The notes: a model not told the origin generated them from the letters alone. A stretch of DNA of 64,000 nucleotides from Eledone cirrhosa (GCA_964016885.1 OZ024740.1:43896001-43960000), one strand, 5' to 3'. Shown: positions 1 to 64,000, counted from the first letter of the stretch. Numbers and translations: made by a program.

Positions 1-4
1 CTCA

Positions 5-42
5 CCTTTTGAAAAGCAGAAGAACTGCGAAACCGGTAAAGG
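5..42 (+). ncRNA. Minimal type I hammerhead ribozyme variant (PLE pLTR-type)
   Basis: CCTT-[TTGAAAA]-GCAG-aagaa-CTGC-[GAAA]-CCGG-[TA]-AAGG: stem I cctt/aagg, stem II gcag/ctgc, palindromic stem III accggt, GUA triplet; core UUGAAAA instead of CUGAUGA. Confidence 0.7.
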
Positions 43-174
43 AACCAAATAAATATATATATTTTTTTTAAAAATAAGACACCAGTTGCATTTTCGATTT
101 CATCTCTTTTTCTTTATACTTTCACTCGTGTAGGACAACTCGGTTATTTTTCATTTTGTAAAAAAAAACCTCAC

Positions 175-567
<393 letters not shown>

Positions 568-572
<5 letters not shown>

Positions 573-1801
573 GTTTACATATATATATAAAGTCATAAAT
601 ATATATGTGTTTTGCAACGGGTCACTTTGTGGCTCAATGAACAATTAATAAATTAAATAATCAGAGCTATATATCATAAAACATGTCTATAGAATCACCA
701 GATAAAATATATACCGTTTGCCCTTGGCGCGATCACTTTGGAAAATTAATTGTCTACATTTGAGCTAACTTCCTGAAGAACCCGAAGCTCTAGATATCCA
801 ATGTTATCGGATGTCTTAAAATGCGAATGAAACCATGGTAGAGGAAATTAAATATGTACACTTTTCCTCTAGTTTACACCTAATTCTGTTTAGTTGACTG
901 AATATCTGGTCGATTTATACATACTTATCGATTTATACATATTTATCGAAATATTCGATAAATGATCCGTCGTAACCGCCGCAAAGGGGCTGCTTTCGGT
1001 TATTTGTCGGAGATTTCTTCACAGGAGCCTTTATTCTTATAGCTTGGTCTAATTGATTTTTTATTTGGTTAATTATGTTAATTAGGAGAGGAAACGGTAT
1101 ATAGTTTATCTGGTGATTCTATAGACATGTTTTATGATATATAGCTCTAATTATTTAATTTATTAATTCTTCATTGAGCCACAAAGTGACCCGTTGCAAA
1201 ACACATATATATTTATGACTTTATATATATATATATATATGTAAACCTTTGTATGTAATAATCTCCCGTTAGGTTGAGATACAATTTTGGCTGTATAGGG
1301 CTGCGCTTTCTAGCAAAAAGCCTACCAGCTGTAAGCAACTAATCACATCCTTTCTAACTTGACCGCTGCCACGTCACGATTCTTAGCCATTTTTGAATGC
1401 ATTCTTGGCGCGATCACTTTGGAAAATTAATTGTCTAAATTTGAGCTAACTTCCTGAAGAATGCGAAGCTCTAGATATCCAATGTTATCGGATGTCTTAA
1501 AATGCGGACGAAACCATGGTAGAGGTAATTAAATATGTACACTTTTCTTCTAGTTTATTTTACACCTAATTCTGTTTAGTTGACTGAATATCTGGTCGAT
1601 TTATACATGCTGCCGAAATATTCGATAAATGATCCGTCGTAACCGCCGCGAACGGGGTGCTTTCGGTTATTTGTCGGAGATTTCTTCATAGGAGCCTTTA
1701 TTCTTATAGCTTGTTCTAATTGATTTTTTATTTGGTTAACTATGCTAATTGGGAGAGGAAACGGTATATATGTTATCTGGTGATTCTATAGACATGTTTT
1801 A

Positions 1802-1810
<9 letters not shown>
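568..1810 (+). mobile_element. Non-autonomous PLE pLTR-like element: partial tandem duplication plus inverted terminal segment
   Basis: ~568-719 is the reverse complement of ~1092-1250; ~724-1145 is directly repeated at ~1405-1810; cores cctgaaga-accc/atgc-gaagc near 772 and 1453; flanked by (TA)n; related copies at 4515-5200 and 30660-31310. Confidence 0.6.
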
Positions 1811-1868
<58 letters not shown>

Positions 1869-2069
1869 GAGAGAGTGAGAGGTAGAATCGGACCGACCGG
1901 CTTTAGTCTGAAAACGCTTGGCGATGAGGTCAGGAGTTTAAATATCTGTATAACCGCTCTGCATCTCACCATGCATTGAGTACTCCTATAATAAGTGGTC
2001 TACCTGGACTCAGTACCACAAGCTCTCCCTCCGTCTCCCACTCTCTCTCCTCCCTCTCCCTCTCTCTGC

Positions 2070-2202
<133 letters not shown>

Positions 2203-2219
2203 TATACTATATATAGAGT

Positions 2220-2599
<380 letters not shown>

Positions 2600-3071
2600 A
2601 TTAACACTTTGAAGTGTTCAGGTATCAGCACTGGTTTCGTTAGAGTTAAACATTTCAAAGTCTTCAGATATCTTCTATATATTACTCCGTGTTGCTTTAT
2701 CTCTCATAAAAATATGTCATAATTATAGCAATGTTTGTTGAGATGTGCGGCGAGTTATAAACAGTTATCTGTATAAATATGATTAGAACAGCGGCGTTTG
2801 ATAAACATATTTCCCTCTCTCTACTATGCAAAATTAGAGCAATATTTCTTTTTTGAGAACTGTACGTAGTTTCCACCCACTCAAATTGTTTCATTACTAT
2901 TCCTAAAACACAAACACGCAGACATATGTATATGCTTGCATACATTACATACATCAATTGTGGCTGCTTTTATATGAACATGTCAAAAATATTTCAGAAA
3001 GAAACCATTTCACTGCAGGCTGGTTTGATTATAAATAACAATACAATAATATTTACGAAACTGTATTAAGC

Positions 3072-3149
<78 letters not shown>

Positions 3150-4211
3150 GATGAATATAAAATGAAAGTGCTTTTTTTTAAAAAGGAATTTATTAGGTAT
3201 TGACATATTTTTCTGTAACAGACGGAATACCTATGTATCGCTGCTTGCGTAATGATATAATGTTAGCAAGTATTCGATAGCAAATGTATAATCAGTTGTC
3301 ACTTCTTCAGAGATATTGGATAAATTGGAAAAAATGTATATATATATATATATATAAGCAGAAGGGGTATTCAATGTGTTGGTAATTCAATAAATATAAA
3401 TGTTTATAATTGATTCAGAGCACTCGACAATTTTCTGGAGTATAATATAAAATGATATTATTAAGGAAACTATATTTATAAAGCCATATTTATTCTATTA
3501 TATATTCTTCAAGGGTACCAAAATTTTGGTACGCTATCATCAGATAAAATACGAAGTGTGTTTTATAAATTTGACACAACAATGGAGAATATACCTTAAC
3601 GGTACAAGTTTTCCTTGGATAGTGAGGGGATAAGAGAATAAAAGTCAGATATTACAAATTATTAAGATGAGTATGTAAATGAGGTTTAGGTAAAAGGGCT
3701 GAAAAAAACGTTATTTTAGACGCTATGCAAAATTTAAATAATTATGATGAGTTATTGTATACGTAGGAAAGAAGAGAAAGAAAGAAGAGTTAGCATTTAC
3801 CCTTGCCCCTGGATCATACCAATAGAATGATGATGGGTTATACGGGTCTACATATCAAGAATAACCCAAGAAGGTAACATTTTATTCCAGACATGTGTGA
3901 TCATACACTACATTTAAACAATATTTTCTAGCATATACTAAAACATTAATGAGGGCATGGGTGTTTGAATATGGAGTTACCTTCAGAACCACGTGGTTCT
4001 TGGTTGATTATGGAGTTACTTTCACAACCGTGTTGTTCTGGATTGATTATAGAGTTAGCTTTACAATCAGCAGATTCTGCGTCAATACTGTTGACTGCCA
4101 CCTTCGATAAGTGTCTTCTACTATAGACTTGGCTTGACCGATCTTATGAATGGAATTTTTTTGATGGAAACTGCGGGAACCCATCGATATATATATATAT
4201 ATATATATATG

Positions 4212-4275
<64 letters not shown>

Positions 4276-4295
4276 TATATATATATATATATATG

Positions 4296-4326
<31 letters not shown>

Positions 4327-4329
4327 ACA

Positions 4330-4426
<97 letters not shown>

Positions 4427-4514
4427 CTATATATGTATATATGTATATATATATGTATATATACATATGTATATATATATAAATATATATATGTGTATAT
4501 ATATATATATATAA

Positions 4515-5200
4515 GAAAGTAAGTCCATAGAATCATTTGATAAAATATATACAGTATTTCTTCTGCCAATCAGCATAATCAACCACACAAAAAAATCAAT
4601 TAAATGAGGCTATAAGTTTAAAATGTACTTATGAAGAAACAATAGATAAATAAATGATAGCTATTTTATCCGCGATCCACAGCCACAGAAGATTTACCTA
4701 GTATTTCTAATAGCCTGTAGAAATTGACTAGACATATAGTTAACCATACACAATTAGGTACAAAATCAAAGTTAGAAAAAAAAGTGTACATAAACATACC
4801 AAAAACATGTTCATCCGGAGGTTTCATTCGCTTTTTGGAAATATCCGATCATTGATCATTGATAAATCAACAAGTTTCGAAATCATCAGGAAACAAACTA
4901 AGTTGGACAAAGATTTTTCTTAAATGATCCCCGCCAGAAACGAATTCAAAATGGCTAAGAATTGTCACATGGCCAGTGGTCAAGTCAGAAAGCTTGTGAT
5001 TGGTGCGTGACGGCAAGTTGGCTGGTTGCTAGAAAGCGCAGCTGAATACTGCCTAAAGTTTTACTCAACCTTACGGGAGTATATAAAATATAGAGATTTA
5101 CATATACATAAACTAGACAGCCATAGATAAATATATGTTTTTGGCAACCATTCACGGTGCGGCTCAATGACGAATTAATTAATTAAATAATCAACAATCA
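4515..5200 (-). mobile_element. TA-inserted pLTR-like repeat (family of 568-1810 and 30660-31310)
   Basis: Shared blocks gtccatagaatcatttgata, ccagaaacgaattcaaaatggctaagaa, gctagaaagcgcagc; minus-strand cctgatga-tttc-gaaac at ~4874-4890. Confidence 0.65.
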
Positions 5201-5330
5201 GAGCAATGTATATATATATATATGAATATATATATATATGCATATATATATGTATATATATACATGAATATATATATATGCATATATATATGTATATATA
5301 TATGTATATAAATGTATATATCTCTCTCTC

Positions 5331-5362
<32 letters not shown>

Positions 5363-6389
5363 AGTGTGTGTGTGTGTGTTCTTGATTATGTTTAAGCTTG
5401 TGTTTATGTCTGTGTTTGTGTCAGTAACCAAGTGTGCATATGTGTGTGCGTATCTGCGTGTTTATGTTTTGCAAGTGACATTTCTTTCACCAACTGTATG
5501 ACAGATACAATAGAACGAATTAATAGCAATTCATAGTACACGAGCCAACACATAATATAAATATATGCCACTATGTTTTTCAATATGTTTTAAACTAAAT
5601 GTTCAAAAGAAAGCGATTATAGTTGCAATCAGTGGCAATCCAATATTGAATAACATTCGTTTTATATAAATATTGCCAGGCTATTGTTTACATACAATTC
5701 CCCTTTCAATTTCAGGATTCCTTCAACGCATAATTTAAGAAAGATTATAGTAATATGAGATTAGAGAGTCGTAAGTATCTTCGTGATAATTCATTTGGAT
5801 CGAACACAATTATATAAATGTTATACTTACTTTATTTTGAATAATGCTTAGTTGAAGGCGACAGCTGTTGCATTATCAGGAAAGGATTTTAGATAGAACT
5901 GTAGCAAGAATCTCGATGTTGAAATATTAAATATATGAGAGAATCTAAATTTTAGTCATCGTTATCTATTGAATTATATTCCTTTGCCATGTGATGTGTC
6001 TCAACGTTACGTTTACGCTTCTAACAACCTTAACTATGGCTCGAAATCGGAAACATAATCCAAATACTGTCACAGGTTTTAGTCATTCGACTGCAGGCAT
6101 ACTGAGGCATCTCCTTGGTTTAGTTGAACATATCGATCACAGTACTTAGTTCTCGAAACTACGGGGCACAGACACAGGTACATACGCAAACATAAACACA
6201 CACAGGGGCACACATGCCACACACACACACACACACAAACACGCACACACACATAAAAACAAACGAACATACACACATGAATACACACACGCGCGCACAC
6301 ACATACATACATACATAATACATACATACATACATAATACATACATACATACATACATACATACATACATACATACATACATACATACA

Positions 6390-6421
<32 letters not shown>

Positions 6422-6600
6422 CAGCAAACGAGAGACCGAAATGTCGGTCAGATACCCCTGAGTAACCATCTAGCAACATGTGGTCAGAAAATATTTATAA
6501 TATTTCCATTCTACAAACTACACAGCCCAAGTGAAATCAAGAGGTAAATTTAAAAAAAGAATTTTATTGATAAATTCCAACCGAAGCTAAATGAACAATA

Positions 6601-6720
6601 ATAATTGTTTCTACTTTTGGCACAAGGCCAGTAATTACCCAGTACATTACTGGTACTTTATTTTATCGACCCCGTAAGGATGAAAGGCAAAGTTAACCTC
6701 GGCGGGATTTGAACTCAGAA
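6601..6720 (-). mobile_element. tRNA-derived SINE (partial)
   Basis: Minus strand B-box gagttcaaatc followed by gcctttcatccttacggggtcgataaaataaagtaccag...ggccttgtgccaaaagtagaaac; multiple copies in window. Confidence 0.85.
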
Positions 6721-7089
6721 TGGCAAAATAATGTTTAGGGGTATTACTTCTACTATGACTAAGCCTACGACCATGTCGACTACCACCACTAACAACAACA
6801 ACAATAATAATAAAAGTGATGTTGATGTTGATGATTACTGAAAACTTTTTATAAAAACCCTAGAAAATGCTATTTTCATCATTTCTAAAAATAGCAAAAT
6901 AATTGATGCTTTGGATAGGGTCAAATAGAAGTCGTTAGACTTGCTCAACCAACCGTGACGCCTAAACCAATCATCTTCATTAATCTAGTGAAACCGCACA
7001 CCGATTGGTCGAAATACAGTTTGTAAAACTTAGCTTTCTGTAGCCCCTTTTTACTGTATATAAGGCACAGATTTTAGCCATCTCATTAC

Positions 7090-7276
7090 AGTTGAAAATT
7101 GCCAACTTGACTGTCACCATTGAATTTGAACCTGAAGATTGCGAAAGCAGGAAAGTACTTGTTCAATTAACACTTAACATTTAATATTCTACCATACTAT
7201 TTCATTATAATATCATTATAATTTTAAAGGATTGTAAATAAAACGAGTAAATCAGACAAAGATGGAATTCCTTTTA

Positions 7277-7282
<6 letters not shown>
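7090..7282 (+). mobile_element. PLE pLTR fragment containing minimal hammerhead (7123-7168)
   Basis: Near-identical to 16004-16200; TTGAAC-[CTGAAGA]-ttgc-[GAAA]-gcaggaaagtac-[TT]-GTTCAA. Confidence 0.65.
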
Positions 7283-7321
<39 letters not shown>

Positions 7322-7332
7322 GTGTGTGTATG

Positions 7333-7397
<65 letters not shown>

Positions 7398-7473
7398 CGG
7401 AGGAAATGTGGTAAGGAACCAGGTGGACCATAACGCACCAAAGTAATCAATACTTAGGGTAGTAGAGTGGGTA

Positions 7474-7593
7474 ATAGGAACAAATAAGACCCCGACGGCT
7501 GAGCTCAAGCCGTTTCGACGGCTAATTCAGTCCAGAATTAGCCGTCGAAACGGCTTGAGCGAGCTCAGCCGTCGGTGTCCTACTCGTTCCTAT
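7474..7593. repeat. Fold-back inverted repeat made from a PLE hammerhead 3' half
   Basis: cgacggctgagctcaagccgtttcgacggctaattc-agtcca-gaattagccgtcgaaacggcttgagc(ga)gctcagccgtcg; matches 16251-16297. Confidence 0.8.
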
Positions 7594-8110
7594 ATATATA
7601 TATATATATATATAAAATCATAATTGGGATGTACAAATAAGATTAAAAAATACCTAATTTTATATCAATGTCCCGACTGCTGTTTTGCCGTGTGATTTGC
7701 AACTTTGATACTTTAGGACATCCAAAGCTGAGGCTTCGGCTTTTCAAGAGACGTCTTAATCTAAGAAAAAGATTTCTCCAATTATTCGTTGCCAGTGATA
7801 TTTTCGAAAGGGAAAAATATTACGTGGTTTATGATCATCAAGAAGGTGTTGGGGATAACTGGAGCTGCTAGAAGAAGCATTCTATTTCAGCCTTCTTTTG
7901 TACTCAACAGAAAGGGAGTATAGAACAACATTATTGAATATACGTATATATACATAAGTATAAACATATAATTAGGGTGGCTATCCTTTACCAGTTTTGC
8001 TCGATGAATGAATTAATATATATATATATATGTAAAAGGTAAACAGAAATAACAATACAATCGGTACAGTGTATGGAAGGGATATATCAGGTTAACGCTT
8101 GATATAGCAG

Positions 8111-8150
8111 GAAGAGGGTCTTAACGTTTCGGACGCTAGTCCATCATCAT
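8111..8150 (-). ncRNA. Truncated hammerhead (pLTR remnant)
   Basis: Minus: (a)tgatga-t-GGAC-tagc-GTCC-GAAA-cg-tta-agaccc; 5' strand of stem I lost at a TA junction. Confidence 0.5.
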
Positions 8151-8242
8151 ATAGATATATATAATCCACAATATGGAGTATTCACAACCTCTAACTGGAT
8201 TACCTATAACGATAACTTGTTATCCCTTATATATATATATAT

Positions 8243-8276
<34 letters not shown>

Positions 8277-8746
8277 CAACTTTGCATTTCATTCTTCTGG
8301 GATAAATACATAAAGAACCTGTTAATTACTGGTGTCGGTGTAATCGAATTTCCTCTTCCCCAAAATTCCGGGCTTTGTGCCGCCAAAGTTAGAAAGAATT
8401 ACCCAATAGCATAATACTCATATTGTGTATAGGTTCTTGTAAGTTTTTATGTTGGGGTTATGTATTTATAATCCAAGGCAGAAATAAATGCAAAGCAAGA
8501 GAAACCAGAACTGATGACCATGCGTCAAAAGACGTAGTTGAATTATTCTTTAGACTATCTATATATTACTAAAAGTCTGTGATTGCTTGCTTGCCTGCTT
8601 GTCTGTAACGTAATACAGTAAAAAGGCGCATATTGGGAAAATAGTTTGAAGTTGCCCCTAAAATGGGAATACAAATGGAATAAAACAAGTTTCGCGTAAA
8701 TCGAAGCACGGGTTCCCGAGATATGGGGTTTTCTGGATACCTTCAT

Positions 8747-8792
<46 letters not shown>

Positions 8793-9204
8793 TGGCTGTG
8801 AGAGATAGTGGTTGTGAGAGAGACATAGAGAGAGGGAGAGAGGACAGATAAGGAGAATGGAAGAGAGAGAGAAAGATTGTTGATGGTGTTGTGTATATAT
8901 ATATATGTGAGTGTGTGTGTATATATATATGTATGTGTATATGTGTGTGTGTCTATGACCAGTGTATATAGATCACAGACACCCACATATATGTATACAC
9001 ACATACACACACATATATATATATGTATACAAACACACACATTTATATATATACATACACACGTATCTATAAGGGCCTTCCAGTTTCATTTCACATTATA
9101 TACATGTCTGTGCATATTCTAATTATTTAAAAATTATTTTTAAATGAACATGATTTTATAATAATGAAATTATTGTGTAAAGTACTCAGGTGCACTACAA
9201 CCCG

Positions 9205-10963
9205 TCAAAGGTGCATGTATAGTACATAGAAAAATATACAAATGTCAGGGAAGTGAATAGAGTATGAGTCATGATATACATGTGTGTATGTGTTTGGAGG
9301 GGGAACATTAGGTGTAGTGTTGGCGAATCTTGGGAAGCATGGAGTTTTAAAGGATGCAGTGTCTCGACAGCTAACAACTGATGCAGGTAGTTTGTTCCAT
9401 GCTTCAGCAACTCTGAGCGTGAAAAGATGTTTCCGAAAGTCATGGGAACTGTGCTGCTTTCTGGCTTTGTGGACATGGAATTCAAAAAGGTACTCAGGGT
9501 TGTTGTTGGCAAGATGGGTAACAATTTTGTGGATGTTTACCAAGTCAGTTGCCAGGCGTCGGAGCTTCAATGTATTCATGCCCAGGGAAGCAAGGCGTTC
9601 AGAGTATGGTAGGGTATACGCTTGATGGAGGATATACGCTTGGTTGCATGTCTCTGAACAGTTTCCAGGCGCTCAATGTTCTGAGCAAGATAGGGGTTCC
9701 AGACAGGTGATGCAAATTCTAAGTGTGGCCGCACCATAGCCATGTAGAGCCTTAAATAGATAGCTGGAGAGCGGCTGACAAAGGTCTTGCTGAGTGATGC
9801 TAAGACACCCTCGGCCCTCTTGACAATTTTAGAGACGTGCTTTGTCCAACGCAAATCGCTGCTGACTGTAATGCCCAGGTCACGTTCACAAGAAGAATTC
9901 TTGATATTAGTGTTGTTGAGGGAGTATGTGGACGCTGGGTTTTTACTCCCAAAATGCATGGTGGTGCACTTGTTCACAGCTAGCTTGAGTTGCCAGTCTG
10001 AGATCCATTGTTGCATTGTGTCCAGGTCATACTGCAAGCAAGATCTATAGTGTTCAGGATCGGCCCTTTTTATCTCAAGGTGCAGCTTGATGTCATCTGC
10101 GTACTTTAGTACTGTGGCATTCTTTAAGTTGGCATCTATGTCATTAATATATGCCACAAACAAAAGGGGGCCACCAGATGACACCTCATATGGTGAGGAT
10201 GCTGTCCTAGAACCGTGACTACCTTTCTTCGACTGAGAATGAAGGACTTCAACCAGTTAAAAAGATCATCCTTCACACCCATTGCAGAGAGTTTTGCCAT
10301 AAGCCTTTTGTGTGGCACAGAATTGAAAGCTTTCGCAAAGTCAAGGTAAACAACATCCACCCATGAGCCGCCATCAGTGATCCGGGTGATGTTTTCAAGA
10401 AACTCGATAAGTTGATCACAGCAGCTGGAGTTGGGGATAAATCCAAATTGCGAGGGCCGGATAAGACTGTGAGGGTTCCAGAAATTCCAAAGTCTTTCGC
10501 TGACACAGGATTCCATCAGTTTGGCAATGCAACTAGTAAGACTGACTGGACGATACTTCACAGGTGATGTGCGGTCACCCTTTTTGAACAGAGGAATGAC
10601 ACTGGCAGTTTTCCACTGTTCTGGAGTAACACCGTTGTTCAGACAGAATTGGAAGAAGCGCGATAGCTGGTGCAGAAGGAAGTACCCACCACGTTTAAGA
10701 AGCAGGTACGTAACACCATCAAGACCAGGAGAGGCATGGTTGCGTTTATTTTTTACGTGACGTCGCAGCATTGCAGGTGTAAATTCCATGGTTGTAATAG
10801 AATCCGGTGTCATAGGTGGTGGAGACGGTACACTCTGGTCTTCATTAGTGAAAATGCCTGCATAGCATTCAGCAATGAGCTCTGCGCATTCCTTGGGGTC
10901 GTCAGTAACTTGGATTGTGAAGAGGACCAATTGGAGAGTGAGGCCTCTGCTTTGAGTGAACAA
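9205..10963 (-). pseudogene. LINE ORF2 reverse transcriptase and C-terminus (frameshifted, three fragments)
   Basis: SPGLDG, PLFKKGD, YRPVSLTS, QFGF, YLDFAKAFNSVPH, YADD, VRPHLEFASPVWNP, RVAEAWNKLP. Confidence 0.94.
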
Positions 10964-11144
10964 CCTTACTGTCAGGGCTGGTTTCTATGCGCTGCTCAAA
11001 TTCAAGCACTGCCTTTTTTGTCACCTGTTTGAGGTGGTTGGACGATCTATTTCGCCTCTTCCTATTAATGTCTGATTTGTGCAGTTTGTACTAACATTCA
11101 GCATTGCGACGTTCTTTTCTGGCAAAACGGACTGCTGCAGTCTC

Positions 11145-12173
11145 TCAAATTGCAATTTTGGGATGTTTTTTCCGCTTACGTGGCAGCGATTCTGCACATG
11201 CTATCCATATTGAGCTCAGGATGTTCTGGAGTACAGTGTTTACATCTCCAGAGTCGTAGAACTCAAGCCAGTTTGGACGTTGCAACTCGGTGCAGTAACA
11301 GTTCCAGTTTGCTTTATTCCAGTCAAAGTGAGCAGTTTGGAGATGGTTGTGGTTCTGGTTACTGCCCATGAGGGATAGATTGGCAATGATCATAGCATGA
11401 TCAGAGTCACCTAAAAGTTCCTCAGCGGTAACACTAGTGACCGTTTCAGGAGTAGTGGTGAAGAGTAGGTCCAAAGTGTTGTCACCTCTTGTTGGGGAGG
11501 TGACTACTTGGGACCAATTCGAGTCCAGCACTAGCTCAAGGAAGTCATTTGCACTTGGCGGCCAACGAAAGGTTTCCCAGTCAATCTCAGGGTGATTGAC
11601 GTCTCCTGCAATAAAAACATAAGTGGCTGTTTTCCTGGCTGCAGCTCTGAGGATATCACAAAGTTGAGTGTCCTGATGGTAATTTGGGGGACGGTAAACG
11701 ACCCCAAAGAGCAGTGTTGACATGGTCATACGTATATCGCAGAAAAAAACTTCCGGCTGTGATTGGTTCAAATGAAGACAAGGAATTGCCGACAAATTTG
11801 ACCGAACGTAGACCATTACACCACCACCACCACCACCACGATTAATGCGGTCTTTACGAAACAGGTTGTAGCCAGTTATGCTGAAAACCCCAACACAGAG
11901 TAAGAGATGTGCCCAAGTTTCCGTGACTGTAATGAAGTAAGGGTTGACACTTTTGACGTAGGAGTAAAAAAGATGGATCTTATTGCATAGACTACGTGCA
12001 TTCAAGGACAACAATTTGTAACTTGATTCCAGTATATGATTATATGCAGGTGATGGCAGGTTGTTCTGATTTAGTTTCCCAGAGTTTTTCAGTTTTTTTA
12101 TTGTCAGTTGTTGTGCGTACAGTGTTTTCAGACCAGCTGGTATCTCTTTTCCATGTTTCACCAGCCTTAACAA
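11145..12173 (-). pseudogene. LINE ORF2 AP-endonuclease domain
   Basis: LNARSL, VTETW, GGGVMVYV, VYRPP, AGDVNHP, PTRGDNTLDL, SDH motifs. Confidence 0.93.
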
Positions 12174-13250
12174 ACTTCAATATCTGCCCATCATCACGTA
12201 GGCTGAAGCTTTCATGTTCTGCCGAGCTGCGGTTTAAGGAGGCTGCAGCCCGCAACTTTGGGCGGACAACAGGTGGAAGACCAGGGCATGTTCGGAAAGC
12301 AATCCGACTTTCACGCCTAGCTTTATCAGAGGCTACAAAATATGAACGTGCCTCAGTTGAGTTCGAAAACGACAGTCTAATTAGCCTCCTGGGTTTCGGG
12401 CCTGGTCGGCCAAGGCGTAGAACACCCTTCGCGGGAGCACAGCCCAAGTCTTTGGATGAATTGGCAGCAAATGCCTGAAGATCAACTATGTCTTCTAGTA
12501 CACCAATGGCAATCACTTCGTGGTTTGCAGATTCAGTGGCATTCTCAATGCGTCTAAGTTCGACATGAGGTACGCGGAGATTTTTTAACAAGGCACTCCG
12601 GTAAGATCCCTCATTGTGAGGTTCTACACGAACGCTTGATTTTATTCCCGCTATTTCTCGGCTTAAAGCGGAAATCATTTGCCGTATTTCCTCAAACTCC
12701 GTATTGACGGTCGATTTTTGTTGTTGTTCTTTTCCTTCAACAGGCATGGTAGGAGAAGACACAGTCGTCGGTTGTTGTTGTTGAAAAGTAACGAGGGAGG
12801 AAGACATGGGTTGCTGTTGTTGATGAAGTCCTTAAACGGGGCAAGTGGCAGAAGCTACGTTCGTTGGTTTTTGCTATTGTTCAGGAACAATGGTAGAGGA
12901 AGACACGATATTCCGTTTTTGTTGTTGTTGTTCAGCAGCAATGGTAGAGGCAGACATACAGTCAGGCACTGAAAGGACCAATTTGTTAGCTGGACCATCT
13001 CCCAGAGTCCATCCATCATAGCAATATGATGTTTATTGTTTTGGTCTGGGATCTTAAGGAAGCCTGTGGCGCATTGAAGGCAGACAGAGATGTGACAGGT
13101 TCCACATTCGACCCAACGATTACAGAACGAGTTTTCGGGTTCCGTACAGATGTGATTTTCTGGGCAATGTTCTATTTTGGAACATCGACCAGTTTTGTCG
13201 CTACTTCCTCCATGGATATCACCATGGCAATTTTGTTATTTCTGCCCATC
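12040..13250 (-). pseudogene. LINE ORF1-like remnant (coiled-coil, Q/T/S-rich internal repeats), interrupted by stops
   Basis: ORFs 13172-13396 and 12040-12807 directly upstream of APE; EFEEIRQMISALSREIAGIK coiled coil, RLGRPGPKPRRLIRLSF motif. Confidence 0.6.
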
Positions 13251-14342
13251 CGTAGAAAAACACAGAATGTAAACAATATAGGTTTAGCGCACTTGATTAC
13301 GATAGAAATAAAATGTTTGTTTTTTGTTTTGTTTTTTATGTATTTTTGTTTCCGTTTTCTTAAATATTGTGTGTGTGTACAAAAGAGTCTGCGCATGTAA
13401 ACAAATAAATATGCTGCGTAAGTTAATGAGATAAATGTTTGTTTATGTTTTGTTTTTGTATTTCTGTTTCTGTTTTCCTATGTGTTATGAGTGTGTGTGT
13501 ATGCAACAAGATATTCACACGAATATATAATTATTTATATATATATATAATTAAAAGGTGTATGTGGGTTAGAAGCGAAGTCAATGTTCAGAAATATTTT
13601 ACAAATGTACGTAAGATTGGCCGGTATAGTGTCTCACAAAATAGTGTGGTTTCTTTTCACTTGTGTGTATATGCGAGTGGTATGTATCTGTATATAAATC
13701 TGTGTGTATATTGTTGTTTATAGGTTTTTTGGAGTACTTACTGCGATGCCTAAGGGGTGTAGTCCTTTGTTCTTTGTTTTTCCCGTCCATGTCCACACGT
13801 GGTTTGTTGGCGAAAATCAAATCAAATCAAATATGCTTCGTTAAAATAATTCTATGTTGAAGCTGGTACTAGTTGTCAGGGAACAGTCAAAGTATTTGTA
13901 ATAATGAATATTGTAATCCATTTGACATGTGTTTAGAGGGCTGTTTTTGGTGAAAATATTATATTTTGTTTGGACAAGACGTGGTCAAGCGCCCTTCCTT
14001 GTCACCATTTAAAAAAACAATATTTTGAAGTGAACGTGAACCAACGGGTGACCAAGTATTATATAAAGTTTTAAAATGCAACAATATATCACTTTATCGT
14101 TCACAGTATATTTTACCCAGCTGGATCATCTAAGAAATTTAAAATAGGAAAACGTTTAAGGTTGTTTATGTCAACTAGCTGACCCAATCCAAATTCCATG
14201 GCTTAGTTCGAAACAACCACGAAGTATCAATATGGCATTTTTAATGTTATGCTTATCTGTTATATATATATATTCGAAGCAAATTCGACCTACTATATGA
14301 ATGAGTTAGCAATATATATATACACATATACATACACACATA

Positions 14343-14531
14343 CTAATTGTTTCTACTTTTGGCACAAGGCCAGCAATTATCCCAGTGCATTACTGGTACT
14401 TTATTTTATCGACCCCGTAAGGATGAAAGGCAAAGTTAACCTCGGCGAGATTTGAACTCAGATCATAAAGGGCCGTAACTCTTTGCTGCAATGCATGGCG
14501 TCCGACCCTCTACCGATACTGCTGAACCGCA
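14343..14531 (-). mobile_element. tRNA-derived SINE
   Basis: A-box-like cagcagtatcgg, B-box gagttcaaatc, same body as 6601-6720. Confidence 0.88.
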
Positions 14532-15177
14532 GTATTTGTTCTAGTAAGTTTTTATGTTTGCGTTATGTATTTATAATCCAAGGCAGAAATAAATGCAAGG
14601 CAAGAGAAACCTGAACTGATGAATGTGTGTCAAAAGACACAGTTGACCTATTTTTTAGACCAAAGGTACCCAACCCATTTCGGCCAAACGCCGTCGTTTA
14701 CCCTCGAAATCACGAAACGCCCCTCTACCCTATTTTTCCATTTTTCAATATACTACTGATTTTGATATCAGTAGATTACTGGGCCAAATCAAGTTGAGTT
14801 AGTATCTTTAAAAAATACTCTCACGAATTAAATACAAAAAAGTTTCAGTCCAAAACAAAAGCAAGCTATTACAAATTATATATTTTTGAAAAAAAAAAAG
14901 ATTTAATCTCAGTCGAAAAAGCTTTTTTTTTAAATTCTATATTTCACTGTTAGCTGTTGTAATATTTTGAGTGGATAGACAATTCTACAATTCAAACTGT
15001 AAAGTCAAAATACAAAAGATGCAAAATATTTCTCTGAAATTACAAACTCAGGGGAAAAATAGTACCTTGCAAAATAAAATACCTCGTAGCAAAATAAAAT
15101 AGCAACGAATGAATTGAGAAGCTTGGAGACAGTGAGAAAGCCATATCTGTATCCTTTATATATATATACATAGATAG

Positions 15178-15289
<112 letters not shown>

Positions 15290-15687
15290 CGTGTGTGTGT
15301 GTGCCTTGGTTTTGGTACAGAAAGAATTTGTCTCCAGTTTTTATAGCCAGGTCAAAGGCCACTACTCTTTTCAACAACGCTAAATAACAACGCCATATAT
15401 ATACATATATATAAATGAAGAGAGAAAGAGGGAAGGACAGAGAGAGTAAGAATTGTGTATGTGCGTGTTTGGTACACGTCTATCTATTTATCTATATATC
15501 TATCTATCTATCTATCTCCAACAGGGTCCTCAAACATGGTAGACTCGACTGAAAAAAAAAATATATATATATGTGTGTGTGTGGGTGTGTGTATTATATA
15601 TATACACACTTAAATATAAATGCATGTATATATACAAATGTATAAATGCATAGCTATATACATACGGAAATGTATGTATGTATGTAG

Positions 15688-15774
<87 letters not shown>

Positions 15775-15807
15775 TATACACGGGTGTGTATGATTGTGTA
15801 TAGAAGA

Positions 15808-16197
15808 TTATATTAATAAAAGGAATTCGAACTTTGTCTGAGTTACTCGTTTTATTCACAATCCTTTAAAATTTATAATGGTATTAGAATGATATAGTAT
15901 GGTAGAATATTAAATGTTAAGTGTTAATTGAACAAGTATTTTCATGCTTTCGCAATCTTCAGGTTCATAATGTGTGGTGATAGTCATATTTGCAATTTTC
16001 AACTGTTGAAAATTGCAAACTTGACTGTCACCACACATTATGAACCTGAAGATTGCGAAAGCATGAAAATACTTGTTCAATTAACACTTAACATTTAATA
16101 TTCTACCATACTATTTCATTCTAATACCATTATAAATTTTAAAGGATTGTAAATAAAACGAGTAAATCAGACAAAGTTGGAATTCCTTTTATTAATA

Positions 16198-16200
<3 letters not shown>
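15808..16200. repeat. ~390-bp near-perfect palindrome of a pLTR, with two opposing hammerheads (15928-15967 minus, 16041-16080 plus)
   Basis: Centre caac-t-gttg at 16004; arms mirror to the TA flanks; TGAAC-CTGAAGA-ttgc-GAAA-gcat-gaaa-atac-TT-GTTCA on each arm. Confidence 0.9.
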
Positions 16201-16241
<41 letters not shown>

Positions 16242-16246
16242 AAAAG

Positions 16247-16350
16247 GTATGACCCCGACGGCAGAGCTCAAGCCGTTTCGACGGCTATTTCTGGACTAAA
16301 TTACAATTTTTAGCCTGGTGAATAAATAGCCGAACTTGTCAAGGGGATAC
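16247..16350 (-). ncRNA. Type I hammerhead variant (core UUGACAA) in 3' pLTR of PLE
   Basis: Minus: gtatCCCC-[TTGACAA]-gttCGGCTATTT...AAATAGCCGtc-[GAAA]-CGGC-ttgagctct-GCCG-[TC]-GGGGtcatac; GUC triplet. Confidence 0.75.
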
Positions 16351-17036
16351 TTCCTTATATGGGAAGATTGTAGTTGTCAAGAGGATTGGATAAAATTTGT
16401 TGTAAACACAAATAAGTCTATCATGGCATTTGGTGGGAGGTAGGGTTGGCTGAACTTGCCTGTAGAACAATAGGGGAGTCAGTGGAGCGGGCAAGCGTTG
16501 AAAGTGATATGTATACAGCAGATTCTAAGGATAGTGTATGAAATGGAGGAGGGAGATTATAGAATAGGTAAATCGAATGAGAGTACGAGACAATAAAAGA
16601 TAATAGAAATAAATAAAAAAATATATAAAATTAGATAGTGAGAAATGAATAAAAAAAATCACAATGCTATCTTACAATTACAGGTTAATAAGTTGAGAAT
16701 AGAAAAAACTTGTAGAAATTGAGTAGTACCAGAACTGATAAAGAATTAAAGGGGTTTAACACGTCTGATATAAGTAGTTAGTAAAACGTATTCGGCCAAT
16801 TCTATCATAAAATTACAGGGGTGAGGGAACTGATGCTACAGAGGCCCGATGGGCTGCATCGGGGTAGGCGAAAAGGGAAAAGCGGACGAGGAAGAAAATA
16901 GGGGGTGGAAGGAAGTGATAGGATAAGACAGGGGGAAGAAGAAGACAAAGAGGAAAAGGAAAGAGATACATCTACCTATGTAAGCTGGGGTTTCCCCTAA
17001 CTTATTCGGCAAGTGGGGGGGTGTATCAGCCCTTGT

Positions 17037-18151
17037 CTACCCACCCGGGTCGTTATGGGGTTTGAGGACTAGGTAAGTCCTATGCAATCTGTGTTTGCAT
17101 GCGGTTACGAGTTCGTCTTTCTTGTTTAGGAGTTGGTCCTTCGAAAACAACATTTGTAATGTTTCCTCCGAGCATAAGTTACACAGACGGCGTCCTCCCA
17201 TGTAAGAGTTAGCTCTGGACAGTAAGCTCCAAGTGAGATTGTAGGTTATATTATTATCTTGGAGGTCCCAGATGTGGCCCAAAAGTGTAGTGGCATGACG
17301 CCAGACCGGGTTTCGGAAAGTATGTCGGTGTTGGTAGAGCCAGGTCTTGAAGTCACACGCGGTCAATCCTATATAAGCTTTGTGGAGGTGTCCGTCCTCA
17401 TGTTGCACTGGTAGATCACGTTCCGTTATCGGCATCTGTTTTTGATGGGGTACATGGATCTATCAGGACAGTTACACCTCCTGGTCGGCTCTCCACTGAT
17501 GTCTAGGTTATTTCTTCCATAGGGGTTTAGTTTTTTGTTGTTTGAGGAGACGATGTTTTGTGCGAAGTTAGGTGTGGTGCTCTAGGAGAGTTTGATGGTG
17601 TTTTTGTTGATTATGTTGTTGTAGCGGTGTTGTAGTGGGAAGTATTTTTTGAGGTGTCTAAAGAAGATTTTCCCGATAGGTGTTGCCACCTCGGCATTAT
17701 GGGGAGAATTGAACCACGTTACGTTGCATGAGCGGCGGTGTCGCCTGCTGGTTCCGCTAAGGGAAGCTGGATAAAAGGATATTTCCTCCTGGAAGCCACT
17801 CCGCTTGAGGGCCTGGTTGTAATGAGGCACATGTTCGTCGAATATCTGCTCATTAGCGGACAAACGAGATATGCGGAGGGAGATATTTTTAACCAGGTTA
17901 TTGGTGATGTTTCTAAGATGGTTAGAGCGGCGGTGGATGTAGTGCAGGTTGTCGTTTGGTTTCCTGTATGTGTAGTACAGATCATTTTCGAGGTTAAGGG
18001 TAACATCCAGGAAATTGACTCGGGTTAGGGACGTTTGTAGGGTGATTTTAAATCCCCAGTTCCGGAAGAAGTTGATTAGTTGTTTACGGACCCGGTCTGT
18101 ACTACTGGGGTTGTACCCTTTGAGGGTGAGGAGCCCATTATCCCGGTACAA
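17037..18151 (-). pseudogene. PLE RT thumb + GIY-YIG endonuclease fragments
   Basis: ORFs 17582-18151 and 17037-17435 with stops/frameshifts between. Confidence 0.87.
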
Positions 18152-20632
18152 TCAACCACCGAATGCAGGAAATATTTCGGGGGTGCGCATATGCCCCCCT
18201 TTGAGAAGCTTTGCTTTAGACTATCTAATATATTACTAATAGTCTATTTACTCTCTTTCTTTCTTACTTTCCCTTTCTCTCTCTCTCTGTCTCTTTCCTC
18301 CCTCTCTCTCACACGTTTACCTTCCCCTTTTCCTAAAGATTTGTTATAGTGTTGATTAAAATATATATTTTGGCGTTGACTTTATCAGCAGCACCATAAG
18401 CACCATAACAAGCACTTTACATACATATACACACATTCTCTCTCCTTCTCTCTCTTTTCTATCTCTCAAGAACACATAGACACTCTTATCATTTCTTTTC
18501 CAGCATGAGCGACGTTTTACATGGGATGGGTTTAATGCACGTAATAGATATATGCTATGCCTTAAATGAGATGGTTATATTGTATGTAATGTGGCTGAAC
18601 AACCCTAAGAAAGCCCCCTCTTTAAAAACTTGTAGGTTCTAGTGAATGACATTCAGAAGAAACAAAGTCCGTAGCTCAATGGTAAAGATGTAAAGTTACT
18701 TTGTGAAGTTACTTTGTCAAGTTACCTTGAGCTTATTTAATCGTGACACATTTGAGTTAATAATTATTTTTCTGAAATATGGCTTTTGCGTTTTTGGTCA
18801 TCGATTATCCGATCGTCTACGTAACCTTCTCTAACTGGCATTTTAAACACTTCCGTTATCTCGGAAACGATATAATATTTCACACTTGAAAATCGCTTCA
18901 ACCAACCACTTTAATGTTAAACTTTGAAAATCCACTTTTAAGATCTTTTCTAATTACCAGACTTAACCACCATTTAAACTATAGAGAATCGTGTGTAATC
19001 GTGTCATACGTAAGAATCGAAATGCAAACAATGTATAGATATGTCATTGCATATAAAGTATGTATTGATATTTCAGATCAAAGAAACCCAAACATAGCCT
19101 AATGAGTGTAGCGATGTTTATGATGGGAACTAAATGGATATTTCCTAATCAATATTTAAGGATCGATATTTCATACTTGAAATATGTGTCAAATATAGAC
19201 TCTGTTGTCATAAGCTTTCAATATCGATATCGATCTGCAATGATATTTCTTCTCATCAATTTATTTATGAACTTACACATAATTGCTTTTGTTTATCTGA
19301 CACCAAATTGTTATTGAATTGTTCATTCTTTCTTAAAATGTCAGATCAAGAGTTTATTACTTTGGTTTATATTAAAAAAAAAATTCATAAATGTTTCTTT
19401 TAACGTCTTAGTCAGAGAACAATGGACAACGTCGAGGGCTGTTGGAGATTTCATGGGAGGAAGGACAAAGTTATTCTGAGACTAAAGATCTAGTCCGAAT
19501 AATTACAGCATACTGTGAGTCAAACTGGAAATTTGAATTACAGATACAATGCTTGGGTCGACCCAGGCTAATATAAAAGCACTATGATAAAGACTCTCGT
19601 TCAAGATGTCATGTAGTGGGAACAGTTCGACCTCACGCCAAGAAATATTCCTAGACACTCAATGATGCTATGACGACATATATTTTGTAAACTGATAAAT
19701 CTTCGAAAAATATAAAAGGAAATAAAGATACCAATTCGGTTTTGATTTTCGCGATGAAGTCTTTACGACCATATCTACTTAGATTCTTTTTTGATAAATT
19801 TAAAATGATGATTTAAAGAAGTTATTTATGATTTGTTATGCTGCTCAAGTAGTCTTACATTTCAAATATTTTATTTTAGTTATTTTAAAATGTTCTTTTC
19901 TTAGTTCCTATAAGTAAGCACATTAGTGTCTGGAAATATCATGTTCAAATTCTGAATAGTATTGGGCAAATCATTTATAATATACATCATTCAATATTGA
20001 ATGTTCGCATGCTGAATTATACAACGGTCCACCGTTTAACTTTATTATTTGAAATCTGTCTAATAAGTATGACGGAACACCATTTCCAAGTATATTTCAA
20101 GAACAGGCATTTCAAGGGCATTAAAAAAATGTTAACTATTTTATTTTGTTTTCATTTCTAATCAATATTTTTTTTCAATAAAAATATATCTTTAGAAGTC
20201 AGGCAAGCGTACTCTCCTTTAGTTATTTATACGACCATTTCTTATTTTCGAATAAGGATGATATATAATAGAACCAAAAAGCTGATCATACAGCGGGAAA
20301 GTGTTACTGAAATTAATCGACACTCATAAATGATTAGTATATATGTTATTAACTGAAGTGTTAACCCACAAAATCGAGTCACGGGATCTGGGTTGAAATT
20401 TTCCGTGGTAAAGTCTCAGCAAATGTGTCCACTGTCCACTGGGATTATAAAGCAACACTTGGGGATTTGCAATACAAAAGTCAGAACGATGGGAAATAAA
20501 ATATGCTAGATAAATATTTTGGATGGCAATTTTATATATATTCAACCCTATGGACAACGACGCACTAGAAACTAATAGCAGTTCTATTAATACAAACCTG
20601 TTTGTTTAAGAGTGTTTTTATATATATATATA

Positions 20633-21456
20633 TCGAACTTCGAATATGCTGTACTATTCTATTACTATCTCCTAGACCTAATGATTAATTGATTAATTTA
20701 ATTTAACAATTCCATTGATTGGTTGATTATTTGAGTTTGTTTAATAATGGTCAAATGATTAATAGATTAATTTAATTTGACAATTCCATTGATTGGTTGA
20801 TTATTTGAGTTTTTTTAATAATGGTCAAATGATTAATAGATTAATTTAATTTGACAATTCCATTGATTGGTTAATTATTTAAGTTTGCTTAATAACGGTC
20901 TGGTTGAGTGCTTAATTCAGTTTGTGTATGGAGTTTTTTCCATTGCCCATTATTTTTGAATTGACCGCCAGAAACTGGGGATACCTCCCTTTGGAGTAAC
21001 ATGTGCTTCACACCGGGTTTTGGGCTAGAACGAAAGCCTGTTGAGAAAGTAAATTCCTCTGTTCGATCTTCCAGAAACCTAACTTGTATACACCATAAGC
21101 GGATTTTGTTGATTTCGGATTTACAGAAACCTCACTTGGATATTCAGTAATTTCCAAGTTTTGGTCCAGGTATGTTATATATACAGATATCTGCATATAT
21201 GTATGTATGTATATTTTTATATGTATATATGTGTGTGCGTGTGTGTGTGTGTGTGCGTATTTCCTTTTCTCACTAGTCAGTTCTTTCGTTGCTACAGATC
21301 ACGCGGATGAATTAGCGGTCGCTATTTTCAATTTGCAAAGCCCTTTAAACTGCATTTTATTACTCTGAGGTCTATTCCTTGTCGAGTGCTTGGCTGCACT
21401 GCTGAAGGCATTCATTGGCTTAGCTGCTGATCGAACTTCGAATATGCTGTACTATT
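20633..21456. repeat. ~800-bp TA-flanked unit with 26-bp terminal direct repeat
   Basis: tcgaacttcgaatatgctgtactatt at ~20633 and ~21431; TA runs on both sides. Confidence 0.6.
20681..20900. repeat. 74-bp minisatellite, three copies
   Basis: atgattaat..ttccattgattgg.. starts at 20681, 20755, 20829. Confidence 0.9.
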
Positions 21457-21468
21457 GTATACATATAT

Positions 21469-21854
21469 ATGAAGGACTCACTTTTTCATATGTATCCCAT
21501 TTGCAACGCTGCAGCTCCATTATTATCATATTTACACATATATTTTTTCCATGCTGCCATTCGTGTTTCGTTTGTATCTTTACCCTTTCTAGCAGTCTCT
21601 CTCTCTCTGTTAGCCTCCTCCTCAACTTTCACTCACTCATTCTCTGTCACTACCTCTCCTCCTCCTCTTTCCTCCTCCTCCTTCAAGTTTGACCTGTGTG
21701 TAATTCTTTTCTCGCGCGGTCTTGACCAAGCTGGTATGGAATTTTTTTCTCTCTCTCTTTCGTCTGCGACTTCACAAAACTTACGTTTACTGAATTCGTA
21801 GAACAGACCCCTTTATCTTCTTCTTCTTCTTCTTCTTCTTCTTCTTCTTCTTCT

Positions 21855-21889
<35 letters not shown>

Positions 21890-23347
21890 TTCTTCTTCTC
21901 TCCTTTTTCTCTCTCTCTTTTTTCCCCCCCGTCAAACTTGGGCGAAATTCTTTCCTTGCTCACATTTCAACCAGGTTTGATGGTCTTTTGTCTCTTGTTC
22001 ACGATTTCACAGAGTTTATATTCATAGAGATCTGGGACTTGTCTATTTCTACTCACTTTCCGTTGCTAAAACTTTTTTGTTGTTACTCTGGCGTCCCCCT
22101 TTATTTACGTGTCCCAACGACTTTTTTTAGCCGTTGTTCGCACCAACCCGAGGCATATGGCCCTTAAAGCGATGAAATGCCCAGGACGGTTGGAGGGTCA
22201 CTGATGAAGGACTCACTTTTTCATATGTATCCCATTTGCAACGCCGCAGCTCCATTATTATCATATTTACACATATATTTTTTCCATGCTGCCATTCGTG
22301 TTTCGTTTGTATCTTTATCCTTTCTAGCAGTCTCTCTCTCTCTGTTAGCCTCCTCCTCAACTTTCACTCACTCATTCTCTGTCACTACCTCTCCTCCTCC
22401 TCTTTCCTCCTCCTCCTTCAAGTTTGACCTGTGTGTAATTCTTTTCTCGCGCGGTCTTGACCAGGCTGGTATGGAATTTTTTTCCTCTCTCTCTTTCGTC
22501 TGCGACTTCACAAAACTTACGTTTACTGAATTCGTAGAACAGACCCCTTTATCTTCTTCTTCTTCTTCTTCTTCTTCTTCTTCTTCTTCTTCTTCTTCTT
22601 CTTCTTCTTCTTCTTCTTCTTCTTCTTCTTCTTCTCTCCTTTTTCTCTCTCTCTTTTTTTCCTCCCCGTCAAACTTGGGCGAAATTCTTTCCTTGCTCAC
22701 ATTTCAACCAGGTTTGATGGTCTTTTGTCTCTTGTTCACGATTTTACAGAGTTTATATTCATAGAGATCTGGGACTTGTCTATTTCTACTCACTTTCCGT
22801 TGCTAAAACTTTTTTGTTGTTACTCTGGCGTCCCCCTTTATTTACGTGTCCCAACGACTTTTTTTAGCCGTTGTTCGCACCAACCCGAGGCATATGGCCC
22901 TTAAAGCGATGAAATGCCCAGGACGGTTGGAGGGTCACTGATGAAGGACTCACTTTTTCATATGTATCCCATTTGCAACGCCGCAGCTCCATTATTATCA
23001 TATTTACACATATATTTTTTCCATGCTGCCATTCGTGTTTCGTTTGTATCTTTACCCTTTCTAGCAGTCTCTCTCTCTCTGTTAGCCTCCTCCTCAACTT
23101 TCACTCACTCATTCTCTGTCACTACCTCTCCTCCTCCTCTTTCCTCCTCCTCCTTCAAGTTTGACCTGTGTGTAATTCTTTTCTCGCGCGGTCTTGACCA
23201 AGCTGGTATGGAATTTTTTTCTCTCTCTCTTTCGTCTGCGACTTCACAAAACTTACGTTTACTGAATTCGTAGAACAGACCCCTTTATCTTCTTCTTCTT
23301 CTTCTTCTTCTTCTTCTTCTTCTTCTTCTTCTTCTTCTTCTTCTTCT

Positions 23348-23382
<35 letters not shown>

Positions 23383-26300
23383 TTCTTCTTCTCTCCTTTT
23401 TCTCTCTCTCTTTTTTCCCCCCCGTCAAACTTGGGCGAAATTCTTTCCTTGCTCACATTTCAACCAGGTTTGATGGTCTTTTGTCTCTTGTTCACGATTT
23501 CACAGAGTTTATATTCATAGAGATCTGGGACTTGTCTATTTCTACTCACTTTCCGTTGCTAAAACTTTTTTGTTGTTACTCTGGCGTCCCCCTTTATTTA
23601 CGTGTCCCAACGACTTTTTTTAGCCGTTGTTCGCACCAACCCGAGGCATATGGCCCTTAAAGCGATGAAATGCCCAGGACGGTTGGAGGGTCACTGATGA
23701 AGGACTCACTTTTTCATATGTATCCCATTTGCAACGCCGCAGCTCCATTATTATCATATTTACACATATATTTTTTCCATGCTGCCATTCGTGTTTCGTT
23801 TGTATCTTTATCCTTTCTAGCAGTCTCTCTCTCTCTGTTAGCCTCCTCCTCAACTTTCACTCACTCATTCTCTGTCACTACCTCTCCTCCTCCTCTTTCC
23901 TCCTCCTCCTTCAAGTTTGACCTGTGTGTAATTCTTTTCTCGCGCGGTCTTGACCAGGCTGGTATGGAATTTTTTTCCTCTCTCTCTTTCGTCTGCGACT
24001 TCACAAAACTTACGTTTACTGAATTCGTAGAACAGACCCCTTTATCTTCTTCTTCTTCTTCTTCTTCTTCTTCTTCTTCTTCTTCTTCTTCTTCTTCTTC
24101 TTCTTCTTCTTCTTCTTCTTCTCTCCTTTTTCTCTCTCTCTTTTTTCCTCCCCGTCAAACTTGGGCGAAATTCTTTCCTTGCTCACATTTCAACCAGGTT
24201 TGATGGTCTTTTGTCTCTTGTTCACGATTTTACAGAGTTTATATTCATAGAGATCTGGGACTTGTCTATTTCTACTCACTTTCCGTTGCTAAAACTTTTT
24301 TGTTGTTACTCTGGCGTCCCCCTTTATTTACGTGTCCCAACGACTTTTTTTAGCCGTTGTTCGCACCAACCCGAGGCATATGGCCCTTAAAGCGATGAAA
24401 TGCCCAGGACGGTTGGAGGGTCACTGATGAAGGACTCACTTTTTCATATGTATCCCATTTGCAACGCCGCAGCTCCATTATTATCATATTTACACATATA
24501 TTTTTTCCATGCTGCCATTCGTGTTTCGTTTGTATCTTTACCCTTTCTAGCAGTCTCTCTCTCTCTGTTAGCCTCCTCCTCAACTTTCACTCACTCATTC
24601 TCTGTCACTACCTCTCCTCCTCCTCTTTCCTCCTCCTCCTTCAAGTTTGACCTGTGTGTAATTCTTTTCTCGCGCGGTCTTGACCAAGCTGGTATGGAAT
24701 TTTTTTCTCTCTCTCTTTCGTCTGCGACTTCACAAAACTTACGTTTACTGAATTCGTAGAACAGACCCCTTTATCTTCTTCTTCTTCTTCTTCTTCTTCT
24801 TCTTCTTCTTCTTCTTCTTCTTCTTCTTCTTCTTCTTCTTCTCTCCTTTTTCTCTCTCTCTTTTTTTCCTCCCCGTCAAACTTGGGCGAAATTCTTTCCT
24901 TGCTCACATTTCAACCAGGTTTGATGGTCTTTTGTCTCTTGTTCACGATTTTACAGAGTTTATATTCATAGAGATCTGGGACTTGTCTATTTCTACTCAC
25001 TTTCCGTTGCTAAAACTTTTTTGTTGTTACTCTGGCGTCCCCCTTTATTTACGTGTCCCAACGACTTTTTTTAGCCGTTGTTCGCACCAACCCGAGGCAT
25101 ATGGCCCTTAAAGCGATGAAATGCCCAGGACGGTTGGAGGGTCACTGATGAAGGACTCACTTTTTCATATGTATCCCATTTGCAACGCCGCAGCTCCATT
25201 ATTATCATATTTACACATATATTTTTTCCATGCTGCCATTCGTGTTTCGTTTGTATCTTTACCCTTTCTAGCAGTCTCTCTCTCTCTGTTAGCCTCCTCC
25301 TCAACTTTCACTCACTCATTCTCTGTCACTACCTCTCCTCCTCCTCTTTCCTCCTCCTCCTTCAAGTTTGACCTGTGTGTAATTCTTTTCTCGCGCGGTC
25401 TTGACCAAGCTGGTATGGAATTTTTTTCTCTCTCTCTTTCGTCTGCGACTTCACAAAACTTACGTTTACTGAATTCGTAGAACAGACCCCTTTATCTTCT
25501 TCTTCTTCTTCTTCTTCTTCTTCTTCTTCTTCTTCTTCTTCTTCTTCTTCTTCTTCTTCTTCTTCTTCTTCTTCTTCTTCTTCTCTCCTTTTTCTCTCTC
25601 TCTTTTTTTCCTCCCCGTCAAACTTGGGCGAAATTCTTTCCTTGCTCACATTTCAACCAGGTTTGATGGTCTTTTGTCTCTTGTTCACGATTTTACAGAG
25701 TTTATATTCATAGAGATCTGGGACTTGTCTATTTCTACTCACTTTCCGTTGCTAAAACTTTTTTGTTGTTACTCTGGCGTCCCCCTTTATTTACGTGTCC
25801 CAACGACTTTTTTTAGCCGTTGTTCGCACCAACCCGAGGCATATGGCCCTTAAAGCGATGAAATGCCCAGGACGGTTGGAGGGTCACTGATGAAGGACTC
25901 ACTTTTTCATATGTATCCCATTTGCAACGCCGCAGCTCCATTATTATCATATTTACACATATATTTTTTCCATGCTGCCATTCGTGTTTCGTTTGTATCT
26001 TTACCCTTTCTAGCAGTCTCTCTCTCTCTGTTAGCCTCCTCCTCAACTTTCACTCACTCATTCTCTGTCACTACCTCTCCTCCTCCTCTTTCCTCCTCCT
26101 CCTTCAAGTTTGACCTGTGTGTAATTCTTTTCTCGCGCGGTCTTGACCAAGCTGGTATGGAATTTTTTTCTCTCTCTCTTTCGTCTGCGACTTCACAAAA
26201 CTTACGTTTACTGAATTCGTAGAACAGACCCCTTTATCTTCTTCTTCTTCTTCTTCTTCTTCTTCTTCTTCTTCTTCTTCTTCTTCTTCTTCTTCTTCTT

Positions 26301-27024
26301 CTTCTTCTTCTTCTTCTTCTTCTTCTTCTTCTTCTCTCCTTTTTCTCTCTCTCTTTTTTTCCTCCCCGTCAAACTTGGGCGAAATTCTTTCCTTGCTCAC
26401 ATTTCAACCAGGTTTGATGGTCTTTTGTCTCTTGTTCACGATTTTACAGAGTTTATATTCATAGAGATCTGGGACTTGTCTATTTCTACTCACTTTCCGT
26501 TGCTAAAACTTTTTTGTTGTTACTCTGGCGTCCCCCTTTATTTACGTGTCCCAACGACTTTTTTTAGCCGTTTTTCGCACCAACCCGAGGCATATGGCCC
26601 TTAAAGCGATGAAATGCCCAGGACGGTTGGAGGGTCACTGATGAAGGACTCACTTTTTCATATGTATCCCATTTGCAACGCCGCAGCTCCATTATTATCA
26701 TATTTACACATATATTTTTTCCATGCTGCCATTCGTGTTTCGTTTGTATCTTTACCCTTTCTAGCAGTCTCTCTCTCTCTGTTAGCCTCCTCCTCAACTT
26801 TCACTCACTCATTCTCTGTCACTACCTCTCCTCCTCCTCTTTCCTCCTCCTCCTTCAAGTTTGACCTGTGTGTAATTCTTTTCTCGCGCGGTCTTGACCA
26901 AGCTGGTATGGAATTTTTTTCTTTCTCTCTTTCGTCTGCGACTTCACAAAACTTACGTTTACTGAATTCGTAGAACAGACCCCTTTATCTTCTTCTTCTT
27001 CTTCTTCTTCTTCTTCTTCTTCTT

Positions 27025-27055
<31 letters not shown>

Positions 27056-28221
27056 TTCTTCTTCTTCTTCTTCTTCTTCTTCTTCTTCTTCTTCTTCTTC
27101 TTCTTCTTCTTCTTCTTCTTCTTCTTCTTCTTCTTCTTCTTCTTCTTCTTCTCTCTCTCTTTCCCCACCCCCCGTCAAACTTGGGCGAAATTCTTTCCTT
27201 GCTCACATTTCAACCAGGTTTGATGGTCTTTTGTCTCTTGTTCACGATTTTACAGAGTTTATATTCATAGAGATCTGGGACTTGTCTATTTCTACTCACT
27301 TTCCGTTGCTAAAACTTTTTTGTTGTTACTCTGGCGTCCCCCTTTATTTACGTGTCCCAACGACTTTTTTTAGCCGTTGTTCGCACCAACCCGAGGCATA
27401 TGGCCCTTAAAGCGATGAAATGCCCAGGACGGTTGGAGGGTCACTGATGAAGGACTCACTTTTCATATGTATCCGATTTGCAACGCCGCAGCTCCATTAT
27501 TATCATATTTACACATATATTTTTTCCATGCTGCCATTCGTGTTTCGTTTGTATCTTTACCCTTTCTAGCAGTCTCTCTCTCTCTGTTAGCCTCCTCCTC
27601 AACTTTCACTCACTCATTCTCTGTCACTACCTCTCCTCCTCCTCTTTCCTCCTCCTCCTTCAAGTTTGACCTGTGTGTAATTCTTTTCTCGCGCGGTCTT
27701 GACCAATCTGGTATGGAATTTGTTTCCTCTCTCTCTTTCGTCTGCGACTTCACAAAACTTACGTTTACTGAATTCGTAGAACAGACCCCTTTATCTTCTT
27801 CTTCTTCTTCTTCTTCTTCTTCTTCTTCTTCTTCTTCTTCTTCTTCTTCTTCTTCTTCTTCTTCTTCTTCTTCTTCTTCTTCTTCTTCTTCTTCTTCTCT
27901 CCTTTTTCTCTCTCTCTTCCCCCCCCCCCCCCCGACAAACTTGGGCGAAATTCTTTCCTTGCTCACATTTCAACCAGGTTTGATGGTCTTTTGTCTCTTG
28001 TTCACGATTTCACAGAGTTTATATTCATAGAGATCTGGGACTTGTCTATTTCTACTCACTTTCCGTTGCTAAAACTTTTTTGTTGTTACTCTGGCGTCCC
28101 CCTTTATTTACGTGTCCCAACGACTTTTTTTAGCCGTTGTTCGCACCAACCCGAGGCATATGGCCCTTAAAGCGATGAAATGCCCAGGACGGTTGGAGGG
28201 TCACTGATGAAGGACTCACTT

Positions 28222-28229
<8 letters not shown>
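21469..28229 (+). repeat. Tandem array of nine ~720-810-bp units with internal variable (TTC)n; retrozyme-like
   Basis: Recurrent landmark atgcccagg at 22177, 22914, 23670, 24400, 25121, 25863, 26614, 27420, 28180; begins and ends with atgaaggactcactttttcatat; TA flanks. Confidence 0.97.
22143..22219 (+). ncRNA. Candidate non-circularly permuted hammerhead ribozyme (copy 1 of 9; others at 22880, 23636, 24366, 25087, 25829, 26580, 27386, 28146)
   Basis: GGCA-TA-TGGCCCT (22152-22164), GAAA-TGCC (22174-22181), AGGGTCA-CTGATGA (22194-22207): stem III 5 bp, stem I 7 bp, AUA triplet, intact core. Confidence 0.7.
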
Positions 28230-28279
<50 letters not shown>

Positions 28280-28282
28280 GTA

Positions 28283-28324
<42 letters not shown>

Positions 28325-28522
28325 AAGAAACAAAAAGAAGCTTTTATCAAAATTTCATGTTAGAAACTTTATTTTATTTGCATCACGTTACCTTAGTGAA
28401 TATTAATATTTAATGTTCAGAAAGATATTGCGCTAATGTTAACATTCGCCTGACGACACGTATTACTTGGGAAAAAAAAAGAAAACCAATCATTGCTGAA
28501 AATGACTGATTATATACATATA

Positions 28523-29967
28523 CTAGCAGTGTATCCCGGCGTTGCACGGGTAAGAACATTGGTAATAGCACCTCTAATGAGAAACATTTATTTGTGAGTG
28601 CCTGTTAAAAACTCAGGAAAATATTCCGACAGGAAACTTGTTTTATTTGGAGAAAATTAAGAAGTTGAAAGTACAGTTTAGCTGTCTACGTGCATTGTTC
28701 ATAGAAATATTGTTGAGCCCCTTCTTTTCATACTCCTTCTGTGACAGTTGTCCCCCAGCATTTCCACTCTGTTTTGCCCTATTGGAGTAAATGTGAAAGA
28801 GAAAGTCACAGGTTAAGTTGGCAGAAGGTTCCAGCGTCATAGCAGTAAGGCGTAGGTTACTTACCTCAAAAGTCATTCGCACTCTTTCCACTAAGTTACC
28901 CTCTCTCTCTATCTCTCTCAGTGCAGCCCCTTGCGAATTTCTCGCGTAGCTCTGGTGTAGATTTGCACCCGATCTATCTGCCCGATGCACATGTCCGCTG
29001 TGTACGGAGGAAGGAGTGACCAGCAGTACGTTGTTCGGTATTATTATGAAACAGTGTAGCAGAGAATCCCGCGTGAACTAACAGCTCGGGTGGAAACTGC
29101 TTACCTCGAGGATTCATTCGCCATCGTTCTTGTCAACTCTCCGTTCCGTTCAGTTGGTATTTGTTGTCTACAGTTAGATGAATGGCGCACAAAGGGTTAA
29201 TGTTTATTGGCAAGAAGTTTTTTGATTAATAAAAGACAGGTTAAACCGACCTACAATGTATCATTCTGCGTTGATATTAGCGGATTTTGTTATTGTCAAT
29301 GGGTGTTTTGGACGGCAGATTCGAGACCCTTCTGTTTCTCCCCCAATAAACTGACTACTATGAAGACCATTCCATGTTGGCCTGCGGATGGAAATGCAGA
29401 ACGCAAAGGTTAAATTTCAGTGGTAATAGGAGTCCTATGTAGCAGCAGTAATATTGACATTGCTTACAACGTGTGCTTTAACCCTTAACGGGATTTTCTG
29501 AAACTAAAAATTCAATCTGTGAACGCAGAAGTAGATATTTTGAAAAACGTTGCAACCGAAGGAAAACAGGAAGACGATACTTTGGTTCGTGAAGAAGTTC
29601 CCTGGCACTGAACGGAAAATAGCGACAAAAATACGTCATCAATGAGAACAATGTTTGTCATAATGTTCTAATGCAGACAGCCAGACATACAGACAGATAT
29701 TATAAGGGCGCGACGTTATAGCTATGTATCTATCTAAAAAGACAGACTAAGAAAGACAGAGAGATCGATAACCGGCGCCTAACACCTCTTTAACAACATA
29801 AAATTGAAACATAGAAGCTGCAGTTAATATCTTTAGACCGCAAGGAATATATAAATGCAAGTTTCAAGTCAATCGGAGTAGAAATGTGGATTTATATAGA
29901 CTTTGCAAACATTAGGACACACACACATAAACACACAGACAATTTCAGTTTTATATATATGTATAGA
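28523..29967 (-). mobile_element. Non-autonomous Helitron
   Basis: Minus 5' TCTATACATATATATATAAAA at 29967; 3' hairpin cccgtgcaacgccggg then CTAG|T at 28523. Confidence 0.75.
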
Positions 29968-29971
29968 CAGA

Positions 29972-30576
29972 TATCAAGTTGTATTCCTGTCTGTTTGTTT
30001 GTTCACGAACTCCTCCTATGGTTTTGGAGATAGATCCCCATAACCATATATAATCTGAAACTACATTGCCCAGGGGGCACAAAACCCCCGCTGAAGATTT
30101 TTTCCCTTCGATTTATATGAAATTCAAATCATAAGTAAATGACAAGAGATGATACCTATTCACACAATTTCAGCAAATTTCAATAATATTAACACACCCT
30201 AATTTGGGTTAAACCACCTATTAGGGTTCTCCGGAGGCACAAACCCCCGCTGAAAAATGTTTCCCTTCGATTTATATGAAATTTTAACCATAGGTAAATG
30301 ACAAGATATGATGCCTATTCATAAAAGTTTTGAATTGATATTTTGAAAAAAAATATTTACAAGAAACAAAATAAGAATAAGATTTAATAATGTAATTTTG
30401 ATTTGATATATTACAAAAAATAATGTTTTCCAATTTTTCATGCATTACATTTTACATTGAGTAGTATTGAAATGCAGAGTTTTTCTCCATAAATTATATC
30501 ACTGATTTAAAATCAATCATCATTTTCTTACAAAAAAACTGTGTGAAACGCAGCAAGGCGTGGGTAATTCGGCTAG
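29972..30576 (+). mobile_element. Non-autonomous Helitron-like element with internal duplication
   Basis: 3' hairpin acgcagcaaggcgt followed by CTAG|T at 30573-30576; ~30070-30170 repeated at ~30232-30325. Confidence 0.6.
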
Positions 30577-30588
30577 TATATATATATG

Positions 30589-30658
<70 letters not shown>

Positions 30659-30659
30659 C

Positions 30660-31310
30660 TATAAAGTATGTCCATAGAATCATTTGATAATATATATACA
30701 CCATTTCCTCTCCCAATTAGCATAATTAACCACACAAAAAAATCAATTAAACCAGGCTATAAGATTAAAAGGCACCCATGAAGAAATAGTAGATAAATAA
30801 ACGACACCAATCTATTCGCGACCAACGGCTATAGAATATTTACCCAACATTTCAATAGCATGTGGAAATCGATTAAATATCCCGTCAACCATACACAATT
30901 AGATATAAAATTAAAGCTAGAAGAGAAAATGCATATACACATACCAGGATTGCGTTTCTACCTTTAGGGTTTCGTTCGCTTTCGCAAATATCCTATTAAG
31001 GATAAAATCTCGAGCTTCGGCTTCATCAGGAAACAAACTCATTTGGACAAAGAATTTTCTTAAGTGATCCCCGTCAGAAACGAATTCAAAATGGCTAAGA
31101 ACTGTGACGTGGCAGTGGTTAAGTCAGAAAGAATGTGCTTGGTTGCTTACAGCGAGTGGGCCGGTTGCTAGAAAGCGCAGCCCAATATTGCCCAAATTGC
31201 ATCTCAACCTTAAGGGAGATTATTAAATATAAAGATTTACATACACAAATTAGACAAAGTCACAGATATATATGTTTTGGCAACTATTCACGATGTGTCT
31301 CAATGATGAA
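30660..31310 (-). mobile_element. TA-inserted pLTR-like repeat (family of 4515-5200)
   Basis: Colinear similarity with 4515-5200; minus cctgatga-agcc-gaagctcgag at ~31009-31030. Confidence 0.65.
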
Positions 31311-31757
31311 TACGTCATATGTGGAGCGTATTATCTTCGTTTTTTCCGTTCATTGCCAGAGAACTTCTCTATGAACCACCTAATAGAATATTAATCTACG
31401 ACTTCTTTTATACCATAAACGTGGTTTTGTCTTTGCGTGTAATTGTTTTTCACTGCTCCAAATAATGACGTATTATATTCGTTTTTTCCCGTTCTTTGCC
31501 AGGGAACGTTTCCACGAACCAAAGTATCGTCTTCCTATCTTCCTCCGGTTTCAACGTATTTTGAAATATTTACTTCTGCGTTCACAAATTGACTTTGTTA
31601 GTTTCAGAAGATCCCGTTAAGGGTGAAAGCAGCGATTCTTTGCTTAAACTTTAATCTGTTATTTTAATAAATATTTGCTCTACGCTTCTTATATATTTGA
31701 TATATATTTATCCTTATCGAGCCCTCTTTGGATTTTAGTCTTCAAATTTATCATTAT

Positions 31758-31765
<8 letters not shown>
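31310..31765 (+). mobile_element. Solo pLTR of the 44-47 kb PLE, with hammerhead variant at 31600-31650
   Basis: Similar to 46730-47050; AGTTT-[CAGAAGA]-tCCC-gttaa-GGGt-[GAAA]-GCA-gcgattctt-TGC-[TT]-AAACT. Confidence 0.75.
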
Positions 31766-31817
<52 letters not shown>

Positions 31818-32121
31818 GCATATGCATGCATATGCATATGCATACATACATACATACATGATGGCTGCCCCCTCGTTATCGAGTATGGCCATTGCACGAG
31901 AACAGAAAAAAAAAAAAAAAAATTAATAAAATAAAAAAAATATATATATATATATATATATACATACACACACACATACATTAATAACAATAATAATAAT
32001 AATAATAATAACAACAATAATAATAACGACAACAACAATAATAATATACATATGCATATATATATACACATACACGCACACACATAAGCATATCTATACA
32101 CACGCACACACACGATAGCAA

Positions 32122-33918
32122 CTAACAGCGCTGCGATCGAATGTGGCTTTTTAGCCCAGCCAATGATCTAAAATGTCTTGCACAGAGTCGGCAACCAAAA
32201 CATTCACTGGGAATAGTCGGTTGTGGTTGGAGTTCGTGTAATTTTGTATGTCGCTTGAGCCCACCTGCTGATTTACATTCTCTACCACATGTTTGGCAAG
32301 CATGATGAGTAGCATCTCCAACAGCAGCCTGGTAGTCAACCAATGGTCTTACTTTATGACTGCGAAGATGACTTTCTAGTCTAGCTTTGCTTAGGCAGAG
32401 TCTCGCACATACGCTGCATGTCAGCACCATAGGAGGACGCTCGCCGTCTGGAAGTGCAACAGCAATGCCCTTCCTCACATCCCGCTTTACTTTCTCGTAT
32501 GCGATTCGAGATGCCTCAAAGGCAACTTTTCCCTCATATACAGTCTTTCTCCATTTATTACGATCAGCAGCAATATTCTCCCATGTATCAGCAGAGATGT
32601 TAGCGTCTATCAGAGATGCTTTCAAGGAATCCTTATACCTCTTTTTTGGTTTATGTGGCGGTCGTTTTCCTTTAACCAACTCTCCATAAAAGAGTTGTTT
32701 TGGTATTCTAGAATCCTTCATCCTGGCAAGGTGACCACTTCAACGGAGTCGTTGCTTAAGCACAAGAGCTTCTATACTGTCTCACATAGAGCTTTCCAAA
32801 ATCTCGATATCACTGATGTGGTCCCTCCAGTGAACGCCATGGATCCGTCTGAGACACATCTGATGGAAACGCTCCAATTTCTTAAGGTGGTGTCGATATG
32901 TGACTCAGGTCTCGCAGGCATAAAGAAGACAAGAGAGCACACATGCCCTGTACACCTTTACCTTTATCCTCCAGCATATGTCTCGCCGACCCCAGAGTCG
33001 CCTTTCTAGCTTTCCGAAAGCATCACTTGCTTTCCTAATCCTAAGTGAGATTTCACTGTCAAGGTTGCCGTATCGATTGACAGTGCTTCCCAGGTAGACA
33101 AACTGATCAACCACTCCAAGTCGTTTGCCATACACATAGATGTTTGGTTCAGTGTACTGCTTACCAGGGGCAGGTTGGTACATGACGACGGTTTTCTTGA
33201 GACTGACAGTCAATCCTAGGGCAGTGCAAGCGTCAGAAAATGCATTCAAAATGTGCTGCACATCACTCTCTGTGTGCGCTACAAGATCGCAATCATCTGC
33301 ATACAAGAGGTCTCTTATGATTGATGTAAATACTTTTGTCTTCGCAGCAAAGCGCCTGATGTTAAGTACGCTGCCTGAGGTTCGATATCGGATGTAAACA
33401 CCATGCTCGCAATTCCTGAATGCAATACAGAAAACCATTGCAAAGTATATGGCAAACACGGTCGGTGCTGGAATATCCCCCTGTTTCACTCAATTTTTTA
33501 CTGAGATAGGCTCCGACATGTTACCTCCGACATTAACCCAAGCCTTCATGTCGTCATGGAAAGACTTAACTAAAGCAAGGAACTTATCAGGGTAACCAAG
33601 TTTCTGGAGAACCTTCCATAATGCATCTCTGTTAACAGTATCGAAAGCTTTTGTCAGATCGACAAAAACCTGATACAGATCCAAGCCTTGTTCCATGCAC
33701 TTCTCCTGGAGCTGTCTAGCTGAGAAGATCATATCAGTAGTGCCGCGTCCAGCACGAAAACCAGATTGACTTTCAGGAAGAACACAATCTGCAATGTGTG
33801 TCAGCAGACGGTCCAGAAGCACCCTACATAAAACTTTCTCTACGACAGAAAGCAATGATATACCTCTGTAGTTCCCATAATCATTCCTGTTACCCTTTCC
33901 CTTGTACAAGACCACCAT
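32122..33918 (-). pseudogene. RTE ORF2 RT and C-terminus with three C2H2 zinc fingers (disrupted)
   Basis: NYRGISLLS, QSGFR, FVDLTKAFDTV, KQGD..AP, LLYADD, FVYLGS, RIPKQLFYGEL, three CxxC..S..GL..H motifs. Confidence 0.93.
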
Positions 33919-33957
33919 TACTGCATCTCTCCAGTCCTCAGGTACGGATTCATTAGC

Positions 33958-35560
33958 CTATATCCTGCCAAACAAAGAGTGAAGATGCTGCAGGAGTCTC
34001 TCACCACCATATTGTAGGAGCTCAGCATGTATGCCATCAATACCTGGAGATCTTCGACTGTTCAGCTTCGAAATAGCCACTGCAACCTCCACAAGCGTCG
34101 GAGGTTCTGCGAGAGCTATTTTCACAGGACTTTCTGGAATGAGATTGAGGAAATCTTCACTGACGACAGACGGCTGATTCAAAAGATCATCAAAGTGCTC
34201 TCGCCACCTTCGTAGAATTCCTTGTGAGTCACGAAGAAGTTCTTTGCCATCCTTGCTGCGAAGCGGTGTCACCAAAGAAGACGGTCCATAAACCTCACGC
34301 AAGAGACTGTGCAACAGCTTTGTGTTATTGGAATCTGACGCAGTCTGTATCTCACCAGCCTTCTCACTCCACCACTGATCCTTCATCTGAGAAAGACTCC
34401 GCCTAACACGTGATTTTACATCCCTGAGTTCCTCATGCAACGTATTCCTCTCCTGTGGTTTTGCCGTCAAGTAGCGTGACAGAGCACGCCTCTTATCAGC
34501 CAACAAGTCTTCTATATGTACATCATTCTCATTAAACCAGTCCTGATGTTTCCTCTGCGCCAATCCCAGAACACGCCTGCCCACATCATAAACCGACTTT
34601 TTAAGAGTCGGCCAATCCTCACCAAGATCTGCAGCCTGCATCTCTTCTTCCAATGTCCTCTTCACATTTTTATCCTTAAGACGAGCAGCATTCAATCTTT
34701 TGGGCAGGGCAACACCAGGAGCCCGGATTTTACCTTTAGTGATTAGTTTCACTTTTGCGCGTACCAGGCGGTGGTCCGCCCAGCACTCAGCTCCACGAAG
34801 AATACGAACACACTGCACATCCTGTCTGTCACGCATCCTGACTAGGACGTAGTCCAAAAGATGCCATTCCTTAGATGCAGGATGCATCCATGTGGTCTTG
34901 AATTTGTTCTTTTGTTGGAACATGGTGTTGGTAACACACAGATCCAGCTCCTCACACATCTGCAGCAGGAGCATACCATTGTTTTTACACTGTCCCACCC
35001 CATGCCTTCCGATTACATTCCATGTGTTAAAATCCCTACCCACTCTAGCATTAAAGTCACCAAGCACGATGACTTTGTCTGCCTGAGGGATATTTCTTAA
35101 AACACCTTTCAAGGCATGGTAAAAGGACACTTTTTCTTCATCGACAGAATTCATAGTTGGAGCATACACACTCACCAGGGTCGCATATCTTCCCTTGTCC
35201 AGCGGAACTCTCATGGACATAAGACGCTCACTAACCCCTAATGGGAATTCTTCTAATTTATTCACAAGTACAGTCTTAACAGCAAATCCTACCCAGCCTC
35301 TCTTCTGGTTGCTTCATCTCTTCCTTTCCAGAAGAATGTATATTCTCCACAAAATTCCGTAGGATGACCATCTCCAGCTAACCTCGTCTCAGATAAAGCC
35401 ACGATGTCAAGATCGTAACGTCGAAGCTCCTTTGCAACAAGAGCGGTACTTCGTTCAGGACGCTCGAAGGAATCCCTGTCAAGCAGCGTCCGTACGTCCC
35501 AGCAGCCAAGACTAAATGCCTTGTTTGGCTCTATTACAATGGCACGATAACAAGCGGGCC
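33958..35560 (-). pseudogene. RTE ORF2 AP-endonuclease and linker
   Basis: WDVRTL, IVALSETRL, SVYAPT, LGDFNARVG, TWMHPASKEWHLLDYVL, ADHRLV, SPGIDGIHAE. Confidence 0.93.
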
Positions 35561-36015
35561 CAGGCTGTGATAACCTGGGGCCCCTGCCCTTATTGCCAAT
35601 TATCTTTTTTGTTCCAGAACCTAAATTGCCAATTATCTCTTTTATATTGTTCTGGAACATCATTGAATTGGAAAAAAAAGAAAGAAAAAAAAAAGTAATA
35701 ATAATAGTAATAATAATAATAATAATAATAATGATTTCATTTATTAGCCACAAGGGCCGACATGTAGGGGACAATACAAAGACAGGGACAGTGGGGGTTT
35801 ACAATAAGGTCGAGTAAAAGTGCACAATGGCAAGACTAATTTAACAATGAAAATATAAAATATAAAATATAAAATAAACTATGCAAAATATAACAAAATA
35901 AATTCCCCGATAGGGGGTGGACGACCCTGGGGTGATTCGGGTACCCCACCAATCCTGAACCACCCGGCGCTTCTAGGGCACCCAGGAGAGCACCCCTCTC
36001 CTCAAGTTAGCTAGC

Positions 36016-38463
36016 CTATAGGCGCATGGTCAGAGTAGGCCCATTCACACGAGCCATTCTTGCCACATTCACCCACCTTTTAGCAAATGTACTGGGGGGC
36101 AGCACTTCTCTCTCCACCCTCACCCTCCTTTCCAGGTGAAACTTGAAGAAGTTGATGAGGGATTGGCCGAAGAGAAAAGTGTCTGTCTTTAGTCCTTTCA
36201 ACCTGGTCCACCATATACTTTCTTTCGCAACTGCCACCAGACAGAGGAAAATGTCTTGCTCTTCCTGACCTAAGGAAGGTGGCGGCTCGATCTTCACTAT
36301 GGACTCGGCCGATAACTGGATTCGTTCCACACGCGAAAGTAGCTGTTCGACATAACTCCACAAGTCAGTAATGCACGGACATTGGACAAGTGCGTGCAGA
36401 ACGGTTTCGTCGTTCTGTGCGCATCTTGGGCAGGTCCGTCTGACAGCACTTCCGTGCCTGTAGAGTTTATCCCGAACCGGCAGTGCCCCCCGGTAGCACT
36501 GCCAAGCGAGGGATTTCTGGAAATTGTCCATCGTCCCCGGCTCAAAAGTCCTCCGGTACAGACTGGTCAGTTCGACTTCGTCGAGGCCCAAAGCTTCTCC
36601 GAGTGCGTCATCGCACTTGCCCACCACTAATCCTCTATAGAACTCGAGAGTGGAAGTTCCACTGATCGCATTGCCCACTTGGTAGAGGGCAGTGAGTGCC
36701 TGGCAACATTCCAGGTGCCAGTCACCCAGTCTCGGTCTCTTCGTGACCCAGGACTGCAGCTCAGTCAAAGAAATGAGCTGCGGAAAGGCCCGTCTGATAA
36801 ACGGCGACCACACCTGTTCACCATTGAGGCAGAATATCTGGAGATGTCGCAGCCTCAACGCATGTCTGCGCATCATTAGCCACGGCATGCCCAGCCCTCC
36901 GTGTAGAGGGTGCTGGCAGCAGATGGACCGCCTCACCAACGGAACTTGTCCCCTCCACAAGAATTTGAAGAGGAGCCGTTCCAACTTGACGAGGCGCGGA
37001 CGGGGGCAAGGCACGACGGTTAGGCGGTAATAGATGACGGACGCGATGTACGCATTCGCCACCTCCGCGCGACCTTTCAGTGATAGCTTCCTCCCAGCCC
37101 ATTTTTGGGTGAGACTGGCTACTCTGCTCGTTACCTCGTCCCAATTCTTTTCCACCTGGAGGTCTGGTCCGAACCAAACCCCGAGCAACTTTACTGGTCC
37201 GTCCGTCCAGCGCCCCACGACGCTGTTGGACGGCATGGGCTTGCCTCTCCAGGTTCCGAGCTGCAAGCCCACCGACTTTTCCGGGTTAAGTTTGGCTCCT
37301 GTCAACCTTTCATATTCTTTCAATAAGGTGCCGACCACCTCGATTTCTGAGGTGTTCGACACCATCACGGTGATGTCGTCCGCATAAGCTGACACCGCCT
37401 TTCCACGTCCCGGTTCAAGCGGGATGCCCTGCAACAGCTCCAGCTTCCGCAGTAAAGGCTCGAGAGTCAATACGTACAGAAGGGAAGAGAGAGGGCACCC
37501 TTGACGGACCGATCGGGAGAGCCGAAATGGTTCCGAGAGGTGGCCATTAACTTTGACCACCGAGCGTGTGTCGCTGTGCATTGCAACGATCCAGCTTCTA
37601 AAGACAGGGCCGAAGCTAGCTGCTTTGAGGACAAACTCCAGATACCGATGGTAGACCCTATCGAATGCTTTCGATTGATCTAAATTGATCAGTGCCCCAC
37701 CGAAGCCAGGTTTGCACCCTAGCCTCTCTATGATGTATCGCATGAGGTGGAGATTGTCGTGTATGGACCTGGCTTGGATTGCGCAAGTTTGCGCCTCCCC
37801 AACCAAATCCTCGACGACAAGCGCCAATCTCTTTGCTAACACCTTGGCCAAAATCTTAAACTCTGTGTCGAGCAGAGTTATGGGCCTGAAGTTGTCTAAT
37901 GTATCCCTCTTGTTCTCGTCTTTCCTTATCAGCGTCACCACTCCCCTGCTCACAGAACTGGGAATACTCCCATTCTGCTGCCAGTTACAGTAGAGTGCTT
38001 CAAGGAGTTCGGAGAACAAGTCTGGCATATTTACGTAAAGCTCGTAGGGCAGGCCATCCAAGCCTGGTGACTTGCGCCTCATGCAGCCGACAAGGGCGTC
38101 CTGAATTTCGGCTGAAGTAATCGGCCTTTCGCAGCGCTCAGCGTCGACCGTCGAGATGCGCGGCAAGCCGTCGAGGTAGGGACTGAAATCCGCTACTCTC
38201 TCTGACCCGCCACTCTCCCCGAACAACCGAGCAAAGTGCTGGCGAAAGGCCTCACACATCCGCTTGGAATCGCTTATCTCGTGTCCGTCTCGGTCCGCCA
38301 AAGACCGAATTGTGGTTTTATTACCACGCTGCGCCTCCGCCACGCGGGCCCATCGAACAGCTTTAGTTCCCTCGTTTCTCAGCGCACGCGCCTTAGCTCT
38401 GACAATGCAACCTTCGTGTTTGGCATTGAAGAAATGGTCTAATGCCATTCTCGCCGCTAGCAC
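36016..38463 (-). CDS. Tx1-like ORF2 reverse transcriptase with C-terminal CCHC zinc motif
   Basis: KSPGLDGLPYELY, FRPITLL, LDQSKAFDRV, VRQGCPLS, AYADD, GGLGMP, CPRC...ETVLHALVQC; joined to APE by frameshift at C-run ~38514-38523. Confidence 0.95.
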   Translation of the reverse strand: MLAARMALDHFFNAKHEGCIVRAKARALRNEGTKAVRWARVAEAQRGNKTTIRSLADRDGHEISDSKRMCEAFRQHFARLFGESGGSERVADFSPYLDGLPRISTVDAERCERPITSAEIQDALVGCMRRKSPGLDGLPYELYVNMPDLFSELLEALYCNWQQNGSIPSSVSRGVVTLIRKDENKRDTLDNFRPITLLDTEFKILAKVLAKRLALVVEDLVGEAQTCAIQARSIHDNLHLMRYIIERLGCKPGFGGALINLDQSKAFDRVYHRYLEFVLKAASFGPVFRSWIVAMHSDTRSVVKVNGHLSEPFRLSRSVRQGCPLSSLLYVLTLEPLLRKLELLQGIPLEPGRGKAVSAYADDITVMVSNTSEIEVVGTLLKEYERLTGAKLNPEKSVGLQLGTWRGKPMPSNSVVGRWTDGPVKLLGVWFGPDLQVEKNWDEVTSRVASLTQKWAGRKLSLKGRAEVANAYIASVIYYRLTVVPCPRPRLVKLERLLFKFLWRGQVPLVRRSICCQHPLHGGLGMPWLMMRRHALRLRHLQIFCLNGEQVWSPFIRRAFPQLISLTELQSWVTKRPRLGDWHLECCQALTALYQVGNAISGTSTLEFYRGLVVGKCDDALGEALGLDEVELTSLYRRTFEPGTMDNFQKSLAWQCYRGALPVRDKLYRHGSAVRRTCPRCAQNDETVLHALVQCPCITDLWSYVEQLLSRVERIQLSAESIVKIEPPPSLGQEEQDIFLCLVAVAKESIWWTRLKGLKTDTFLFGQSLINFFKFHLERRVRVEREVLPPSTFAKRWVNVARMARVNGPTLTMRL

Positions 38464-38504
38464 GTCAGTTGCGATGCCACTACAAATAGCCTCGTCTAAC
38501 TTAT

Positions 38505-39440
38505 CTACCAGCTCCCCCCCCCCTTTCTATTTTTCTCTAACGCTAGTTCTTTGCTGAACTCTATCGAAGTTACTCTAATCTCTCTTTTGAGAGCCCCCCA
38601 CCATCTGTTGTTGATGATCCCCCCTGTCAACTTTTGCTTAACTAACTTATTGACTCGGTCCCTGTAAGCCTTACGTGCCGGAAATGACATGTTCAGCTTC
38701 CAGTAACCCGGTCCTAACCTACGCGTTTTATTTAGGTCGACCGTACAGATCACAAATTTGTGATCTGAATAGGCGACCGTTTTAAAAAGTGGACAGCCCA
38801 CACTATTTCTATCTATTTTCCTAATGAAGATTCTGTCTATATACGATCTAGATGACCCCATTCGGTTGGTCCATGTCCATACTGGCACATTGGGGAAATC
38901 TAGTCGATACCTGTCAGACAGTTGGAACTGGCTGAGTAGGTGCTTGAGGCTTTTGCACCCCCCGCTCCTATCGGCTACTCCCACACAATCCCAGCGTGCG
39001 TCTAAGATGCCATTCCAGTCCCCCGCTAACAGTAAAGGGCGAGACGTACCCAGAAAGGTCTCCAGGCGCCTAAAGAAGTCAGGTCGTCCGGCCCCTGTAG
39101 GGGCGTAGGCCGCCAGCAGTCTAAAGGCACCACCTTCGCTACTGCTCACATCCAAGACCACCAACTTACCGTCCGGGTCCCGGAAGATCGACCTTACCTC
39201 GAGATCCAGTCCTTTCCTAAACAGCACTGCCACCCCACCCCCCATTCCCGGCCTGCTAACAGATGCGAAGATCTGATAGCCGTCGAAAATGGTGGCTAGT
39301 GCACGCGTGTCGGAAATTCTGGTCTCGCTTACGGCAATCACATCCATTTCCAGCGACCGGAGGTCGTTGAGCAGGCGACCCTGCTTCCTGGGTGACCCCA
39401 GGCCGCGAACATTTAAACTTCCTACTCTTAATATGGCCAT
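38505..39440 (-). CDS. Tx1-like ORF2 N-terminal AP-endonuclease
   Basis: SLNVRGL, SETR, GGVAVLF, AYAP, AGDWN, TW, SYIDRIF, SDH, GPGYWKLN. Confidence 0.93.
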   Translation of the reverse strand: MAILRVGSLNVRGLGSPRKQGRLLNDLRSLEMDVIAVSETRISDTRALATIFDGYQIFASVSRPGMGGGVAVLFRKGLDLEVRSIFRDPDGKLVVLDVSSSEGGAFRLLAAYAPTGAGRPDFFRRLETFLGTSRPLLLAGDWNGILDARWDCVGVADRSGGCKSLKHLLSQFQLSDRYRLDFPNVPVWTWTNRMGSSRSYIDRIFIRKIDRNSVGCPLFKTVAYSDHKFVICTVDLNKTRRLGPGYWKLNMSFPARKAYRDRVNKLVKQKLTGGIINNRWWGALKREIRVTSIEFSKELALEKNRKGGGSW

Positions 39441-39449
39441 ATTGGTAAG

Positions 39450-41439
39450 CTAAGAGAGAGAGAGGGAAGGTTTACTTACCTCCCGGGTCTTGTGAAAGTC
39501 GGGTGGTTCGACCTCCATGGTTGGTGGGGTTTCTTTTGGGAACCCCTTTAAAAGTCTTGATGTGGGTTTCACATTCGGGTTTCCCACTTCTTGAGTAAAG
39601 CTCTCTCGAATTTCTTTGAAAGAATTGAGTGACATTTGGACCAGAAGCAAATCTTCTGGCACGCAAAATGTGCTCATTTCAAAAATCTCCCCCTCTGTTT
39701 GAATGTCCTCGCTTCGCGCTAAGAGGGCCATCAGTTTATCGTTGGCCCTTCTGACAAGCACGAAGTTTTTAACATTTTGTTGGTGTGGTTTTATTTGTTT
39801 TCGTTTTGGTGAAGGTGGTGGCGATGGTTTTGGTGGTGTTGTTTCGGGTATGTCTATGTTTGTTGTAGGTGTGGTGTCTGCAATTTCAGGTATTTGTGTG
39901 TTTATTTGTACTTGTGTTTGTTTAGGTTGTTTGCGTTTCGGGGATTGTGGAGGTGGTGTCGATGTTGCTGATGGTGCTGATGTTATTGGGGAAGTGTCTG
40001 CGTTAGTGGTGTCTGTATTTTTTGTTGAGTGTGTATTTGTGTTTTGTAGGGGCTTTTTTTTGTGTGTGTTTTCTCTGTTTTTTTGCACTTTTGGGTTTTC
40101 CTTCATCTTCGCTGCTAGAAGACAAAGGGTCTGTGTCTGTGAGTGTCTCTGTGTCTGTGTGTGCGTTTATTTTTTTTTTGTCTATGTATATAGTTGGGGG
40201 GGGGGGGGGGGTAGGGGGAGTGGGAGAGCTTTCCTCGTTTTCTCCTTGGATTGGTTTTGGTGTTGGTGGTGATCCGGCTGCTTTTGATGTTGGTGTCCGT
40301 GTTTTTGTTGATGTTGTTTTTGGTGGTGGTGGTGGTGGTGGTGCAGCTTTCCGTGCTGACACTGGCGTTGGCAACAAAGGAGGTTTGCGACCCCCTGCAT
40401 TTTTGCGCTGAGGGTAGAAGGCTTGAAGATGCGTGGCTTCCCCGCAAACGAAGCAGCGTGGCCTTCTTCCGTCAATCATTAGTTGGATTGTTGTCCCGTT
40501 GTGCAGGCGGGCAAAATCTGGGATGTTATTTATATCCTCCGGTTTCATTTGGAGAAGAATCTCCAAATCCATTCCGGACCAGTCTTCTCTCTCTGTCCTT
40601 TTGATGTCCAGGAGGGTGGTGTCTGTCCCCTCCTCGATTACGCATCCCAGCAGCCACCATATGTTCATTCCTGGTGGGATGCTGGGAATGCGCACCTTCA
40701 CTGTCCTTTTACCCATATAGGACGGATGCATGATAATGCGTTCCGTTCTGCAGGGGATCACCGAGTGCTTAATAGCGAGGGGCTCGGATTTGAACAGTAC
40801 CGAGATGGTACCGAACTGTTTGCCTCTTGCTTTGTACTCTATGTTACTTCCGATGTACTCCAACGCAGCCTCTACCTCTGCTTGGCTCGCAAGTTCCACT
40901 TTTCGTGTCTGCACCGAAATACATCGAAAGAGCACCGTCCTCCTTTGCATGGCCGCTATTGCCTCGTCCGGGATGGTCAGGTTTGCCCAGGACTTCTCCC
41001 GTTTAATTAGCCTCCACGCTTTGGCTAACTGTTCGTCTTTATCGCTAATATCAATATCGATATTCAATAAGCGCTTTGTTTTTGCTGCTGCTGCTGCAGC
41101 AAATGTGGTGTTTCTGATGCTCTTATTGTTGTTGTTGTCATTCTTGCTGTTGCCACCGCCATCCTTGTTTACATTGAAGCTGTCGGTGTTTTTGTCGTTA
41201 TTGCTCTGAGTTGTTGTTGTGGTAGTGGTGGTGGTGGCGGTGGTGGTGATGTCGTTTTCAGATGATACTGCTGCTATGCCAGAAGATTGTGATGGTAGCT
41301 TTTTAGTTTTGCCTTCACATTCAGTAGAGTGGATGACAGGCATGACTGTAGCCGTCGTAGTCGTGGTGAAATCTGCAGTGGCTGCCTTTAAACTTTTGAC
41401 CTGAACGTTGTTTACCGTTTCAAGGTCGAAAATTTCCAT
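39450..41439 (-). CDS. Tx1-like ORF1 (gag-like, degenerate CCHC knuckle), one frameshift near 40055
   Basis: ORFs 40003-41439 and 39450-40106; GRRPRCFVCGEATHLQAFYP; ends 10 bp before ORF2 ATG. Confidence 0.75.
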
Positions 41440-41679
41440 AATTTTCTTTTGGTGGGGAAGCGATTTTTTTTCGAAGATTTTAAAAATAAATCTGAATATT
41501 CGGGCTTAAAGCCCGAATATTGAGAGGTATCCCTCTCTTTAAATCAAGATGTGTACCTTAAGTTTCGTTAATGACAAGAAAATACAAAAAAAAGACACTT
41601 TAAAACAGCTTAAAGCTACCAACCGTTTCCCCCGCAGACTTGTCTGTCTTCACACATGTGAATAATAATAATAATAGTA

Positions 41680-41982
41680 CACTATTAATAATTATTAATG
41701 CACTCGGGCAATGCCTGTGCGTGACGAATATTTTTAAAGTGAGGAAAGACTGTGCACTGAGCCAATCCCACTCTCTGAGCGACAGTAGCTATAACCCGAA
41801 AAGAAGAAAAGATCAACATCATCGGTAACTACTGAGCCGCAGGTTTTATGTCGGAGTTAACCCAGTTTCCTTAGATGCCTTCTCCTAGAAGAATGTCCTG
41901 ACAAGGGCTAGGGTTTCATTCACTCCCAGTGGTTTAACGGCGCGATCGGGCATCCAGCCCGATTATTTCTATGTCCCCGCGC
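41680..41982 (-). mobile_element. Probable 5' UTR of the RTE element
   Basis: Lies beyond the Tx1 flanking duplication; minus cccttgtcaggacattcttctaggagaagg resembles RTE 5' UTR motifs as I recall them; hairpin atcgggc-tggat-gcccgat. Confidence 0.55.
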
Positions 41983-42290
41983 AAAAAAAATAAAGGAAGA
42001 AAAAAAAAAACCCTCACTTATTGACACTTATACGTACGACATACACACACGCGCATACATATGCGCGCACACACACGCATACATACGCGCGCGCACAGCA
42101 ACACTCATACATACAAACAAACACACACACGCTACTCACTTACACACACATATATATATATATATATTACCGTCATTACTGATACAAGATTACAAGATTA
42201 TGTCAACTGTTGACTTTCAAGAGTTTGTATAGTTGAAGCCGATCGTATTACAGTCCAGTATTATTATAATTGCTTTACAGCATAGAGTTA

Positions 42291-42425
42291 TGGCTCTCCA
42301 CGCTCTGAGCTTAAATCCCGCCGAGGTCAACCTTGCCTTTCATCCCCACGGAGTCAACAAAAGAGAGTACCAGTGATGCGCTGGACCAGTCGCTGGATCC
42401 GTGCCAAAAGCAAAGAAATTATTAT
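42291..42425 (+). mobile_element. Diverged SINE
   Basis: ctgagcttaaatcccgccgaggtcaaccttgcctttcatcc...gtaccag...gtgccaaaagcaaagaaattatt. Confidence 0.7.
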
Positions 42426-43437
42426 TAAAGTTGTGATGGTGATGGCGGCGGTGGTGGTGATGGTGGCAGTTGATGTTGTTGTTTTTGTTGTGTGTGTTTG
42501 TTATTTTGAGTTTTTTTTTTCTTTTTTCCCTTTTCTTTTTTCCCTTTTCTTTTTTCCCTTATCTTTTGATGCCGCTGTTGTTGTTGTTGTAAATGTTCAT
42601 TTCAGTTCATTCTGAAGCTGTTGTTGCTGTAAACATTAGTGCCGGTGTTGTTGTTGTAGATGCTGGGGTTGAAATCTGGTCGTTTGACTGAGTGATGTAT
42701 ATACACACATATACATACATATATATATATACACATTCAACAGAGAGTAGAGAGTTTGACAACAGGTCGATGATTTTAGTCTAGATAGGGTAATGACACG
42801 TGATGGTAGGGAGAGAGTGTAGACGTTATTGTGGTGGTGGAGGACAGTGAGATGTATCTAGTTCAATTGTCCGTTTTCTTCTCTTTGCAAAATTTGAATT
42901 TTAGCCATGTTATATTGAGATGTAAGTAAATGTAAAATGTAAAATATAAATAAGGATTGCTCTGCTAAAATATACTAAAATATTTGTGTAACTTCCACAA
43001 ACTTCTGTCGTGACATTCCCGAGTCCAGTGACCAACAAATTGTTGTATTTTGATGTTTCAGAATACAAAAATTAATTAAAAACTTACCCCACGAAAAGAC
43101 AGCGTGTGTCGTCCTATCTATAAGCTCCCTCATCCATACATCCATACATACATACATAAGTATATACATATGTATTTGTTTTTATTGATTATACGTAGGT
43201 ATGTATACATATGTATACATAATGTATTTATGTTTTTAATGATTATCGATTTGTTATCCGTTTCGTTGGTGATTGGCCCAAGGTCACCTACATAACCTAT
43301 TGATCCACCTGCAGCATCGCTCTAATCATTGAACTGGTGATTCAACAAAAAATAAAGTGTTTGTCGTGAGCGGTAAACTCTGGCGTGTTGTGTGTGCGCG
43401 CGCATATGCCCTTGTATTCTATTGTGAGTATGTCTGT

Positions 43438-43503
<66 letters not shown>

Positions 43504-43974
43504 ATATGCCCTTGTATTCTATTGTGAGTGTGTATATGTATGTTTACGTGTTTGTATGTGTGGGTGTAGGCGTATGAAGACCGGAAGGGTTGATTATCAA
43601 CGACGAGCACACACCCACGCAAAAAATAGTCCCGATGTTTATGTAAATACTAAACATTTAAGATCACCACAATCACTATATATTTTGCTGAAGCACTATT
43701 CTGATGAAAATTTCGATGCTGGTGTCGTCTCCATAGCTTCCATAAGTAATATTGAACGAATCATCTACAAAATGCACGTAACATGTCGATCTTTAATAAA
43801 AACATAAATACATGTAAACTAAACTTTATAGTTTTTCTTATTATGTACACTATGCCTGTGCATCGAGCGCTAATTCTGGTAACGAACATTAATCCACTGG
43901 ATCACCAACACTATAATATGTATATATATCTATCTCTATATATATATATATATATGACTTATATTCATCATGCA

Positions 43975-46010
43975 GAAACAACACCTGAATATTTCTGCAA
44001 AGAACATATCCGTACCAAGCAAGAAAACGTACCTAAAACTCCTGATACAGAAAACAGACGCGTCCATTAAAAGGTTGCGTTGGCGTGCCTTTTATTTCGA
44101 TAATCCGCGAAAAGCAGACAACAAACAGGATAAATTAACCCCCCGTGTAACCCAGCATTGGAACTCATACGGAGTATCAAATTTCGGAATAGGAGCAATT
44201 CCTTCCAGCAGAACCTGAAGAAAAGAATTCGTTCTATTAAGGATTCTAATGCCGTGCACGTCCATTCCGATAAAACTGGCAACCTATATCAAGTGGAGCG
44301 CAGTACTTACCATCAACTACATAATGTTGTAACTAAGGATTACCGTAAAACTAATCGGTGCGTCATCAATGAAATCAGTTTAAAATCACCTCTGATCTCA
44401 ACATCCTGGACCGGACCGAACCTCTGGACCCTATTTCTCCCCACTTTACCCTGAAGGATCACAAATCCAATTTTCCGAACAACCCCTCTATTCGGCTTAT
44501 TAACCCTACGAAGTCCGATTTAGGTAGACTTAGTAAAAGGATTCTTGATAGAATTATACCAGAAATTAGAAGTTTGGCCCCTCTTGCACTGTGGAACAAT
44601 TCTTTCACGGTGATTGATTGGGTCAACGGCATATGCAACAAGGAACATTGCGGTTTTATCCAATTCGACATCAACAATTACTACTCCTCCATCACTTTAC
44701 CACTTCTCCTTAGAGCTATGAATTTCGCTAAAACACTCATAGACGTTAATGACTTCGAAGTTGATGTCATCCTCAATGCCCGTAAGTCGGTGATTAATTT
44801 CGACGACTCTATTTGGATTAAAAATCCAATAGTACCCCATTCGACGTGAGTATGGGCGCCAGCGACTCTGCGGAGGTTACTGATCTTATCGGCCTTTTCC
44901 TTCTTTTCTCTATCAAGGACGAATTCTCCAACGCGGGCGGTGGTTTGTACCGTGATGATGGTCTTTTGACCATGACTAAGTGCGGACCTCGTGCTTGCGA
45001 CAGGTTCAGAAAAGAACTCACAGCCTTCTTTAAAGGCTTCAACCTCTCTATACAGGTTGAGGCCAATCTCTCGGCCGTTAATTACCTCGATGTTACCCTC
45101 AATTTATCGAATGGGTTGTATTACCCGTATAGAAAGCCGAATGATACGCTTAATTACATAAGTAAGCATTCCAACCATCCTGCCAGCATAACCAAGAACC
45201 TGGTAAGAAACGTTTCGTTGAGGCTTTCCCGTTTTTCTACTAACGAGCATGTTTTCAACGACCATTCCACTTATTACAATGAAGCTCTTGCTCGGAGTGG
45301 ATTTGTCGATAAGGTAGCATATACTGAGTACGAAAATAGACCTAGAAGAAATAGATCCCGTCGCATTTGTTGGTATAACCCACCATATAATATGGAGGTG
45401 GCCACACCATTAGCTAAGATCTTTCTTTCCCTTATTACGAAGCATTTTCCCCCTACACATAAATATAGTAAAATTTTTAATAGAAATACTATTAAAATTT
45501 CTTACTCTACGACTCCTAACCTTTCACATAACATCACAGCTTCAAATTTAGCTAAACTACCTAGCCGTAGGAACACGTGCAACCCTGTAGTTAGTACTAA
45601 CTGTAATTGTAGGAATCGGGTTGATTGGCCCCTATCCGAGAAATGCCTCTCTAGTAACATTGTCTACAAATGTAAGGTTGAAACACCCACGTCCCGTAGG
45701 GCCTACATAGGGTTAACCGCCAATAGATTCAAGCAGCGGTTTACATGCATACCCATTCTTTTCGTTACCCTCTAAGAAGGAATATGACGTCACTTTCAGC
45801 TTATATCTGGAGTCTAAAAGACAACCACACCCAATATAAGTTACACTGGGAGATCCTAGCTAGGACTAGATCGTATAACGGAAATAAAATACCATGTGAC
45901 CTCTGCGCCACTGAGGCCCTGGAAATACTCTACGCCACAGACCACATCTTAAACAAAAATCTGAGGCAATTTCGGCTTGTAAACATAAATTGCACAAAAC
46001 TTTCCTGTAT
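43975..46010 (+). pseudogene. PLE RT + GIY-YIG polyprotein, multiple frameshifts
   Basis: ORFs 43970-44218, 44158-44454, 44574-44849, 44846-45775, 45745-46080. Confidence 0.9.
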
Positions 46011-46982
46011 TACAGGCCCTCGTTATACCCTAACGGATTGTACGATCTATACGTGGATATTTTCCGTCTTGATGTGGTAGCTAAGTATATGTTTTGTTTA
46101 TACCATTACTTATTTGCATAGGTAAGTATATATTACCTGTGTATTTTGTGAAGGTATGTATACTTTCTCGTACGTACATTTGGTTATGAAACGTACATTT
46201 GTCTGAAACATTTTAACATGTTATGGCGTATAATTTTTTATATATTTTGGTACATATGGTTTGGTTATGTGTATGCGGGAGTTTTGCGTCTGTGTGAGTA
46301 TGCAGATTCGTACGTATGTTGGGTGTGTGTATATGTGTACTTCATGTTTTGGTTGACTTACGTCTCCGAACATTTGTGTATTTACATGTAGGTATGTGTG
46401 TGCGCTTGTTATATACGTATTTATTTATTTATATACGTTTATTTAATTATTTATTTATTTGTATACACGCACACACACACACATATTTATATGTGCGTGG
46501 TTTTGTATACTTATGGCAAGTGTTTTCGCGTATGCTTGTGTATGTACGTATTTGCATGCGTGTATGTATTTATTTAATTTCTATTACCTCTGTATTGTAT
46601 TTTATTTACTTTATTCTTAACTCTGAAGCGGAGATTCATTCGGTTTCCTAGTTAGAATTTTAGTCTACGACTTCAGCTATGCCATTTACGTGGTTTTGTC
46701 TTTGCGTGCAATTGTTCTCCACGCTCCACATACGACGTATTATCTTCGTTTTATCTTCGTTTTATCCGTTCATTGCCACGTTACGACTTCTTTTATACCA
46801 TAAACGTGGTTCTGTCTTTTCGCGTAATTGTTTTTCACCGCTCCTATTAATGATGTATTATTCGTTTTTTCCCGTTCTTTCCCAGCGAACGTTTCCACGA
46901 ACCAAAGTATCGTCTTTCTGTGTTCCTCCGGTTGCAACGTTTTTTGAAATATCCACTTCTGCGTTTACAGATTGACTTTGTT

Positions 46983-47033
46983 AGTCTCCGAAGATCCCGT
47001 TAAGGGTGAAAGCAGCGATTCTTAGCTTAAACT
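46983..47033 (+). ncRNA. Hammerhead variant (core CCGAAGA) in PLE 3' pLTR
   Basis: agtct-[CCGAAGA]-tCCC-gttaa-GGGt-[GAAA]-GC...GC-[TT]-aaact. Confidence 0.6.
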
Positions 47034-47044
47034 TTAATCTGTTA

Positions 47045-47097
<53 letters not shown>

Positions 47098-47101
<4 letters not shown>

Positions 47102-48478
47102 GTAGGGTAGAACACTGGAAGGTATTATACGTAGTAGTAGAGCACTCATTCCACGGGACGAGTTATGTAGAAGTGGTTACACAACAGTTAGTTCACAATA
47201 CCGAGAACTATTGTTTCACCTTAGCGGCTCCTCAGCTCGTAATGAAGATGGTTATACGGTACAGGAAGGATAACCGTACGAACGCGCATCCGCAGAAACG
47301 ATCATTTCACACAGGCAATACTAAATTGCGTGCGAGAGGTGTAAGGGAGATAACTGCAAAAGTCCGAAAGTTTCTAGGTGATAAGAAAATTAGGATGTTG
47401 TTGTAATTCAATCCGGAGCTTTGTTGTTATGTAAGAGGTGTTTCCATACGTGTGGACAACGTGTGAATAATTCATTTCTCGTGGTCAGGCAATCACTATT
47501 GCGTAATCTCTTTAGAATATTTATTCGTTCATCAATACATAGTTCACACGACGGATTGCCGCTTGCGTATGGCTTGGACAAAGTGATGGCTTTCCATTGA
47601 ATGGAGTAGTCTATACTTGAGTCCCCGAGGGACTATATGTGGCTTGCGGTTTTTTGGATGAACGTCTGTCCGGGTACCTAAAGGTCGACTGTTGGTTCAG
47701 GAAACGTTCCTTAAATCGGCCCTCCGCCATACCCACATAGGATTTGACCTCAGCTTCATAAACTACAGCGGGTGTGTTGCATTGCTGTTGAAGGGGACAA
47801 GCTTCGGGCTTACGGCAAGAGCACCCTGGTGGGGTGTTGCTTTTAGGGCTGTTAGTGATGTGGGCCTTCATGTTCTTAGCGCAGGAGTATCCTTGTTTTA
47901 CTTTGTGTCGGTTAAAGATGGGGCGGTATTTATGACCTATGGGAAAGTGTCTATCTAAGAGGGTTAGACATTTTTTGCCTACATTGGTTTTAACGTTGAG
48001 TGAGAAGGGAGGAGAGAAACAGATAGTTTGTCTATTGTTACGCTTTCTTTTCTTATTGTTGTTGTTAGTGGGAGAGTAAGTGATAGATTGCGAGAAGCCG
48101 CTGTTAGCTAACGCCGTGTTACAGTAGGGTGTCGCCCTTTCAAAGATAGCCTTATTAGAGGAGAGGTTTGAGATTCTAGTACTGATATTATTTACGAAGT
48201 TCCTAAAAACAGTGGGAGGGTGGCATGAGTCCTTGTGAATGTAATTGAGTTTTTGTTTAGCTTATGGAAGGGTCTATGGGTGTGTGTGCGAAGGTCTAAA
48301 TTAATGTCTAAGAAATCTACGCTAGAGAGGTCAGTAGCTACTGTTATCCTAAGTCCTAACTCATTGAAGGTAGAAGTTAAGTCTTTTTGAAACCGGGTGA
48401 GGTCGTGACCACTTTTATGGCTCGATAAGGTCAGTCCATCGTCGCGGTATATTCCCGTGTGGAAGTCCGGGAATCTTG
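47098..48478 (-). mobile_element. Third Penelope-like element, 5'-truncated
   Basis: GIYRDDGL, VDFLDINL, CSCRKPEACPLQQQC, VVYEA..SYVGMA..FKERF; hammerhead in 3' part. Confidence 0.88.
47198..47243 (-). ncRNA. Minimal type I hammerhead
   Basis: Minus: taCGAG-[CTGAGGA]-GCC-gctaa-GGT-[GAAA]-C-aata-G-[TT]-CTCGgta; GUU triplet. Confidence 0.75.
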
Positions 48479-48504
48479 TACACATATATATATCTGTATA
48501 TATA

Positions 48505-48542
<38 letters not shown>

Positions 48543-48568
48543 TATATGTATGTGCACACACACACATT

Positions 48569-48638
<70 letters not shown>

Positions 48639-48676
48639 CATATATTTATATAAATAATTCGAAGTTTGAAAGTCGG

Positions 48677-48958
48677 AAATTAATCAAGTCGTAAGAAGCA
48701 AGGGATGTTCTTTTTACCTCAATTTATTCACATGTCTTTATATTTCGAGATTAATATCCCTTCTTCCGAGGAAAAAAAAGGAACCATTCCAGTGTCCGAT
48801 TTGGCTTGCTATAGAATGCCGGCCAGCATAGCAGTGTAAGTCAAATCGGACACTGGAATAGTTCCTTTATTTTCCTCGGAAGAAGGGATATTTATCTCGA
48901 AATATAAGGAGATATCAATAAATTGAGAACATCCCTTGTTTCTTACGACTTGATTATT
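48677..48958. repeat. Long inverted repeat of a pLTR with hammerhead variant (core CGGAAGA) on each arm
   Basis: Arms mirror around ~48822; plus 48873-48910: TCCT-[CGGAAGA]-aGGGAT-attt-ATCTC-[GAAA]-ta-[TA]-AGGA. Confidence 0.75.
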
Positions 48959-49065
48959 TTCCGTCCAATCCGCATTGTCGTGGCTTTCAAAAACTTAGAA
49001 TTCTTTATACCATACTAGCAGAAAAACCGCCCTCGAGCGGTAAATTGAAAAGTAAATTGACAATA

Positions 49066-49620
49066 TCTTCTTCTTCGCCCACTTATTTCTGAGAGGGTCG
49101 TGGAGGCAGAGTCCTTCTCAAACACTCCTTCCAGTGAGTCTGTCAGGATCAAACATCTCTAACTGATCCAGCTGCATCCCAAAGCGTGACCAGCCAAGCT
49201 CATGGATGTTATCCAACTATCTTGCTCAGAGTCTACCTCTGGTTAGTTTTACCTGTAAAATGTGTCCAGAGGTTCTTTACTGAGACATTCTAACCACATG
49301 CTCATAATATAGGAGTTATGTTCTCTCAATTCGGAGAAGTAGCGGCTCTATCAGGATGACTCTCTGGTCTCTGAGTTATGCACTTTATCGAGTAACGTTA
49401 CTCCAAAGACCCTTCGGAGGGATCCCATTTCTGCCGCTTTATTTGCATTGGCCATTACTTTTGGTCATTACTCAGGATTCATGATCCTCGGTAAGAGTTG
49501 GCAGGAATACCAGGAAGACAGTGAGTTTGTTCTTTATACCTACTCCCTTCTTCTGATTGATGAATGCTGAGGCTGGCGCATTACTGCATCAGCTTTTGCA
49601 ATTCTTGCACTTAATTCAGA
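49066..49620 (-). mobile_element. Degenerate RTE-type LINE 3' fragment
   Basis: Minus strand ends ...ccacgaccctctcagaaataagtgggc + (gaa)n tail; decayed RIAKADAVMRQ / AAEMGSLRRVFGVT-like coding traces. Confidence 0.5.
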
Positions 49621-49871
49621 ACTCCTGAACTTCTCTAACTGCTTCAGTAGAACTCCATTCACATTTATATAAATTTGAGGGACTTCTGTCTACCCGTCCA
49701 TCACACAATGTGTATGTGTGTTTCAGTGAATATATGTGTGTGTAAAAGGAAGGAAAGGGATACACACATATATGTCTGTAACAGTGACACACACACATAC
49801 ACACATGTCTCTAATTTAAGAATGCCGACAAACTCACGCGCGCGCACATACACACACAGTCCCATTACCAC

Positions 49872-50508
49872 ATAAGAGCTTTGGCCCAGGTAAACAACCC
49901 CTCAATTTTGGAACCGTCTGGGTTGTCCAGAATTGATGGGAAAAGACTTGACGGTCTTACTCTGTGCTCCTGGTCAAGAGGCAGGTTTCTTACCTGGGAC
50001 GTCACAGTTAGTGACTCTTTTTCTTCTTCCTACATCCTGGATGCAGCGGTAAGGGCGAGAGCTACAGCATCCACATCTGAACGGAACAAAATCCTAATTT
50101 TGCTAAATACATTATCCAGCCTGTGGCGTTCGAGACGTTTGGTGGAGTCGGGCTACTGACAGCGAGGTTCTTATCTTCACCAGCGGCTCGCCAAACAGAG
50201 GTAACTGGTGAGGCTCGTGAGGGCACTTCGTTGTTCCAGCACCTCAGCCTCGCCATCACCCCAGGTAACGATGCGAGCAGTCCTCCTCGCTATATTGCTA
50301 TATTTTGCTCTGGTAGCCGCTCGTTTTTCTACTCTTTCGTCTGCATTTTGTTGAATGTGGTCTAAAATATGTGTATTACGTGCTTGTGTGTTTTTTTTTC
50401 TCTTTCTTTCTTTCCTTTCCCTTTCCTTTGTACATATTATATTTGTTACTGTTTTCGTTCTGTAACCATTATATTAAATTTTGATACAAATGAGTTTGAA
50501 AAAAAAAA
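49872..50508 (+). mobile_element. 3' fragment of CRE-type (RLE endonuclease) non-LTR retrotransposon
   Basis: LEPSGLSRIDGKRLDGLT..W..G..LTWDVTV, PVAFETFG, LFQHLSLAI..GN; poly-A near 50498-50508. Confidence 0.8.
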
Positions 50509-51121
50509 GAGTTAAACTGTGTTGTTAATGAATAAATAAAAAGTTGTATTTCATTTTACACTCCAATTTCCAATTCATCGAACGCTATCATGACTGTATG
50601 ACTGTATGTGTGTGTTTGTGTAAATGTATATGCGTGAATAAGTGTTTTTGTAAATGTGTATGTATGAATGTATGTATGTGTTTCTGTGAAAGTATGTGTA
50701 TTTGTATGAATGTATGTCTGTGAGCGTGTATTTTTATAAGTTTGTGTTTGTGCCATTATAGTTATATACTCATAATAGTTATATACTCATACATATAGAT
50801 GTATGTATGTGCACATTCACACACTCTCTTTCTCTAGATATGGTAGTTGAAGTGGTGGTGGTGGTGGCGGCGATATACCGGAAGTGAAGAAATTTAAAAC
50901 TTTGTAAAGAAGTCAATTTTAAATAAGCAATGAAATTATTTATATTAAATTTAATAAAAAAATTACGAAATTTAGTACATAAATTATGTAATATTCATTC
51001 ATTATTTATTCAAAGTAATGCAACTTAATTTACTAACTGGATTTAAAAAAAGAAACTGTACGCAGTCCCGCACTCCTTATTTTATTATAGTATAGATACA
51101 ATAATTCAAGAACTACAAATT

Positions 51122-51188
<67 letters not shown>

Positions 51189-51233
51189 GTGTGTGTATGT
51201 GTGTGTGTATTTATATGTATATATATATATATG

Positions 51234-51304
<71 letters not shown>

Positions 51305-52244
51305 ATATATATATGTATATATGTATATATATATATGTGTATATATAAATGTACATATATGTATATATGTATATATATGTATATACGTATTTATATGTAT
51401 ATATATATGCGTGTGTGTGTGTGGACAAGAGGTATAAGTCAACATTTCATAATTTACTTATTTAATTATCGTTATATATATTTCAGTGATAGCCACATTA
51501 GAATCAACACATAGAAAACAACATTTTTCTTTGAGAAAATAATATCAGAGAAAAATAAATTTTTTAACGATTATTTTTATTTAATGATATTGTCAATTGC
51601 TGATACTATTATGCCAACGTCATGGCAACATATCATCTCATTGCTTTCTTCTACGGTGTTAATATTGAGTATTCCCTTTGGTCAGTTTCATACAGTAACA
51701 ATTTTGATTCAATAACAACAATTGGAGGGAGAATTTTGTGTCAGAGTTTAGTGAGTATCATATATTTACATTCTCAAGGAGGGACTATCAATGTGGGTGT
51801 TCAGCAAGTCCCAGGATCCAGCCATGCCAACGCTTTCTTTATTAAAATATTGATGGTAGTACATATGTATAACTACCTAACAGAATTATTTCAGTTTGTG
51901 GAAATCTTGGCGTGGGTCCTACCACACGATAAATATATCTCTATGGCACACAAGGAAAAATTATGTAGGTGAAATCCTTTAAGGGCCTTATGTAGAATGG
52001 TTGTTGACCATATATTGTGGAAAGTACCCTTGCTTTGGTGTCGACAAGCACTAAAGATGTCAGTCCTACGATTAATTATCTGCCTTCCACCTCTGAGTAT
52101 TTCAAGGGTCTCACTCAGACATGGCCTACAAATCTCTCACATCCACGCCACCCCACCCTTCCATACATCTCTCATGAAGTCTTCAGCCCACACTATCAAG
52201 TTGTCGTGTAGGCGTGTCACGACAAAAATCACCCAGTACTCACT

Positions 52245-52405
52245 GTAATTGTGGTTAGCGTTAAGAAGGGCTTCCAGCTGTAGAAACCAAGCCAAAAGCA
52301 GTTCTGTATGAGCAAGACATGGTCACCTGACCTGGCATTTCTCACAACAGAACAACTCGTTTACCCCATGCTCGAGTGGAAAGAAATGACGTTAAACTGT
52401 GGTGG

Positions 52406-52452
<47 letters not shown>

Positions 52453-52509
52453 ATGATGATGAGGATGATGGTGCTGATGGTGGTGATGAGGATGATGGTG
52501 ATGATGATG

Positions 52510-52510
<1 letters not shown>
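52245..52510 (+). mobile_element. 3' part of a second SINE/LINE-tail family with (GAT)n tail
   Basis: gcgttaagaagggcttccagctgtagaaacc...ccccatgc...gacgttaaa then (gat)n. Confidence 0.5.
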
Positions 52511-52542
<32 letters not shown>

Positions 52543-52546
52543 CGCT

Positions 52547-52619
<73 letters not shown>

Positions 52620-53089
52620 GTCCTGCTACTTTTGTCATTCTATCTGCCAGAATATCCGGCAATTACAGACGAAATAGAATCAATTTATGTCTTTTCAATT
52701 AGTTCTTATTAAGTCAACTTCAATGGTGTACTGACATTTCTAAAAAAATATAATAAAGATCATTGTTTTCGTATGTCCTCACAAGAAATGAAACTATCGT
52801 CGACCACGCGTAATAATCTCTTGTGAAAGGCCGTCATTTGATGAGTTGATTATATTGACTGCTCAATTCCATTCTTCATTGACAGAAAATCCGATTTTAT
52901 AGAACAGATTTTTAGTAATGAAATGCAATGAAATGCAAGAGATGGCATAACATGGAGTTGACTGCGGTTGGTTTCAACAATGAATGTCCCAGTTGATCGA
53001 TCAAATGAGTATTGTTTCTCGTGAATCTAACGTAACCGGCCACGTAACGTGCAAATGTTGGATCATCATGCAATTGACATAGAAGCAGA

Positions 53090-53275
53090 AGCCGGTAAAA
53101 TCAACACCATCATTTCACTGGTACTTCATATTCTTGACCTCGGAGGTTTGAAAGGCAAAGTTTACCTCTGCGGTATTTGTACTCAGAACGTAGACAGTCG
53201 TAATTATATACTGCAAAGCAGTTTTTCAGATGATTTACCGATACTGCCAATTCACTGTCCTCGTAATAGTAAAAC

Positions 53276-53316
<41 letters not shown>

Positions 53317-53552
53317 TTTTTTTTTGATTCGGGCAAAAATGCAACAAATTTAGGGATGGAGAAAGTCGATTAAATCGACCCTAGTGCGTTACAGGTACTT
53401 TATTTTATCGACCCCGCACCCTGCAATAATTGTTTCTACCTTTGGCACAAGGCCAGCAATTACCCAGTGCATTACTGGTACTTTATTTTATCGACCCCGT
53501 TGGGATGAAAAGCATAATGTCCGACGCTGTTCCGATAATGCCAATCCACCAC
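53090..53552 (-). mobile_element. Cluster of SINE fragments
   Basis: Repeated ggtactttattttatcgacccc, gaaaggcaaagtt, ggcacaaggccagcaatt motifs. Confidence 0.75.
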
Positions 53553-53557
53553 CATCA

Positions 53558-53577
53558 AAGTAGTAATAATAGTAGTT

Positions 53578-53634
<57 letters not shown>

Positions 53635-53733
53635 GGTGGTGGTGGTAGTTGTTGTTGTTGTTCTTGTAGCGGCAGTAGTAGTAGTAGTAGTAGTAGTAGC
53701 AGCAGTAGTAGTAGTAGTAGTAGTAGTAGTATC

Positions 53734-53775
<42 letters not shown>

Positions 53776-53796
53776 TGTTCTTGTAGTAACAGCAGC

Positions 53797-53829
<33 letters not shown>

Positions 53830-53884
53830 GGTAGTAGTAGTTGTTGTTGTTGTTCTTGTAGCGGCAGTAGTAGTAGTAGAAGTC

Positions 53885-53917
<33 letters not shown>

Positions 53918-53943
53918 ATAGTAGTAGTAGTAGTAGCAATAGT

Positions 53944-53980
<37 letters not shown>

Positions 53981-54031
53981 TGTTGTTGTTGTTGTTGTTG
54001 TTCTTGTAGCAACAGCAGTAGTAGTAGTAGT
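53558..54031. repeat. Compound (AGT)n/(GGT)n/(GTT)n/(AGC)n microsatellite with higher-order repetition
   Basis: gttgttcttgtagc landmark recurs about four times. Confidence 0.93.
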
Positions 54032-54304
54032 CATGATTTAGTTGGAAAAGAAGGACCCAGTATATTGGGAAAAATACAAGAATAAAAACAACAGAGTAAT
54101 GTTTACAATAATACTTTCACTTATTAGTCACAATGGTTGGCGCAATACACCAAACGGTGGACATAGAGATTACATGTGGGGCTGGACTAAAGAAAGTTAT
54201 ATAAAAACATAACAACGTTAATTTCAAGGAATCTTATATTACCTTTCAACTTATTTCAAGATATTTTAACTAATTTATATTAATTGTTTTTTGTCTTTAT
54301 TCTT

Positions 54305-54659
54305 ATAATTGTTTCTACTTTTGGCACAAGGCCAGCAATTATCCCAGTGTATTACTGGTACTTTATTTTATCGACCCCATTAAGATGAACGGCAAAGTTA
54401 ACCTCGGCGGGATTTTAACTCAGATCATAAAGGGCCATAACTCTATGCTCCAAAGCATGGCGTCCGACCCTCTACCGATATTGCCAATCCACCTTTATTC
54501 TTATAATTGTTTCTACGTTTGGCACAAGGCCAGCAATTATCCCAGTGCATGGTATTTTATTTTATCGACCCCGTAAGGATGAAAGACAAAGTTACCATCG
54601 GTAGGATTAACCTCAAAGGATGGTGTCCGACCCTCTACCGATACTGCCAATCCACCGCC
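54305..54659 (-). mobile_element. Two tandem SINE copies
   Basis: ~54305-54492 and ~54502-54659, same family as 14343-14531. Confidence 0.87.
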
Positions 54660-55317
54660 ATTTATAATTTATTCTTATAATACCTGTATATACATTTTTA
54701 TCATATTCTACTAGATATGTATTTATGATACCACTAAGTAGATGTATTAGCAGAGTCAGAATGTTTTTTGCGGTATACGTTCCGGTTCAAATATTCCATT
54801 GATATCAAATATTGTCTTTCATCATTTCGAGGATGATAAATTGAATAGTAGTTCAATTCCTCCTCTATATCTCTCAATACCTCACTCTCAATACGTATAT
54901 CTTTTTTTTTTCATAGATATATCGTTCAATTCAAACCTGTAGATGGATGGGCTACGCAATGTTTAAATGACCTCGACATGCCGAATAGCACTACTGGTTT
55001 CCTGCGAATCCATTAGTTCTATAGGACCAATGCTTGTCTGTTAATTCCTGAAATATTTTAAATATTTGACCTTCTTATATAAACCATACACGTTGTTGGT
55101 CTATGTTTAAGTCCCCAGTCTTCTTGTAAAGTTAAGTCTTTTAGCAATGTTGAAAAAAAAAAAGAAACACTATGTTAGTAGTTCCATCATTATAAACATC
55201 ATTGTAAACGCACATTAGTATATTGGATCGTAGCATTTGTCCTTCAGTATCCACTCAACGTTTTTTCTTTCTATTAATTCAGTATAACATTCCCTTCCTT
55301 CTTTATAACTACTATTA

Positions 55318-55493
55318 GGTATCGGTAGAGGGTTGGACGCCATGCTTTCCAGCATAGTTACGTCCCTTTACGGTCTGAGTTCAAATCCCGTCGAGGTTAA
55401 CTTTGCCTTTCATCCTTACGGGGTAGATAAAATAAAGTACCAGTAATGTACTGGGTAATTGCTGGCCTTGTGCCAAAAGTAGAAATAACTATT
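55318..55493 (+). mobile_element. tRNA-derived SINE
   Basis: gtatcggtagagggttggacgccatg...ctgagttcaaatccc...ggccttgtgccaaaagtagaaa. Confidence 0.88.
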
Positions 55494-57951
55494 AGAATTA
55501 CCTTATTTCTTGTTTTCAATCTTTTTTTTTTTTTTAGTTCTACTTTCTTCTGATATATTTCTACATAATATTATTTTCTGACACGTAACAAATGTTTGTT
55601 TTCTTCAACCCAATTCTCGGAATTTTACATTTAACTTTTAGTTCTTGTTTATATTGTCAAACATGTTATTTTCAGGTTTTATGTTGTAGGTTTTTGTTGT
55701 ATTTTTCGGAATTTTAAGTCGCATTTTATGAATAACTGCTTTATTTTTCTTTATATAAGATCTTGCTGGTTGTTGACTTAAGTTCCAATTGAGAGGGTGT
55801 CGATCTTTCTGGGGTTTCTTTTTGTCTTTTCAATTATTCAGCTCTACTTTCGACTATTGATTTTTTTTCTACTTTAACATGTTTTTCTCATTTATGTACC
55901 TGGTTTTGAATAGGAGTATCACACTAGAAGTTATTTATTTATGTGTGATACATTTAGAACCTATCTTCAGCTAAGCTGGCTTCTCTTATTATTTATTCAT
56001 TCGGTTTTTAAGAAATATTTTTGTAACTGACTTCTTTTATTCTATGGAAGCGAGTTTCGTCGTATATATGTAACCGTATAAATTCCTGCTAGAAACAGCA
56101 GCCACATTTCTCTCACACAAATCCATCATGAAATAAATCGAAGGACAAAGGACATATTGGAATAAGTAACATATTGGTTTAGAATACAATGCCACGATAT
56201 TATGTCTATTCAATCAGGTAATTTGGCTTTATATATAATTCTATTATGCTTGAACCATTGATATTACTTGATTCAACTGTTCATTTTCTCATTTTCTTGA
56301 TATCATATTTTATGAAAATTACGTAGTTGGTTACAGGTTTGTTACAAGCTTGACTCTACGTTGACCTTTGTCTTATTGTCAACTTTGTATCGCAATATAG
56401 GCGGGTTGTCAGAGCAGGATTGTCAAAGTGCCATATAAAGTGAGAAGGGGTCAGAATGTTCTTACACGTTCTGGTGGCTTCAGAAAGCCACAGATACACG
56501 CGGTACTGTACACTGTTGCCGGAAAAGAATCAAAAGGTACGAAACTCCTGGTGCTGAGCAAAAAGACAAGTTTGTACATTTGTGGAATTGAGGGGCATTT
56601 GAAGGCGTTGCTGCCTCTGTAGTGTTTTATCGTCACTTCCTTCTCATCTTACACAGTCATCTGGAACAAGGGCTTTTTATTGAGAACAATACGGCAGTAG
56701 ATCCCATTTTCTAGAACACCTCAGATTATAGTTCTAGAAAGTAGTGACGAGGAACATTGACTCGGAAGCTTCATCGAGCAGTCATTCGACAAGACGAAGA
56801 TGATGGAGAGACTGAGAAAGAGCCCCAAATTCATTGTTGACAACAGCAACAAACAACAGCTAGCAGCATTGGCTCCGACTCTGAAACTAGACAGTGTGTG
56901 ACGTTCCTAGAAGAGGTTGAGAGGAAGACCATATACTCCACCAACGAATTGTAAAACTTCATCACTATGTAGCAATTGGGAAATTGGAAGCCGAAGAAGA
57001 CTGTGGTGCCATCTGGAAAAATAGAGAAGACTCCACAGAGAGAGAGCAGTGACCTGACTTCGATCTAAGGACGTGCAAAGCACAAGACAACGACATTGAC
57101 CCGATTTATAAACGACTGCTTAGTCACTTCGTAATTGGCAAAGTAAATACACTTTCTATAGCTTTAAGATATGCTTGGCTTTTATTTTATCAAAGCAAAT
57201 TAACCAAAAGAAAAGCCTTCTTCAATTATAGTGCACGAGCTGTTTACTGAAATAATGTATATCTACTAATTTGGCTAGGAGGACTAGAACATTCGAAATA
57301 TTAGTGTCCTTGATATTGATATAACAGACACCTCGGTGATTGGATGTAAACCATTGAATCAATCCATGGTACTCTAGGAAATCAACCTAGTGTGCTTCTT
57401 AGATTATTGTCACGTGATGATGATGATGATGATGTTCATGCTGATGCTGATGATGCTAATGATGAGGATGAGGATGACGATAATGATGATGATGATAATG
57501 GTGGTAGATACTTGGCTGGTATCGAAGATGAGCATTCAATTATTCGATCAAATGAACGTCCAGCTTGCGAATTAATGTGTATGTGGTTTGGTATTCTACA
57601 GACATGTGTACCTTTAATGTAATTCTGAAGCCCTAATCAACGTGACGCAATATGTGATAACACTGGACTGGCCGATCTGAGGCTATATTGGATGACATTT
57701 TCCCTTGATACTATGGAAGATGTCATGTAACAAATAGTGTACCATATATTAATTCATGACTAACATAACTGAAAAAGCCTATATCTCGCACCCCATCTGA
57801 AAATAATTGATACTGCATCTGATAGATGTAAGAGCATGACCGATGCTACTATTAGAACAACTTAGCAGTCATCGAGGGTGCAGCTCTTAGAAAAGTGCAT
57901 TACTGAAACTGAAATATTCAGTTTTTTACAAGTATATATAAATAAATTATA

Positions 57952-60900
57952 CTAGCTGACGTACCCAGCTTCGCCCGGGTAAACAGATGATAAAAGAACA
58001 CAGGTAAAAGAGAAAATGACTGTATTGGATGTTTGTTTGGTTACAGTATGAGGTCAGTCCGTGGTGTCTATGTGATACAAAAAACAGTAAAAGAAATTTT
58101 CCAGATATACCAGATTCTTCGTTGTAACATTTGTCCATAGTATATGAACAATTCTAGGTGCTCCCACCTAGAATAGTGACCTCTAGGAGATGGTTCATCT
58201 TCTGCCTGACTGTAAAACGTGTATCATTGCATAGACGTGGTTGTTCCACGTTTCTCAAAAGGATGATGGAAGTTCCAGTCTTTTATATTATGTGTAGATA
58301 TAGATATAGATAATTAATATAAAAGATGTCCGTCAATTTACTTGAAATGGTTTATACAAATGCCAAATTAATATGGATATGGATAACATGCTTATCTATA
58401 AGTGGTCAGCTATAATAATAACACAACAAATTATATGTCACAAACATTTATTCAGTAATTTCCAGGCTCTTAGCCACTGAGTAATAGACAGTCAATGTTG
58501 CCCAGAGTTCAACTCGGGGAGGTGGCCTGGTTTGAACTCCAAATGGTGGATCCTTCTACTTCGAAAATAGAATCGTTTTTCAATATTACTCTAGCCCTGG
58601 CCGGCCATAGGATCCAACCGTTTTGCCAGATTCAGCATATGATGAGGTTTTATTACCACCGCTATCAGAAGCGATAAATTTGAAGGCAATTTCTATCAAT
58701 ACTTGTTGGTTTTTATTGCTCATTATCGACAATAAATGAGATTGAACAGAAATGATAACTCTGTCAAAGCTCACAATACTGATCAAAGGACACCAATGTC
58801 TGAATCATTTACGTCGAATATTCATAGCAGTGAAGGCAATTTTTACCAATACTTTGTTTTTATTTCTCATAACGACATTGAATGACATTGAACATAAATG
58901 ATAATTCTGTCAAAGCTCACAATACTGATCAAAGGACACCATGTCCGAATCATTTACGTCGCTTATTGATAGCATTAAAGATATGCATACATCAGCTCAA
59001 AGCTTCATTGTAGACAATATTCAGGGTTGTTCCTCTGTTAGTGGTATCAATTGCAAATGTTATACCATCAGGATCGCACACTCGAGATGCGGCAACATAC
59101 AGTTGCACATGGCTGAATGCTGGATGATTCAAGTAGACACCGACTCGCTTGAAAGTCTGTCCCTGTGCCTTGTTGACAGTCATGGAGAAGGCCAAATTGA
59201 CGGGAAACTGTCTCCTTTGCCAAATGAATGGCAGCAGATATTCACTTGGTCTCAGCATGATCCTTGAAATGAGAACCGATTCCTCTCTGCCTGGGAGTTT
59301 AGTTTCTAAAACTCTTCCGTTAATCAATCTCCCAACAATCAATCTGGTACCATTGCAAAGACCCATTTTATGATTGATAATTTTAAGCAATATAATCGGC
59401 ATACCCTTTTTCAACCTCAAAATATGTGGGGGAAATCTGGGTATTTGAAGTGAATTCAGATACTCAGTCGGAACATCCATATTGTTCTGCTGATTAGGCT
59501 CCATTGCATCCGCACTGACGGTCAACCATTCCTCTCCAGGAAACATTCCGGCGACTTGTGAATTTATTTCATCGACAGTGGCATTTGTATGAGTTAGAAT
59601 AACGTGTTCCGATATCCAGGAGATATTCTGCCAAAAAGCATTCAAATTAGGGAACACCCAGTCAAGCAATAGTTAGCGGTCCAGTGGCATCACCAAATAG
59701 TCTGAGATTCTTACAGTCTGATTATCACCAACGTGTGGCAATTCATCGTTTCCCAACTGCATCAACCATCGGCCGTATGTCTCAGCCTCTTCGATTTGCC
59801 CGAACATACGAAGTCGCATATTATCGTGTAATCGCAAAACTCTGAAATGGCGCCACAACGGGGACTTTTTCACACATGCATCGACAATTTGCGCTCTTTG
59901 AGCATTCCTAACAATTGGTAGCACCTGTCTGAAATCGGCACCAAGAACAATAGTCTTACCACCGAATGGCAGGTCACTACCGCAGATATCTCTCAAAGTT
60001 CTGTCCAATGCCTCCAGCATCCCAAATAATCAGAGACGTATTGCGTATAAGGCCGCGAGTTCACTCAACTCATCCGGAGCCAATGGAGCCTTGAAGCATG
60101 AGTGGAAGGTCCTTCCACCACTCAGCAAAGTGGCAGCGACCCACTGGTGGCCACAGGGAGAGCAATCTTCCTCTGAGCTCTGACTGCCGATAACATAGTG
60201 TTGAAACAGAATGTATTTCCGGTGCCTCCTGGAGCATCTATGAAAGGAGAAAGTTGCTCATTAGTGGAAATCGAGTGGAGAACGCCATCCACCAATTTTC
60301 TCTGAGATTGGGTCAACATTGGCATACGTTCATCCACAATACGTTGCTGTTCCAGTGGATCAAACTGAAATAGTTCCCTCCGATCGAGTGGCAACCGTCT
60401 AAGCTGCAATCTCATGTTCAATGCTAAGACACGTTGCTGCATTTCTTCATCAGGAATTGGCAAATTGAATCTGTTAAACATTTGAAATGTACTTCAAGCA
60501 GTTGCTCAATATTGAGCAAAACAATAGCTTTCATCAAATTTTCATCATCGACCTGAAGATGATACCTAAAATCATCAGCCATAATACCCCAATGGCGTTC
60601 AAATAACTTTCTTGGATCGGCAGGATAGCAGAATCCTAGAATCGTGACAAACAACTGCCTTATTTGAGCTGGCATCTGTGTTGTTCCTGCAGCTTCCATG
60701 GCGTTATTCCATTCAGCGTCATCCTGAAGGAGTCCCAGACGCTGACACACAGCCTGGTATGTTTCATATTCCACGCCATTGATTGTTTTCAAATCAGCGA
60801 AGCACTGTTTACCTCTCGAAAAATCATTATGCAAAAGAATTCGGAGATAAAACACATCACCAGATGCTGGATGAACATTACAATAGTCATGAATCTCAAC

Positions 60901-62659
60901 TTTTGTTTTCTATCATTAGATTTCTTTCCCTTCTTATCCCACGTATAGTGCGAAGGTAAATCGCAGTAGAGTTGCCTTTGATCCGGGTTCAAAGCATGTT
61001 CCCTATTATGCTTCAACCGCTCAGTCAATTCCGTCTTAGGAGGTGGTACTTTAGCAATTCTTTCGACACCTCTTCTAGTGTCCTGAAAACAGACCATTTG
61101 CCTATTCTCTAAGTGAACCGTCAGTTTCTGAACGCTGGGTTTGCGTTCATTGAGAACAAAATCGAACAATCTCCAGCAAGCTTCGCTAGATCCAATCGAG
61201 CGAACATCCTGGAACCTGCCAACTTCATCTCCTTGGTCCGCTTCCTCATTCCTGACATTGATCATTGCCCGATCATGACCTTTGTAAACATATTTGAATA
61301 GATATTTGCAAGCTTTCGCTGAGCTACAAATTTCCACATTAATATGACAACGATATTTCATAATCAAATATGGATTGTATGGCACAACCCATTGATTGGT
61401 AACCTGTCGACCGTTTACATTTTCGACCAAACCGCCATCTGCAGGCAACCGTGTTCTGTAATATCAGTCCATTCAGGATTGCATGTAACCGTTATAAACA
61501 AATCTGGCTTTCCAAACCTTCTGACAATAGGCATTGCATCCTGATAGTGAATGTTCATATATCTCGGGCCGCCAATGAACGACGATGGCAAAATGATGCG
61601 TCGACCAATTTGCTTGTAATTGGCATCATCGGATGTTATAGCATCCTGTATGTTATTATACAATTCAGCTCTGATATGTTGCTGATGTGTAGCTATATAA
61701 TTTAGCCTTTGATTTTCGATCTTTGCGAATGCCATACAACAGTATTCCTGGAACAATCTTCTGGCTTGAAATAGCGCATTTCTCTGTTGATTGCTCTCGT
61801 TCAAACGGAACTCGTAAAAGTCGTGAATCGAATTATTCTGTCTATTGCCGTCTCCCTGTTGATGCTGATTCTCATGATCATCTAAATGAAGACATGTTCC
61901 ATTCATTTTCACCTTTTGGGAATAAAAGAACATAATGCAATGGATCGTATGCCCTATTTGACTCATTGATAGTCTTGAGACCACCATCTCTGCGATTGAG
62001 GACGATATCTCTCGATCCAGGCTTATCGTCCATCAACACAGCAACTTCACGAAATCTTTCGCCGTTCGTATTGATTCCTTGGCACTGCGTCAGCCTTAAT
62101 CACCAATGTTTGCTGCTGAACATTTTGCAGTTCAGCGACCAACATGAAATCCATAACATAAGGATTACACTGTCTAAGCCATGATTGCAGAACTCTGTGT
62201 ATATTAGACTGGCAGACAGGCATACAGACAGATAAACTGCGTGGTGATTGTGGAACGCCACACGCATGGAAACGCGCACACTAACGCAAACTTACACACG
62301 CACACACTCCTCACACATGTTGATAGTTTTTACTTTCTGTGGAACGCTGTACGCACGCACACACACACATAAACATACGCGCACTTACATACACACGCAC
62401 ACATGTTAATATTTATTGCTTTACTTCTCCTCTTATTTCCACACACATCACACACACACATGTCTCTACACTGACACATTTACTTAGTGTATCAAACACA
62501 GCGTTCACACACTCCCCTTTCACTCCCTCATTGGCATTATGCATATTAATTTCAGTTAGGCGTCGTTGAAGTGGGCGGAGTCGTTTGAAACCTTTGAACC
62601 AATAATAATTGAGAATTATGACACACGGTATAATGACATTGTTGAAATTAATATATAGA
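57952..62659 (-). mobile_element. Helitron with decayed RepHel coding region (unit 1 of concatemer)
   Basis: 5' TCTATATATTAAT at 62659; 3' hairpin cccgggcgaagctggg then CTAG|T at 57952. Confidence 0.92.
58992..62180 (-). pseudogene. Helitron Rep/PIF1 helicase, frameshifted and internally deleted
   Basis: ILPSSFIGGPRYM, KPDLFITVTCNPEW, VVPYNPYL..HINVE..KYLFKYVYKGHD, FYLRILL, DAPGGTG, FGGK..ADFRQVLP, RRQFPV.LAFSMTVNKAQGQT, QLYVAASRV. Confidence 0.95.
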
Positions 62660-63782
62660 CTAGCTGCCGTACCCAGCTTCGCCCGGTTAAACAGATGATA
62701 AGAGAAGACAGGTAAAACGCAAGATGACTGTATTGGATGTTTGTCTGGTTACAGTATGAGGCGAGTCCCTGGTGTCTGTGTGTTACATAAAACAGTAAAA
62801 AATATCTTCCAGATATACCAGATTCTTCGTTGTACCGTTTGTGCATAGTATATGAACAATTCTAGATACTCCCACCTAGAATAGTGACCTCTAGGAGATG
62901 GTTAATCTTCTGCCTGACTGTAAACCGTGTATCATTGCAGAGACATGGTTGTTCCACGTTTCTCAAAAGGAAGATGGAAGTTCCAATCTTTTATATTATA
63001 TGTAGATATAGATATAGATAATTAATATAAAAGATGATGCTCAGCCAGTTCGTCTTCAACTATCGCAGCACGCCGTCGCTGCTTGGCTCCAGTGTTTCGT
63101 TGGCGTTGTTCAGCCAGTTCCTCTTCTTTCATGACGGCATGTCTTCGCCTCTGAAGTTCGGCGTTCCGATGGCGCTGTTCGGCCCGTTTTCCTTCATTCC
63201 TGGCTGCACGCCGTCGCTGCTGTAGTTCACTGTTTGATAAAGTCGAATTGCTTTTATTATCAGTATTCATTTCGAGCAATTGTCAAAAAATGACACAACA
63301 ATAAATATAAAAGATGTCCGTCAATGTAAAAAAAGGTCCCTATTTACTCCCTTCAGAACTCTGTGTATGTTAGACTGACAGACAGGCACACAGACAGATA
63401 AACTGCGTGGTGATTGTGGGTCGCCCCACGTACACACACATACACGCATGGAAACGCGCACACGCATGCAAACTTACACACGCACCCGTGCACTGACACA
63501 AACGCACACACTCACTCATGTTGATAGTTTTTACTTTCTGTGGAACACTGCATGCACGCACACACACATAAACATACGCGCACGTACATAAACACGCACA
63601 CATGTTAATAGTTATTGAACACAGCGTTCAAACTCTCCCCTATCACTCCCTCATTGGCATTATGCGTATTAATTTAAGTTTGGCGTGGTTGAGGTGGGCG
63701 GAGTCGTTTGAAACCTATGAACCAATGATAATCGAGAATTATGACACACGGAATAATGACGTTGTTTAAATTAATATATAGA
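62660..63782 (-). mobile_element. Short Helitron deletion derivative (unit 2), keeps N-terminal R/E/Q repeat ORF 63022-63279
   Basis: Same 3' ~380 bp and 5' ~450 bp as unit 1; TC at 63782, CTAG at 62660. Confidence 0.88.
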
Positions 63783-64000
63783 CTAGCTGACGTACCCAGC
63801 TTCGCCCGGGTAAACAGATGATAAGAGAAGACAGGTAAAAGAGAAAATGACTGTATTGGATGTTTGTCTGGTTACAGTTTGAGGCGAGTCCGTGGTGTCT
63901 GTGTGACACAAAAAAACAGTAAAAGAAATCTTCCAGATATACCAGTTTCTTCGTTGTACCGTTTGTGCATAGTATATGAACAATTCTAGGTGCTGCCTGA
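63783..64000 (-). mobile_element. Helitron 3' end (unit 3, runs off window)
   Basis: ctagctgacgtacccagcttcgcccggg as at 57952. Confidence 0.88.

Follow-up and report, generated by a model that had tools for sequence, protein, structure and literature searches.

A predicted S-G-C hammerhead with rewired stem II in a dispersed, probably PLE-copied family of non-coding tandem repeats in Eledone cirrhosa

Nine head-to-tail units followed by a 23-bp partial unit occupy positions 21469-28229 (plus strand) of a 64,000-nucleotide stretch of Eledone cirrhosa DNA (GCA_964016885.1 OZ024740.1:43896001-43960000; hereafter the window). They are best explained as a single insertion of a non-coding family, young and dispersed, that is likely copied by the reverse transcriptase (RT) of a Penelope-like element (PLE) and carries a covarying hammerhead with its blocks in the order S-G-C, predicted to cut plus-strand RNA into ~740-nt monomers; we put the probability of this reading at roughly three in four. 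Its direct support comes from the dispersal of the family, the architecture of the copies, the conserved core nucleotides and the covariation of four helices. As an array of nine 740-bp units the insertion is unremarkable, and its interest lies in the ribozyme: judged from sequence, the family appears to work like a retrozyme, and the wiring of its ribozyme would be a new variant.

The units start at 21469, 22204, 22941, 23697, 24427, 25148, 25890, 26641 and 27447 and measure, in order, 735, 737, 756, 730, 721, 742, 751, 806 and 760 bp; the remainder lies at 28207-28229. The original prediction of nine ~740-bp units plus 23 bp holds, with units of 721-806 bp, as does its claim that they contain no credible ORF: an ATG-frame scan of a unit dimer found none, the long plus-strand frames (186 and 119 aa, against at most 45 aa on the minus strand) being poly-Ser reading through a (TCT)n tract. 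This tract (21816-21910 in the first unit, plus strand) occurs once per unit, varies in length, is the chief source of unit length variation and has no counterpart in the subfamily B unit compared; identity to unit 2, the reference, is 95-99%. The unit contains seven T-runs of at least 5, and a scan of it for Pol III boxes and TATA found neither. The 5' truncation of the array falls inside the CUGAUGA block and its 3' end is one of the fixed ends of the family (end 1, below), so that the 23 bp, originally thought to be a mechanistically meaningful redundancy, are the overlap of one truncation point with a fixed 3' end. A target-site duplication or terminal repeat is ruled out, since the 23-mer opens every unit (exactly in eight of nine, and in the end piece) and the 5' ends of 92 arms are scattered; the array is 9.03 units long, with no separate terminal repeat. 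Flanking TA had been described on both sides. On the right, the target microsatellite is substantial (28226-28324, ~50 TA units), whereas the left flank amounts to merely ~11 TA-rich bases (21458-21468), with AT common to flank and 5' junction. No array-like sequence was found at other sites within the window, and the large monomer is no novelty, published families spanning 51-972 bp (Li et al. 2026, 10.64898/2026.07.22.740005).

The array has thousands of relatives. Across the 3.0-Gb E. cirrhosa genome, the subfamily A core matches exactly 867 times, a B-type pattern (up to one mismatch; subfamily B units are ~635 bp) 5,778 times and a looser core pattern 11,441 times, and a pattern that excludes A and B matches 2,089 times, against 12 for its reversed control; all these are counts of motifs, not of insertions. 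Identity reaches 99-100% in the best copies from other contigs, and near-identical copies occur on many contigs; the family is therefore young and mobile, not a single-locus satellite. The genome-wide search proposed with the original prediction thus recovered dispersed copies with variable 5' phases, TA flanks and PLE-type ends, and the single-locus satellite that it had named as the alternative does not fit their thousands. Tandem non-coding units without LTR-type ends and dispersed mobile copies are both found here, as in retrozymes.

Each unit holds a single CUGAUGA, with GAAA upstream of it, and a descriptor covering all six block orders matched in the order S-G-C only, in nine of nine units and on the plus strand only. 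The first of the nine predicted motifs (22138-22208, delimited by this descriptor and by covariation) can be laid out as follows. Block S (22152-22163) comprises a stem III strand (22152-22156), the unpaired A17 (22157), 3' of which the cut is predicted, and a stem I strand (22158-22163). Block G (22169-22181) comprises a stem II strand, U11.1, GAAA (22174-22177) and a stem III strand that runs to 22181; block C (22195-22208) comprises a stem I strand (22195-22200), CUGAUGA (22201-22207) and A22208, the candidate 10.1 partner of U22173. In the array as a whole, plus-strand cuts are predicted after 22157, 22894, 23650, 24380, 25101, 25843, 26594, 27400 and 28160. A conventional stem II, built from the strand after CUGAUGA, would have 1 bp only according to the descriptor; a strand upstream of block S (22138-22141) pairs with 22169-22172 instead. 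Between this strand and block S lies one side of an extra helix (22143-22148 with 22188-22193), which closes a kink-turn-like loop made up of GA at 22150-22151, a 3-nt bulge at 22182-22184 and GA at 22185-22186. Kink-turns combine a canonical stem, a 3-nt bulge, tandem GA/AG and a non-canonical stem; the corresponding sequence pattern is present in subfamilies A-E, its downstream GA being forced by the search pattern and its bulge being variable; some other families lack the upstream G. To judge from this pattern, the loop would bend stem III back. By eye, the flanks of block C could pair over 5-6 bp in subfamily B and are mismatched in A.

This conserved hammerhead fold is, we are highly confident, real, and its sequence suggests that the predicted ribozyme is probably catalytic. 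Three two-sided changes in stems I and III separate subfamilies A and B. In 138 copies we saw three predominant paired forms of stem I (59, 48 and 15 copies) and two of stem III (57 and 54); core position 17 varies between A and C and position 7 between U and C, substitutions that hammerheads tolerate. Two-sided changes are found in stem II in other subfamilies, and in some families the base after CUGAUGA switches jointly with position 11.1, between A-U and G-C. In 24 diverged copies, 92.5% of the cells of the four helices are paired and 16 of 21 pairs show two-sided change; these copies are what remained of 39 cluster representatives once we had set aside 4 that were cut short upstream, 10 whose spacing differed and 1 that was out of register, and the pairing of stems I and III, which served as selection criteria, is partly built in. 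Stem II and the extra helix played no part in selection: the extra helix is 94% paired, with two-sided change at five of six pairs, and stem II, with 4 bp, is the weakest helix (85% paired, two-sided change at two of four pairs). None of 500 shuffles matched the pairing and covariation of the 24 copies, a figure inflated by relatedness among the sequences, and slid controls reached 27-47%. The catalytic residues are invariant in diverged copies while the stems change, although the search patterns themselves included CUGA-GA and GAAA. Judged by eye against their consensus sequences, twister, pistol, hairpin and HDV ribozymes were considered and given up when the covariation of stems I and III proved to be that of a hammerhead.

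Standard tools do not see this fold. Rfam returned no ribozyme at the gathering threshold or at E<=10. Its match to mir-2 (E 0.056) was weak and far below the cut-off. In the best nested fold found by RNAfold, CUGAUGA is tied up in a hairpin, and the stability does not exceed that of shuffles (z -1.0); nested folding did not recover the pseudoknotted fold. A metagenome scan gave 120 loci, none of which resembled the motif region, and we regard them as chance.

Hammerheads of type SGC were named in 2023 (HRIMA-1 and variants), described in that account from metatranscriptomes only, and cleave in vitro at 0.007-0.13 per min; in SGC-1 and SGC-2 the stem II strand comes after CUGAUGA (Eckert et al. 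2023, PMC10085705). The Eledone motif shares with HRIMA-1, as described there, the order S-G-C, all core nucleotides, a short linker between stems I and II, and pseudoknotted stems I and III, which covary as expected of the type, though both were used to select the copies. HRIMA-1, however, has a 5-bp stem II whose strand follows CUGAUGA and an extra helix that joins the flanks of block C, whereas the Eledone motif draws at most 1-2 stem II pairs from behind CUGAUGA and the remainder from upstream of block S, leads stem III into the kink-turn-like loop and a 6-bp helix, and resides in an animal genome. At the level of titles and abstract openings in the open literature, we found no report of an SGC or rewired hammerhead for animals or Naiads.

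Retrozymes, in turn, are defined in the sources that we follow by a type I hammerhead, and their linear and circular RNAs have been shown (Cervera and de la Pena 2020, PMC7229834; Li, Clavereau and Pollet 2026, 10.64898/2026.07.22.740005); in Xenopus, only one of nine predicted retrozyme dimers cleaved (Li et al. 2026). Like the metazoan non-LTR retrozymes described in these papers, the Eledone family consists of dispersed, non-coding tandem units of GC <50% and of a size within 51-972 bp, with one hammerhead core per unit, always on the same strand, and a PLE link; unlike them, it has a permuted ribozyme rather than type I (C-G-S) and a weakly paired modelled circle, and it is known from genome sequence alone. 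Under strict rules the family belongs neither to the non-LTR retrozymes, not being type I, nor to published SGC, by its stem II wiring. The original prediction of a retrozyme with one ribozyme-like motif per unit therefore survives in part: the motif is present in all nine units on the plus strand, and the family is dispersed, non-coding and TA-targeted with one plus-strand core per monomer, but the ribozyme is not a standard hammerhead, given its order and the lack of any Rfam match.

The ends of the copies point to how the family moves. Two fixed 3' ends, 14-16 nt and mostly 54-66 nt past CUGAUGA, abut (TA)n; in array coordinates end 1 lies at ~22224 and end 2 at ~22262-22274, with an optional tail between them (22224-22274, plus strand). 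Of the distinct core hits, 133 in all, end 1 terminates 43 and end 2 terminates 53, the other 37 running on into another unit or being unclassed. Both fixed ends sit at AT-rich motifs that resemble the target, and the scatter of 5' ends across the unit amounts to variable 5' truncation. Twenty insertions are two-armed and inverted. Six of them include an unclassed arm; of the other 14, 13 combine the two different ends and one has end 1 in both arms, a double end 2 being absent. This classification condensed 101 loci into 59 rows by merging overlaps and dropping loci whose tail escaped the pattern, which also missed some arms. PLEs are described as forming partial tandems, with an inverted 5' copy and a 30-40-bp tail at one end only (Craig et al. 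2021, PMC8557442), and in the anole Poseidon PLE two internal RT starts delimit the tail, with extension of both strands (Frangieh et al. 2024, PMC11167929). The fixed 3' ends with optional tail, the 5' truncation, the inverted 5' copy and the microsatellite target are those of a non-autonomous PLE derivative, and we infer PLE-type mobilisation, with RT starting, on this view, ~67 and 105-117 nt past the predicted cut; the family is very probably PLE cargo. The Poseidon parallel covers the two internal starts that define the tail, the AT-rich target and the extension of both strands; Poseidon differs, as far as that report describes it, in being autonomous, in having a canonical hammerhead and in starts that are not homologous to the target, which the Eledone ends resemble. 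The pattern of 13 in 14 paired ends would be a genomic record of a PLE priming both DNA strands on one RNA.

Naiad PLEs are among the closest matches. They are described as having no canonical hammerhead, only "half cores"; eight are annotated HHR_half_core, among them Naiad_Ovul, which also has a (TA)n target (Craig et al. 2021, PMC8557442). By eye, the layout of upstream stem II strand, S, G and C ends 7 of the 19 sequence places listed from the supplement of that paper, Naiad_Ovul included, and several other Naiad ends there have C before G. The Eledone family and Naiads, as so described, both target (TA)n, are truncated at the 5' end, form partial tandems, include an inverted 5' copy and have a tail at one end, and the scrambled fold recurs, by eye, at some Naiad 3' ends; they differ in that the Eledone units have no ORF and a tail of ~40-48 nt rather than 30-40, and we saw no similarity of sequence beyond the layout of the ribozyme. 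From these sequences, the Eledone ribozyme is likely the one that Naiads were thought to lack, and the fold derives, in our judgement probably, from Naiads, likely from a Naiad 3' end. In the Eledone genome, a first degenerate RT motif search found no Naiad; Naiad-like RT fragments are decayed and resemble octopus Naiads by eye, all listed matches being decayed, with a longest stop-free frame seen of 223 aa among the 150 of 3,210 candidates scored. The scrambled motif was downstream of none of 20 Naiad-like RT matches examined, and no Naiad RT lay within 130 ribozyme loci. The neighbouring PLE inserts are rejected as the partner, 30 copies of that 44.8-kb PLE family lacking a scrambled motif of their own, as do 50 GIY-YIG loci. 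The window's own PLE remnants come from an abundant family; four frames from them had no Pfam match.

We posit the following cycle. Plus-strand transcription would yield a multimeric RNA that is cleaved after A22157 and its equivalents once stem II has been completed by the upstream strand and the bend in the kink-turn-like loop has folded stem III back, bringing three helix tips together. As known retrozymes would suggest, the monomers may then be ligated into circles, a step to which we give about even odds. A PLE protein would nick (TA)n and start cDNA at two internal sites, ~67 and 105-117 nt past the cut, with the RT reading through the cut site on circular or uncut RNA, and priming from both DNA strands would produce two-armed inverted copies with one of each end. 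Local duplication or unequal exchange could later have brought the array to its nine units.

Of the alternatives, an ordinary satellite or dead repeat with a chance likeness to a hammerhead is highly improbable and already largely refuted: the lack of an Rfam match speaks for it, whereas thousands of dispersed copies with fixed ends, four covarying helices and a descriptor that found nothing in five shuffles of 454,940 bases speak against it. It is also conceivable that the ribozyme forms in the standard order by combining S and C from one unit with G from the unit after it, over a loop of ~700 nt, or by joining two RNAs, in which case the scrambled topology would be apparent only. A tandem array does offer every block in standard cyclic order over a unit boundary, and dimeric hammerheads are known from axolotl retrozymes (Cervera and de la Pena 2020). 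We think this improbable, since covariation extends to the extra helix and the kink-turn-like loop, which connect S with G inside a single unit, the spacing of the motifs is constant across families, and the layout is present once, by eye, at the 3' end of Naiad consensus sequences in the published set. More weight, though well short of even odds, goes to a scheme in which the same fold acts and no circle forms: uncut multimers would be the template, the fold would persist chiefly as the RNA signal recognised by the PLE protein or would cut only to regulate RNA ends, and arrays would grow as DNA. The 5' ends bear on this point. The predicted cut shows no excess of breakpoints (14, against 17 at a control site 15 nt upstream, of which ~3 may be small indels; subfamily B only). 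A pile-up there, hinted at by 3 of 92 arms within 1 nt (4 rows were alignment artefacts), was not upheld genome-wide, and the ~5 of 92 arms that, with the Eledone array, start in or near block C are too few for a hot spot. The RT therefore reads through the cut, its template being ligated or uncut or the ribozyme slow, and cleaved linear RNA is not a visible template.

The modelled monomer circle is poorly paired (41%; -124 kcal/mol, against -98 +/- 5 for 12 crude shuffles), although retrozyme circles are described as "highly self-paired" (Cervera and de la Pena 2020), and the main substrate of the anole PLE, as reported, is unprocessed RNA, its hammerhead being dispensable for insertion in vitro (Frangieh et al. 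2024); both favour a template that is never circular. So does the array, in which two variants are common to units 2 and 4 and a third to units 2 and 4-8, none of them occurring in the closest dispersed copies: such uneven sharing points to later local duplication or exchange, or to assembly noise, and not to one nine-round cDNA, and a single clean rolling-circle product finds no support in the nine units. On the other side stand the catalytic residues that persist while the stems change, some of which the search patterns required, and the haplotypes. Units within one insertion, inverted arms included, mostly share one (71 units; 24 loci and the window), and several loci (L017, L019 and L026) carry, in all their units, locus-specific variants absent from other sampled loci, as a repeatedly read monomer would give; these haplotypes fit repeated copying of one monomer and may also have come from homogeneous multimeric transcripts. 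In sequencing runs X1 and X4, the depths of LINEs and other repeats are like that of the retrozyme, and the runs look like genomic DNA. A final alternative concerns the enzyme: an intact non-Naiad PLE (Neptune-, Penelope- or Hydra-like) could move the family with a ribozyme captured from dead Naiads. This reading comes only somewhat short of even odds. The examined Naiad matches are decayed, cephalopod Naiads are described as remnants (Craig et al. 2021), the Eledone genome contains PLEs with C-terminal GIY-YIG whose frames are open over 844-1,096 aa, and the retrozyme is young; yet a comparison of the units with 138 PLE loci brought out no common tail or pLTR sequence other than retrozyme insertions inside those loci, and an intact, more distant Naiad may have escaped detection.

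The most far-reaching version of the argument joins these parts: an active hammerhead with unpublished wiring, its backbone opened behind CUGAUGA, a fourth, upstream strand completing stem II and a kink-turn closing the ring, would be the missing Naiad ribozyme and would drive a circular-RNA retrozyme of >10,000 copies that is still mobile after the death of its Naiad parent, through the enzyme of another PLE clade. Taken whole, we regard it as doubtful. The predicted S-G-C hammerhead of a probably PLE-copied family has consequences of its own: standard hammerhead descriptors and Rfam miss the rewired form, and retrozyme surveys would overlook whole families. It would place a non-circularly permuted hammerhead in an animal genome, where the 2023 paper, as far as its account goes, had SGC only from metatranscriptomes, and its 71-nt motif makes the wiring directly testable. 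If the Naiad link is true, the statement that Naiads thrive without hammerheads needs revision, which bears on why PLEs carry ribozymes.

The scrambled S-G-C block order of the hammerhead predicted in each array unit recurs, with differing stems, in at least four more repeat families (L288, L295, L315, L318 and L323-L325). Homology between copies of these families extends upstream for no more than ~700 bp, and this upstream homology contains no long ORF of a Penelope-like element (PLE). In the array unit, a weak hairpin is predicted at window 22204-22224; its 3' base is fixed end 1, the first of the two constant 3' ends of the dispersed copies, and its 5' base corresponds to the array start. 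The hairpin overlaps CUGAUGA and would compete with the predicted ribozyme fold. The unit of the sister subfamily B (L059:1553-2184) contains an internal duplication of ~140 nt with ~76% identity. A 74-bp AT-rich sequence is present in three tandem copies upstream of the array (20680-20900).

Motifs in the canonical order are also present in the window. The block-order descriptor finds a minimal hammerhead match of type I at ~7110-7170 (+); a PLE at another locus (L264), which has a C-terminal GIY-YIG, terminates at its 3' end in near-identical sequence. In a separate repeat, CUGANGA is followed by a long inner hairpin and then GAAA, which is the canonical arrangement; this repeat occurs three times, at ~760-850 (+), ~1440-1530 (+) and ~30950-31040 (-), and again in L331 and L404; it possibly represents a second, putative ribozyme family.

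LINE-like elements are found at three places, 9205-12831, 32122-35798 and 36016-41505; they carry endonuclease and RT frames, and the last has an 836-aa frame. Frame reading revealed broken frames at 58992-62032 (-) that we take to be Helitron Rep-helicase-like. PLEs are represented by broken remnants at 44373-45775 (+), 47611-48683 (-) and 17582-18151 (-). The abundant PLE family of the remnant at ~44.8 kb yielded more than 70,000 first-look candidates, and some of its copies contain open frames of >700 aa. Open PLE frames with a C-terminal GIY-YIG were found at L261 (938 aa), L262 (844 aa) and L263 (1,096 aa), making these elements candidates for present-day activity.
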